From NCBI GenBank assembly GCA_043228905.1, contig JBHGNT010000004.1:12028001-12092000 (forward strand): a DNA stretch of 64,000 nt, in the 5' to 3' direction. The position numbers were made by a program, and so were the translations under genes. The notes under the pieces were generated by a model. It was not told the origin of the DNA. It did not search any database and worked only from the letters and a program-made list of their open reading frames with translations. The DNA comes from Azolla caroliniana (taxonomy: Eukaryota > Plantae > Polypodiophyta). This document shows positions 1-64,000 of this stretch, piece by piece. Within the stretch, counting starts at the first letter, position 1, and every line of letters begins with the position of its first letter.

Positions 1-256
1 TCTTATACTCATGCAAATGTTTTTGGTAATTTTCTTTATACTTAACTATGTCCAAAACCATAAGGCACTTTCGAGTTTGACGACATTATTTATCAAACCA
101 TTTTTTCCTAAAATTCTAGGTGCATTTCCAAGACGTGCGGTTGGTCGAAAAACATTTGTTTGTACAGGAGAGAATGACTTTCTTAAAAGCTTCCCATTTG
201 CATTCTAGTGTGACACCATGTTCTATCTTTGTCATTTGTAACATATCCTCAACCAT

Positions 257-259
<3 letters not shown>

Positions 260-302
<43 letters not shown>
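260..302. repeat. (GA)n microsatellite
   Basis: Run of gaga... with one interruption. Confidence 0.95.
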
Positions 303-324
303 TTTTATTATTGTCCTCGATCAT

Positions 325-776
325 TGTTGAGCGGACAAGCTCAACCGGATCCGGATCGGCTGAATAAGCCAGAGCCGGGTTGTATCCGTATCATATCCGG
401 AACAAAGAGGCCGGATCGGGGAGCCAGATCATAATCCGGATCAGTATGAACCGGTATGCTGTTAGAGGCCTACGAATCTAGCCTAGTACGCAGACATATT
501 TTTGGGAGTCAGAGTCATTAGCTCAGTAAGAGCATTAAAGTATTAGTCAATGCTTTAGTTAGTCCTCTTAAAGGGCTTGTATAAATAGTGCTACCAAGCA
601 CATTTTGTATAGACAGAGATTATTATTGTGTTTCTAAATATGAACGTTTTGCTGTTTTGCTCAACTCTGTCTCTCCCGTGTATATGTGTTGAGGATTCCA
701 TTAAACCTTTATCTTCGTGTTCTGTTGTTATCTAGCTTAGCCGGTTTGTCATAGCTTCCGCATATTCACTTTTACA
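325..776 (+). repeat. 5' LTR of copia A
   Basis: TG..CA ends, TATAAATA near 580, followed directly by a tRNA-iMet PBS; homologous to LTRs at 40137, 58744 and 61435. Confidence 0.9.
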
Positions 777-876
777 TGGTATCAGAGCGAGAGGGTTGAG
801 AACCTACACAACCGACGAGCGATTTCCGAAGAGAAACCATAATACCTAGTAGAGAACAGAAAGGAAGAAGATTAGA

Positions 877-3570
877 ATGGATCGAGGAATGGCTAGCTCG
901 CTTTCGACGGAGAAGCTTGACAGATCCAACTACGCATCTTGGTCATACAAGATGCACAAGTACCTACTTGGGCATGGCTACTGGAGTTATGTCGACGAAG
1001 CGAATGATACAACACTTAATGCGGCACACATGGACTTTTCGGCTTGGGAACAAGTGGGAAGCACGGTAATGTACTGCTTCACGTCCAGTGTCGGTGATAA
1101 GCTGCTCAACCATATTCAGGATGTCAAGATGCCAAAGGAAGCTTGGGAAAATCTGGAAAAGTTTTTTGCCACAAGCACCATGGCTCGAAAGGTGCAACTC
1201 CAACAAGAGTTGAGCAATGTCCGATAGGACATGTCGGTGGCCTATTACACGGTCCGGATTAAAGAGATCCCTGACTCACTTGCCTCCATAAACGTGACCG
1301 TCGAGGAAGATCAATGGTGCATGTCTATCTCGGGGCCATGGCATCAAAGTTCGGAGCATTCCGGACTGTGGTCTGTACAAGGGAGAAGACACTTGATTTT
1401 CGACTTTCACTCGATGCTCCTAGTAGAGTAGAACCATGCGTGTGCGTCAACAAGTATGCACGCCGACAACAAGATGTTGTACATTGAGCGAAGGGGCCCC
1501 GTGGTCATGGTGGATGAGGCGGATCGGCGTGCGGTGGAAGCAGCTGACAAGAACCGAACTGGAGGCACAAGGATGGTGCCGAAAATAGTCCCGGACACTC
1601 CATAAGTAGGGGGAGTCAAGGCGGAGCCGAGAACCAGCAAGAGAAGACCGCAATAGAATGTTGGTATTGTGGCTAGAAGGGCCATAGAGAGAGCGAGTGC
1701 TAGAAAAAGCATGCCGACTCGGACAAGTCCGGATCTGGCAAGGCCGGATGCGGAAGCCGACAAAGCTTGCACTACACCGTAGAACCGAAGGATCCGGTTC
1801 CGGAAATGGATCGGGCCCATCCTTTGTGATGAAATACAAAGCTAATTCGATGAAGACAAGCACCTCAAAACAGAATGAAGTATGGTACGTTGATTCCGGA
1901 GCGTCAAATCACATCACAAGCCACAAGGAGTGGTTTTCTTATCTGCAAAAACCAGAATAACCAGGGCTTGTCGAAACTAGTGATCACACCCCACATACTA
2001 TCAAGCACGTCGGTGAAGTCCCACTCAACCATGTTGGGCAGAAGGGAAAGTTGATGAACGTCCTACACGTCCCGAAAATCACAAAGAATTTGGTGTCAAT
2101 TGGACAGATTGGGAGGTCTTATTCACACATCTCGGGTGCTTCATCGAAGAAGAAGGCAAAGTCATCGTGCAAGGATGCTGAGATGGGAGGATGTTTATCC
2201 TCAAAACGAATGATGTTGTCATTGCTATGTTGACGAAAGGGCAGAAGGTCGAGTCAGACATCGACCTATGGCATAAGAGGGTCAGCCACATCAATTTCCG
2301 GAAGCTTCAAGATATGCAATCGAAACACGTGGTTTTTGAATTGCCAAAATTCAGTGGTCGCAAAGGCCAAATATGTGAAGCTTGCCAACTTAGGAAGCAA
2401 CATAGGCTTCCATTCCCCAACGAGAAGAATCGGAGCCGGAATCGGCTTGATCTCATCCATTCGGATGTGTGGGGACTGCCACAAAACATGAGCATCGGCG
2501 GGAGTCAGTATTTCGTCTCCTTCATTGATGATTTCAGCCAACACACTTGGATCTATTTAATCAAGAAAAAGAGCAAAGTCTTCTCGTGCTTCCGGGACCT
2601 AAAGAATCTTGTCGAACGAGAAACCGGGAGGAAGATCAAGTGTTTGAGATCAGATGGTGAAAAAGAGTACTTTTCCGGCCAGTTCAAGAGTTATCTATAG
2701 ACAAAGGGAATCCGATGAGAGTTCTCTTGTAGATACATGTCGGAGCAGAATGACATTGCTGAACATCGAAACCAGACATTGGTAAAAGCGGCAAGGGCGA
2801 TGTTTGAGGACAAAATCATGCCGTCTACATACATAATCGGATATCTGCCTCAGGGACAAAGGTGGCGCCGCACGAACTGTAAATCGAGCAGAAGCCAAAT
2901 TTGGCACACCTTCGGGTGTTCAACATCATTGCCTATGTGCATGTGTCGGATGAGAAGTGGAAGAAACTGGATGCAAAAGCCGAAAAGTGCATCCTAGTTG
3001 GCTACTCAGATGAGTAGAAGGGGTACAAGTGCTACAACCCCTAGTCAAAGCAACTCTAAGTTAACTGAGATGTCATTTTCGATGAATTAGCATCATGGTA
3101 ATTCTCATCACACGAGCTCGAGCCGATTGTTGTGGATGAGACATTGGAATATGGAATAGAGAGAAGTGTAACGGAATCCGAAAAACCAGATAGTCTGACT
3201 TCTCTCCGGATGAGTGGACCGAATTCGGATTGGTTGAGTCGGAGTGGTCAATTGGATGACAAGTTGACGAGTAGTGAAGACTCGGCCATGCTCTCCCAAT
3301 GCAAGGAACTGAGGAGATGGTTCACGCGCAAAGAGAAGGGGAAGAAGAAGATGCAAGAGTATGACACCGGTAGAGCTGAGTCAGATCGGAGCGAATCCGA
3401 CTTCGGGATGAACAAAAAGGAACCTCCAGGGAAGAGGTTGAAATCGGCCGAGAAGGCAACAAAATTGGCGAATCACGAATTGTGCTGAGCCACTTGCAAG
3501 AAAAACCCCGTGAAGAGGTATGGGTATAACGCGTATATGACACATCATTATGCATACATGGTGAAGGTGG
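877..3570 (+). pseudogene. Copia A gag-protease-integrase with many stops and frameshifts
   Basis: ORF fragments 877-1227 (KLDRSNYASW), 1697-1960 (DSGAS), 2191-2700 (LWHKR..CEAC zinc finger, FIDD), 3132-3488 linker. Confidence 0.9.
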
Positions 3571-3576
3571 CAACCA

Positions 3577-6500
3577 TGTTGAATGCGGGTCTCTAATGGA
3601 CATATTCACAATGTCTCCTTTTGTACACACTAGGTCTAGGCTATTTATGTAAATAGTGAGAAGGGTCGTTGCTCGAAGTTAGTCAGTATATAAACTGACT
3701 TTGTAACCTAGTTTTGGAGGTTGATATAAGATAGTTCATCTTGTGCCCAACGTCTCTCTCTCTTGCGTTCTAAGTGGCTCATTGTTCTATGTCTCTGTTG
3801 CCATCAACTACCTTGATTGTATCTATTTATGATCTTCTACCAGAAGAGTGTTGATTTGTTCCGCACTAGATGACCGGGTCTCCAACATCTGGTATTAGAG
3901 CTTGAGGTTCTTTCATTTCTGCTACTGTCGTCTATCTAGTTTCTATCAACAACTCTTCTTCTGTACACTGTGAAGGTCTCGGTTGGCAACTCTCTACAAG
4001 ATCGTTTTCGTGAAGAGAAACGCCGACAAAATCTATACTCCACCATTCTAAATCACGTGAAGTGAGCCAATCGGCTGCACTTGACTCCTGTGATTGTATC
4101 CACTCAGAGTGAGATTTCGCTTCAAAAGATCAGCCTCAGTCGAACTACATCGGATTAGACAACAATCGAATAGGTCACCTGACACTAGTTACACGCTTGT
4201 CGTAATCACTCGTAGTTGTGTGGGCTCCAAGAACAACCCCCTTCCATGCTTCATTTAGCTAGAAAACATTCGGAAAGATTAGTTGAATTTGATCTTCTCA
4301 TTGTTGTAGTCACCTGAAGCAGAATCGGCATGGATAGTCGACACATATTCTGTGTTCGGAAATCTCGAAAATCGACATTCGAAATCGAATCGACATACTC
4401 GGGTCCAACTCGACTAGGTTAGTCAACCATAGTCTCTTCGGATCGAGTCTCCCGAATTTCGAATCAGATTCGGCTTGTGTTCAAACTCAGCTAGAACGAA
4501 TTTGGGCGAGCCAATCTATTGCACCCAACTACTGTTCGTAGCCAACCCCGGACAAAGCGAACCATCCGACTATGACACCCGATGCAACTAGTCCAGTCAT
4601 ACCTCAAAGATCCAAGAGACTGTTGTAGCCCCTAAAGAGATACTCTCCTGGTATCTTCTTTACGGATGCCAGAGAACTGACGTCATATGAAAAAGCATCG
4701 GCATTTGCCGATTCGGCCACCTGGCATTTGGCCACAGAGTCGGAAATGAACTCCACTCGCGCAAACAAAACTTGGGACTTGGTCGAAATACCGATGAATC
4801 GATGCGCTCTCCCATGCAAGTGGGTTTATCGAGTTAAAGAGACCTTTGATTCGACCACCCCAAAATTCAAGTCCAGACTAGTAGCTAAGAGTTTCCAACA
4901 AGAATATGGCGTCGATTTCGACAAAATATTTTCACCACTGATGAAAATGACAACCCTTCGACTCATGCTTGGTGTCGTGGTAGCTGAGAACTTGGAGCTG
5001 ATTCAACATGATGTCAAAACGGCATTCCTCCATGGTGATCTAGAGGAGGAAATTTATATGGAGCAGCCGAAAGGCTTCGCGGCACCCGACGAAGTACATC
5101 TAGTCTACCAACTCAGGAAGAGTCTTTACGGCCTAAAACAGGCACCGCGACAGTGGTATAAGAAGTTCGATGACTTCATTCAGTTGGTTCGCTTCTCAAA
5201 GAGGGATGAGGACCACTGTCTCTTCATGAAAACCGCTCGACATGGGCCACCCATCTTCCTCATCATCTACGTGGACTACATGCTAATCTCCGGTCGGCAA
5301 GTTGCAGAGCTTGCCGAACTTGTTCAACAACTGCGGTTGAAGTTTCCCATGAAGGACCTCGGTCCGGAAAGACACATTCTCGGCATGAAGATTAGTTGGA
5401 ATCGAAATCGAAGATAATTGTTTTTGTCCCAATCTGACTATATTAGACGTGTCCTCGAACGCTTCAACATGCAATCGCAAAATCTGCTTCGACCCCGCTC
5501 CCCATTAGCCTTCGACTGTCTCACCGAGATTGCCCGATATCCGATTCGGAGGGAGAAGTTACGAAGTCAATACCGTATGCACCGACAATCGACTCCCTGA
5601 TGTACGCGATGGTCGCGACACGACCTGACATTGCTCACGCCATAGGAGCCGTCAACAGATTCATGCACAACCTTGGTCGATCGCATTGGAACGCAGTAAA
5701 GCATGTGTTCAAATATCTAGAGGGCACAAAAGACCTTGGCATTCTATTCGATCCAAATGACACTTCAGGCGTAGTCGGTTACGTCAACTCAAACTTTGCC
5801 GCCTGTGTGGACAGTCGAAAATCGACAACTGGATACTGCTTTAAGTTCGGCAATGGAGCAATCTTGTGGAAATCGAAACTTCAGGAGTGCACTACCACAT
5901 CAACAACTGAGGCCTTATGGCTCGTAGGGTTGGCTTGCACATTTCGACAAGTCGAATCCGACTCGGCTCCAATTGTCTACAGTGACATTCATGGTGTTGT
6001 CGCATTGTCGAAAAATCCGCTTCATCACAACGCCTTAAAGCACATCATTGTTTGATATCACTTTGTTCGGGATTGCGTTATTTCAAGGAAAATCAGCCTT
6101 GAGAAGATATCTACGACTGATAATGTCGCAGATGGGATGACCAAGTGTCTTTTGGCGGATCGATTCCGATCCCTTCGGCACCAGATGTGCGTAACAAAAA
6201 ATCAGTCCAATTAAGTCGGACACTTAGGATCTTATTTCGAAAAATCAACTTTGATAATTCGATGTTTGGCTTTAGCTTCCCCAACCTCGGCCAACTCAGA
6301 TTTTTTTGGTTTTCGAAGTTCACCCACTTGAATGAAATTTCGATTTGCTCAAAAACTTTGTATCAATTTGTATTGTACATTCATTTCGATTTACAAATTT
6401 TCTATGTATATGCCCATTACGGGGGAGTGTTGAATGCGGGTCTCTAATGGATCTATTCACATTGTCTCCTTTTGTAAACACTAGGTCTAGGCTATTTATG

Positions 6501-6735
6501 TAAATAGTGAGAAGGGTAGTTGCCCTAAGTCAGTATATAAACTGACTTTGTAACCTAGTTTTGGAGGTTGATATAAGATAGTTCATCTTGTGCCCAACGT
6601 CTCTCTCTCTTGCATTCTAAGTGGCTCACTGTTCTATGTCTCTGTTGCCATCAATATACCTTGATTGTATCTGTTTATGATCTTCTACCAGAAGAGTGTT
6701 GATTTGTTTCGCACTAGATGGCCGTGTCTCCAACA
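3577..6735 (+). mobile_element. Copia element B, nested in A, retaining only RT-RNase H
   Basis: LTRs 3577-3887 and 6428-6735 (TGTTGAATGC..TCCAACA), PBS TGGTATTAGAGC at 3890-3901, PPT GGGGGAG before 6428, degenerate TSD AACCA/AGCCG; the frame of A (VKVAA|VREP) resumes after it. Confidence 0.9.
4650..6200 (+). pseudogene. Copia B reverse transcriptase-RNase H remnant
   Basis: ORFs 4728-5417 ([26 protein letters not shown] in place of YVDD) and 5600-6055 (TRPDIA, DSRKSTTGY, KHI). Confidence 0.9.
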
Positions 6736-7131
6736 AGCCGTGCGTGAGCCGGAGAGGTACGAAGAAGCAGCTAGGATCCAAATTGGCAGAAAGCCATGGA
6801 GGAAGAGATGCACACACTCATGGAGAATGAAACGTGGGATCTTGTGGACGTATGGAAAGGAGTGAAGCTGATCGGTTGTTCGTGGGTGTACAAGGTCAAA
6901 TACAACACCGACGGCTCTGTCAACCGGTACAAGGCCCAGTTAGTGGCAAAGGGCTACGCACAGCAACACGACATCGACTACGATGAGACGTTCGTGCTGG
7001 TTGCAAAGATGAGGACCGTACGTGTCTTGCTTGTGGTGGCAGCGGTGAAGGGGTGACCGTACGTTCCTACAAGGCTATGTTGAGGAACAGGTTTATATGG
7101 TCTTGAGGAACATGTTTATATGGTTCAACCC

Positions 7132-7619
7132 TGTTATGTACACATAACGTTGGTGAGGGTAGGTCACTAATATTTACATTAGTGAAGGGTATGTTCACTA
7201 ATGTTAAAAAAGGGGCTAATGTGATTGGATAGAAGGAATGATAGGTACATGCACTATCATGATTTTGGCAACCAATGAATGGAAACCCTTTTAGAAAGGC
7301 ACATCTATTCAAGGGGCCTAGGAAAAGGTATAAATATGAGGCATAGCTACCCTCATAAGCACATTACGTCGGAAGGCTGCTGTCTTAGACACCGATGGTG
7401 CGGGCTAGGCTTTCGTCTTGACGATCCTGTTTATCTCTTCCAAGGTATTAGTCATCCTAATATCCGGCGGTATGGGATGTCGGTGGTAGGTCGACTATGT
7501 CTAGATCATAGCTCGGGGGTGGTCGGGTGGAATGGGTTCTTCTATCCAATATGTTTTTCTTCTTTTACTTTACTTTGGTCTATTGATTTGTAATATACTC
7601 TTAATAGTGGTATCAGAGC
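7132..7619 (+). mobile_element. LTR C with tRNA-iMet PBS; body lost
   Basis: Starts TGTTATG exactly where the RT of A stops; TATAAATA near 7329; ends TTAATA at 7606, then TGGTATCAGAGC at 7608-7619. Confidence 0.7.
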
Positions 7620-7872
7620 ATTTACTAACAATGTTTTTTGTTGTTTTGATGTTTTTTTGCATGTGAGCAATGGGGATCTAACAAGGCTTGTCATGCTCTT
7701 CACAGGATCAAAAAAACATTCTTAACCCAATATTCTTCTTTCTCAATCTCTCTCTCCTTTTCTATTATGCGTTCTTCTTGGTCGAATCAAATTTGTATTA
7801 CATTTTATTTTCTTTCTTTCTACTTTCTACCATGCTATGATTTTAATTATTATTGTGCATCGGGCCGCGCGT

Positions 7873-8573
7873 TGTCGCGTTGTTACGCGCGTGCGTGGAG
7901 GACAAGGCGGGACCACCGGGGTCTTGGATCGAGGAATAGGTGAGAAAAGGGAGAGAGAGAGACACGCTCACACACGTATAGACAAAGAAGTGCACGAGAA
8001 CGCGGCCCAACAACATAGGAGACACGAGTTGAGCCGGAGATAGAGTATAAGAACACTAGTGTGTGTATATAAATATATGTATGTATTTGTATGTATGCAG
8101 AGGACTCGAACGGTTACAGCCGATCAGGTCGGCGAGATGGATGTCGACGCCTGATCACCCACGTACATAGGGGAGCAAGATGGAGATTCCTCCGGAAGCA
8201 AACGGGCGTTCCATGGAGCAAAATCAGCCTCTCGAGAACCTGCGCAAAAGAAAGCTATGGAGAACGACAGAAAAGAAGAGCTCGGTCCCAGTCCGACAGC
8301 ACTTCGTCCCCTCTAGCGCGCGATCCCTTCTCTCCCCCGACTCCCTCTCTTTTATAGCTCAAGGAGGGAGGCCGTTTCACCCGTTTACATCACATTAATT
8401 CTCTGTCCTTTCAGACAGAGATACTTCTCGATTCTCCCTATAGAATATTGCTACCTAGGATTCGACCTTTGTGCCTACCTATCTACTATACAACAAGGGG
8501 CGTGCCCATGTGTAAGGGCCGGTTCACACACGCTATACACGGTTTGCACTTGGGGACGGTTTTCTTCACGACA
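7873..8573 (-). repeat. 3' LTR of gypsy D
   Basis: Inverted termini TGTCG/CGACA; the first ~330 bp recur at 18133-18462. Confidence 0.88.
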
Positions 8574-8649
8574 TCCGCCCCCACCTAACCGCGCATCCAC
8601 CGGTATGCGCCAAAATTGGGTTCCTACTGGAGAAAACCGGTCCTTGCTT

Positions 8650-11130
8650 TTATTCCTCGTTCACCGGTTCGTCCTCCGCCTCGGGCTGCTCGTCGTCGTG
8701 TCGTTTCTTGAACGCTTTGATCCTCTTCCCCGTCACCGGTATCGCCATTCTCATACCGTCGAGCTCCGCGAGATGGTACGTCCAATTGTCGTTGGCGCCT
8801 GTTACTACGTAAGGCCCGAACCACCTCCTCGTAAACTTCCGCGTGGCCCTGTGCTGATTGTCGAGGCTACTGTCATAGACTAGCACCCAGTCGCCTTCCT
8901 CGATCTTCCTTGGCCGGAGCTGGTGTGTTCGGTCGAACCGGGCTTTGTTCATTATCCTCGCTACCCGAAGTTTCTCCGCGGCTCGCTCTACGTCCTTCGG
9001 CCTCCGCTCGAGCTGTCGTATTTGTGCCGCCAACAGTTCCTCCCGGCTCATCTCATCCCTCCAGTCCACCGTGGCCCACAAGGAGATCGGTCGCTCTGTT
9101 GGCATGATCGGCTTCTGTCCGAACATAAGCTCTGCCGGCATGAACCCGGTTACCGAACTGTGCGTAGTCCGGTCCGCCCACAAGGCATAAGGTAGCAGCC
9201 GTGGCCAGTTCCCGACTTGGCCTCCGCACGCCCGTACTAGCGCTTTGACAATCGGCCCGTGTCCGCGCTCTACCTTCCCGTTCGCCTCCGGATTGTACGC
9301 TATGGTGAGCGAAAGTTGGACTCCTAGCCGGTCGAACAACTCTTCGGCCTCTTCTGCGTCCAACTCACCACGGTTAGCCACGATATTCCCTGCGCACCCG
9401 TATCGACATACCACGTCCTCAATCAAAAACCGGCACACGGCTGCAGTCGTCTTGTTCTGCAGGTCTCGGCCTTCAATCTGGTTCGTTAGATCCTCCCGAG
9501 CCAGCACCAGATACCGCATCTGTCCTACCCCCATTGGCATCGTCACCAAATCCACCATCCACTTGAAGTGGACGGTCGGAGGGTAGGTCGGGCGAAGCTT
9601 GTCCCGGTGTCGGATCATGGAGTGCACCTGACAGCTTTCGCAAGTCGTCACGAACCGATGCACGTCCCGGTATAGTCCCGGCCATCAGTACTTCCCCTTT
9701 AGCTTTTCGAACGTGGCCCACGTTCCACGGTGTCCAGCCCAAGGATTATCGTGGTACGCCGCCAGCAAATCCTCATGTTCCTCCTTCTTCGCCACCACTC
9801 GGAGCGGGATGCTGTTCCTCTTCTTTGCGTGCTTCCATATGTACCCGTCCCGGAGAAAGAATTGGTACGCTTTCTTCCGAATCCGGTTGGCCTCATCCTT
9901 TGTCCATGCCGCGTCCGGTGTCATTGTTTTCAGGAACCCGTCGATCTGCAACCACTCCCCGTTGTACTTGCTCTCGTCGAAATCGTTAAGCGTTGGAGTG
10001 CATTCCCTGCTGGTTGTTACGTAAGCCGCCTCGAAGAAGTCCACGCTGACTTCCTCGTCCTCCGAAACCATGCCGCCCTCGTTTGCGAACCTCGGCCTTG
10101 AAAGCATGTCGGCCATGGCATTGTCTTTCCTGGAAATGTGTCGTATTTCCGGATTCAGGGACTTGATGTATGCTATCCACCCGAGCATTGCCAGGTCCGG
10201 CGTTGCGCATCCGGAAACCATGCCAAGAATTGGCAGGCAGTCCGTCTCGATAATTACCTCTGTCCCGATCAGGTAGTCTTTATCGGCCTTTACCGCCGAA
10301 ACGATACCCTAGAGCTCGCGTTTAACCTGGGCGTATCCTCGCTATCGCTCGCTGAGGACCTTCGCGCCGAACTGGATCGGGAAACGCTTGCCGTCCTCGT
10401 CCTCTTGGTTGACAACCCATCCGATCCCGGTCGGACTCGTGTCTGCCGTTACGTAAATTGGAGTGTCCTTTCCGTAGACAGCCTTTCGGAGCGCTGGAGC
10501 TTCAACAAGTGCTTCCTTCATCTTTCGGACAGACTCTATATGCTCGTCTTTCCACTCGAATTTTCGCCCCTTTTTCAACAACCTGTATAACGGCACCACG
10601 ATGTGGGCGTAATGCGGGATCCATATGTGGTAGAACGCGCATGCTCCCAAGAACCTCCGAACCTCCGTGACCGAGCTACAATCATGCTTCATCGCGGAGA
10701 TGGCTTCTACCTTAGCCGGAGACGGTTTCTGCCCATACGACCCGCATAGGTGTCCGACGACCATGATCTCTAATTTCCCGAAGGCCGAGTTTTCCCCGGA
10801 GAAGGTGAGCCTCGTGCCCTCTAACCTCTGCACACCTTCTCGCAGTCATGATGTGCGTCGCCACGAATTTCCGGCACCCGTCCGGTCCGATCGTCTCGTC
10901 CTTTTCCTCCACCGGGTATCCCTTGATTTCCTCTCCAGGCCCGAGGATACCACATGCCCGAAGTCGCTCCTCCGCCCTTTTCTTCTTCCGGCCAACGACG
11001 TCGACTATCGTACCCCCTCCTTGTCGGAGAACCAAAATTTCCTACCTATAGTACAGGTCTTCTTCGCTATCGTACACTTGTGGGGGTTTCCCGGAGTGTC
11101 CGGACTATCGCGGCTCCACGCCTTGATAGC
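8650..11130 (-). pseudogene. pol: Gypsy D pol: RT C-terminal part, RNase H, integrase
   Basis: ORFs 10342-10833 (EVRRFLG, TADTS), 9685-10221 (NAMADMLSR, YHD..GHRG), 8650-9663 (CESC, VDL, NGKVER, GPY). The RT core is deleted. Confidence 0.88.
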
Positions 11131-11135
11131 CCTCT

Positions 11136-12572
11136 CTAAAAATCCTCTCGGCTTTCACCCCCGAGGGTCTCACGGTTCCGCTCATGGTTCGGTCTCACCG
11201 TCAGGAACTGGACCGAGTGACGCCCATCCTGGCTCTTGACCCTTGCATAGGCCGAGCCGTTGTCCAGCACCTTGGTCTCCATCCGTGCTGCCGTGATGTA
11301 CGGTTCTCCTAGTATAACCGGATGTGAGGACGTCTCCTGCACGAAGAAGTGCTGGTCAATCTCGACATCGCCGATCTTTACTCGTACATTCGGGCAGGCT
11401 CCATGCAGTTCTTTGGTGGCACGCGTCGCTGCCCCTATTTTCCACCCGTGCTTGGTGGCACGCGGTCCGCCTCTTCTTTCCTTTGTCGTGCGCCGGTGAG
11501 GCCTTCTAGCATCGTTGGCCAGAACCCGGCTTTTTTCGTCTTCGGGGCCTCGCCACCTCCGAACCGAATACCAGCTGACGCCGAGTAGTGGACGACCTCC
11601 GCGTGGCGTGCCGCCGCCTCCTCCATCAGCCTTTCATACCTCCTCTCCCGACGTTCAGGTCCAGGGCCCTTCGGGTCTCGCTGGCGTGCACCCGACCGTT
11701 CCATAGGTACACCACGTTGCTTCTCATCGCCTCGGCGAAGTCCCGGTAGTCCTTCCGGATCTGGCCAACCGCGTCACACCACATGCACCTGTTCCCAGCC
11801 AGAGGTCGTCGGTCACGGGCCTGTTCGCCACCATCCCTCCGTGCCTGGGCGATCTGGAGATCCTTTACCATCCGCGTTAGTTCTTCCAGAGCTGCTCCCC
11901 CGGACGAGCCCTTGACCATGCCGGTCGAAGCCGATCCGGTCTCGAGCCAATCTCGGGTCTCTTCCCTTCGCATTGGCGATGTTGGCTCAAGCTTCCTTGC
12001 TGCGACAGAGCCCGCCCCTGTCGATCCTTTGTCAACCCATTCCCTCCGTTTGTTGAAACGGCCACAGACCCTCTTCACCACGGCCCAGTCGGCCGTCAGC
12101 CCGTCATCAGTCTCCAATAGGAGGCCTACTTGCTCCCGATCCCGCTCGTCAACTAACTTAACAAACAATAGGACACGACTTGTGTCCAGAATTGTCCGGT
12201 CAAGCACTGAGAGGCGCGCGAAGTGTTCCTCAAACTCCCGGAGGAGCACCGACGCGTTCCTTCCTTTGTCGGGGGTCTCCAGCCACTCCATGAAGTCCCG
12301 CTTCGAAAGTCGAAGCGCATCTTCAAGCCCGTATTTTTCGAGGAGCTGACCTTCGAACTCCTCCCAGGTCCGGCTCTCGGCCCGTACCTCGAGCACCTCC
12401 GTATGGATGCCCGGCATCGCCACTCGAGGGAATCCGGCTAGACGCCTCTCTTCCGGAATGTCCCTCATTACCATCTCAGCCCGGTAGGACGCCAAGTAGC
12501 TCGTGGCATCCTTCCCACTAAACCGGCCGATCGTACCGATAACCGCCTTGATAGCCCTATCAAGGGCGCCGG
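11136..12572 (-). pseudogene. gag: Gypsy D gag with protease remnant; N-terminus lies at about 18020-18065
   Basis: ORF 11626-12495 with degenerate knuckle CMWCDAVGQ; 11136-11342 VILGEPY protease tail. Confidence 0.75.
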
Positions 12573-13027
12573 TGTTAGGAATAGTACTAAAGCAGAGATG
12601 GAATTAGTACTAAAGAACAACAGTACTATTAGTACTAAGAGGACGGGACTGCGTAAGATTCCCGAGAGAGGAAGTGAGAAGAGGAGAGAGAGAGATAGCG
12701 AGAATGAGAGAGAGAGAGAGATGATGACAACAACTAATATATTATGTGAAAAGATAAGTACAAGCGGCTAAGAGGCTTAAGACTGGCGTTGAACCAATTT
12801 GGTTCAAAACAATGCCTTGTGCCTCCTTTTATAGTGTTTTTAGGAATAATCCTGAAGCTTCTAGAATGTTCCAAAGAGATCTAGAATATACATCAATTTT
12901 CTATGATAAAGCATAAATGAAAATAATATCCTACAAAATACAATTCATAGTCTAATGGTAAGAGCTCGACCCATGTAGCATAAGGTCATGGGTTCGAGTC
13001 TTGCCATATCATGACACTATCTCCCCC

Positions 13028-14386
13028 TTAAAGACGACGAGTGGAACGAGTCGGTGCTAATTGCGGACCGGGTTTGTCCGGATATTTTGTGTGGAAATCA
13101 GCAAGAAGATCTTGTGCATTGGCAACATTCTCGACGGGTTCCCAAGTACGTTCGCTCGGACTATAACCGAGCCAATCGACCAAGTAATAAAGTTTGTTGC
13201 GAACAAGTTTGGAATCGAGGATGGCAGCAACTTCATACTCCGGGCCGGCGTCCAACTCCAGCGGGGGCGGCGGTGGTGTCACACGATCGGGAATGGTGTT
13301 TGCTTTATAAGGTTCAAGAAGAGAACAATGGAAAACCGGATGTATCTGAAGCTGCGGAGGGAGATCAAGGCGGAAGGTGACATCATTAATCTTCCCCGTA
13401 TGACGGAAAGGACCGAGTCGTCGATAATCCAACTTGTCGCACGGTCGAGTAGTCTTGATGTGACGACGTAAGAGCCATACTCGATCTCCGATGGCAAAAG
13501 AGGAGGGAATCCGATGACGATCCGCATAAGTCTTCTGTGTGTGTTGAGCATGACGAAGGTGAGTAGAGAGATCCATCTGGATCTTGCGTAGCCTCTCCAA
13601 ATGATCCTCAGCACGAGGGTTGGTAGGTAGCTCCGGAGTGTCGATCACCGACCAGCGAGGATGGAAACCGGTATAAGCGAAAAATGGGGAGACCCGAGTC
13701 GAGGAGTGAATAGCATTATTATACGCAAACTCCGCAAAGTGGAGAATCTCGGCCCAATCGTCCTGTTGATAACTCAGGAAACACCAGAGATATTGCTCCA
13801 GCATTTGGTTTGTTCGTTCCGCCTGTCCGTCGGTTTGAGGATGGTAGCCGGAGGAGAGGTTGCAGGAGACCTTGAGCATCTTGAAGAGATGCTGCCAAAA
13901 TTTGGAGACAAATTGCGGGCCTCGGTCACTGATAATACTGTCTGGGAGGCCATGATGCCGAAATACCTCACGTATAACAAGAGCGGCGGTTTCCTCGCTA
14001 GTGATGGCTTTAGTACATGGCACAAAATGTGCCATCTTCGTATATCGATCGACGACGGTTAGGATAGCATCGAACCCCTTCGAGACCGGCAGATCTGTGA
14101 TAAAATCAAGACAAATAGACAGCCATGGCTTACTTGGAATTGGTAAAGGTTCCAACAAGCCATATGGATGGTGTCGTGGCATCTTTGCTCGGCAACAAGC
14201 ATCACAGGTCCGAACGTAGTCGTCGACAAAACGGCGCATGTGGGGCCACCAAAAAGATCGCTGCACTAGTTCCAACGTCTTAGTACTACCGAAATGTCCC
14301 GCCGTATGGGTGTCGTGACAATGTTGGATGATTTGAAGGAGACAGGAGCAATCGGGGACATATACGCGCTTTTTAAAGAATAACAA
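13028..14386 (-). CDS. Integrase plus chromodomain of F (open portion of a disrupted pol)
   Basis: HD..GH..C..C zinc finger, LDF/SDRG/GQAER DDE triad, GPF motif, chromodomain EYEVAAILD..YYLVDWLGY..TWEP. Confidence 0.92.
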   Translation of the reverse strand: MLFFKKRVYVPDCSCLLQIIQHCHDTHTAGHFGSTKTLELVQRSFWWPHMRRFVDDYVRTCDACCRAKMPRHHPYGLLEPLPIPSKPWLSICLDFITDLPVSKGFDAILTVVDRYTKMAHFVPCTKAITSEETAALVIREVFRHHGLPDSIISDRGPQFVSKFWQHLFKMLKVSCNLSSGYHPQTDGQAERTNQMLEQYLWCFLSYQQDDWAEILHFAEFAYNNAIHSSTRVSPFFAYTGFHPRWSVIDTPELPTNPRAEDHLERLRKIQMDLSTHLRHAQHTQKTYADRHRIPSSFAIGDRVWLLRRHIKTTRPCDKLDYRRLGPFRHTGKINDVTFRLDLPPQLQIHPVFHCSLLEPYKANTIPDRVTPPPPPLELDAGPEYEVAAILDSKLVRNKLYYLVDWLGYSPSERTWEPVENVANAQDLLADFHTKYPDKPGPQLAPTRSTRRL

Positions 14387-14497
14387 ACCATCATGATATT
14401 CGAATTGCCGGTAGTCAATACCTGGTTGTTGAGACTGAGAACAGGATGCCCGAGAAGTATCAATGTGCGCTAGGATGTCTTGAGCAAAACTATCTGT

Positions 14498-16350
14498 CTA
14501 TAAGGTTGCACGTATGTCATCGGTAATTCGTGAATCCATCGGGGTGTGAAAAATCCGCGTCGTGTGCAATCGTGTTGGTCCCAAGATTACTTGCTTTTGA
14601 TTATCAAATGTTGCGTCACCAGGACAAGGTGCAAGATATGAACGTCGTGATAGTGCATCTGCTTTTCCTTGCTGCTTCCCCGGTCGATATGTGATTTTGA
14701 AGTCGAAACGCATGAGGAATTGCGCCCACCGAGCTTGCCGTCGATTTAGTATGCGAGCGTTCTGAAAATAAGCAAGATTTTTATGATCGCTAAAGAAAAT
14801 GACCTGATGTGGAGAGCCCTCTAAGAAATGCCGCCATTGTACAAATGAATCCACGATGGCTAATAACTCCTTGTCATGTATTTCGTAGTTGATTTCTGCG
14901 ACATCGAATTTGCGCGAATGGAAAGCCACCGGATGCAACTCTTCTTTATCGCCTTGTTGAGAAAGGATGCTACTGAGGGCGAAATCTGATGCGTCGGCCT
15001 CCATGATGAATGGTTTGCTTGTATCCACATGAGCTAGAATCGGTGCTGATGTAAAGGCTTTCTTAAGATGCCGAAAAGCCATATCTGCTTCGATGGACCA
15101 AAGAAATGCTTGGCCCTTCTTCGTAAGTTGTGTGAGAGGTAAAATAATCTTCGAGTAATCCTGTATAAACTTACGGCAGAAGTTAGCAAAACCTAGAAAA
15201 CATTGTACATCTTGTACCAACCGTGGAATTTGCCACTCTAGTACAGTTTGGATTTTAGCTGGATCCATGGCAATGCCCTTTGAGGAGATGACGTAGCCTA
15301 GAAATTCCACTTGCTTGCAGTCAAAGCTACATTTTTCTAGCTTGGCATAAAGACCATTCTCGCGGAGTCGCTTTAGTACTAATAGTACATGAGAATCGTG
15401 CTCTTCCTGGGTCTTTGAATAAATCAATAGATCATCCAGATAAATGATCAAACAGATATCCAAGAGGTCTCTGAATATATCATTTGCCATGTGTTAGAAG
15501 ACTGCGGGTGCATTGGTTAGGCCAAACGGCATAACAGTATACTCGAAATGCCCATACCGCGTGCGAAAAGCGGTCTTCCACTCATCTCCCAGTCGGATCC
15601 GCATGAGATTATACGCTCCTCGTAGGTCGATTTTAGTAAAAAACTTGGCACCATTAACTCGCTCTAAAAGACTTGATATAAGAGGAAGTGCATACCTATT
15701 CCGGATGGTGACTTTATTCAATCCGGGGTAATCAACGACAAGACGAAGTGAGCCATCTTTCTTCTTGACAAAGAAGATGGGTGCATCGGCCGGAGATTTC
15801 GAATGACGGATGAACCCGCTTGCCAAGTTCTCCTCTATGTAGGCTCGAAGGACTTCTAACTCGGTGGGTGACAAGTTGTAAATTGGTCCCCATGGTGGCT
15901 CGGTTCCTGGTTGTAAATCGATGGGACAGTCATAGGGACGGTGATGAGGAAGGGTACCGGCTTTTACCTTGTCAAATACATCGGCATACTAATTATATTA
16001 AATGATATTATACACACAAAACTACCTAGGACAACTTGAATGGGTTCTGATTCTTCTACAATATTCCCGGAAGCAATGGGACGACCATCAATGACCACTA
16101 CAGATACGGGACAAGGAAGTTTTCTTAAGGATATCTGAAAAGCTTGGGCAAAATTTCGATCCATGAAACAGGAATTAGCTCCTGAATCTAAAAGTGCTAG
16201 GACGGGTATTGGGGGAGTACTTTTAGTACTAACAATGACTTGGGCTAGGAACACATTGCTAACTTGCTTGGAAGGAATGGAACCACTAATGGGCTGTACA
16301 GATCTAGGGCTGCTGTCCAACCAAATGGCTCCTATTTTGGCTGGACTCAA
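14498..16350 (-). pseudogene. pol: F protease-RT-RNase H, with a stop and a ~250-bp deletion near 15988
   Basis: LLDSGA protease, [27 protein letters not shown]; deletion inferred by comparison with N (51068-51315). Confidence 0.92.
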
Positions 16351-17503
16351 TCGTTTAACTCTTCATCTAATTGACTAAGGATTTCAAATTTATTTGAGAT
16401 ACTTGGGCTATTAGTACTATAAATACTATCTGACACTCTATTAGTACTATTAATACTATCAGACACTCCGAAGGGAAGAATTGACTCGGGTTTAGTACAG
16501 GCGACGATTTGATTTACCTTTCTTCTTGGCCTATGGGGACAATTGATGGCGATATGTCCTGGTCCACCGCAATATAGACATAATCTATTGGCACGTTGTC
16601 GTTGCTTTTTTCTTCCGATAACGGGCCGCGTCGACGCATGGTATCGATCTCCATCGGTGTCGAAGTATTTGCTTGAGGTATGTCTCGTGCAAACGGTTTA
16701 GCCGCGACTGCAGCGTAAGTGGGTTCTGGCCTAGAGCGTGGTATCTGTAATTGACGTTCTGAACGCCGTTCGAAAAGGCGGTTGTCACATCGAACTGCTC
16801 GACTGATTGCCTCCGTAAGAGACTTTGGTTCTTCGGGGAAAGTTAGAAGTAGATCTTTGACATCGTTTCGCGAGCCATAGCGATACTGCTCCATTAGTGC
16901 TTGATCATCCCAGGGTATATCTGAAGTAAGTAGGCGGAAATCCGCCGCGTAGGCAGAGGCTGGACGATCGCCTTGACGCAATCGCCGGATCTTGTTGATC
17001 GCCGTCCTGATGCTATCGGTGTCTCCAAAGCAAGCTTTAAACTCACCAATAAAATCTTCAAGGTTATTAAGCAAGGGCGATTGTTTTTCTAGAAGCGGAG
17101 CGAACCATGCCAAGGCTGAGCCGCTAAGTAGCGTGCCTATTAGGCCGACTCGAGATGCATCAGTGGGATATCGGGAAGGATGCATTTGGATGACTAAGCG
17201 TACCTGATTAAGGAATCCCCGGAATTGCGAACGCGTTCCATCAAATTTCACAGGAAGTCCAATCTTGGGCTCTTTATGAAATCCTTGGGGACTTGATCCT
17301 TGTTGTTGCAACGCTGCTTCGAGTTGTTGTACCCGTAATGCTAACTCCCCATGTTGTTGTTGCGTTTGTTGTTTTTCTAGAGCGATTTGTTGCAGATCCC
17401 CTATCAGCTGTTGGTTTTCTTGTTCCAGGGCAACAAACTTTTCTTTTAGGCACTGTAGCTCGGAGAAAACGGATTGGTATTCTTGGGCGCTAATAGTAGC
17501 CAT
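16348..17503 (-). pseudogene. gag: F gag, with one frameshift before the CCHC knuckle
   Basis: PVKFDGTRSQFRGFL, LSGSALAW, LRQG..A..YAADF, PMEID; homologous to the open gag at 51549-52616. Confidence 0.88.
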
Positions 17504-18109
17504 AGTATAGGGAAAAGGGTAGGAGGATGAGGGAGAGTGACAAGTAGGCTAGAGGAAAAATTGGTTCAAACTGTCAGGAATAGTACTAAAGCAGAGATGG
17601 AATTAGTACTAAAGAACAACAGTACTATTAGTACTAAGAGGACGGGACTGCGTAAGATTCCCGAGAGAGGAAGTGAGAAGAGGAGAGAGAGAGATAGCGA
17701 GAATGAGAGAGAGAGAGAGATGATGACAACAACTAATATATTATGTGAAAAGATAAGTACAAGTGGCTAAGAGGCTTAAGACTGGCGTTGAACCAATTTG
17801 GTTCAAAACAATGCCTTGTGCCTCCTTTTATAGTGTTTTTAGGAATAATCCTGAAGCTTCTAGAATATTCCAGAGAGATCTGGAATATACATCAATTTTC
17901 TATGATAAAGCATAAATGAAAATAATATCCTAAAAAATACAATTCATAGTCTAATGGTAAGAGCTCGACCCATGTAGCATAAGGTCATGGGTTCGAGTCT
18001 TGCCATATCATGACAGCCAGTGCCTTCGCGCGCACTCATATACGGTCCACAGCGGAAGCCATGTCTTCCACGAGATCCGACCCCCTCATCTTCTACTCCT
18101 CTGCCACCG

Positions 18110-18127
18110 TTCACGTCGAGTTCACCA
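18110..18127 (-). other. PBS of gypsy D, complementary to the tRNA-Trp 3' end
   Basis: Plus strand TTCACGTCGAGTTCACCA matches the plant tRNA-Trp end TTCACGTCGGGTTCACCA (recalled from memory) at 17/18; 5 nt from the LTR. Confidence 0.75.
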
Positions 18128-19628
18128 AAAGATGTCGCGTTGTTACGCGCGTGCGTGGAGGACAAGGCGGGGCCACCGGGGTCTTGGATCGAGGAATAGG
18201 TGAGAAAAGGGAGAGAGAGAGACACGCTCACACACATATAGACAAAGAAGCGCACGGGAATGCGGCCCAACAACACAGGAGACATGAGTTGAGCCGAAGA
18301 TAGAGTATAAGAACACTAGTGTGTGTATATAAATATATGTATGTATTTGTATGTATGCAGAGGACTCGAACGGTTACAACCGATCAGGTCGGCGAGATGG
18401 ATGCCGACGCCTGATCACCCACGCACACACGGGAGCAAGATGGAGATTCCTCCGAAAGCAAATGAGAAAACGACTTTCGTCACCGAATGGGGGGTGTTTG
18501 TGGCCGTGGTGATGATGTTCGGACTCAAAACTGCACCGACAACATTTCAACGAATCATCATGGAAATCTTTGGTGAATATATTCTGGCTTTTATGCAGGT
18601 TTTCCTTGACGATTTCGCCATTTATAACCTGGAGGAGGACCATTTTCAGCACCTCCGTCTTTGTCTAGAAAAGTGTAGAGTGTACCAGCTAAGCTTGAAT
18701 CCGGCGAAGTGTGTATTTGGCGTGTCCAGTGGAACCTTACTAGGACATATTGTGAGCCAGGAAGGCATTGCAGTCGAACTAGACAAAGTGTAAGCCATAT
18801 TAGAAGCACCGGCGCCGGCAAAGACAAAGGCATTGAGCCGGTTCTTAGGCTAGATCCGGTGGCACACCCGGATGCTCTGATACTTGGCCGACCTGGCTAC
18901 ACCGTTGCATGCTGCCGTACATTGGACACCATTCCAGTGGACTAACACCGAGGATAGGGCGTATAGGGCCCTCAAGGTACTATTGTTGCAAGCACCGGTA
19001 GTGCAGCCTCCGGATTGGAGTAAAGAATTTCATGTGTTCGTGGATGCCTTCGACATCGCAATCAGAAGCGTATTGATGCAGCTTACGGAGCCAAAGTGGT
19101 ACCGGCCAGTGTATTATGCCAGCCGAAAGCTATCCCAAGCGGAACAAAACTACTCTACCACGGAACGGGAAGCTCTAGGGATGATCTACAGTGTGACAAA
19201 GTTTCGGCATTATTTATTGGGAAGGAAGTTTTCCTTCCATGTAGATCATTCGGCACTCCTCTACTTGGTGTCCAAGGCGTCACTCACCGGTAAATTGGCC
19301 CGGTGGACCTTACTGTTACAGGAATTTGAGTTCGAAATATTCCATCGACCTGGTATACAACATGCCATAGCGGATTATTTAAGCCGATTAGAGTTCGGAG
19401 AGACGGGCGACGGAGTAGCGGACGAGTTTCGGATGTGGAGCTGTTTCGAGTCACTACGGAAATGGCAGCAGATGAGACGGTGGCACAAGAAGACAAGTGG
19501 CTCACAAATATGCACCAGTTTCTGAGCACAGGACTGCCTCCGGAAGAGATGAACCGGGACGAAAGGAAACGCCTGGCGGTGCAAAGCCGACATTTATGCT
19601 TACTGCGAGACACACTTTACCACAAGGG

Positions 19629-22600
19629 TGTTGGGATTACGGTCCCTTCGGATGGGATGGTCGGATATCGGAGATGAATGCCGACAAGCCCGGTTTCGGT
19701 TTCGGATCCGGATGACGAAGACCCCGGTTTCGGTACCGGATGACGAATGTACCCGGAGAGCGATCCGGATGCAGGGACATATCCGTGAATATGTTCGCTA
19801 TGGGCCCCTGAGGCTATAGTTGTAAATAGCCCAAAGTCATATAAGTATAAATATGACTTAGGGCAAACAGTTTTACAGTTGCTTCTCATTTTTTTCTGTT
19901 TTTCCACTTTAGAGGAGTGAAGAGAGAGCAGCCGTGAGAGAGATAGAGCGCGAGAGAGGAAGAGGTAGACGCCTCTGTGTATTTCTGCCGCCTGTGGCGA
20001 GGACAGCGAGCTCAAGGTCGTCACCTTGCAGCTCGCCATTGTATACTTCTCTGTATAGTGTTGGTTTGGAGTCTTGTACTCCCGTGGTTTTTCCCGTCTA
20101 GGGTTTTCCACGTTAATCCCTGTGTACTCGCGTTTTTTGTTTCTCCGTGTGGTTCCTATTTTCTGCTCCATCGATTCGCGCTTACTCGGTTGTGGCAGAG
20201 TGAAGAAGGTGAATAGAGGGGTCTATTCCTAGCAAACTGGTATCAGAGCGAACTGCTGCAGAAAATGGAAGGCGGCGGCAGCGGGCAGCCGGGGATGATG
20301 GTGCTGAATGCACAGAATTACGCCGACTGGAAGATCAAGATGGAGGATCTTCTGATTGTTCGGGACCTGTACGAACCGATTGACAGGTCGGAAATACCGA
20401 AGGGGGTACTTGAGTCGGAATGGAGGCTTCTGAACCGGAAAGCCGTTGCAACCATTCGGCAATACGTCGATGTGAGCGTTCTACAACATGTGGCGAACGA
20501 CACCAACGCATATGAGATGTGGCGGAAGCTGTCGGGCCTCTATGAGAGGAAGAATGCGTTGAACCGAACCTCCCTGATGAGGAAGATAGTGAATCTCAAG
20601 TACCGGGATGGCGAGAGTATGGTGGAACACGTAAGCACGTTCATGGGATTCGTGAATCAGCTTGCGGCGATCAAGTTCCCGTTGGAGGATGCAATGCAAG
20701 CCATCATCCTGATGTGTACATTGCCGGAAAGCTGGGAGAACTTGGTGGTAACTCTCAGCACCTCCTGCGCCGAAGATAACTTGTCCTTACAAACGGTAAA
20801 GACAAGTATTTTGAATGAAGAAGCGCGTCGGAGAGATAAGGAACCGGCCTCCGACCCGAAGATGTTGTTTACCGAATCGGATCGGGGAAGACAATGGAAC
20901 CGGAGTCCGCAAAGACGGGAGAAGTCGGGGACCCGGTCGCAGTCAAGAGGAAGGCCCACATGCTTCCACTGTGGGAAGCCCGGGCACTTCCGAAAGAATT
21001 GTCGGCATTACCGAAAGGACAATGGAACCGACAACACCGATTCGAAGAAGTCACCGGAGAGAAACGGTGCATACCGGGGAGCCACGGACCGAAATGGTTC
21101 GGATCGGCGAGGACAGGACCGGAAAGGAACGACGGCACTCGCGGCAAGTGAAGAGGAGATCATGCTCATCACCGAAGAAGGTGAACTAAACATTGCCGGC
21201 GATGAGACGACCTGGGTGGTCGATTCCGGAGCATCGTTCCACCTGACCCCGGAGAGAAGATACTTCTCATCCTACACAGCCGGCGAGCATGGCTGTGTTC
21301 GGATGGGAAACGAAGGTACGTGCCGGATTGCCGGCATAGGAGACGTGTGGTTGACAACCCCGACCGGATGCAAAATGCTGCTGAAGAATGTCCGACACGT
21401 TCCGGAGGTCCGACTGAACCTGATTTCGGCCGGGAGGCTAGATGATGAAGGCTACACGGGTAGCATCCGGAACGGTGTCATGAAGTTCAGCAAGGGGAGC
21501 TTGATAGTGGCTCGGGCCCGGAAGGTCAACACACTGTACCTGATGAATGCCTGGTTATGTCCGGAAGAGCTGAATGTGGCAGCCGACACTGCCGGTGAGC
21601 TGTGGCACAAAAGACTGTGCCACATGAGTGAGAAGGGGATGAAGAGGCTTGCAGAAGACAACCTTATTCCAGTGAAGCACGTGCACCTGGAGAAGTGCAC
21701 CGATTGCCTGGCCGGTAAGCAGAACCGAGCCTCCTTCCACTCAAGGCCACCGAAGAGACGTAGTGTACCATTGGAGTTGGTACACACTGATGTGTGTCAA
21801 GTAGAAACGAAGTCACATGGCGGAGCCCAGTACTTCGTGACATTCATTGATGACCACAGCCGGAAGCTGTGGACGGCACCGATGAAGACAAAGGACCAAG
21901 TGTTGTGCGTCTTCAAAGAACTCCACGCGAGAGTGGAAAGGGAATCCGGCAAGAAGCTGAAAGCGATACGAGCGGATAACGGAGGGGAATACCGGGGGCA
22001 GTTCCAGGAGTACTGTCGCTCGAAGGGAATCCGACTCGAGTTTACTGTGCCGAAGACGCCGGAACTGAACGGGCTGGCCGAGAGGATGAACCGGACCATA
22101 ATGGAGAGGGTCCGGAGTATGCTGGCGCAGGCGGAATTACCCAAGGGTTTTTGGGCTGAGGCGATGTCGACGGCGACATACGTGATAAACAGATCACCCT
22201 CAGTACCTTTGGACGGAGACACGCCGCAGAGAGTGTGGACCGGTAGGGAAGTATCCTACCGGCATCTGAAGGTGTTCGGGTGTCTCGCATACGTGCATGT
22301 GGCAAAGGACCAGAGAGGAAAGCTAGATCCAAAGACCCGGCCATGCATATTCCTCGGATACGGCGACGACGAGTTCGGCTACCGAGTATGGGACCCGGTT
22401 GACAAGAAGATATTCAGGAGTCGAGACATCATCTTCATGGAGGACAAGACACTCGCCGACTGGGAGTCGGAGAAGAAGATGAAGAGCTCCAAGTCAACCG
22501 GTGAGGATAAACTCTACGAGGAGCAGTCCCGACCGGCAAGGGACCAGTTAGCACTCGAGGATCCGGCCGAAGACGGTGAAGAAACCGAACCGGCCGAAGA

Positions 22601-24954
22601 AGACGAAAATGATACCGGAACCGGCCCCGATCCCGAAATGGATTCGGATGAAGAAGAATCGGAAGAACCGGTTACCGAAGCTCCGGAACGGAGATATCCT
22701 CTAAGAGAGAGAAGGGCCCCCCGGAGATTTCCGGAACCAGAGCACGTGCTGCTAACCGACGAGGGGGAGCCGGAGAGCTTTGAAGAAGCAAAGCATGACA
22801 CCCAGAGCCGCAGGTGGTTGAGTGCCATGCAGGACGAGATGGATTCCCTGCATGAGAACCACACATATGAACTTGTGGAGTTGCCGAAAGGAAAGTGGGC
22901 ACTTCGAAACAAGTGGGTGTTCAAGCTGAAACCGGGAGATGCCGGAAACCCCCCGAGATACAAAGCCAGGATCGTGGTGAAGGGGTTTCAGCAGAAGAAG
23001 GGCGTCGACTTCGACGAGATATTTGCTCCGGTAGTGAAGATGACCTCCATCCGAACGGTGCTGAGCATAGCGGCAAGCATGGACCTCGAGGTAGAACAGA
23101 TGGACGTGAAGACGACATTCCTTCACGGTGACCTCGAAGAAGAGATCTACATGCAGCAACCGGAAGGATTCGAGAAGAAAGGGAAGGAGCACCTGGTATG
23201 CCGGTTGAAGAAGAGCCTTTACGGACTGAAGCAGGCTCCCCGGCAATGGTACCGGAAGTTCGACTCCTTCATGACCGACGAAGGGTACCTCAAAACGCAG
23301 TCCGACCACTGCGTGTTTGTGAAGAAGTTCGAAGAAGGAGACTCTCTAATACTCCTCCTGTACGTGGACGACATGTTGATCGTCGGACGGGATCAGGTCA
23401 AGATACGGATACTGAAGAAGGCTCTTCACCGAACCTTCTCAATGAAGGACCTGGGTCCGGCGAGGCAAATACTAGGGATGCACATCATCCGGGACCGGAA
23501 GAAGAAGCAGTTGTGGCTGTCACAGGAGAAGTACGTGACGAAGGTGCTTCACCGGTTCAACATGTCGGAAGCAAGACCGGTCGGATCGACCCTCCCGACA
23601 AACTGCAAGCTGTCCAGCAAGCAAAGTCCCAAGACAAAGGCTGAAAAGGAGGATATGATGAAAGTACCGTATGCCTCAGCTGTCGGGAGCTTGATGTACG
23701 CCATGGTGTGTACGAGACCGGACATCGGATATGCAGTCGGAGTGGTGAGCCGGTACATGAGCAATCCCGGCAAAGAGCATTGGAACGCGGCCAAGTGGAT
23801 ACTCCGATACCTGAAGGGCACGGCAAACGTGTGCCTCCGATTCGGCTCCGGAAAGCCCGAACTCGACGGCTTTACCGATTCGGATATGTCGGCTGATGCA
23901 GATACCAGCCGGTCCACATCAGGGTATGTGATGACGTATGCAGGGGGAGCTGTTTCCTGGCAGTCGAGGCTGCAGAAGACGGTTGCGTTGTCAACCACGG
24001 AGGCGGAGTACATGGCGGCTGTTGAAGCCGGCAAGGAAATAATATGGATGAAGGACTTCATTAGAGAGCTCGGTATCCAACAGGAGGAGTACCGACTCTA
24101 CTGCGACAGTCAGAGTGCAATCCACCTTGCGAAGAACGCGGCCTATCACTCCCGGACGAAGCACATCCAGCGAAGATATCACTGGATCCGGGAAAGGATA
24201 GAAGACAAGGAGTTCGTGCTGACAAAGATCCACACAGACGAGAACGGGTCGGATATGCTGACCAAGGTGCTCACACCCGACAAGCTGGAAGCATGCCGGA
24301 AGAGGATCGGATTGGAGAGACATCCCATGCCGAAGTGAAGGGGGAGTTTGTTGGGATTACGGTCCCTTCGGATGGGATGGTCGGATATCGGAGATGAATG
24401 CCGACAAGCCCGGTTTCGGTTTCGGATCCGGATGACGAAGACCCCGGTTTCGGTACCGGATGACGAATGTACCCGGAGAGCGATCCGGATGCAGGGACAT
24501 ATCCGTGAATATGTTCGCTATGGGCCCCTGAGGCTACAGTTGTAAATAGCCCAAAGTCATATAAGTATAAATATGACTTAGGGCAAACAGTTTTACAGTT
24601 GCTTCTCATTTTTTTCTGTTTTTCCACTTTAGAGGAGTGAAGAGAGAGCAGCCGTGAGAGAGATAGAGCGCGAGAGAGGAAGAGGTAGACGCCTCTGTGT
24701 ATTTCCGCCGCCTGTGGCGAGGACAGCGAGCTCAAGGTCGTCGCCTTGCAGCTCGCCATTGTATACTTCTCTGTATAGTGTTGGTTTGGAGTCTTGTACT
24801 CCCGTGGTTTTTCCCGTCTAGGGTTTTCCACGTTAATCCCTGTGTACTCGCGTTTTTTGTTTCTCCGTGTGGTTCCTATTTTCTGCTCCATCGATTCGCG
24901 CTTACTCGGTTGTGGCAGAGTGAAGAAGGTGAATAGAAGGGTCTATTCCTTGCA
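19629..24954 (+). mobile_element. Intact Ty1/copia element H (Tnt1/Tork-like)
   Basis: LTRs 19629-20234 and 24349-24954 (606 bp, about 5 differences), perfect TSD AAGGG, PBS TGGTATCAGAGC at 20238-20249, PPT GAAGGGGGAG at 24337-24346. Confidence 0.98.
20265..24338 (+). CDS. Copia Gag-Pol polyprotein, 1357 aa, intact
   Basis: CFHCGKPGHFRKNC knuckle, VDSGAS protease, HHCC plus TD/ADNGGEY/LAER integrase, YVDD RT, FTDSD/TEAEY/CDSQSA RNase H. Confidence 0.97.
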   Translation: MEGGGSGQPGMMVLNAQNYADWKIKMEDLLIVRDLYEPIDRSEIPKGVLESEWRLLNRKAVATIRQYVDVSVLQHVANDTNAYEMWRKLSGLYERKNALNRTSLMRKIVNLKYRDGESMVEHVSTFMGFVNQLAAIKFPLEDAMQAIILMCTLPESWENLVVTLSTSCAEDNLSLQTVKTSILNEEARRRDKEPASDPKMLFTESDRGRQWNRSPQRREKSGTRSQSRGRPTCFHCGKPGHFRKNCRHYRKDNGTDNTDSKKSPERNGAYRGATDRNGSDRRGQDRKGTTALAASEEEIMLITEEGELNIAGDETTWVVDSGASFHLTPERRYFSSYTAGEHGCVRMGNEGTCRIAGIGDVWLTTPTGCKMLLKNVRHVPEVRLNLISAGRLDDEGYTGSIRNGVMKFSKGSLIVARARKVNTLYLMNAWLCPEELNVAADTAGELWHKRLCHMSEKGMKRLAEDNLIPVKHVHLEKCTDCLAGKQNRASFHSRPPKRRSVPLELVHTDVCQVETKSHGGAQYFVTFIDDHSRKLWTAPMKTKDQVLCVFKELHARVERESGKKLKAIRADNGGEYRGQFQEYCRSKGIRLEFTVPKTPELNGLAERMNRTIMERVRSMLAQAELPKGFWAEAMSTATYVINRSPSVPLDGDTPQRVWTGREVSYRHLKVFGCLAYVHVAKDQRGKLDPKTRPCIFLGYGDDEFGYRVWDPVDKKIFRSRDIIFMEDKTLADWESEKKMKSSKSTGEDKLYEEQSRPARDQLALEDPAEDGEETEPAEEDENDTGTGPDPEMDSDEEESEEPVTEAPERRYPLRERRAPRRFPEPEHVLLTDEGEPESFEEAKHDTQSRRWLSAMQDEMDSLHENHTYELVELPKGKWALRNKWVFKLKPGDAGNPPRYKARIVVKGFQQKKGVDFDEIFAPVVKMTSIRTVLSIAASMDLEVEQMDVKTTFLHGDLEEEIYMQQPEGFEKKGKEHLVCRLKKSLYGLKQAPRQWYRKFDSFMTDEGYLKTQSDHCVFVKKFEEGDSLILLLYVDDMLIVGRDQVKIRILKKALHRTFSMKDLGPARQILGMHIIRDRKKKQLWLSQEKYVTKVLHRFNMSEARPVGSTLPTNCKLSSKQSPKTKAEKEDMMKVPYASAVGSLMYAMVCTRPDIGYAVGVVSRYMSNPGKEHWNAAKWILRYLKGTANVCLRFGSGKPELDGFTDSDMSADADTSRSTSGYVMTYAGGAVSWQSRLQKTVALSTTEAEYMAAVEAGKEIIWMKDFIRELGIQQEEYRLYCDSQSAIHLAKNAAYHSRTKHIQRRYHWIRERIEDKEFVLTKIHTDENGSDMLTKVLTPDKLEACRKRIGLERHPMPK

Positions 24955-26618
24955 AAGGGCGCGGACGGCATATGGAGACGGGCTGTGCGCAGCGATGAAA
25001 AGGACCTCATATTGAGGGAAGCCCATTGCGGAGTTGCCGGAGGTCACTATGCCGGAGATGCGATGGCCAGGAAAATATGGCAAAGTGGCCTATGGTGGCC
25101 AACTACATTAAGAGATGCTGTACGGTACGCAAAAGAATGTGACCTATGCCAGCGAATGGGCCAGCCAACGGAGCAGGCTCGGATGCCACACCAGCCTGTA
25201 CTACCACTCGAACCATTCTAGAAGTGGGGGCTGGACTTTGTTGGACCGTTCAAACCACCGGCAATGAGAACAGGTAATCGGTACGTCATCGTCGCGACGG
25301 ATTACTGCACGAAATGGGTGGAGGCCAAAGCCTTAAGAGACAACACCGTTGCGTCAATGGCAAAATTTCTATACGAATACATCTGGTGCCGTTACGGATG
25401 CCCAATCGAATTAATAAGCGACCAAGGGGGGCAGTTTCTCGACCAAGTAGTTGAAAGCCTGACGACATTCTATGCCGTTGTCCATAAACGGAGCACACCA
25501 TACTATCCGCAAGCAAACAGGTTAGCTGAATCGACGAACAAAACACTCCAGAATATCCTTCGGAAGATTGTCAACGAAAACCGAACGGATTGGGATACCA
25601 AGTTACATAGCGCGCTTTGGGCATACCGGACAACATATAAAAGGAGCATCCGAACAACACCGTTCCGGTTAGCGTTCGGACTAGAGGTGGTAATCCCGGT
25701 GGAATTCCAAGTACCCAGCTTACGGATCCAGCTACGGGAACGGCTGAACGTGAAGGAGTCGGAGGCAATACGGTTAACAACGCTGTGTGAACTCGAGGAA
25801 CAACGACTGGCAAGCATCCTGCACTTAGAATTGGAACAACAGCGACGGAAAGCATTTGTCGACCGACACAGGAAAGGAAATGAAAAAATGTTCGCAATCG
25901 GCAAGACGGTGTTAATATTTCAGACCTGGATGGGCAAAATGCCGGGTAAACTACGGTTTAGATGGACCGGCCCGTATTGGCTGACACGTGAGTATAATGG
26001 GTCCTACCAGTTAGGGATACTTGCCGGCGAAGTGCTAGGCAAATGGGTCAACGGATTCCAATTGAAGCCATATAGAGGACGGATGCCCAAGAACCCATTT
26101 GAGCAAAGGACCGACACCGGTGAGGAAACGACAACTTGTGAGGGGAACGACAACCACCAAGACGGAGGAGACAGCAAGCTGGTAACAGGGGAGAATAAGG
26201 TGACGACAAACCGTAATGAGGCTGGTAAGGGTCCGATAGGACCAACGGACAACTAACCTCACACCACATTAAAATTTATCAAAAAAAAAAAGAAAAAAAA
26301 AGCGAGGTATGAATGGACGAAAGAGTGAGGAGCGAAAAGGTACGTAGTGGGCATTTAAGCGCCACCACAGGACATAATGCTATTTTAGTACACAACGTGC
26401 ACACACTCGAAAAAGGCGCCAGAATGCACAGAGAAAAACCACTGCGCGTGGAGACCCTCTACTTTCGCGAACCCAGGAGCATAGAAGCACCAAGGCGCTG
26501 GAAGATCATCAGACGAGAACCTACGCACAGAGAACCCCCGCTTTCTGAACTCTCTCTCTCTCAATCTCACTCTCATCACCAGCCAACCTCGCCACCATAA
26601 TCCGACCTCGACACAGAC

Positions 26619-29419
26619 ATGGACCCGCAAACACTGTCGGAAGCCGCCAAGAAATGGCTAAAGAAACACGGGCTCGAGGGCTTCTTGACGATTATGGAGG
26701 TACCGCCACACAAAGAAGCCGACAAGGTGATCAAAGAAATCGACACAGAGGTCATAACGGCGGAGGCGATCCGTGCGTTAACAGGCCTTTTGGAGGGAGG
26801 CATATTCACGATCGACAATCCGACATCGAAGCAACTCATCAAGTATTTTGGTGAGTACTCCCTAGCCAGCAAGGGCTACCGGACACAGGGCGGCGGAGAT
26901 ATGCTATTCCGCGAGATTGCCCGTGTGCTCCACGAATACGGCCATGTGTACCCTAGACCCCCTGTCATGCCGCAGAATCGGGCAAGGATGATCATCGCCA
27001 CCTATGAAGGGATCAAGGTGGATTGGCCGGTATTGATCGCAGACGGTTTGTGTGCGGCAATCGAGATCGTCAGAGGAAAAGACGACAAAGAAGGCCGAGA
27101 AGGACGGAGGATATGGCACGCAGTAACGCAGTGGCTCACCTTGCTTGTGCCACCCGTCGAGCCCAAGAAGCGGGGAAGAGTGGCGGACGGCACCCCAAAG
27201 ACTGCTTCCAAAAGACAACAGCTGTTGGCCTCTAAGGCCACTAAGGGGAAGGCGGCGGACGCAGAACAGGCGGGAAAGGAGAGCGCCACCAGCTGGAAGC
27301 GGCCAACGGATGCGCAGGAGGAACCACCGGTACGGCCCGTAAAGGTTACACTCCGCCGACCGGTGAATAGAGAAGCGGACCCCTTGGCGGCAAAACTCAA
27401 TGCCGGGAATCAGGAAGAGGAAATAAAGGAGGAGCCTACGGAGCACCTCCAGTGAAGGTCATCGGCAAGGACCGTTGAGGCAGCCGGGAAACGTTCGGAC
27501 CCTTAGACGGAGGGAACACCGGCTCCCCATACTGAGACTCCCATGCCAAGGGAGGAACCGGAACCGGTGCACATGGCACCGGAATCAGAAGCCCCTGCAC
27601 CACCGGCAGCACCGGCAAGTCCCATTCCGCCAGAGCCGGAAAGGTCAATACAGCCTCCCTCGGCCAACCAAGAAGAAGCGCAAGGGGAACTAGGACAGCA
27701 GGGTGGTCCACGGGCAGAAACGGAATTGCAACTCGGCGCAATTAGGCGAGACCACCCATCTACAAGCGAGCCCATCCGTCAAACCTCCATGCAAGCGCAA
27801 CAACAATGCACCGGTAGCCTGTGGCTCCGGTGGATAGGCGAACAGATTGCCGGAGCAGTGGGGTATATTGAGGCGGAAGAAAGAGCGCACAGCGAACGGT
27901 TGCTCGTCACAACCGAACAAGTAGAGACGGCTCGGTCCAGAATTCGGTGCCTTGAAAAAGACTTGGATCAGGTCACGACAGAAATGGCCAAAATGGCCTT
28001 AACGGCAACACAGATCCAATCACCGGTGACTTCGGTAAGTGTACAGAATAAAGAACCCGACCAACCTGTACATACTAATAAGACCCCGGCAACGGAAACC
28101 GTTCCAGAGAGAGATGCGGCGCAAGCCCAGGAGCTTGCGGAATTGAGAGATGAACTTGCCGCAGAAGAAGCGCTAAGGAGCTGGGAACGAGAATTGAAGA
28201 CAGCGGCCGAAGCAGAATTAAAGGAGACTGCTGAGAACCTCCGCCGGGCAGAGGAGATCCTCCGGAAAGGCCATCAAGCGTACGACCGACTAAGGGAGGA
28301 AAAAGACAAAGTGCTACAGGAAAAGGACAAGTTGCGGAAGACGGCGGAAACAGAAATTGAACGGCTAAAGGAAGAGCTCCGCCAACAGAAGGACCGCGAG
28401 GACCGGGCCCGTCGACAGATCAACGCACGGCTCAAGCAAAAGACAAATGATTTTGAGCACCTGCACCGGGACTACAAACGGCTGGAAACGGAGCATAAGG
28501 AATGGGTGGTCGAGCTCCAGTAGGAAGTTGATCAGGCTGCGACGGCGCTCGCCGACGAACGAGCGGAAAATACAAGACGGTTGGACGAGGCGGAGAAGGT
28601 CCGGATGGAGCTCAAGAGGCAGCAACAGGAAGAAAAGGAGAGAGCGTCAACGGTATTGCAAAAATTAAAAAGCACATATCAAAGGCAATTGAAGCATTAC
28701 AAGGAGCAGGCGGAAGACAACGTCAAAATCATCAAGCAATTGAAGGAGGAACGACAAGCGGCGGAGATCAAATCGCAGATGGGAACGGGCCGGATTCAGT
28801 GCATCCTCCGGGCATGGCTGAATCAGACAAAACGCTTGATTGACGAAAGCTCCGTAAGATGGTGGACAAAGTGGGCACAAAATGCGGCGGAACTCCAATT
28901 GCTACGGGCAGACGTGGCAAACTAGCGGAAGGAAGGAGATGATTGTTACACGTTGACTTCCGAGGACTTCACCGCCATACGGGACGAGCTGGCCGAAGAC
29001 TTCCAAGTCTTGGCGGATGAACAGCAGGCGTAGGTCCGGCAACTCGTAGCTCAGCTAGACGATGATAGGCTGGACACTCAAATCCAGTTTGAAAGCTACG
29101 AGCGGTCCCGGGTTCGGGAAGAAAAAGCACGGGAAGCGGCAACGGTTAACCTTAGTGATGAGGAACCGTCGCCGGCCGAGGGCCAGGCCGAACCAGTCAA
29201 CCGGAGACCACTACGATGGAGGGAGCAACGACGGAAACGCCGATGTCAGAGCAACAAACGGAGGAGCAGCCGCAGCAACCATCAAAGGACCAGTCGCAGC
29301 AGCCATCAACGGAGCAGCAATAGCTGCAGCAGCAACCACAACAACAACATCAACCAATTCCAGATGAACCATTGGAGACTCTCGAACAAAGCATTCTGGA
29401 TATTTTGGACGAAGAATAG
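26619..29419 (+). pseudogene. Extra ORF of gypsy E (globular N-terminus, Pro/Glu linker, long coiled coil, Gln-rich tail)
   Basis: ORFs 26619-27455, 27543-28523 and 28581-28925 share one frame, broken by CGA/CAG-type stops; continues with one apparent frameshift to ILDEE-stop near 29419. Confidence 0.75.
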
Positions 29420-29474
29420 CAAGGGTCGGATGGTGGATTCGACGTACAAGGTACTGTCCCACGGGCGTGCCATG

Positions 29475-29908
29475 TGTTACCGGCCTGCAAAGGAGTCCAG
29501 AGTGTGAAACGGAGGAGTTAATTAATTATTAGGAATGGTTGTAAGTAAGCTATTAGTGTGGATGGACGAACCAGAATCGGTATGCCATTCCGGATCCGGA
29601 CTGATCCCGAACAGGTGCGGATGGCACCGTTTTGTACTACAGAACGGAAACCTATTTAAAGGCCCGGATACAATGTAATGAGGAGCGGTTAATTAATAAA
29701 GCTTAGTGTTTTTATCTCTTTGTGTTAATTGCCGTTCTGCATTCATTGTTATATCTTACGCGTGTGATTATTAAGGACGATCTTGCTAAGTAGCCTAATT
29801 AAGTCAGATTAATCGTTGAGTCTAATCCTATTGCCGTAACACCCCTTTGGTGAAGTGTCTTCCGTAGACACCCTTTGTTAGGCCATTGTCCGGCCCTAAG
29901 AGTTAACA
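29475..29908 (+). repeat. 3' LTR of gypsy E
   Basis: TGTTA..TAACA ends, CTATTTAAA near 29652, AATAAA near 29695; partner LTR absent. Confidence 0.7.
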
Positions 29909-32900
29909 CTGCCCAGTGTTCTCTTCTTGGATTACTCATTTATCGGCTTACTGCTCCCACAACAAATGCTATGTTTGGTCTTGTACAGACCATAGCATAC
30001 ATTTGACTCCCCACAGCCGAGGCATATGGTACTTTCCTAATCTTGGCCTTCTCCTTCTCCCCTTTTGGGCACTGCTTCGCATTCAACTTGCAACCTGTCG
30101 GGAACACCGAACCGACTGGCTTTGCATCCAACATGTTGAACCTCTCTAGGACCTTCGTCACATACTTTTGTTGTGACAACCATAGCACCTTTTGAGTTCT
30201 ATCTCGAACTATGTGTTTTCCTAAGATCTGTTTAGCCAATCCGAGGTCTTTCATGGCAAACGACCTGCTTAGAGCTTTCTTCAAGCTTCCAATCTTCTTT
30301 GTGTCTTGACCAACTATCAACATGTCATCAACATATAACAAGAGAATCAAGAACTCTCCTGCTTCATACCTTTTGACGAACACACAGTGATCGGCCCGTG
30401 TTTTCTTGAACCTATGTTCCATCATGAAGGACTCGAACTTCTTGTTCCATTGGCGTGGCGCTTGTTTCAGAATGTACAAGCTTTTCTTCAGTCAACACAC
30501 CAGGTTCTCTTTCCCTTTCTCCTCAAAACCTTCGGGTTGCTGCATGTAGATTTCTTCTTCTAGCTCCCCGTGTAAGAATGCGGTTTTGACATCGAACTAT
30601 TCGATCTCCAGTTCCATACTGGCCGCTATACTCAGAACAGTTTGAATGGATGTCATCTTCACGACGGGTGCGAATATTTCGTCGAAGTCGACGCCCTTTT
30701 TCTATTGAAAACCCTTCACCACTATGCGGGGTTGTCGGTGCTTTCCTTTCTCTGAGTGGGTATCTCCTTCCACTCGTTGTTGGCTCTCTTTCAGATGTCT
30801 CTGCCAACTCTTCTCTTCGCTCGGGTTCTTGCACGTCAATCGACATCTCTAGGTTGGACGACTCCAACTCATACTATTCAATTGACCTTAGCAGCTTTGC
30901 TGACTCTAACTCATAGTCGGTCAGTCTCTCCGAGTCGAACGACTCGGATTCGGTTGTGCCGACTAGCCGTCTCCGAACAGCCGATGTTGTCAGTTCTCCT
31001 GACCTTGGATTGACGATAGTCGGGGTTGATAGGGGAGTCGTATACAACTTCTGTTGCTTCCAGTCTTCGATCGTCTTATCTTCAAGAAAGACTACGTCCC
31101 GACTTCTCACTACCTTCTTGCCGACTAGGTCCCATAGCCTATAGCGGAACTCATCTTCTGAGTATCCCATGAATATGCATGCTTTCGACTTACTGTCAAG
31201 CTTTGACCTCTGATCCTTCGGTACATGCATATACCCCAAACATCCAAACACCCTCAGGTGCTGGTAGGAGACATCCTTCCCTGTCCACACTCTCTATGGG
31301 ACATCACCCTTTAATGGTACTGAGGGAGACCTATTTATTAGACAAATAACTGTGTACATCGCCTCAGCCTAATAGGATTTCGGCAGTTTCGCATAAGAGA
31401 GTATGCTCCTTACCCTCTCCATGATTGTTCGATTCATCCTCTCTGCAAGCTCGTTCAAGTCTGGGGTCTTTGGCATTGTGTATGCGATCTGAATACCTTG
31501 GCACTTGCAGTATTTCTCAAATTGCCCTCTATACTCGCCACCGTTATCGGTTCGAACAACCTTCAACTTCCGACCCAACTCTCGTTCAGCTCTAGCCTGA
31601 AACTCCTTGAAAACCGACAATATTTGATCCTTCGACATCAGTACGAAGACCCATGTCTTCCGACTATAGTCGTCGATGAACGTCACAAAGTACTATCCAC
31701 CTCGATGCGATGGAGCATCTACATAACACATATCCGTGTGTACCAGTTCTAGTGCAACCTCTCTTCTTCTTGGTGGTCTTGTGTGGAATACTAATCTGTT
31801 CTACTTTCCGACCAAGCAGTCGACGCAGTTCTCCATGTGCATTCCCTTGACTTCTAGTAGAAGCTTTTGGTTGGCTAGCAGGTGCATTCCCTTCTCACTC
31901 ATGTGTCCCAGCCTCTTATGCCATCTCAATCTTGCTGAGTCGGCTGCCACATTTACATCCGATTTGCACAGTCGGGCATGCATCATATATAATGTGCCTT
32001 CTTTCTGTGTTTGGGCTACTATAAGATTTCCTTGGTAGAACTTCCACTTTCCATTCTGAAAACTACCACTATAGCCTTGGTCATCTAACCTTCCAAAAGA
32101 TATCAGATTCAATCTGATACCGGGGACGTGTTGAACATCCTTCAGAGTTAGTCGACACCCTGTCAACGTCGTCAGGCAGACACTTCCGACTCCTGCTATC
32201 TTGCACTCTCCATTATCACCCATTTTCACATAACCGTGATCTCTGGCTATGTAAGTCGAGAAATACTTTCGCGACGGAGTTATGTGGAATGATCACCCAT
32301 GTGCATTCTTCACTTGCAAGATTTGAACTTGTCTGTTCATAGATGAACAATAGTTCTTCATTGCTCGTAGCAATGGCATAAGTGTTCTTCTCATCAGGAA
32401 TCTTCCTGGGTTCGACATTGTTTTCGACACCCTTATCTTTTCTCATGTGTCGGCAGTCCTTCTGGAAGTGTTCAGGTTTACCACAGTAAAAGCACACTAG
32501 GTTACCTCTGGACTTCGATTTGGCTTGGGACTTTTCTCTCCTTGGTGGACTTCTTTGCCAGTTCCTTCCTTTGTCCAAATGTTGTGTTACATTCGACTCC
32601 GACTGGGACAAGACTCCCTTGTCCTTCCTCCTTGCCTCCTCATTTAGGATGCTTGTCTTTACGGTTTGTAAAGACAAGTTCTCTTCTTGACAGGAGGCGC
32701 TGAGAGTGACCACCAGGTTCTCCCAGCTATCCGGCAGTGTGCACATCAGCAGGATGGCCTGCATCGCATCATCAAGGGGAAACTTGGTTGCAACAAGTTG
32801 ATTCACATACCCCATGAATGTGCTGATGTGTTCGACGATGCTCTCACCGTCCCTGTATTTCAGCTATATGATATTTTTCATCAGTCAACTTCAATTGAGC

Positions 32901-33600
32901 GCGTTCTTCCTCTCATATAGACTCGATAGCTTCTACCACATCTCGTGTGAATTTGTGTCGTTCGCTACATGTTGCAAGACACTTACGTTGAAGCATTGTC
33001 GGATGGTGGCCACCGCCTTTCTGTTAAGAAGTTTCCAATCGGACTCCAATACCCCCCTGGGTATATCTGCTCTGTCGACTGGCTTGTACAGGTCTTTGAC
33101 TATGAGAAGGTCCTCCAGCTTTATCTTCAAGTCTGCATAGTTCTGTGAGTTTAGAACTATCATGCCTGGGAAGCCGCTCACACCTCCTTCCATGCTTGCA
33201 GCTCAAGCTCTGATACTAGTTTGTTGAGAATCGATTCATAAAACCACAAGATCAAACGATTCTGAAAATATACAACACAGGCACATAGCGATGCAGTACA
33301 TAGATATTTACGTGGAAACCCTAAAACAGGAGAAAACCACGGGAGAGGAAAAACTTCACTATAGAGTGGATGTCAAGGACAGATATTACAACACTCTGAT
33401 TATGAGTGTATGAACCACATAGGGTTCTTAGCGTCTGCTGTTATGGACACAGCTATGGCACCGCTCTCTCTCTCTCTCTCTCTCCCTCTCTGTCGCACAC
33501 ATCGCACTTTCGTTTGTTTTGCCCTAGATGTATATCAACTAATACATCATATATATTATTTACAATTGTAGCCACTACTACATATCATTGATTATTATGA
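29909..33600 (-). mobile_element. Copia G (Tork-like), decayed, cut within RT by E
   Basis: 5' LTR from 33222 rightward (outer end unclear), PBS TAGTATCAGAGC at 33207-33218, gag from 33193, integrase 30874-31750, RT 29940-30725 (YVDD); RT N-terminus deleted near 30728. Confidence 0.88.
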
Positions 33601-33604
33601 TTAC

Positions 33605-33605
<1 letters not shown>

Positions 33606-33676
<71 letters not shown>
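33606..33676. repeat. (TAA)n microsatellite
   Basis: About 23 perfect TAA units. Confidence 0.97.
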
Positions 33677-34279
33677 TTGTTCAAACAATCGACTCTTCGA
33701 CTGTCGACTATCAGTTTTCGGCTACTTCTGAACAGTCGGTTCCTCCCATTGGAGGGACATATTCCCAACAAGAAAGACCACAATAAACCTAAGTTCGCCA
33801 AAACTGTGATTGTCAAGTTCATTGGGAAACGTAAGCAATCTAGTGACACTCTTGACCGCAACTCCAAGAAACCAAACCTCTTCTGTGCATATTGCAAGAA
33901 TTTGGGCCACACAAAGGATACTTTTTGTGGTCTTGAGAGGAAGTCAATGAACACCCCTCCTCAAGACAAATCTATGAGTCACACAGGTGAGTCTTTTGAT
34001 GTTGTTGAAGTTCATACAAACCACTTAAGTTCATGTGAATGCACTTTTCCTTCACATTTATTTGGACCTAATGATTTACTCCGAGCAATCGAGTATATCA
34101 ATGGAACACAAGCACATTTCTTGTTTGATTCCGGTAGTTCTCACAATTTTCTTAATGATCACTTTGTGCAGCAAATGGAACTCCACATAAACGCAGGTGA
34201 TCATATCTATCAAGTTCACATGGCAAATGAAAGCGTTCAATACATCAATGGCATTGTTTATCAACTGCCAATTCAAATA
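33677..34279 (+). pseudogene. Gypsy gag zinc knuckle plus aspartic protease fragment
   Basis: CAYCKNLGH..C and FLFDSGSSHNFL; cut by the LTR of K at 34280. Confidence 0.75.
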
Positions 34280-37200
34280 TGTTAATAATTAGGTGATTAA
34301 CTACGGGTTAATTAGTACCTAATTATGTGATTAACTTAAGAGTGCAAGATTATGTGATATGTGTGTGAGGGGAAGAGAGAGAGGAAGATACACTTATGAA
34401 CAACACAAGATGGGGGATGATTAACTCTATATTAAATTCGCATTATCATCATCATCAAATACAAAAATACAGACAATGAGGTATATATAGATCTCATGTG
34501 CAAGGGTGCACATGTGTGATGAGAATATAGGTACAAAGGTGTAAGTCCTTTATTAAATGTAATTCAGAGTGGAGGATCTAGAATATCTGACTTAAGTACA
34601 AGGTCCTATTTAAGGCGTTATAGTCAACACTTCTAACTAGATTCTATCTAGGTAACTACGAAGTTACATGGTTTACTAACTAACTAAACTAAGTTGAGCT
34701 TGATCTCTCAACACACCCCCTCAAGCTCAAGTGTTAGGCGTCCAACATCCGCTTTGGCTTTCATCGGCTTTGTGTGCTTCCGTCCGGCCTTTGGCTTTCT
34801 TCGGTCTTTTCGAGGCAATCTTGGTTCCTCCCCCTCAAGCCGGTGATGAAGGCTTGTAGTGTGTGGGCGAAGGTCGACTACTGCCACCCATCGTGGGTTA
34901 CGAGCCACTTCTATAGAGCTCTCGGGCTCTTGTTCGGCCATTACCTTCATCGCGAAAGCATAATGATGGGCCATGTACGCATTGTAGCCAAGCCGAGTGA
35001 CGAGATTCCTCTCTCTAGAAGAACGTCTAAGTTTTTTGCTCACCGATGTGAATGCCTTCTTTACTCTGGGTGTCTGCATGATGGGTACACCGAACTCACT
35101 GTCTTGTGAGGGAACCGACACATCCGAATCCCTGTCGTCGGGGTGATTGACTTCGTATTCAGGCATCTTACCTTTGCCTTTGTCCAAGTTCGGACTTGGC
35201 CGCAACGTGCTTGGAAGGCTTCAAGGCTTAGGTGGGCTTGGATTGTCCTGTGGTAGAGGACTTTTCCGAATATCATCCTGTGAGTTGACATTCAACTCTT
35301 CCTCAGTCAAGTCGGATGGAGCCGAATCGGGTTTATACCAAGATGTCGATTCGTCGAAGACTACGTCTCGACTCACCCGAACCGCTCAGGTCGAAGGGTT
35401 ATAACACTTATATGCCCTCTTCTCGGATATGTATCTGATGAGGATACATTCATCTGACTTTGCATTGGGCTTCTATCAGCTTTAGTTCGGGATGCGTACA
35501 TTCGCAATGCTTCCGATTAGCTTGAGGTGCGACAGGATCGGCTTCCTTCCGACGAGGAGCTCGTATGGAGTTAGCTCATGTACTCCATTGCTGGTGCATC
35601 GATTCATGAGATAGATGGTTGTGGATGCCACTTCGGCCCAATAGAAGTTCGGCATGTGTTTCTCATGCATCATGGCATGTGCTACCTCGAGTATTTGCCA
35701 ATTTTTCCTTTCGGCGACTCCATTTTGTTGGGGTGTGTGTCGGCATGAGAATTCTCTCCGAATGCCTTCACTTTGGAGGTAGGAGGTGAACTCGTCGGAG
35801 AAGTACTCCTTGCCTCCATCCGATTGTAGGCATCGAATGTGCTGACCGGTTTCTTTCTCCACTTGGACCTTGAGCTTTTGGAAGTGGGAGAACACTTCGC
35901 TCTTCTTATTCATTGGGAAGATCCACACGTAGCGCGAGTAGTCATCGATGAAGGTTACTGTAGTATCGGCGTTTGAGCCGGTCCCCATACATTTGAGTGT
36001 ATGACGTCAAGGAGGCCTTTGCTTGCGGAGCTCTCCTTCGAGAATGGGAGTCGATGTTGTTTGCCGAGTTGACACGCTTCGCATACTCGGTCGACTCGTT
36101 TCCACTCGAATGTCAGATGTCAGATGACGACTCCCTTTGTTTGCATAGCTCGGAGCCGTTGGAGGTTTATGTGGCCAATTTTCTTGTGCCACAACTCGAT
36201 GCTTGGCTCGGTTTTGCGACCTTTGGCATACATAGCCGATTTCACCTCATTCGAATCGAGGATAAACATTCGACCGTCTCTCCGTCCCTTGGCTATGAGT
36301 CGGCCATCTTTCTCGATGAAACAACCTTCGTTGTTGAAGTGAACTTCCATTCCTTGCTCCACGATTTGGCCTACCAAGACCAAATTCTTCATTATCGTAG
36401 GCATGTGCAAGACATTCTAGAGTCAATTGTTATTGTTGTCATTGCCGAATGGAACATTGCCGATGTGCCGAATGGGATATGTGGTGTTGTCTCCCATCTT
36501 TATGTAGCCGAGTCGATCCAGTGTACGCAAGTCATTGAACCACTCTTTGTGGGATGTCATGTGATGTGAGGCGCTGGAATCGATGAACCGCACGTCTTCC
36601 GAATTGGAGGTGCTTGCGGAGTCGGAGGCCTTCATAGAGTTTGCTCTATGCCTCATTACGAATAGTCCGCCGTAGTCATCGTATTCGGAGTTGGTGGCGT
36701 AATTCGAAAGTTGTCAACTTGTCGAAGCCGACTTGCTTCTTCTTTTTCGGCACTCCTCCTCACGGTGGCCAATAATTGCAAGTTGCGGGCCTCATTTGCT
36801 GACCTTGTTTGGCATGGAAGCTCCCCCTTCTTCCGAAGGTTCCTCGATGGCTTCCGTGAAGGTTTGAGTTCCCTTCGTGTGATGGCCCGAATTGGCCTCT
36901 TCTACCGCCGTGACCTCCTCCACCGTGACCTTGTCCTTGCTCACCGTCCGAACTTGAGAAGAACATTTGTCCTTCCGACATCTTCGTCTTGGTTCGGGCA
37001 TGGTTCTCTTCGACCAATAACATTGATTGGAGGTCGAAGAATGAAGGAGGTTTGTGTTGGCGGTGAACATTTTCTTTAAGTTTGCCCACGCTTCTTTAGG
37101 CATCTTGGCATCTCGAATGTGGCTAAGCATGTGGTCGTGGACACATGTTGCCAAGAAATACATGACTCGACTCGTCGCTTGCTCCCATGTTGCCTAGTCG

Positions 37201-37420
37201 GTGTTCTTTGAGTCGGGTCGATTTTCTTGTGCGTTGTTGATGTAGCTCCAATACCCTTGGCCGACAAGGTATTGGGTCATCCTGTACTCCCAAGATGAAT
37301 AATTGCTCTAGTCTAGCTTTTCACTATGGAGTGAGCTACCCATTTGCGTGTTCATTTTGATGTAGTGTCTTCCTTTTTTGATTTCCTTCGCTCGATCACT
37401 TGCTCGTGCTACGTGGCGGC
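34280..37420 (-). mobile_element. Copia K: gag-PR-INT without RT/RH; 5' LTR missing
   Basis: 3' LTR 34280-34713, PPT TTGAGGGGGTG on minus, gag MGSSLHSEKLD at 37343, FIDSSASHH, FIDD/SDGGKEY/GVAER; coding ends at NPRWVA near 34880. Confidence 0.85.
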
Positions 37421-38036
37421 ACTGTGCTCCTCATATCCACACGTGTTTTTTTGTTTTTTTCTCTACTTTTGTCTACTTTTAAAAACCGCCTCTAACTTAA
37501 TATTCATCATTATTTATTGTAAGGTTCAATCCTTTGACCAATTATTTATAAGGAATTATCTTTGGAAAATGAAAAAGTATTTTTTCTCTACCAATAAAGT
37601 TGACTTCACAATACTAGTTTATTTGAACTACTATTTTACTTCTTTTCGAGGGTGGTTTCACACTATGTGTTAGAAACATCACGACACTGTGACAACTTTT
37701 CTTTTCTAATTTGGACATCTGATGAGGAAATTATGAGCTTTTTTCTCTACTGTGCTCCTCATATCCACACGTGCTTTTTTGTTTTTTTCTCTCCATCTTT
37801 TTCTCTACTTTTGTCTACTTTTAAAAACCGCCTCTAACTTAATATTCATCATTATTTATTGTAAGGTTCAATCCTTTGACCAATTATTTATAAGGAATTA
37901 TCTTTGGAAAATGAAGAAGTATTTTTTTTCTACCAATAAAGTTGACTTCACAATACTAGTTTATTTGAACTACTATTTTACTTCTTTCCGAGGGTGATTT
38001 CACACTAAGTGTTAGAAACATCACGACACCGTGACA
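37421..38036. repeat. AT-rich direct duplication (about 280 bp, two copies)
   Basis: 37421-37696 closely matches 37749-38036. Confidence 0.9.
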
Positions 38037-38660
38037 GTTTGAATCCCTTCCAACTAGAAGCACCACTCGTTTTCGTCATCGCCTTTGCTTCTAGAGTTAC
38101 CATCATCACTGACAATGCTTTCAGAATTACCGTCATCAACATCATTGTCTTCGACATCATCATTTTTAGCACCTCTTCGCCCAAACATCAGCGTCATCAA
38201 CACTACTTGTCATCATTTTTAGGTATCATTTTGCATCACGGTTTTGGTGAGGACCGCACATGGTCGCTCCCACTCATGTTGGTGTTCCAATCTCCGGTGA
38301 GGACTGCACATGGTCACTCACACTCACGTTGGTGTTCCAATCTCCGGTGAGGAACGAACATGGTTGCTCACGCTCACATTGGTGTCTAGTCTCCGGTGAG
38401 AACCACACATGGTTGCCTGCGTTCACCCGTGCTCCTATTTATGGTGTGGACTACTTATGGTCACTCACACGGCCACCTCAATGTACTTTTGTTTTCTCTT
38501 TCAACTCACCCCTACACCACACTTTCGAAAAGGCGGCCGTAAAGAGGAGGATAATGTCACAGACATGATGACAAGATTTGAACTCGTGACCTCTTGTATA
38601 TAGTCAAGTGTTGTGTTCTAACCAACACATCCAAATATATAGTCATATTGTATATTTTGT
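38029..38660 (+). mobile_element. Non-coding LTR element of family L, partial copy
   Basis: LTR end CCGTGACA then GTTTGAATCCCTT, ~50-bp array 38246-38470, PPT AAAGAGGAGGATAA, 3' LTR start TGTCACA at 38555; inverse homolog of 61681-63469. Confidence 0.75.
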
Positions 38661-40465
38661 AGGTTATTAGTATATTATCTATTTCAAGTAATTATCGTCC
38701 TCGATCGTCAAATATGACCTACATTACTAAAAATATAGTATTTTCATGTAGTACATGGGAAGTGAATAGGGACTATTGATGTTCAAAATTTTTACTATTG
38801 TATATCAAAATCAAGAGTGCACAACGTGACTATGAGAGAAATTTGAGCAATGAGTGGGTTTGGTTGAAGATATGGTGAAAACATAGTCAGATGTGATGAA
38901 AGATAGAGCTTTGTATTAAAGTGTGACACTTAAGACTCCCAAACTTGTTTAGGTGTGCATAGTTGATTATGCTCATCACATTGTAGTGAATGTAAGCTAA
39001 TTCGTATGCATGAAACAATGGTTTGGATATTTGGAAACAAGATGGGCTTGAACATGTGTTGGTACGTGTGGTTTCCTCATTCAACGAAGACCATGGCTTT
39101 GTATTTGGTGCAACATATGTAGTATAATGTTTGAGGCATGAGCCTCCACAATTTTTCTATGTCATGATACATTGGCATTGCAAAAATCCTCATTCATAAA
39201 GGAATCTTTGGATGCATTGTGAAGCAAAAGCGTTGGATCCCATCGTCCAAACAAATTTTCCATATCCTATATCAAATTGGAACACAAAAAATCTGCTTTT
39301 GTATGTCTTTTTAATATTTTGGCTTCGGGGATCTTGTGCTTTTTGTTTTAGTGTTTTGTAATGGTGCAGAGATTAGGGAGCTTACGTAAGGAGTTCCAAT
39401 AGTATCATTTTATTATTATTCTTGTGCATAAATTCTCGTCTTTTTAACCCTAATCGTTTACATATTATGCATTGACGATGATAAAGATCGAGGTTCTTAT
39501 AAGGTAAGGGAAGTACCATATGGTATGAGAGTCCTCTCATACACTAAATATATATGTATCTATATACGTATGTAAGTAAGTATGTATCTATATATTAATC
39601 ATGAAAGTCTCATACCCCGATCAAGCCCATGTTATACATATTCTCATACTTGGTCCCATACATAAATCATGTTTTTAGCCTTTCCATGACATGAAAACAA
39701 CATCTTTCTCTTATAAACAACCACATGTTACCGTACAGGATGTACGGGAGATGTAGAGTGTGATAATGAAGTCGAAGACTAATACGCGGCAAAGACATGG
39801 CAATGACGAAATGTGCGAAAATGGTGACAATGATGTGTGAGAAATCAAATTTATGATTTGTAGCAAATCAAATTGGTAATGTGCAAGAAATGGTGACAAC
39901 AATGTGTTGGAAATGGCCATGGTAACCAAAAAAAGAAATAGTCATAGTGACAACTGGAATGACGGAGAGATCGACAATAACAACGATGGCTGGACCGAAG
40001 ATGATTGGGACGACAACTAGACAGCCAGAAAGACATGGTTGTTTGTGCCGAACAACAATAGAGATGACCGGGGACAACAATCGGGATGAATGAAGACAGT
40101 TGGACAAGGTCGACAACGAGAGATATGCGAAGAGACTGTTGAGCAAACAAGCTCAACCGGATCCGGATCGACTGGATAAGCCTGAGCCGGATCCGTATAC
40201 GGAACGTAGAGTCGGATGATATCCGGATCGGTATCTGGAACCACAGGAGCCGGATTCAAATGTGAACCAGAAGGCTAGTAGTAGCCTATACTCTTAGACT
40301 ACTAGGTAGTTAGAGTCCTCGTAGTTAGTGTCAGCTGCTCGTATGAGCATTGAAGTACATAGTACTTCTGTCAGTCCTTTTGAGGACTTGTATAAATGGT
40401 GTTGTTTAGCACGTTTGTATGTACGGTGTTACAGAGTGTTATTTTTTAATAGAGTTTTATGTTTT

Positions 40466-40501
<36 letters not shown>

Positions 40502-41902
40502 ATGTATGCTAAATATTCTGAAGCTTCCATTGAACCCGTGTTTTCTATTCTCTATTGCTGCCCGGCTAAACCAGCTTTGTCAAGCTTCCACACACTAACT
40601 TTTACATGGTATCAGAGTGCGAGGGTTGAGAACCTCTGTAGTCAGTAGACGCTTCTGAAGACAAACCCTAACACCTGGTGCAAAACAGAAGAGAACCAAA
40701 TATGGACAGAGGTATGGCAAGTTCATTTCCCACAGAAAAGCTCGATTGGAGCAACTATGCATCTTGGTCATATAAAATGCAAGAGTACGTGTTGGGGCAT
40801 GGATGAGCTATGTGGAAGGAACTAATGAGGTAACACCTAACCTGACAGACAAAGACTTCCTGGCATGGGCGCAAGGAGTGAGCCGAGCATTGTACTGCCT
40901 TACGTCCTGTGTGCACGATCAGATGCTCGGCTACATCAACGATGCAAAAACGCCAAATGAGGCTTGGGAAAATCTACGGAAAATTTTCATCACAAGTACC
41001 ACAACCCGTAAGTTGCATCTCCGCCAAGAGCTGAACAACATCCAGAAGAGAGATATGTCGGTTACGGACTACACCACCAACATTAAGGAGATCTACGATG
41101 CACTCGGATCCATCAACATAATGGTGCAAGAAGATGAGATGGTCCAAATCTGTCTTGGTGGTCTAGCACAACGGTACAGGCCACTCGGGACGGCAATTTG
41201 TGATGGGAACTGAAGGCTCCTTATGCACAACGCTCGGCCACAACCGAGCTTAGGATCATACACAGAAAACGGGAAACAAATGCACGCGACACAAAGGAGA
41301 GAAAACCCAAAGAGGGAAAAACCACGGCAGCCCACAGGCTGCAAACTATCACTATGTTGGAATGTACAAAACAGTGAGTTCACGGAGGCAACGACCTCGT
41401 ACTCACTATCTTCGCCACAGGCGGCGGTTACAACAGAGGCAACGACCTCTTTCTCTCTCTCTCTCTCTCTCTGTACATTGTTACGTGCTCTCTCTTCTTC
41501 TTGCACCAACAAGAAAATGACAACGACAACAACACATATTTGCCCTAAGTCATATTTATACTAATATGATTTTTTGGCTATTTAGAAATATAGCCTCGAT
41601 GGGCTCTCAGAAACATATTTACAAATATGTCTCTTCCTCCGGTTCTCACCGGGTCTGCGTCATCCGGCTCTCCGTAGCCGGGTGCTCCTCATCCGGTTCT
41701 CACCGGGTCTGCACCATTCGGCTCTCCGTAGCCGGGTACTCCTCATCCGGTTCTCACCGGGTCTGCACCATCCGGCTCTCCGTAGCCGGGTACTCCTCAT
41801 CCGGTTTCGGCATCGGCCTATCGGCCTCGACCGAGATTGTTCGTTGGCACTGTTCTTCTCCCTTCCCATCCGGAGGGATCTGTCTCCCAACAAACTCCCC
41901 CT

Positions 41903-44900
41903 TCACTCCGGCATGGGGTGTCTTATCAGTCCGATCTGCTTCCGGCATGCATCCAGCTTGTCGGGTATCAGAACTTTGGTCAGCATATCTGACCCATTCT
42001 CGGCCGCGTGGATCTTCGTCAGCGTGAACTCCTGGTCATCTACTCTTTCCCGGATCGAGTGATATCTTCGTTGGATATGGTTCGTCCGAGAATGGTAGGC
42101 CGCATTCTTAGCAAGGTGGATGGCACTTTGATTGTCGCAATAGAGTCGGTATTCCTCTTGCCGGATACCGAGCTCTCCGATGAAGTCCTTCATCCATAAT
42201 ATTTCCTTGCCGGCTTCCACAGCCACCATGTACTCCGCCTCTGTGGTTGACAATGCAACCGTCTTCTGCAGCCTCGACTGCCACGAAACAGCTCCCCCTA
42301 CATATGTCATTACATACCCGGATGTAGACCGGTTGGTATCCACAACAGCCGACATGTCCGAATCGGTGAAACCGTCCAATTGAGGTTTTCCGGAGCCGAA
42401 TCGGAGACACATATTTGAAGTGCCCTTCAAATACCGGAGTATCCATTTAACCGCATTCCAGTGCTCCTTGCCAGGATTGCTCATAAACCGGCTCACCACT
42501 CCGACTACGTATCCTATGTCCAGTTGGGTACAAACCATTGCGTACATCAAGCTCCCGACGGCAGAGGCATATGGAATCTTCATCATATCCGCCTTCTCTG
42601 TTTTCGTCTTCGGGCTTTGCTTACCGGATAGCTTGCAGTTTGCCGGAAGTGTCGATCTGACCGGTTTTGCTTCTGACATGTTGAACCGGTGGAGCACCTT
42701 TGTCACGTACTTCTCCTGTGACAACCATAATTGCTTCTTTGACCGGTCCCGAATGATATGCATCCCCAGCATCTGTCTTGCCGGACCCAAGTCTTTCATT
42801 GAGAAGGTCCGGTTGAGAGCCTTCTTCAGCATCCATATTTTGACTTGGTCACGTCCGATGATCAACATGTCATGCACGTACAGGAGGAGTATCAAGAAGT
42901 TGCCTCCTTCGTACTTCTTCACAAACACGCAGTGATCGGCCTGCGTCTTGTGGTACCCTTGATCGGTCATGAAGGAATCGAACTTCCGGTACCATTGTCG
43001 GGGAGCCTGCTTTAGTCCGTACAGGCTCTTCTTCAGCCGGCATACCAGGTGCTCCTTCCCTTTCTCCACAAATCCTTCCGGTTGCTGCATGTAGATCTCC
43101 TCTTCGAGGTCGCCGTGAAGGAATGCCGTCTTCACGTCCAGCTGCTCTACCTCAAGGTCCATGCTTGCCGCTATACTCAGCACCGTTCGGATGGAGGTCA
43201 TCTTTACTACCGGGGCAAATATCTCGTCGAAGTCCACGCCCTTCTTCTACTGGAACCCCTTCACCACGATCCTGGCTTTGTATCTCGGGGGGTTTCCGGC
43301 ATCTCCCGGTTTCAACTTGTACACCCAGTTGTTTCGGAGTGCCCGCTTTCCTTTCAACAACTCCACCAATTCGTATGTATGGTTCTCATGCAGGGAATCC
43401 ATCTCGTCCTACATGGCACTTAACCATTTTCGGTTGTGGGTGTCATCCTTCACTTCTTTGAAGCTTTCCGGCTCCCCCTCATCGGTCAGCAGAACGTGCT
43501 CTGCATCTGGAAATCTCTAGGGGGCCCTTCTCTCTCTGAGAGGATATCTCCGTCTTTGGGCTTCGGTAGCCGGCTCCTCCATTTGCTCTTCATCCGAATC
43601 CGATTCGGGGTCTAGGCCGGTTCCGGTCTCAGCTTCCTCTACTTCTTCTTCTGCCGGTTCGGTATCCTCACCGTATCCGGCTGGTTCTTCGAGTGCTAAC
43701 CGGTCTCTCGCCGGTTGGGTCTGCTCATCGTAGAGTCGATCCTTACCGGTCGACTCAGAGTTCATTATCTTCTTCTCCGACTCCCAGTCGGCGAGCGTCT
43801 TGTCCTCCATGAAGATAATATCTCGACTCCGGAATACCTTCTTGTCGACCGGGTTCCACACTAGGTAGCCGAACTCATCGTCATCGTAACCGAGGAATAT
43901 GCATGGCCGGGTCTTTGGATCTAACTTTCCTCTCCGGTCCTTTGCTACATGCCCATACGCGAGACACCCGAACACCTTCAGATGCCAGTAGGACACTTCC
44001 TTACCGGTCCATACCCTCTGTGGCGTGTCTCCGTCCAAGGGTACTGAGGGTGATCTATTTATCACGTATGTCGCCGTCGACAATGCCTCAGCCCAAAACT
44101 TCTTGGGTAGTTTTGCATGCGCTAGCATACTCCGGACCCTCTCCATTATGGTCCGGTTCAACCTCTCGGCCAGTCCGTTTAGTTCCGGCATCTTCGGCAC
44201 GGTAAATTTGAGCCAGATTCCCTTCGAGCGGCAATACTCCTCGAACTGCCCCCGGTATTCTCCTCCGTTGTCTGCTCATACCGCCTTCAGCTTCCGGCCG
44301 GTTTCTCTTTCCACTCTCGCGTGGAGCTCTTTGAAGACGGATAACACGTGATCCTTCGTCTTCAACGGTGTGGCCCACAGCTTCCGGCTGTGGTCATCTA
44401 TGAACGTCACGAAGTACTGCGCTCCGGCATGTGACTTCGTGTCTACTTGACACACATCCGTATGCACCAACTCCAGTGGTGCATTACGTCTCATCGGTGG
44501 CCTTGGTCGGAAGGAAGTCCGGTTCTGCTTATCGGCCAGACAATCAGTGCACTTCTCTAAGTGCACCTTCTTTACTGGAATGAGGTTGTCATCTGCAAAC
44601 CTCTTCATCCCCTTCTCGCTCATATGACACAACCTCTTGTGCCACAGCTCACCGGCAGTGTCGGATGCCACGTTCACTTCTTCCGGGCATAACCGGGCAT
44701 TCATCAGGTACAGTGTGTTGACCTTCCGGGCCCGAGCCACAATTAGGCTCCCTTTGCTGAACTTCATGACACCGTTCTAGATGCTACCCGTGTCGCCTTC
44801 ATCATCTAGCCGACCAGACCAGCTGATATCAGGTTCAGACGAACCTCCGGAACGTGTCAGACATCCTTCAACAGCAACTTGCGTCCGGTTGGTGTTGACA

Positions 44901-45955
44901 GCCACACGTCTCCTATGCCGACAATTCGGCATGTACCTTCATTCCCCATCTGGACACAGCCGTGGTCACCGGCTGAGTAGGATGAGAAAACATTTCCGGT
45001 TCTGGGTAAGGTGGAACGATGCTCCGAAGTCTACCACCCAGGTGATCTCGTCGCTGGCAACGTTTATCTCACTCTCCTCGATGATGAGCATCAACTCTTC
45101 TTCACTTGCCGCGATTGCCGTCGTTCCCTTCCGGTCCGTCCCCTTTCGGTCTTTACCGTTCCGGTCCGGGGTCCGCTTCGAATCGGTACCGTCGGTTTCC
45201 TTGTCTTTACGGAAATGCCGACATATCTTTTGGAAGTAAACCGGCTTGCCGCAATAGAAGCAAGTGGGCCTCCCCCTTGACTTTGACCGTGTCCCCGACT
45301 TCTCCCAGTTCTGGGGACTACGGTTTCTATGTCTTCCGCGTTCCGATTCGGTAAGGAGCGCTTTGGAGTCGGAGCTCGTATCCTTATCTTTCCGACGCGC
45401 CTCCTCATCTAGCAGGCTGGACTTCACTCTTGCTAGAGATAACCGTTTTCCTTCCGGTCCGGCGTTGCCCAAAGTGACAACCAACGTCTCCCAGCTATCT
45501 GGGAGGGAACCGAGCAGGAGTAGCGCTAGTACCTCATTGGCAAGAGGTACTTCCAATGATGTTGCCTGGTGTATCAGCCCTTGGAAGGCATTCATATGCT
45601 CCGCCATGCTGGAGCCATCTTGGTACCGGAGTCTTACTAGCTTCCGGAATACCGAAACCTGATTAACAACATTTTTGTTTAGAAACATTATGCCGATCTT
45701 CTCCCAGAGCTCATGAGCCTTGCTCTCTTCATTGAAGTTGTTGTACAGGCTCATGTCGATGAAGCACCGTATGTACGCCGTTGTCTTCATGTGCATCACC
45801 TCCCATATCGCGACGTCGATTTTGTCCAGTCTCTTGTCCCCGAACTGAACCAGCAGCCAGAGGTCTTTAACCACGAGCATGTCCCTCATCTTCGACTTCC
45901 ATACCGAATAGTTGGAGCCGGTGAGCTTGAACATGCCGCCAAACGATTCGTCCAT
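41903..45955 (-). pseudogene. Copia J gag-pol
   Basis: ORFs 44966-45985 gag, 44276-44767 and 43517-44200 integrase, 41903-43237 RT-RH (YVHD); very similar to H pol. Confidence 0.93.
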
Positions 45956-46456
45956 ATTTCTGTGTCGTTTCTGCTCTGATACCACTTGACGGGAACTGAA
46001 GGCTCCTTATGCACAACGCTCGGCCACAACCGAGCTTAGGATCATACACAAAAAACGGGAAACTAATGCATGCAACACAAAGGAGAGAAAAGGTACACAT
46101 AATGTTTACATGGAAAACCCAAAGAGGGAAAAACCACGGCAGCCCACAGGCTGCAAACTATCACTATGTTGGAATGTACAAAACAGTGAGTTCACGAAGG
46201 CAACGACCTCGTACTCACTATCTTCGCCACAGGCGGCGGTTACAACAGAGGCATCGACCTCTTTCTCTCTCTCTCTCTCTCTCTCTGTACATTGTTACGT
46301 TCTCTCTCTTCTTCTTGCACCAACAAGAAAATGACAACGACAACAACACATATTTGCCCTAAGTCATATTTATACTAATATGATTTTTCGGCTATTTACA
46401 AATATGTCTCTTCCTCAGAAACTGATGGGCTCTCAGAAACATATTTACGAATATGT

Positions 46457-46632
46457 CTCTTCCTCCGGTTCTCACCGGGTCTGCGTCATCCGGCTCTCCG
46501 TAGCCGGGTGCTCCTCATCCGGTTCTCACCGGGTCTGTACCATCCGGCTCTCCGTAGCCGGGTACTCCTCATCCGGTTCTCACCGGGTCTACACCATCCG
46601 GCTCTCCGTAGCCGGGTACTCCTCATCCGGTT
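46457..46632. repeat. 54-bp tandem repeat (about 3.2 copies) in the U3 of J LTRs; also 41632-41807
   Basis: Unit CTCCTCATCCGGTTCTCACCGGGTCTGCACCATCCGGCTCTCCGTAGCCGGGTA. Confidence 0.92.
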
Positions 46633-47669
46633 TCCATTTGGAGGGACCTGTCTCCCAATAATTTGCACCCGGGAGAAGCCATCGTCGTTCTTCGATTTAC
46701 AATACATGTTGATGGTCGATGAAAACAACGTGAGTGGGTCGAGGACCACTCAATTGGATAGCTGGATGTTATACACGGAGGCGGATCAACCCAGTGGGCA
46801 TGGAGGACGAGGTGGGTCGGCACGAAATGGAGGTGGCCGGCAAGAGCGAAACCGAGGGCACAGAGACGGTACCGACAATAGTTCCGGACCCTCCACAAGC
46901 AGGGGGAGTCAAGTTGGAGCTAGAAACCGATAGTTGAAAACCGACATGGAATGTTGGTACTATGGCAAGAAAGGCCACTGTCAGGAATAGTACTAAAACA
47001 GAGAGAGAATTAGTACTGGAAAAGGGAAGTACTATTCGTACTAAGAGGACGGGACTGCGTAAGACTCCCGAGAGAGGAAGAGAGAAGAAGAGGAGAGAGA
47101 GAGAGAGATGATGATAACAGAGGATATATTATGTGAAGAGTAAGTACAAAAGGGCTATGAGGCTTAAGACTGGCGTTGAACCAATTTGGTTCAAAATAAT
47201 GCCTAGTGCCTTCTTTTATAGTGTTCTTAGGAGTAATCCTGAAGCTTCTAGAATGTTCTAGAGAAATCTGGAATATACATTAATTTCCTTAATAAAACTT
47301 AAATGAAAATAATATCCTACGTATTATAATAGATGGTATAATGGTCAAGAGCTCGACCCTTATAACATAAGGTCATGTGTTCGAATCTTGCCATATCATG
47401 ACACTATCTCCTCCTTAAGACGACGAATGGAACGAGTTGGTGCTAATTGCGGACCGGGTTTGTCTGGATACTTTCGGTGGAACTTAGCAAGAAGATCCTG
47501 AGCATTGGCGACATGCTCGATGGGTTCCCAAGTACGTTCGCTCGGACTATAGCCCAGCCAATCAACCAAATAATAAAGTTTGTTGCGAAGAAGTTTGGAA
47601 TCGAGGACAGTGGCAACTACATACTCTGGGCCGGCTTCCAACTCAAGCGGGGGTGGCGGTGGTGTAACA

Positions 47670-48689
47670 CGATCGGGAATAGTGTTTGCTTTATAAGGTT
47701 CAAGAAGAGAGCTATGGAAAACCGGATGTATCTGAAGATGTGGAGGGAGATCAAGGCGGAACGTGACATCATTAACCTTACTAGTAATGCGGAAAGGACC
47801 CAATCGTCGATAATCCAAGTTGTCGCGTGGTCGAGTAGTCTTGATGTGACGACGTAAGAGCCATACTCGATCTCTGATGGCAAAAGAGGAGGGAAGCCGA
47901 TGCTGATCCGCATAAGTCTTCTGTGTGTGTTGAGCATGATGAAGATGAGTAGAGAGATCCATTTGGATCTTGCGTAGCCTCTCCAAAGGATCCTCGACAC
48001 GAGCATTGGCGATCGGGAATAGTGTTTGCTTTATAAGGTTCAAGAAGAGAGCTATGGAAAACCGGATGTATCTGAAGATGTGGAGGGAGATCAAGGCGGA
48101 ACGTGACATCATTAACCTTACTAGTAATGCGGAAAGGACCCAATCGTCGATAATCCAAGTTGTCGCGTGGTCGAGTAGTCTTGATGTGACGACGTAAGAG
48201 CCATACTCGATCTCTGATGGCAAAAGAGGAGGGAAGCCGATGCTGATCCGCATAAGTCTTCTGTGTGTGTTGAGCATGATGAAGATGAGTAGAGAGATCC
48301 ATTTGGATCTTGCGTAGCCTCTCCAAAGGATCCTCGACACGAGCATTGGCGATCGGGAATAGTGTTTGCTTTATAAGGTTCAAGAAGAGAGCTATGGAAA
48401 ACCGGATGTATCTGAAGATGTGGAGGGAGATCAAGGCGGAACGTGACATCATTAACCTTACTAGTAATGCGGAAAGGACCCAATCGTCGATAATCCAAGT
48501 TGTCGCGTGGTCGAGTAGTCTTGATGTGACGACGTAAGAGCCATACTCGATCTCTGATGGCAAAAGAGGAGGGAAGCCGATGCCGATCCGCATAAGTCTT
48601 CTGTGTGTGTTGAGCATGATGAAGATGAGTAGAGAGATCCATTTGGATCTTGCGTAGCCTCTCCAAAGGATCCTCGACACGAGCATTGG
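47670..48689. repeat. 340-bp tandem triplication inside the integrase of N
   Basis: Units start at 47670, 48010 and 48350; near-identical. Confidence 0.95.
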
Positions 48690-51548
48690 TAGGTAGCTCT
48701 GAGGTGTCGATCATCGACCAACGAGGATGAGAACCGGTATAAGTGTAAAATGGGGAGACCCGAGTCGAGGAGTGAACAACATTATTATATGCAAACTCCG
48801 TAATGCAAACTCCGCAAAGTGGAGAATCTTGGCCCAATCGTCCTGTTCATAACTCAGAAAACACCGGAGATATTGTTCCAGCGTTTGGTTTGTTCGTTCC
48901 GCCTGCCCATCGTTCTAGGGATGGTAGCCAGAGGAGAGGTTGCAAGAGACCTTGAGCATCGTGAAGAGATGCTGCCAAAATTTGGAGACAAATTGAGGTC
49001 CTCGGTCACTGATGATATTGTCTGGGAGGCCATGATGCCGAAATACCTCACGCATGACAAGGGCGGCGGTTTCCTCGCTAGTGATGGCCTTAGTACATGG
49101 CACAAAATGTGCCATCTTAGTATATTGATAGACGACGGTTAAGATATCATTGAACCCCTTCGAGACCGATAGATCTGTGATAAAATCAAGACAAATAGAC
49201 TGCCACGGCTTACTTGGAATCGGTAAGTGTTCCAACAAGCCATATGGATGGTGTCAGGGCATTTTTGCTCGGCAACAAGCATCACAAGTCTGAACGTAGT
49301 CGTTGACAAAACGTCGTATATGGGGCCACCAAAAAGATCGTTAAACAAGATCCAACGTCTTAATACTACCGAAATGTCCCGTCGTATGGTTGTCGTGACA
49401 ATTTTGGACGATTTGAAGGCGATAGGAGCAATCGGGGACATATACAAGCTTTTTAAAGAATAACAAACCATCATGATATTCGAATTGTCGGTAGTCCATA
49501 CCTGGATGTTGAGACTGGGAATAGGATGCTCGAGAGGTATCAATGTGCGTGAGAATGTCTTGAGAAAATTGTCTGTCTTCAAGTTTGCACGTATGGCATC
49601 AGTAATCCAGGAATCCATTGGGGTGTGAAAAATCCGCGTTGTGTGCAATCGTGTTGGTCCCAAGATTACTTGCGTTTGATTATCAAACGTTGGATCACCA
49701 GGACGAGGTGCAAGATATGAACGCCGTGATAGCGCATCTACTTTTCCTTGCTGCTTCCTCGATCGATATGTGATTTTGAAGTCAAAACGCGTGAGGAATT
49801 GAGCCCACCGAGCTTGCCGTCGATTTAGCACCCGAGCATTCTGGAAATAAGCAAGATTTTTGTGATCATTAAAGACGATGACCTGATGTGGAGATCCCTC
49901 TAAGAAATGCCGCCATTGCACAAAGGAATCCACAATGGCTAATAACTCCTTGTCATGTATTTCGTAGTTGATTTCCGCTGTATCGAATTTGCGCGAATGG
50001 AAAGCCACAGGATGTAACTCTTCTTTATCTCCTTGTTGAGAAAGGATGCTACCGAGGGCGAAATCTGATGCGTCGGCCTCCATGATGAATGCTTTGTTTG
50101 TATCCACATGAGCTAGAATAGGAGGTGATGTAAAGGTTTTCTTAAGATGCCGAAAAGCCATGCTTGCTTCATTGGACCAAAGAAATGCTTGTCCCTTCTT
50201 CGTAAGTTGTGTGAGAGGTAAAATAATCTTCGAGTAATCCTATATAAACTTGCGGTAGAAAGTAGCAAAACCTAGAAAACATTGTACATCTCCTACTGAC
50301 CGTGGAATTTGCCACTCTAGCACGGTTTGGACTTTAGCTGGATCCATGGAGATGCCCTTTGAGGAGATGACGTAGCCTAGAAATTCCACTTGCTTGCAGT
50401 CAAAGCTACATTTTTCTAGCTTGGCATAAAAACCATTCTCGCGGAGTCGTCTTAGTACTAATAGTACATGAGAATCGTGCTCTTCCTGGGTCTTCGAATA
50501 AATCAATAGATCATCCAGATAGATGATCAAACAGATATCCAAGAGGTCTCTGAATATATCATTTGCCATGTCTTGGAAGACTGCGGGTGCATTGGTTAGA
50601 CCGAACGGCAGAATAGTATATTTGAAATGCCCATACCGCGTGCGAAAGGTGGTCTTCCATTCATCTCCCGGTCAGATCCGCACGAGGTTATACGCTCCTT
50701 GTAAATCGATTTTGGTAAAAAACTTGGCACCATTAACTCGCTCTAACAGACTTGATATAAGAGGAAGTGCATACCTATTCTGGATGGTGACTTTATTCAA
50801 GCCGTGGTAATCAACGACGAGACAAAGTGAGCCATCTTTCTTCTTGACAAAGAAGATGGGTGCACCGGCCGGAGATTTCGAATGATGAATAAACCCGCTT
50901 GCCAAGTTCTCCTCTATGTAGGCGCGAAGGACTTCTAACTCGATGGGTGACAAGTTGTAAATTGGTCCCCATGGTGGCTCTGTTCCTGGTTGTAAATCGA
51001 TGGGACAATCATAGGGACGATGATGAGGAAGAGTACCGGCTTTTACCTTGTCAAATACATCGGCATAAGGATGATATTTTGCCGGAAGTTGCACTAGGGA
51101 TTCCTTCTTAATAATGTTGGAAGGATGTATTGATATTGCAAATAGGAACATTGCCTCCTTGTGTTCTTCTTCGCGTAATTGATGGAGTGAAATGGTCGAA
51201 AATTGATGAGTAGATTCTTGGGGTTGTTGATATTGGACTTCTCTTGTTCTCCAATCTATGTCTGGATTATGTAATTCAAACCAAGGTAATCCCAGGACAA
51301 TGGGATGCTCTGGACTACTAATTATATTAAATGATACTACACACACAAAACTACCTAGGACAACTTGAATGGGTTCTGACTCTTCTACAATATTCCCGAA
51401 AGCAATGGGACGACCATCAATGACTACTATAGATGTGGGGTAAGGAAGTTTTCATAAGGATATCTGAGAATCTTGGGCAAAATGGAACCACTAATGGGCT
51501 GTACAGATCTAGGGTTGTCCAACCAAATGGCTCCTATTTTGGCTAGAC

Positions 51549-52616
51549 TCAATCGTTTAACTCTTCATCTAATTGACTAAGGATTTCAAATTTGTTTGAG
51601 ATACTTGGGCTATTAGTACTATTAATACTATCAGACACTCTATTAGTACTATTAATACTATCAGATACTCCTAAGGGAAGAATTGACTCGGGTTTAGTAC
51701 ATGCTATGATTTGATTTACCTGTCTTCTTGACCTATGGGGACAATTGATTGCGATATGCCCTGGTCCACCGCAATAGAGACATAATCCATTTGCATGTCG
51801 TTGTTGTTTTTCTTCTTCCGATAACGGGCCACGTTGACGCATGGTGTCGATCTCCATCGGTGTCGGAGTATTTGCTTGAGGTATGTCGCGTGCAAACGGT
51901 TTAACTGTGACAGAGGCGTAAGTGGGCTCCGGCCTAGAGCGTGATATTTGTAATTGACGTTCCGAATGCCATTCGAAAAGGCGGTTGTCACATCGAACCG
52001 CTCGACTGATTACCTCCGTAAGAGACTTTGGTTCTTCGGGGAAGGTTAAAAATAAATCTTTGACATCGTTTCGGAGGCCGTAGAGAAACTGCACCATTAG
52101 GGCCTGATCATCCCAGGCTATATCTGAGGCGAGTAGATGGAAATCCGCCGCGTAGGTAGAGGCTGGACGATCGCCTTGACGCAATCGTCGGATTTTGTTG
52201 ATCGCCGTCCGGATGCTGTTGGTATCTCCAAAGCAGGCTTTAAAGTCACTAATAAAGTCCTCAAAGTTATTAAGCAAGGGCGATTGTTTTTTTAGAAGCG
52301 AAGCGAAACATGCCAAGGCTAAGCCGCTAAGCAACGTGCCTATTAGGCCGACTCGGGATGCATCAGTGGGGTATCGGGAAGGATGCATTTGGATGACTAA
52401 GCATACCTGATTAAGAAATCCCCTGAATTGTGATCGCGTTCCATCAAATTTCACAGAAAGTCCAATCTTGGGCTCTTTATGAAATCCTTGGGTACTCGAT
52501 CCTTGTTGTTGCAACGCTCCTTCGAGTTGTTGTACCCGTAACGCTAACTCCCCATGTTGTTTTTCGAGAGTGATTTGTTGCAGATTCCCTATCAACTCTT
52601 GGTTTTCTTGTTCCAA
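51549..52616 (-). CDS. gag: Gag of chromovirus N (N-terminus damaged)
   Basis: KFDGTRSQFRGFL, PMEID, CCHC knuckle; ends EELND-stop at the slippery site. Confidence 0.8.
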   Translation of the reverse strand: MEQENQELIGNLQQITLEKQHGELALRVQQLEGALQQQGSSTQGFHKEPKIGLSVKFDGTRSQFRGFLNQVCLVIQMHPSRYPTDASRVGLIGTLLSGLALACFASLLKKQSPLLNNFEDFISDFKACFGDTNSIRTAINKIRRLRQGDRPASTYAADFHLLASDIAWDDQALMVQFLYGLRNDVKDLFLTFPEEPKSLTEVISRAVRCDNRLFEWHSERQLQISRSRPEPTYASVTVKPFARDIPQANTPTPMEIDTMRQRGPLSEEEKQQRHANGLCLYCGGPGHIAINCPHRSRRQVNQIIACTKPESILPLGVSDSINSTNRVSDSINSTNSPSISNKFEILSQLDEELND

Positions 52617-55600
52617 GGCAACAAAATTTTCTTTTAGACACTATAGCTCGGAGAAAACGGATTGATATTCTTGGGTGCTAACAATAGCAATAGTATAGGA
52701 AAAAGGGTAGGAGGATGAGGAAAAACGACAAGTAGACTTGAGGGGTAAAATTGGTTCAAACTGTGAGGAATAGTACTAAAATAGAGAGAGAATTAGTACT
52801 GGAAAAGGAAAGTACTATTAGTACTAAGAGGACGGGACTGCGTAAGACTCTCGAGCGAGGAAGAGAGAAGAGGAGAGAGAGAGATAGTGAGGACGAGAGA
52901 GAGAGAGATGATGATAACAGAGGATATATTATGTGAAGAGTAAGTAAAAAAGGGCTATGAGGCTTAAGACTGGCGTTGAACCAATTTGGTTCAAAATAAT
53001 GCCTAGTGCCTTCTTTTATAGTGTTCTCAGGAGTAATCCTGAAGCTTCTAGAATGTTCTAGAGAAATCTGGAATATACATTAATTTACTATAATAAAACT
53101 TAAATGAAAATAATATCCTACGTATTACAATAGAAAGTATAATGGTCAAGAGCTCAACCCATATACCATAAGGTCATGGGTTCGAGTCTTGCCATATCAT
53201 GACAGCCACAGAGAGAGCGAGTGCTGGAAGAAGCGTGCCGATTCGGATAAATCCGGATCCGACTAGGCCGGACAAGGGAAATGGAAAAGCTTGCACTACG
53301 CAGAAAGATGACAAGGATCCGGAACCGCGAATACCGAAAAAGGGCTAGATTTCATGATGAAGCACAAGGTGAACTCGATGAAGAAGACCACTTTTGGATT
53401 GGAGGAAGTATGGTATATTGATTCTAGAGCGACGAGCCACGAAGAGTGGTTCTCCTTTTTAGAACAACCGGGAATCGCCGAAACTGGAGACGACACCCCT
53501 CACCCAATTGTGCATGTCAGAGAAGTCCCTTTAAGCCATGTTGGACAAAAGGGAAAGCTTATGAACATACTACACGTCCCGACAATCACAAAGAACCTGG
53601 TGTCAGTCAGACAAATCGTCGACCGGGGAATGGAGGTGCGGTTTATGCATCGTGGGTGCTTCATCGAGGAGGAAGGCCGAATTATCGCGCAAGGGTGCAG
53701 GGAAGGGAGGATGTTCATACTCTCAACACAAATGACGTCGGCACCGCCATGTTTGCCAAAGGACAGAAGATTGAATCGGACATCGATCTTTGGCATAAGC
53801 AGATCGGCCATGTCAACTACCAGAGGCTTCAAGATCTACAATCGAAACAAGTTGTGTTCGGATTGCCAAAGTTTAGTGGCTGGAAGACCCAAATATGTGA
53901 AGCCTGCCAACTCGAGAAGAAACATTGGCTTCCATTCCCCACCGAACGAAACCGGAGCCGTAACAAGCTTGACCTAATCCATTCAGATGTATGGGGACCG
54001 GCACAAAACGTTAGTCTTGGCGGGAGTCAGTATTTTGTCTCCTTCATCGACGATCACAACCGGCACACGTGGATCTACCTGATCGAGAAGAAAAGTGAAG
54101 TCTTCAACTGTTTCCGAAACCTTCAAAGCTTAGTCGAAAGGGAAACAGAGAGGAAGATCAAGTGACTGCGGTTGGATGGCGGAAAATAATACTTTTTTGG
54201 CCAATTCAATTGTTATCTGCATCAGAACGGAATTTGGAGAGAATTCAGCTGTCGATACACACCGGAACAAAACAGTGTGGCGAAGAGAAAGAACCGGCCG
54301 ATTGTCAACGCGGCAAGGGCAATGCTAGAGGAGAAGAGCATGCCCAAATTCTACTAGGCTGAGGTGGTCAAGACAACCGTCTACATCGAAAACTGAATCG
54401 GGGACAAGGTGTCAGCTCATGAGTTGTATTTCAGGCGGAAGCCAAGTTTGAGACACCTTCGGATATTCGGTAGCATAGCATATGTGCATGTACTGGATGA
54501 GAAGCAAAGGAAGCTGGATCAGAAATTGAAGAAGTGCATACTCGTCTGCGACTGGCATGAACAGAACGAGTGTTATAACCCCTGGACTAAACAGGTACGA
54601 GTAAGTCGAGATGTCGAGTTTGATCAGTTGGCATCATGGTACTCTCTACCGACTCCAACTCCTGACGAAGACCCGATTCCGAAGGATGAGGCTAGTGAAC
54701 CTGGAGAGGTTCAAGAAGAAGAAGATGAAGGATTCGGTACTCTAGATGAGAGTCCGATCTCATTTCGGCTAAGTGGATCGAATCAATAGCTGAGTCGGGA
54801 TCACCATACGGATGAAGAACCAGCGAGTAGTGGAGACTCTGCCGTGCTCTCCCCGTGCAAGGAACCGAGGAGAAAATTCACGCGCAAAGAGAAGGGGAAG
54901 AAGAAGATGCCGGAATACGATACCGGCAGTGAAGGGTTGGATCGGAACGAATCGGACCTAGGACAGGAAGAAGGCGGATCTTCAGAAAGGAAGTCTCAAC
55001 CGACTAAGAAGGGCCTCAAACCGGGTAACGAAAAGTTACGTCGGTCAACCCGTCAAAAGAAAGCCGTCATGAGGTAATGGTGGAAGTGCATGAGCCAAAG
55101 AACTACGCAGAAGCAGCAAAAGACGCAAATTGGCGTGCTGCTATGGAGGAAGAAATGCGGGCACTTGTTGCCAACAATACATGGGACCTGGTTGACCCTC
55201 CTCGACAGTGTAAACTGATCGGTTGTAAATGGGTATATAAGGTGAAGTACAATGTCGATGGTTCGGTCAACCGGTACAAGAACCGGTTAGTGGCAAAGGG
55301 ATACGCATAGACCCATGGAATCGACTACGATGAGACCTTCGCTCCGGTAGCAAAGACGCTGATGGTTCGTGTGGTACTGGCTGTTGTTGTGGCAAGGGGA
55401 TGACATCTCCACCAAATGGATGTGAAGAATGCGTTACTTCAAGGTGACCTTGAAGAACAGGTCTATATGATCCAACCCCCCGATTTCCAATCAGAGATGA
55501 ACAAGTCGGCAGTGTGCCGACTCAAGAAGTTGCTTTACGGTCTGAAGCAAGCCCCCCTAACTTCGAATGCGAAGATCACGCACCGGTTACGTAAGATGGG

Positions 55601-56074
55601 GTTTGCGGCCTAAAAATCCGACTCGTCATTGTTCATCCGATGGTCTAGTCTGTATCCTGCTATATGTTAATGATTTAGTCATCACCGGACCCGAACTGGA
55701 TGAAATCGGCAAACTGATGTCCTAGTTGTCGGACGCATTTGAAATGAAGGACCTAGGGGACCTTCATTATTTTCTTGGGATTGAGGTGATCCGAACCCCT
55801 GATGGCATATCGCTCTCATAAAGACACTATGTGCTGAATATGCTGTACAAGTTCGGCATGATGGAATGTCGACCGATCTCCCCACCCCTGGACTGGAACC
55901 TGAAGCTACGTCCTGACTCCAGCCCGGCCTGGGATTAGAAACGGTTTCGAAAAATTGTTGGAAGCTTCATATACTTGACAATCACTCAACCCGACATTAG
56001 TTACCTGGTTAGAGTGATTAGCTAGTTCATGCGGAGCACCTTCAGTGCGCGCACCCGATACTCCAAGATGTTAG

Positions 56075-57587
56075 ACAACCATCTACGACCTCGCGGTCAA
56101 CAATAACTTATAGCACCGGCATTCCATGGAGGCCCACGGTTTGGAGATAGGCACCCACGACAAAAGAACATCGTCTAAAACCGAGCTTTTGTCCATGTTG
56201 AGTGCCCTCGCAAGACAACTCGTGTCATTTTGCAAATTGTACCATCTGTATCGGCATCCCTCGTTCCTCCACATCCCCTTCACACACCTCTCCCCTCTCG
56301 ATTTTAGGAGCATGCACGGGACTACCCATTTGGTAGCCGACATTGTAATCGATTCTACCCGTCTTTTTAATTTTTACCATCCTAACCTCCCCTCATTTTT
56401 CTCATATTACCACTTTATCCCTCCCATTATCTTTTAAATTACCCTCCTATCCCTCCCTTTACTTTTGAAAATTACCACCCTACCCTTGCGCTCACTTTTC
56501 CCAAACTACTACCCTACCCCTCCTCTTACCTTTGTTTTACATACCCCCCTACCCTCCTACCCCTTTAAACCCTCACTTTTCATTATCACGCCTCTACCCC
56601 TCCATCACTTTTACCTCTACCCCCTCCCTTCCCACTTTTAAGCTTTTTTTATACTCTACCCCTCCTCCAACTTTTCCCTACTTACGCCTCTACCCCTCCT
56701 CCACCTTTTCCCTATTTACGCCTCTACCCCTCCAACTTTTTCCCTATTTACGCCACTACCCCTCCATTTTACCTAACCCACCCTATACCCCTTATTCTGA
56801 ACTCATGATTTATCCCTACCCCTCATCCCTCTAAATCTCTCTCTCTTTATCTCTCTTACTTTTTGGCCCTACACTTTTGCTCATATTACCTTCTCGTTTC
56901 CCTATATTTTAACACCCTTACCATTACCCTCTCCTTCCTCAACAAACACATGTGCACATCCTTTACCCTCTCTCTTACCTTTTTGTTTTTTTTCTCCCCT
57001 ACACCCTCTCACCATTCCCTTTTCCTTATCTTTAAAAACCTTACACCCCACTACCATCCTTTAATGTGCACATATGAACATAGCACACCCCTACCCCCCA
57101 CTACCTATTTTGATCCCACACCCTCACTCTACCCCTCTCCTAAAATCCTATATAAACCCCTTCCCTCAACCTCATGGTCTTATGACATTGATGAGCCCTT
57201 CGAGGCGACACTAGTTTGATGGTTACGTAAGACCATGCCCCCATTACCCCTCTTCCTTACCCTCCTACCCCTCCCTTTACCTTGTGTTACACTTAGGGTT
57301 ATGTTTTTTTATTGTTTACGGTTTAATCATTTTATTAGTTTTTATGTTTAGCCCCCACCCCCCTTCCCCTTTCTCCCTCTCTTTCATTTTTTAATTAGTA
57401 TGTTAATCCCCTACCCTTGCCCCTCTTCTTAATACCTACTCCCGTCTCTTCGTATACAACAAGCACTCTATTGATTCAGGTGCGCTCAATCGACCTTGGT
57501 GTTCCTCTTCTCCAATCTCATTTGCCTGACGATGATCCACCATTTCCGCACTCCTCGTCTACAACCTCGCGGTCAACAATAACTTAT
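56075..57587 (+). mobile_element. Insertion O: candidate non-autonomous Penelope-like or retrozyme element
   Basis: 30-bp direct repeat at 56082-56111 and 57558-57587, ~26-bp degenerate target duplication, TACCC-rich tract, TATA box plus hammerhead-like motif; no TG..CA LTRs. Confidence 0.55.
57173..57237 (+). ncRNA. Degenerate type I minimal hammerhead ribozyme
   Basis: CATGGTCTTATG..TTGATGA-GCC-CTTCGA-GGC-GACA-CTAG-TT..CGTAAGACCATG; two core mismatches against CTGATGA/GAAA. Confidence 0.6.
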
Positions 57588-60500
57588 GCGCACCGGATAC
57601 TCTGGTATGTTAGCAGCACGAAGGATTAGGGACTATTATACTAACACGGTATAGCTGGGAAGCTAGTCGGATATACCAATGCCGATTGGGCTGGTGATGC
57701 ATCGGATCACCGATCCACCTCCAGTTACATGTTTTCTCTTGGTAGCGCGACTATTGCGTGGAGCACCAAAAAGCAGCCAACAGTGGCTCTATCGAGCACT
57801 GAAGCTGAATACCAAGGCGCTACCATTGCCACCTATGAAGCCATCTGGCTTCGGCGACTACTCTGTGACCTCTAGAGCGAGGTGCCGACCCCGATCCTGA
57901 TCTATGGCGATATCATGAGCAACATACAGCTCGCCAAGAACCCAGTGTTCCATGCTCGAACGAAGCACATAGAAGTGCATTATCAGTTTGTCCGTGAGCG
58001 GGTTTTGAGCGGTGAAGTTGAACTGTGATATGGTCACACGGATCGGCAAGTAGCCGACATCTTCACCAAGCCACTCGGATCAGACAAGTTGCAGCTTTTT
58101 TCGAAGATGCTCGACGTTCAACATCTTGATGTGCCTCACTTGAGGGGGAGAATGGAAATAGGTAATAGCACCGGACAAGGAGCCGGAGAGTTAGGAAGAC
58201 CTCAAACAAGGGGAGATGAGTAGAAAAAGGAAGCTGAGTCGACCAAAGGAGTCGGCACATCCGAACAAGGCGGAGTAAACGACAACAATGGCATAATCAA
58301 GAAGGACAGAGCTGACCGGAAGAAGAAGGCCAAGACCTGGACATGGTCCGATGTTCGGAATGGCCTAAAAACGAAAGACGAGTTGGAGACTACAAACTCG
58401 AACAAGAGCTGGAACGAATTGGAGGAAGCTGATTCGATTGAAGATTCGGAGAAGCCGGATGAACTAAAGGCCAAGCAGACGAGAAGGCGACACCGACACG
58501 GAGGAACCGATGGATCGACAAGTGCCAGAGTCATAGCAGCGAAGGAGCTGAAATGGGCCTGTTGAGCAGACAAGCTGACCAAGGAGGTCACGGTTTGCGG
58601 TATCGGACGGGTCGCGGGAAGCAGAAATGGACAGGACGAGGAGTGCGAGCAAGCGGAAGGACGTCAGAAGGAGCCGAAGGAAAGGACCGATTACTGCAGA
58701 CACTGACATCACGATCTGACCTCAAGTTGAGCTTGAGGGGGAGTGTTGAGCGAGCAAACTCAACCAGATCCGGATCGGCTGGATAAGCCTGAGCCGGATC
58801 GGTATCCGGAACGAAGAGACGGAAGATATCTGGATCGGTATCCAGATGATATCCGGGACCACAAGCGCCAGATTCAAATGTGAACCAGAAGGCAAGGCTA
58901 GTAGTAGCCTATACTCCTAAACTACTAGGTAGTCAGAGTCCTCGTAGTTAGTGTTAGCCACTTGTATGAGCATTGAAGTACATAGTACTTCTGTCAGTCC
59001 TTTTGAGGACTTGTATAAATGGTGTTGTTTAGCACGATTGTATGTACAGAGTTACAGAGTGTTATTTTTTAATAGAGTTTTATGTTCTGCTCTCTCTCTC
59101 TCTCTCTCTCGTGTATGCTAAATATTCTCAAGCTTCCATTGAACCTGTGTTTTCTATTCTCTGTTGTTGCCAGGCTAAATGGGCTTTGTCAAGCTTCCGC
59201 ACACTAACTTTTATAGAGACAAAGACCGTTGAAGAACGACTTGATGGTCGGAAACGACCGAACGGATGGACAGAAGAATGAACGAAGGACTGGAAAGATA
59301 GTGTCAGAGACGGACAACCGGACCGATCGATAGACAACAACCAAGATTAGTTGGCGGCTGGAGACTGGCCAATAAGTGGACAAAGACGAATGGAAAAACA
59401 CGACAGACCAAAAAGACACAGCTAGACGGGCCAAACGGCCGGAATGGTGATGGATTCGGGACGACGATTAGACGGCGGTGGCCACATACCAACGGCTAGA
59501 GTGGTGGCCGACCAACAGTGGCTAGAGTGGTGCTCTGACAAAGACAAAGACTGGATGGAGCGGCGGCCGTACAGTGGCAGCGGCTAGAGCGGCAGCCACC
59601 AGATAACAACCGGATCGATTTTCGGAATGCACAAAGACACATAACCGTCGAACGGGCCGTACGACGGAGATAGCCGGACTGACGGTCGGACAACCGCGGA
59701 AGAGTAACCTGACAGGCGGCGAACGGGCCTGACGGACACAGAGATGGGAGTCGAAAACGGCTGGACATATGAACGGACAGCGGATGGCCAGACAACAGCC
59801 AACAGCCGGAGGGAACGATCGGTCGGATGAAGCAGTGATATTCGGACAAAAGTTCGGGTGGTGGTAGTGAAAAATCAGCGGCCGAACAATGACTAAGGAA
59901 AGAAATGGCCAGACGATGGTCTCAATGCATGGTGGTGGATGGATAGCAGCAACGGCTTGAAACCCCAAATAGACAGTCGGAGTTGCCGAAATGATGGGCT
60001 AGATGGCAATGGTGCCGGAGACAGAGATGGAGTGGCAGTTCCTTAGGAGGAACGGACATGGTCAGAATGGCCGGCTAGAGGCCGGAATGGCTAAACAAGT
60101 AGTGGTTGAACAAAGAGACAAAGGGCGTCGATAGAGTCGACAACCACCACAGGCGGAGACCTGACAGGAGGCTGACGAGATACGTCAAAACAGAAAAGAA
60201 AGAGAAAAACAAGCAAAAGAAAAAGAGGAAACAGAAAAGAGGAAGAAGGACATAGAGAACAAGACAAATACAAACTGGGAGGGAAAAAAAGAAAGAAAGA
60301 AAAAGACCTAAAATGAAACAAAGAATAATAAAAGAAGTAACAAAATGAAACAAAAAAGTGAGAGAGGGAAAACGAGAAAACAGGGACCAAATTTCAAAAG
60401 GTGACATAATTTTAAGAACTCATCAACCTGAACGAAATGGATGTAACCGAGTCGCGATAACTCACAAGATACACTTGGGAAGAATACACATACACACAAT

Positions 60501-61362
60501 GTTTTTTTGACGACCTAAATGATGATACCAAAGTTCGTGAGCTGATAGAATGAGAATATTCATGTCGAGGAAGATTCGTTGATCGACGGAGATGTTGGTG
60601 TCAAGCGTTTCGATCAAAGAAGTCGATCGATGAGAGGATCGATGGAAGTTCTGGTTGAAGAAAGATGAGGATCAAGGCCTATGGGATTGACATGCAAGGC
60701 ACTCTCCCACAGGCGTGCGATTATGTGTTACCATACGGGATGTACGGGTGATGTAGAGTGTGATGAGCAAGGGTCGAATGCTATAATGTTGTTAATGTGT
60801 ATGTGTAAATGTGTAAGTGTAATTGTGAGTGTGAGTAATTACGTATGTGTACACATGCACACGTGTGTGCATGTGGATGGATACGAGGAGATGTGAGTGA
60901 GTGATTAGTATGAATGGAGAAGGGGGCTTGCACCCCAATGTATCTACCCCCTCTTGTAACTATTTAACCCCTTATGGGGAATGAATGAAACATGAAAGGA
61001 ATAGTTCTCTCTCAATCTCTCTCTGTCTCTCTTGTCATCTTTCTTTCTCTCCCTCTTCCCTAACATTGAACCCGCTTGGGAGAGGGGTCCAGCCATTCTA
61101 GGCACCACCCCCCACCCCACAATGCTTCTCAATGCCATCACCATTTCCATCTTTATTATTATCATCAATCCTCCCAAGGCTCATCGCACACACCATTTCG
61201 TTTTAGGTCTTTTTCTTTCTTTCTTTTTTTCCCTCTCTATTTGTATTTGTCTTGTTCTCTACGTCCTTCTTCCTCTTTTATGTTTCCTCTCTTTCTCTTC
61301 CTCTTTCTCTTTTGCTTGGTTCTCTCTTTCTTTTCTATTTTGACGTATCTTGTCAACAACAC

Positions 61363-61391
61363 CACACACACACACACACACACACATACAC
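61363..61391. repeat. (CA)n microsatellite
   Basis: cacaca... run. Confidence 0.9.
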
Positions 61392-61434
61392 TACAAGATT
61401 GTCATGGTCCCACCAAAACCCATGTTATCTTTTT

Positions 61435-61680
61435 TGTTGAGCAGACAAGCTCAACTGGATCCGGATTAGTTGAAAAGCCAAAACCGAATCGGTATATGGA
61501 ACGGAGAACCGGATAGGTGCCATATCGGTACCTGGAACCAAGAGCCGCATTGTAGTCCGGATCAGTGTGAACCGGTAGGCCGTTAGGGGCCTATGGATCT
61601 AGCCTAGTACGTAGGCATATGGGAGTCAGTATAAGTCGCTTATATGAGCATTGAAGTACATGTTAGTACTTCTGTCTGTT
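61435..61680 (+). repeat. Partial LTR Q of the copia A/M family, interrupted by L
   Basis: TGTTGAGCAGACAAGCTCAAC start as at 325; appears to resume at about 63470-63495 (GGACTTGTATAAA). Confidence 0.75.
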
Positions 61681-63469
61681 TGTCACGAACACCAACTGCA
61701 GACTACGTTAGAGCATAGATGACGAACATGGAACTAGGAATGACGAGGCTAAGAACTCTAGAAGTTGTGAGTGATGAGGCTATAAACTTAGGAAGCTATG
61801 GGGAGCATGAAGACAGACATGAAGAATGAGACAAGATGAAATGGAACAAGAATACTAGATTGATGTGTCAATGACTATGTGTTGAATCCCTTGGAAGGGT
61901 CCAAGGAGTTTACAAGTATTTATATTGTATGCTGAAGTACATGCATTAGAATATTCTCAAGAATATTCTAGAACCCTCTAGAACCTTCTAGTTCTAGAAC
62001 TTTCTAAAAACTCCTAGAACTTGAAGAGATAATCTACGAATATATATATAACATGAGCATGTATTTGGATGTGTTGGTTACAACATAATACTTGACTATA
62101 ATACAAGAGGTCAAGAGTTTGAATCTTCATAGTGCAAGGGTGAGCTAAAGTACAAAATCAAAGTTGATTGATGACTGAGCGAGTCCTCACCAGAAATAAC
62201 AACATGATTGAATGTGAGCGACCATGTGAGGTCCTCACTAGAGATTGGAACAACAATGCTCTCCTTTTCGACTAACTTTTTGAAAGCGTGATGTAGGGGG
62301 GAGTGGGAAGTGGAGCACTGAAGAGCGTGAGAAACCATGTGTTGTCCTCACTAGAGACACGAACACCAATGGACATGAGCAATCATGTGTGGTCCTTACC
62401 GAAGACTAAGTGAGCGACCATGTGTGATTCTCACCGGAGACTGGAACACCGATGGCCGTGAGCGATCATGTGTGGTTCTCAGCAGAGACTAGAACACTGA
62501 CGGACGTGAGCGACCATGTGCTCCTCCCCGGGAATGGGAACACGAACAGTAGTGATCAACCAAGTAGTCCTCACCGAGAACTGGAACACAAACGGGAGTG
62601 AGCGACCATGCGGTCCTCACCGACAATTGGAACACCAACATACATGACTGACCATGTGCGGTCCTCACCAGAAATGGAACAACAAGAACGAAGGAGTGCA
62701 AGTGGAGCGGTTGACTGGACTTCTTCTATCATGAGAGGGTAAATAGTGGAGGTTGACCCAGAACATGGCACAAACGGTAGCGATAGCGAGAAACCAACGT
62801 GATCCTCACTAGGAAAGTGAGCAGTTCTGACCCCCACCGGAACTAGAAGGTGGGCGATCGAAATCGATCCTCATCAAAAGAAAGTGGAATGAAATGTAGA
62901 CCAAAATGAAAATGGGCGATGATGAAGAAAGGGTGATGAGGAAGATGGGTGATGCTTCTAGTTGGAAGGGATTCAAACTATCACGGACACCAATTGCGGA
63001 CTACGCCCGAGCATGGATGACGAACATGGAACTAGAAATGACGAGGCTAAGAACTCTAGAAGCTGTGAGTGATGAGGCTATAAACTTAGGAAGCTATGGA
63101 GAGCATGAAGACAGAGATGAAGAACGAGACAAGATGGAATGGAGAAAGAATACTAGATTGATGTGTCAATGATTGGTGTTGAATACCTTGAAAGGGACCA
63201 AGGAGGTTACAAGCATTTATATTGTACGCTTAAGTACATGCATTAGAATATTCTCGAGAATATTTTGGAGAATATTCTAGAACCCTCTAGAACCTTCTAG
63301 TTCTAGAACTTTCTAAAAACTCCTAGAACTTGAATAAATAATCTACGAAGATATATATAACATGACGGTCACCATATATTTGGATGTGTTGGTTACAACA
63401 TAATACTTGACTATAATATAAGAGGTCAAGAGTTTGAATCTTGACATAACCGTTGTCATGTTTGTGACA
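61681..63469 (-). mobile_element. Non-coding LTR element L (TRIM-like) with internal tandem array
   Basis: LTRs 61681-62127 (truncated) and 62979-63469, TCTAGA-rich like the F/N LTRs; ~49-bp array 62175-62685; no retroelement ORF. Confidence 0.85.
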
Positions 63470-63499
63470 TAGTGCTTGATGGACTTGTATAAAAGGTAT

Positions 63500-64000
63500 C
63501 TCTTAAGGTGCCCACAAGTTCGGCTTCCGCTCGAAATACAACTCGTGTGCTGACACCTTATCCCCAATTCGGTGTTGGATGTAGATGGTCGTCCGGACCG
63601 CTTCGGCCTAGTAGAACTTGGGCATGTTCTTCTCCTCCAGCATTGCCCTTGCCGCATCGACAATCGACCGGTTCTTCCTTTCAGCCACACCATTTTGTTC
63701 CGGTGTGTATCTGTAACTGAATTCTCTCCGAATTCCCATTTGTTGCAAATAATTGTTGAATTGGCCGGAAAAATATTCTTTTCCACCATCCGAATGCAGG
63801 CACATGATTTTCCTTTCCGTTTCCCGTTCGACTAAACTTTGCGAGTTCCGAAAACAATTGAAAACTTCACTTTTCTTTTCGATCAAGTAAATCCATGTGT
63901 GCTAGTTATAGTCGTTGATGAAGGAGACGAAATATCGGCTCCCGCCAAGATGAACGTTCTATGCCGGTCCCCATACATCTGAATGTATTTCTTGAGAATC
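63500..64000 (-). pseudogene. Copia integrase fragment (A/M family)
   Basis: SDVWG, FIND, SDGGKEY, QNGVAERKNR. Confidence 0.88.

Follow-up and report, generated by a model that had tools for sequence, protein, structure and literature searches.

Which primer starts the second strand of a long terminal repeat (LTR) retrotransposon that has no polypurine tract (PPT) before its 3' LTR? All retroviruses and LTR retrotransposons are described as starting the plus strand from a PPT (PMC5371799, PMC12789967), and first-strand priming is described as varied, by whole tRNA, half tRNA or self-priming (PMC6317226). The question is raised by element E, a gypsy element in the 64,000-nt stretch of DNA analysed here (the window), in which a tRNA-like block stands where the PPT is expected.

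A tRNA-like block at the position of the PPT

An earlier reading made from the letters alone (the sequence-only reading) had placed a tRNA-like motif just before the 3' LTR of E and had seen no purine run there. Both points were borne out. The motif GTCCCACGGGCGTGCCA occupies 29456-29472, TG follows at 29473-29474, and TGTTACC begins at 29475; the final 15 nt contain 8 purines. Six other 3' LTRs in the window have a visible purine run (9-12 purines in 15 nt), and the LTR of element P and a P-like LTR at 39726 likewise have 8 of 15. The last purine run of at least 11 nt in E ends at 29127, with none beyond. No polypurine tract was thus found before the E 3' LTR; the position is taken by a block that is common to many contigs. 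The tRNA likeness extends 23 nt farther upstream than first noticed, to 29433, and the suspected one-nucleotide gap relative to the tRNA end is present. The features are as follows (L010 and L012 are loci of non-host tRNAs):

29433-29472, + strand: tRNA copy, 40-nt block ending 2 nt before the 434-bp E 3' LTR; split in three, with an inserted 13-nt hairpin and one base lost
29433-29442, + strand: piece 1, T-stem 5' strand and T-loop; 9 of 10 nt match the non-host tRNA-Arg(TCT) L012
29443-29455, + strand: 13-nt insert in the T-loop; contains a 4-bp hairpin with a 3-nt loop
29456-29462, + strand: piece 2, T-loop end and T-stem 3' strand; 7 of 7 nt match L012; followed (after 29462) by the one-base gap relative to the tRNA
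29463-29472, + strand: piece 3, final 10 tRNA nt ending in CCA; 10 of 10 nt match L012 and 9 of 10 match L010
29473-29474, + strand: TG spacer; dinucleotide predicted to be trimmed by integrase

With the variant at 29437, piece 1 matches L012 at 10 of 10 positions. In the predicted fold that joins the tRNA end to the minus strand, the 13-nt insert forms a looped-out hairpin. Alignment shows this hairpin in element P as well: both bases of one pair are altered there, and the outer pair no longer forms on the + strand. Viewed on the minus strand, piece 3 reads as a putative inverted primer binding site (PBS). The TG spacer is mirrored by CA after the LTR end in two 5'-LTR copies from metagenomes (L003 and L007).

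A loose 16-nt pattern with 3 mismatches occurred twice in the 64 kb against 1.1 expected, which is not above chance. A rough count gave p ~5e-4 for a 10-nt tRNA end at the fixed LTR junction, and p ~5e-11 for the same junction with the two further tRNA pieces added. Rfam had no match to the block at expectation values up to 10.

Element E and the polarity of its LTR

The window is heavily nested with elements, and the parts of E that it holds are:

18463-19628, + strand: RT-RNase H part of E pol (RVT_1, RT_RNaseH); decayed, 5' end missing; 80% to polyprotein P0128
24955-26256, + strand: integrase part of E pol (rve); 80% to P0128
26619-29400, + strand: extra ORF region between pol and the block; stop-broken, coiled-coil-like
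29475-29908, + strand: E 3' LTR, 434 bp; ends set by 7 metagenome loci, of which 3 have the LTR complete (89-93% identity)

RVT_1, RT_RNaseH and rve lie in this order on the + strand, which is the domain order of Ty3/gypsy, and 3.2 kb separate the integrase from the LTR. The extra ORF region had no Pfam match; its Atlas hits, a Transposase_32 cluster (0.85) and an ATHILA cluster (0.83), fall below 0.9 and are leads only. No viral loci were found for the E integrase. The 5' half of E is absent in the window, where an LTR remnant of another element (18133-18462) abuts the E RT; this half was lost through deletion. Within E pol lies a copia element on the + strand (19629-24954; LTRs 99.2% identical, 5-bp target duplication, open 1373-aa frame), which is a recent insertion.

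The TATA-like and poly(A)-like signals claimed for the + strand of the LTR were recovered, as TATTTAAA at 29653 (no TATA-like signal was found on the minus strand) and as AATAAA at 29695-29700. In 4 of 4 runs, loose ends behind 29909 also fix the end of the LTR, and they agree in each run with the continuation seen at L003 and L007. The right flank of the E LTR is copia RT sequence, and locus L006 has this flank too.

A scan with the right end of the LTR returned seven metagenome loci, two of which continue with CAGTTTT. At L003 the LTR is followed by TGGCGACCAC and then by a same-strand ORF. This ORF has four longer relatives at 72-75% identity, three of them with Retrotrans_gag. P0128 is 52% identical to it at the N-terminus and 80% identical to the RT-RNase H and integrase parts of E. 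A TG...CA LTR with a TGG-type PBS and sense gag was therefore found on the copy L003, not on E itself. Locus L007 has the whole LTR without the block to its left, as expected of a 5' LTR. Since LTR, PBS, gag and pol lie on one strand, the block is a sense tRNA copy before a 3' LTR. Two ways in which the sequence-only reading could have failed were tested: an LTR belonging to a separate minus-strand element is contradicted by the TGG-type PBS and sense gag after the L003 LTR, and a normal PPT was seen neither in E nor in the junction contigs of other copies.

The block was present at none of the seven metagenome loci, including the three with the whole LTR, and among the contigs and loci examined none carried both junctions or a full-length element. 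At L002 and L005 the flanks are unrelated on either side and show no target duplication; these loci are perhaps chimeric. At L004, positions 32-45 hold an LTR end, a 3-nt spacer and a PBS-like stretch starting with TGG; the sequence beyond resembles the copia LTRs of the window, and the PBS-like stretch is probably due to chance.

Identity of the tRNA

The block had been claimed to resemble tRNA-Arg(UCU). The likeness holds, with 26 of the final 28 nt found in a non-host tRNA-Arg(UCU), and on this comparison the isoacceptor is likely, not certain, to be tRNA-Arg(UCU). The tRNAs compared came from a search with a pattern of the plant tRNA-Arg(UCU) end, so that the search is partly circular, and they are not host tRNAs. 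The pattern hit five loci in the viral collection, which ARAGORN assigned to tRNA-Arg(TCT) (2 of 5), to intron-bearing tRNA-Leu (2) and to no tRNA (1). The 64-kb window contains no tRNA genes. A plant PBS primer, 2237, shares its final 9 nt with the block (PMC7798630). The junction pattern had no matches in viral contigs. Two loci in bacterial MAGs carry it without LTR similarity and without a tRNA, and were taken as chance.

Conservation of the block

Depth was taken from the contigs of four runs (three samples, three studies) and is no copy number. The bin that holds the block was 6.8-15 times deeper than the bin on its left and had 5.8-28.5 times the depth of a bin inside the LTR (4 of 4 runs in both cases); it had 0.9-1.5 times the depth of the conserved right end of the LTR (4 runs). 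Variants were tabulated for four runs with four organism labels (413-1089 contigs per run, at 80% likeness and a 2% share). In this table, which is under-sensitive near ends and missed a majority variant at 29486 listed in the depth analysis, the sole block variant is at 29437, at 29-75% of depth in the four runs. It completes the match to the tRNA. No indels inside the block are listed in the table for these runs.

On either side of the block, loose ends with a mixed consensus (agreement ~0.5) lead away from it; it is therefore common to several families. The upstream loose ends resemble the upstream sequence of E, yet differ among families. The junction together with E-like upstream sequence is present in many contigs of six runs. 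Because the block is inherited through the RNA template and is conserved, selection is implied.

The 5' PBS of the lineage

We take the primer of the 5' PBS to be tRNA-Arg(UCG). A pattern for this tRNA type gave no matches; a shorter 5' PBS pattern gave 71, one of which is a tRNA (a phage tRNA-Arg(TCT)). The PBS motifs of the lineage had no match in five supplements of PMC6317226. The spacer between 5' LTR and PBS is T-rich and 7 nt long, and the PBS departs from the Athila Asp/Asn sequence after 5 nt. The 5' PBS and the block are two different tRNA sites.

Element P and other look-alikes in the window

A homologous block had also been claimed for element P. It is present and 36 nt long; it ends in CGA, not CCA, and stands 5 nt before TGTTACC at 60726:

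60685-60720, + strand: decayed block of P; 65% over 121 columns with the E junction, expectation 2e-6

Of 2842 tiles on both strands, that of E itself aside, it alone matched the E block strongly (score 59; mean 15.8, sd 4.0). P is a decayed copy that has lost CCA and has a 5-nt spacer. No block precedes the P-like LTR start at 39726. The P block and LTR start are flanked by an inverted repeat of 84% (60173-60318 and 61196-61355).

Gypsy F, on the minus strand at 7873-18462, has its 3' LTR at 7873-8574 and a normal PPT at 8575-8592, and so provides a control within the window. At 18462 its 5' LTR breaks off and is joined to the E RT. Its PBS (~18110-18132, behind a T-rich spacer) looks tRNA-Trp-like. 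A tRNA-Trp PBS is the Phygy type (PMC6317226). In the U3 of the gypsy F 3' LTR, 8457-8513 (+) is a degenerate look-alike of the block, with a T-loop piece, a CCA-type end and TGTGT; it scored 38, at the 99.9th percentile of tiles, and is either a relic of such a junction or chance.

Other structures were noted in the window. A pyrimidine-rich insert in a copia RT (~56080-57590) has ~30-nt direct repeats at its edges, and related sequence occurs upstream of the L003 LTR. Arrays of 46-48-nt repeats at 62183-62690 and 38240-38530 belong to two copies of one element in opposite orientation. At 47670-48689, in a chromovirus integrase region, a 340-nt unit is present in three near-identical tandem copies, by duplication or as an assembly artefact.

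Proposed priming of the plus strand by a host tRNA

We propose that a host arginine tRNA anneals to minus-strand DNA at the block and primes the plus strand, with a probability of roughly 0.55. This reading is favoured because CCA stands 2 nt from the LTR at the exact PPT position without a purine run, because 26 of 28 tRNA positions match and the depth of the block exceeds that of its flanks, because the sole listed variant is the one at 29437, the block is common to several families and the LTR polarity is +, and because the predicted tRNA duplex is far stronger than pairing of the block with the PBS or of the two ends. The sequence-only reading had suggested dual tRNA priming; its observations on the missing PPT, the LTR polarity and the tRNA match (to non-host tRNAs) stand, and the priming itself is what we infer from them.

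The first step looks ordinary, since a TGG-type PBS and sense gag are observed after the 5' LTR in L003. RNase H would next strip the RNA over the block, since the block is not purine-rich. The minus-strand DNA is then predicted to form a small hairpin that leaves a 10-nt site exposed, and the final 28 nt of the tRNA are predicted to pair with it in three stretches of 10, 7 and 10 bp, separated by one bulge and by the looped-out hairpin. Synthesis from the CCA end would produce first TG and then the LTR; the tRNA would be removed by RNase H like a PPT, and integrase would trim two bases.

With RNA parameters as a proxy, the duplex of the tRNA end with the minus strand is predicted at -47.9 to -50.5 kcal/mol; RNA parameters give -10.0 kcal/mol for pairing of block and PBS and -17.7 for pairing of the 5' and 3' ends. 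A plain tRNA duplex loses strength through the one-base gap and the insert. In minus-strand DNA folded alone, the 10 nt of piece 3 are predicted to be single-stranded. On the minus strand a G-T wobble takes the place of the A-C mismatch that the common A at 29437 makes in the plus-strand hairpin, and for P the minus strand gives the better fold (z -2.3, against -0.3 for the plus strand). These modelled folds point to a mild strand asymmetry. For E itself, the folds do not stand out from those of shuffled sequence (z -0.9 and +0.9). We also considered a conserved partner for the acceptor stem, lying upstream in cis, and rejected it because the upstream sequence differs among families.

Several observations count against priming by a tRNA. 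The tRNAs compared are non-host, and only two of the five matches to the search pattern are tRNA-Arg(TCT). None of the seven loci has the block, and no full-length element with both junctions was seen. The E folds do not exceed shuffles, and the variant table is under-sensitive near ends. Plus strands are started from a PPT in Ty3 and retroviruses (PMC5371799, PMC12789967).

We lean slightly towards the wider statement that an Athila-like gypsy lineage has had its PPT replaced by an inverted, three-part tRNA binding site. The fullest version has an even chance in our estimate: a successful multi-species plant gypsy lineage in which two different host arginine tRNAs prime both strands, the first at the PBS of the RNA and the second on minus-strand DNA, at an inverted site with a three-way junction that takes the place of the PPT.

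Alternative explanations

The leading alternative, which we consider rather unlikely, is that the element's own RNA is the primer. The block would survive RNase H as a tRNA-like piece, a captured tRNA end with no host tRNA acting, and its T-arm hairpin and 10-bp hybrid ending in CCA would be recognised by RT like a first-strand initiation complex. The 30-nt T-arm part is predicted to fold as an extended RNA hairpin at -7.5 kcal/mol, no second packaged tRNA is needed, and the usual logic of a cis primer is kept (PMC5371799). However, the whole 40-nt block folds best, as RNA, into another hairpin in which the 3' end is buried, and the common 29437 allele breaks a T-stem pair in the RNA. A self-mimic would be expected to copy the end of the first-strand primer, yet the two sites differ, and near-invariant, exact tRNA letters fit a partner in trans.

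It is improbable, more so than the above, that the block is functional but not a primer. It could serve in pairing of the RNA ends, as an aid to packaging or strand transfer, or in binding a tRNA-handling protein, with the plus strand started from another RNase H fragment. A weak 5'-3' junction pairing (-17.7 kcal/mol, predicted) would fit, and the 3' tRNA sites of Ty3 and Drosophila gypsy bridge and do not prime (PMC5371799, PMC1635307). Those sites, however, are complementary to the tRNA in the RNA, whereas the E block is a sense copy. The left LTR end also needs a primer end to define it, and CCA stands at the expected place; the nearest purine-richer stretch (12 of 15) lies ~50 nt upstream and varies among families.

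A neutral relic or local rearrangement, either the inverted 5' junction of another element or a minus-strand LTR with an ordinary PBS joined to E, is very improbable and largely refuted: the window is nested, the 5' half of E is deleted, the junction, read from the minus strand, does look like an LTR end with a PBS, and the same 9-nt end occurs in plant PBS primer 2237 (PMC7798630), but the same LTR has PBS and gag on the + strand in L003 (gag to P0128 52%, P0128 to E pol 80%), the junction with E-like upstream sequence recurs in many contigs of six runs, and the block is better conserved than either flank.

Significance

A full-text search of the open literature, judged by title and start of abstract, gave no description of a tRNA-primed plus strand or of a tRNA copy at the PPT site. 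Second-strand priming of the tRNA type would be a route for which no earlier description was found. If host tRNA priming is true, a high-copy lineage that trades the PPT for a tRNA-type primer is an exception in second-strand synthesis, and primer selection by RT, RNase H specificity and tRNA packaging become directly testable. Annotation tools based on the PPT may mis-orient or miss such elements. Even if the element's own RNA were the primer, a non-purine, tRNA-derived self-primer would be unusual.

Comparison with known systems

In Ty3, a tRNA primes at the PBS and an RNase H-resistant PPT primes the plus strand (PMC5371799), and retroviruses likewise use a tRNA at the PBS and a PPT for the plus strand (PMC12789967). 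The E lineage is similar to these canonical LTR elements in its LTRs, in the PBS after the 5' LTR, in the order gag-RT-RH-INT and in a primer site before the 3' LTR. It differs in that E has no purine tract and carries a sense tRNA 3' end at the primer site.

Among plant gypsy lineages, E resembles Athila (an OTA non-chromovirus) in having no chromodomain, no extra archaeal RNase H and a candidate extra ORF after pol (PMC6317226), and in the T-rich spacer between 5' LTR and PBS (10.64898/2026.03.20.713144, PMC6317226). The archaeal RNase H and the chromodomain are absent from E and from the precomputed Pfam domains of its long, close relatives P0126-P0128, P0131 and P0133. Unlike the PBS here, that of Athila is mostly tRNA-Asp or Asn, with a spacer of 3-6 bp against 7, and the Athila 3' junction has a PPT, the junction being conserved in 97% of Brassicaceae elements (10.64898/2026.03.20.713144). 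Judged by features, not by placement in a tree, the E lineage appears Athila-like at its 5' end and departs from Athila in PBS type and PPT. The closest named relatives of E are from Adiantum (a fern) and Riccia (a liverwort), which makes a seed-free plant the likely host. The Tat lineages (Ogre, Retand, TatI-III) are defined by an additional archaeal RNase H (PMC6317226), which E and its close relatives do not have. Phygy and Selgy are short, with an interior filled by the polyprotein, a Trp or Ala PBS and a 4-bp TSD, whereas E has 3.2 kb between integrase and LTR and a PBS that is not Trp-like.

Helenus TRIMs also have tRNA-derived sequence within an LTR element (PMC10886601). In Helenus, however, the tRNA part acts as a promoter within the LTR, both PBS and PPT are kept, and the author saw no role for it in priming. 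The bipartite PBS of Ty1, Ty3 and Drosophila gypsy is likewise comparable in that a second tRNA-related site lies near the 3' end and pairs into the T-arm (PMC5371799, PMC1635307). In the RNA, those sites are the complement of the first-strand primer, and they act when the minus strand is initiated (PMC5371799, PMC1635307); the block of E, unlike them, is sense in the RNA, and its pairing with a tRNA is possible only on minus-strand DNA.
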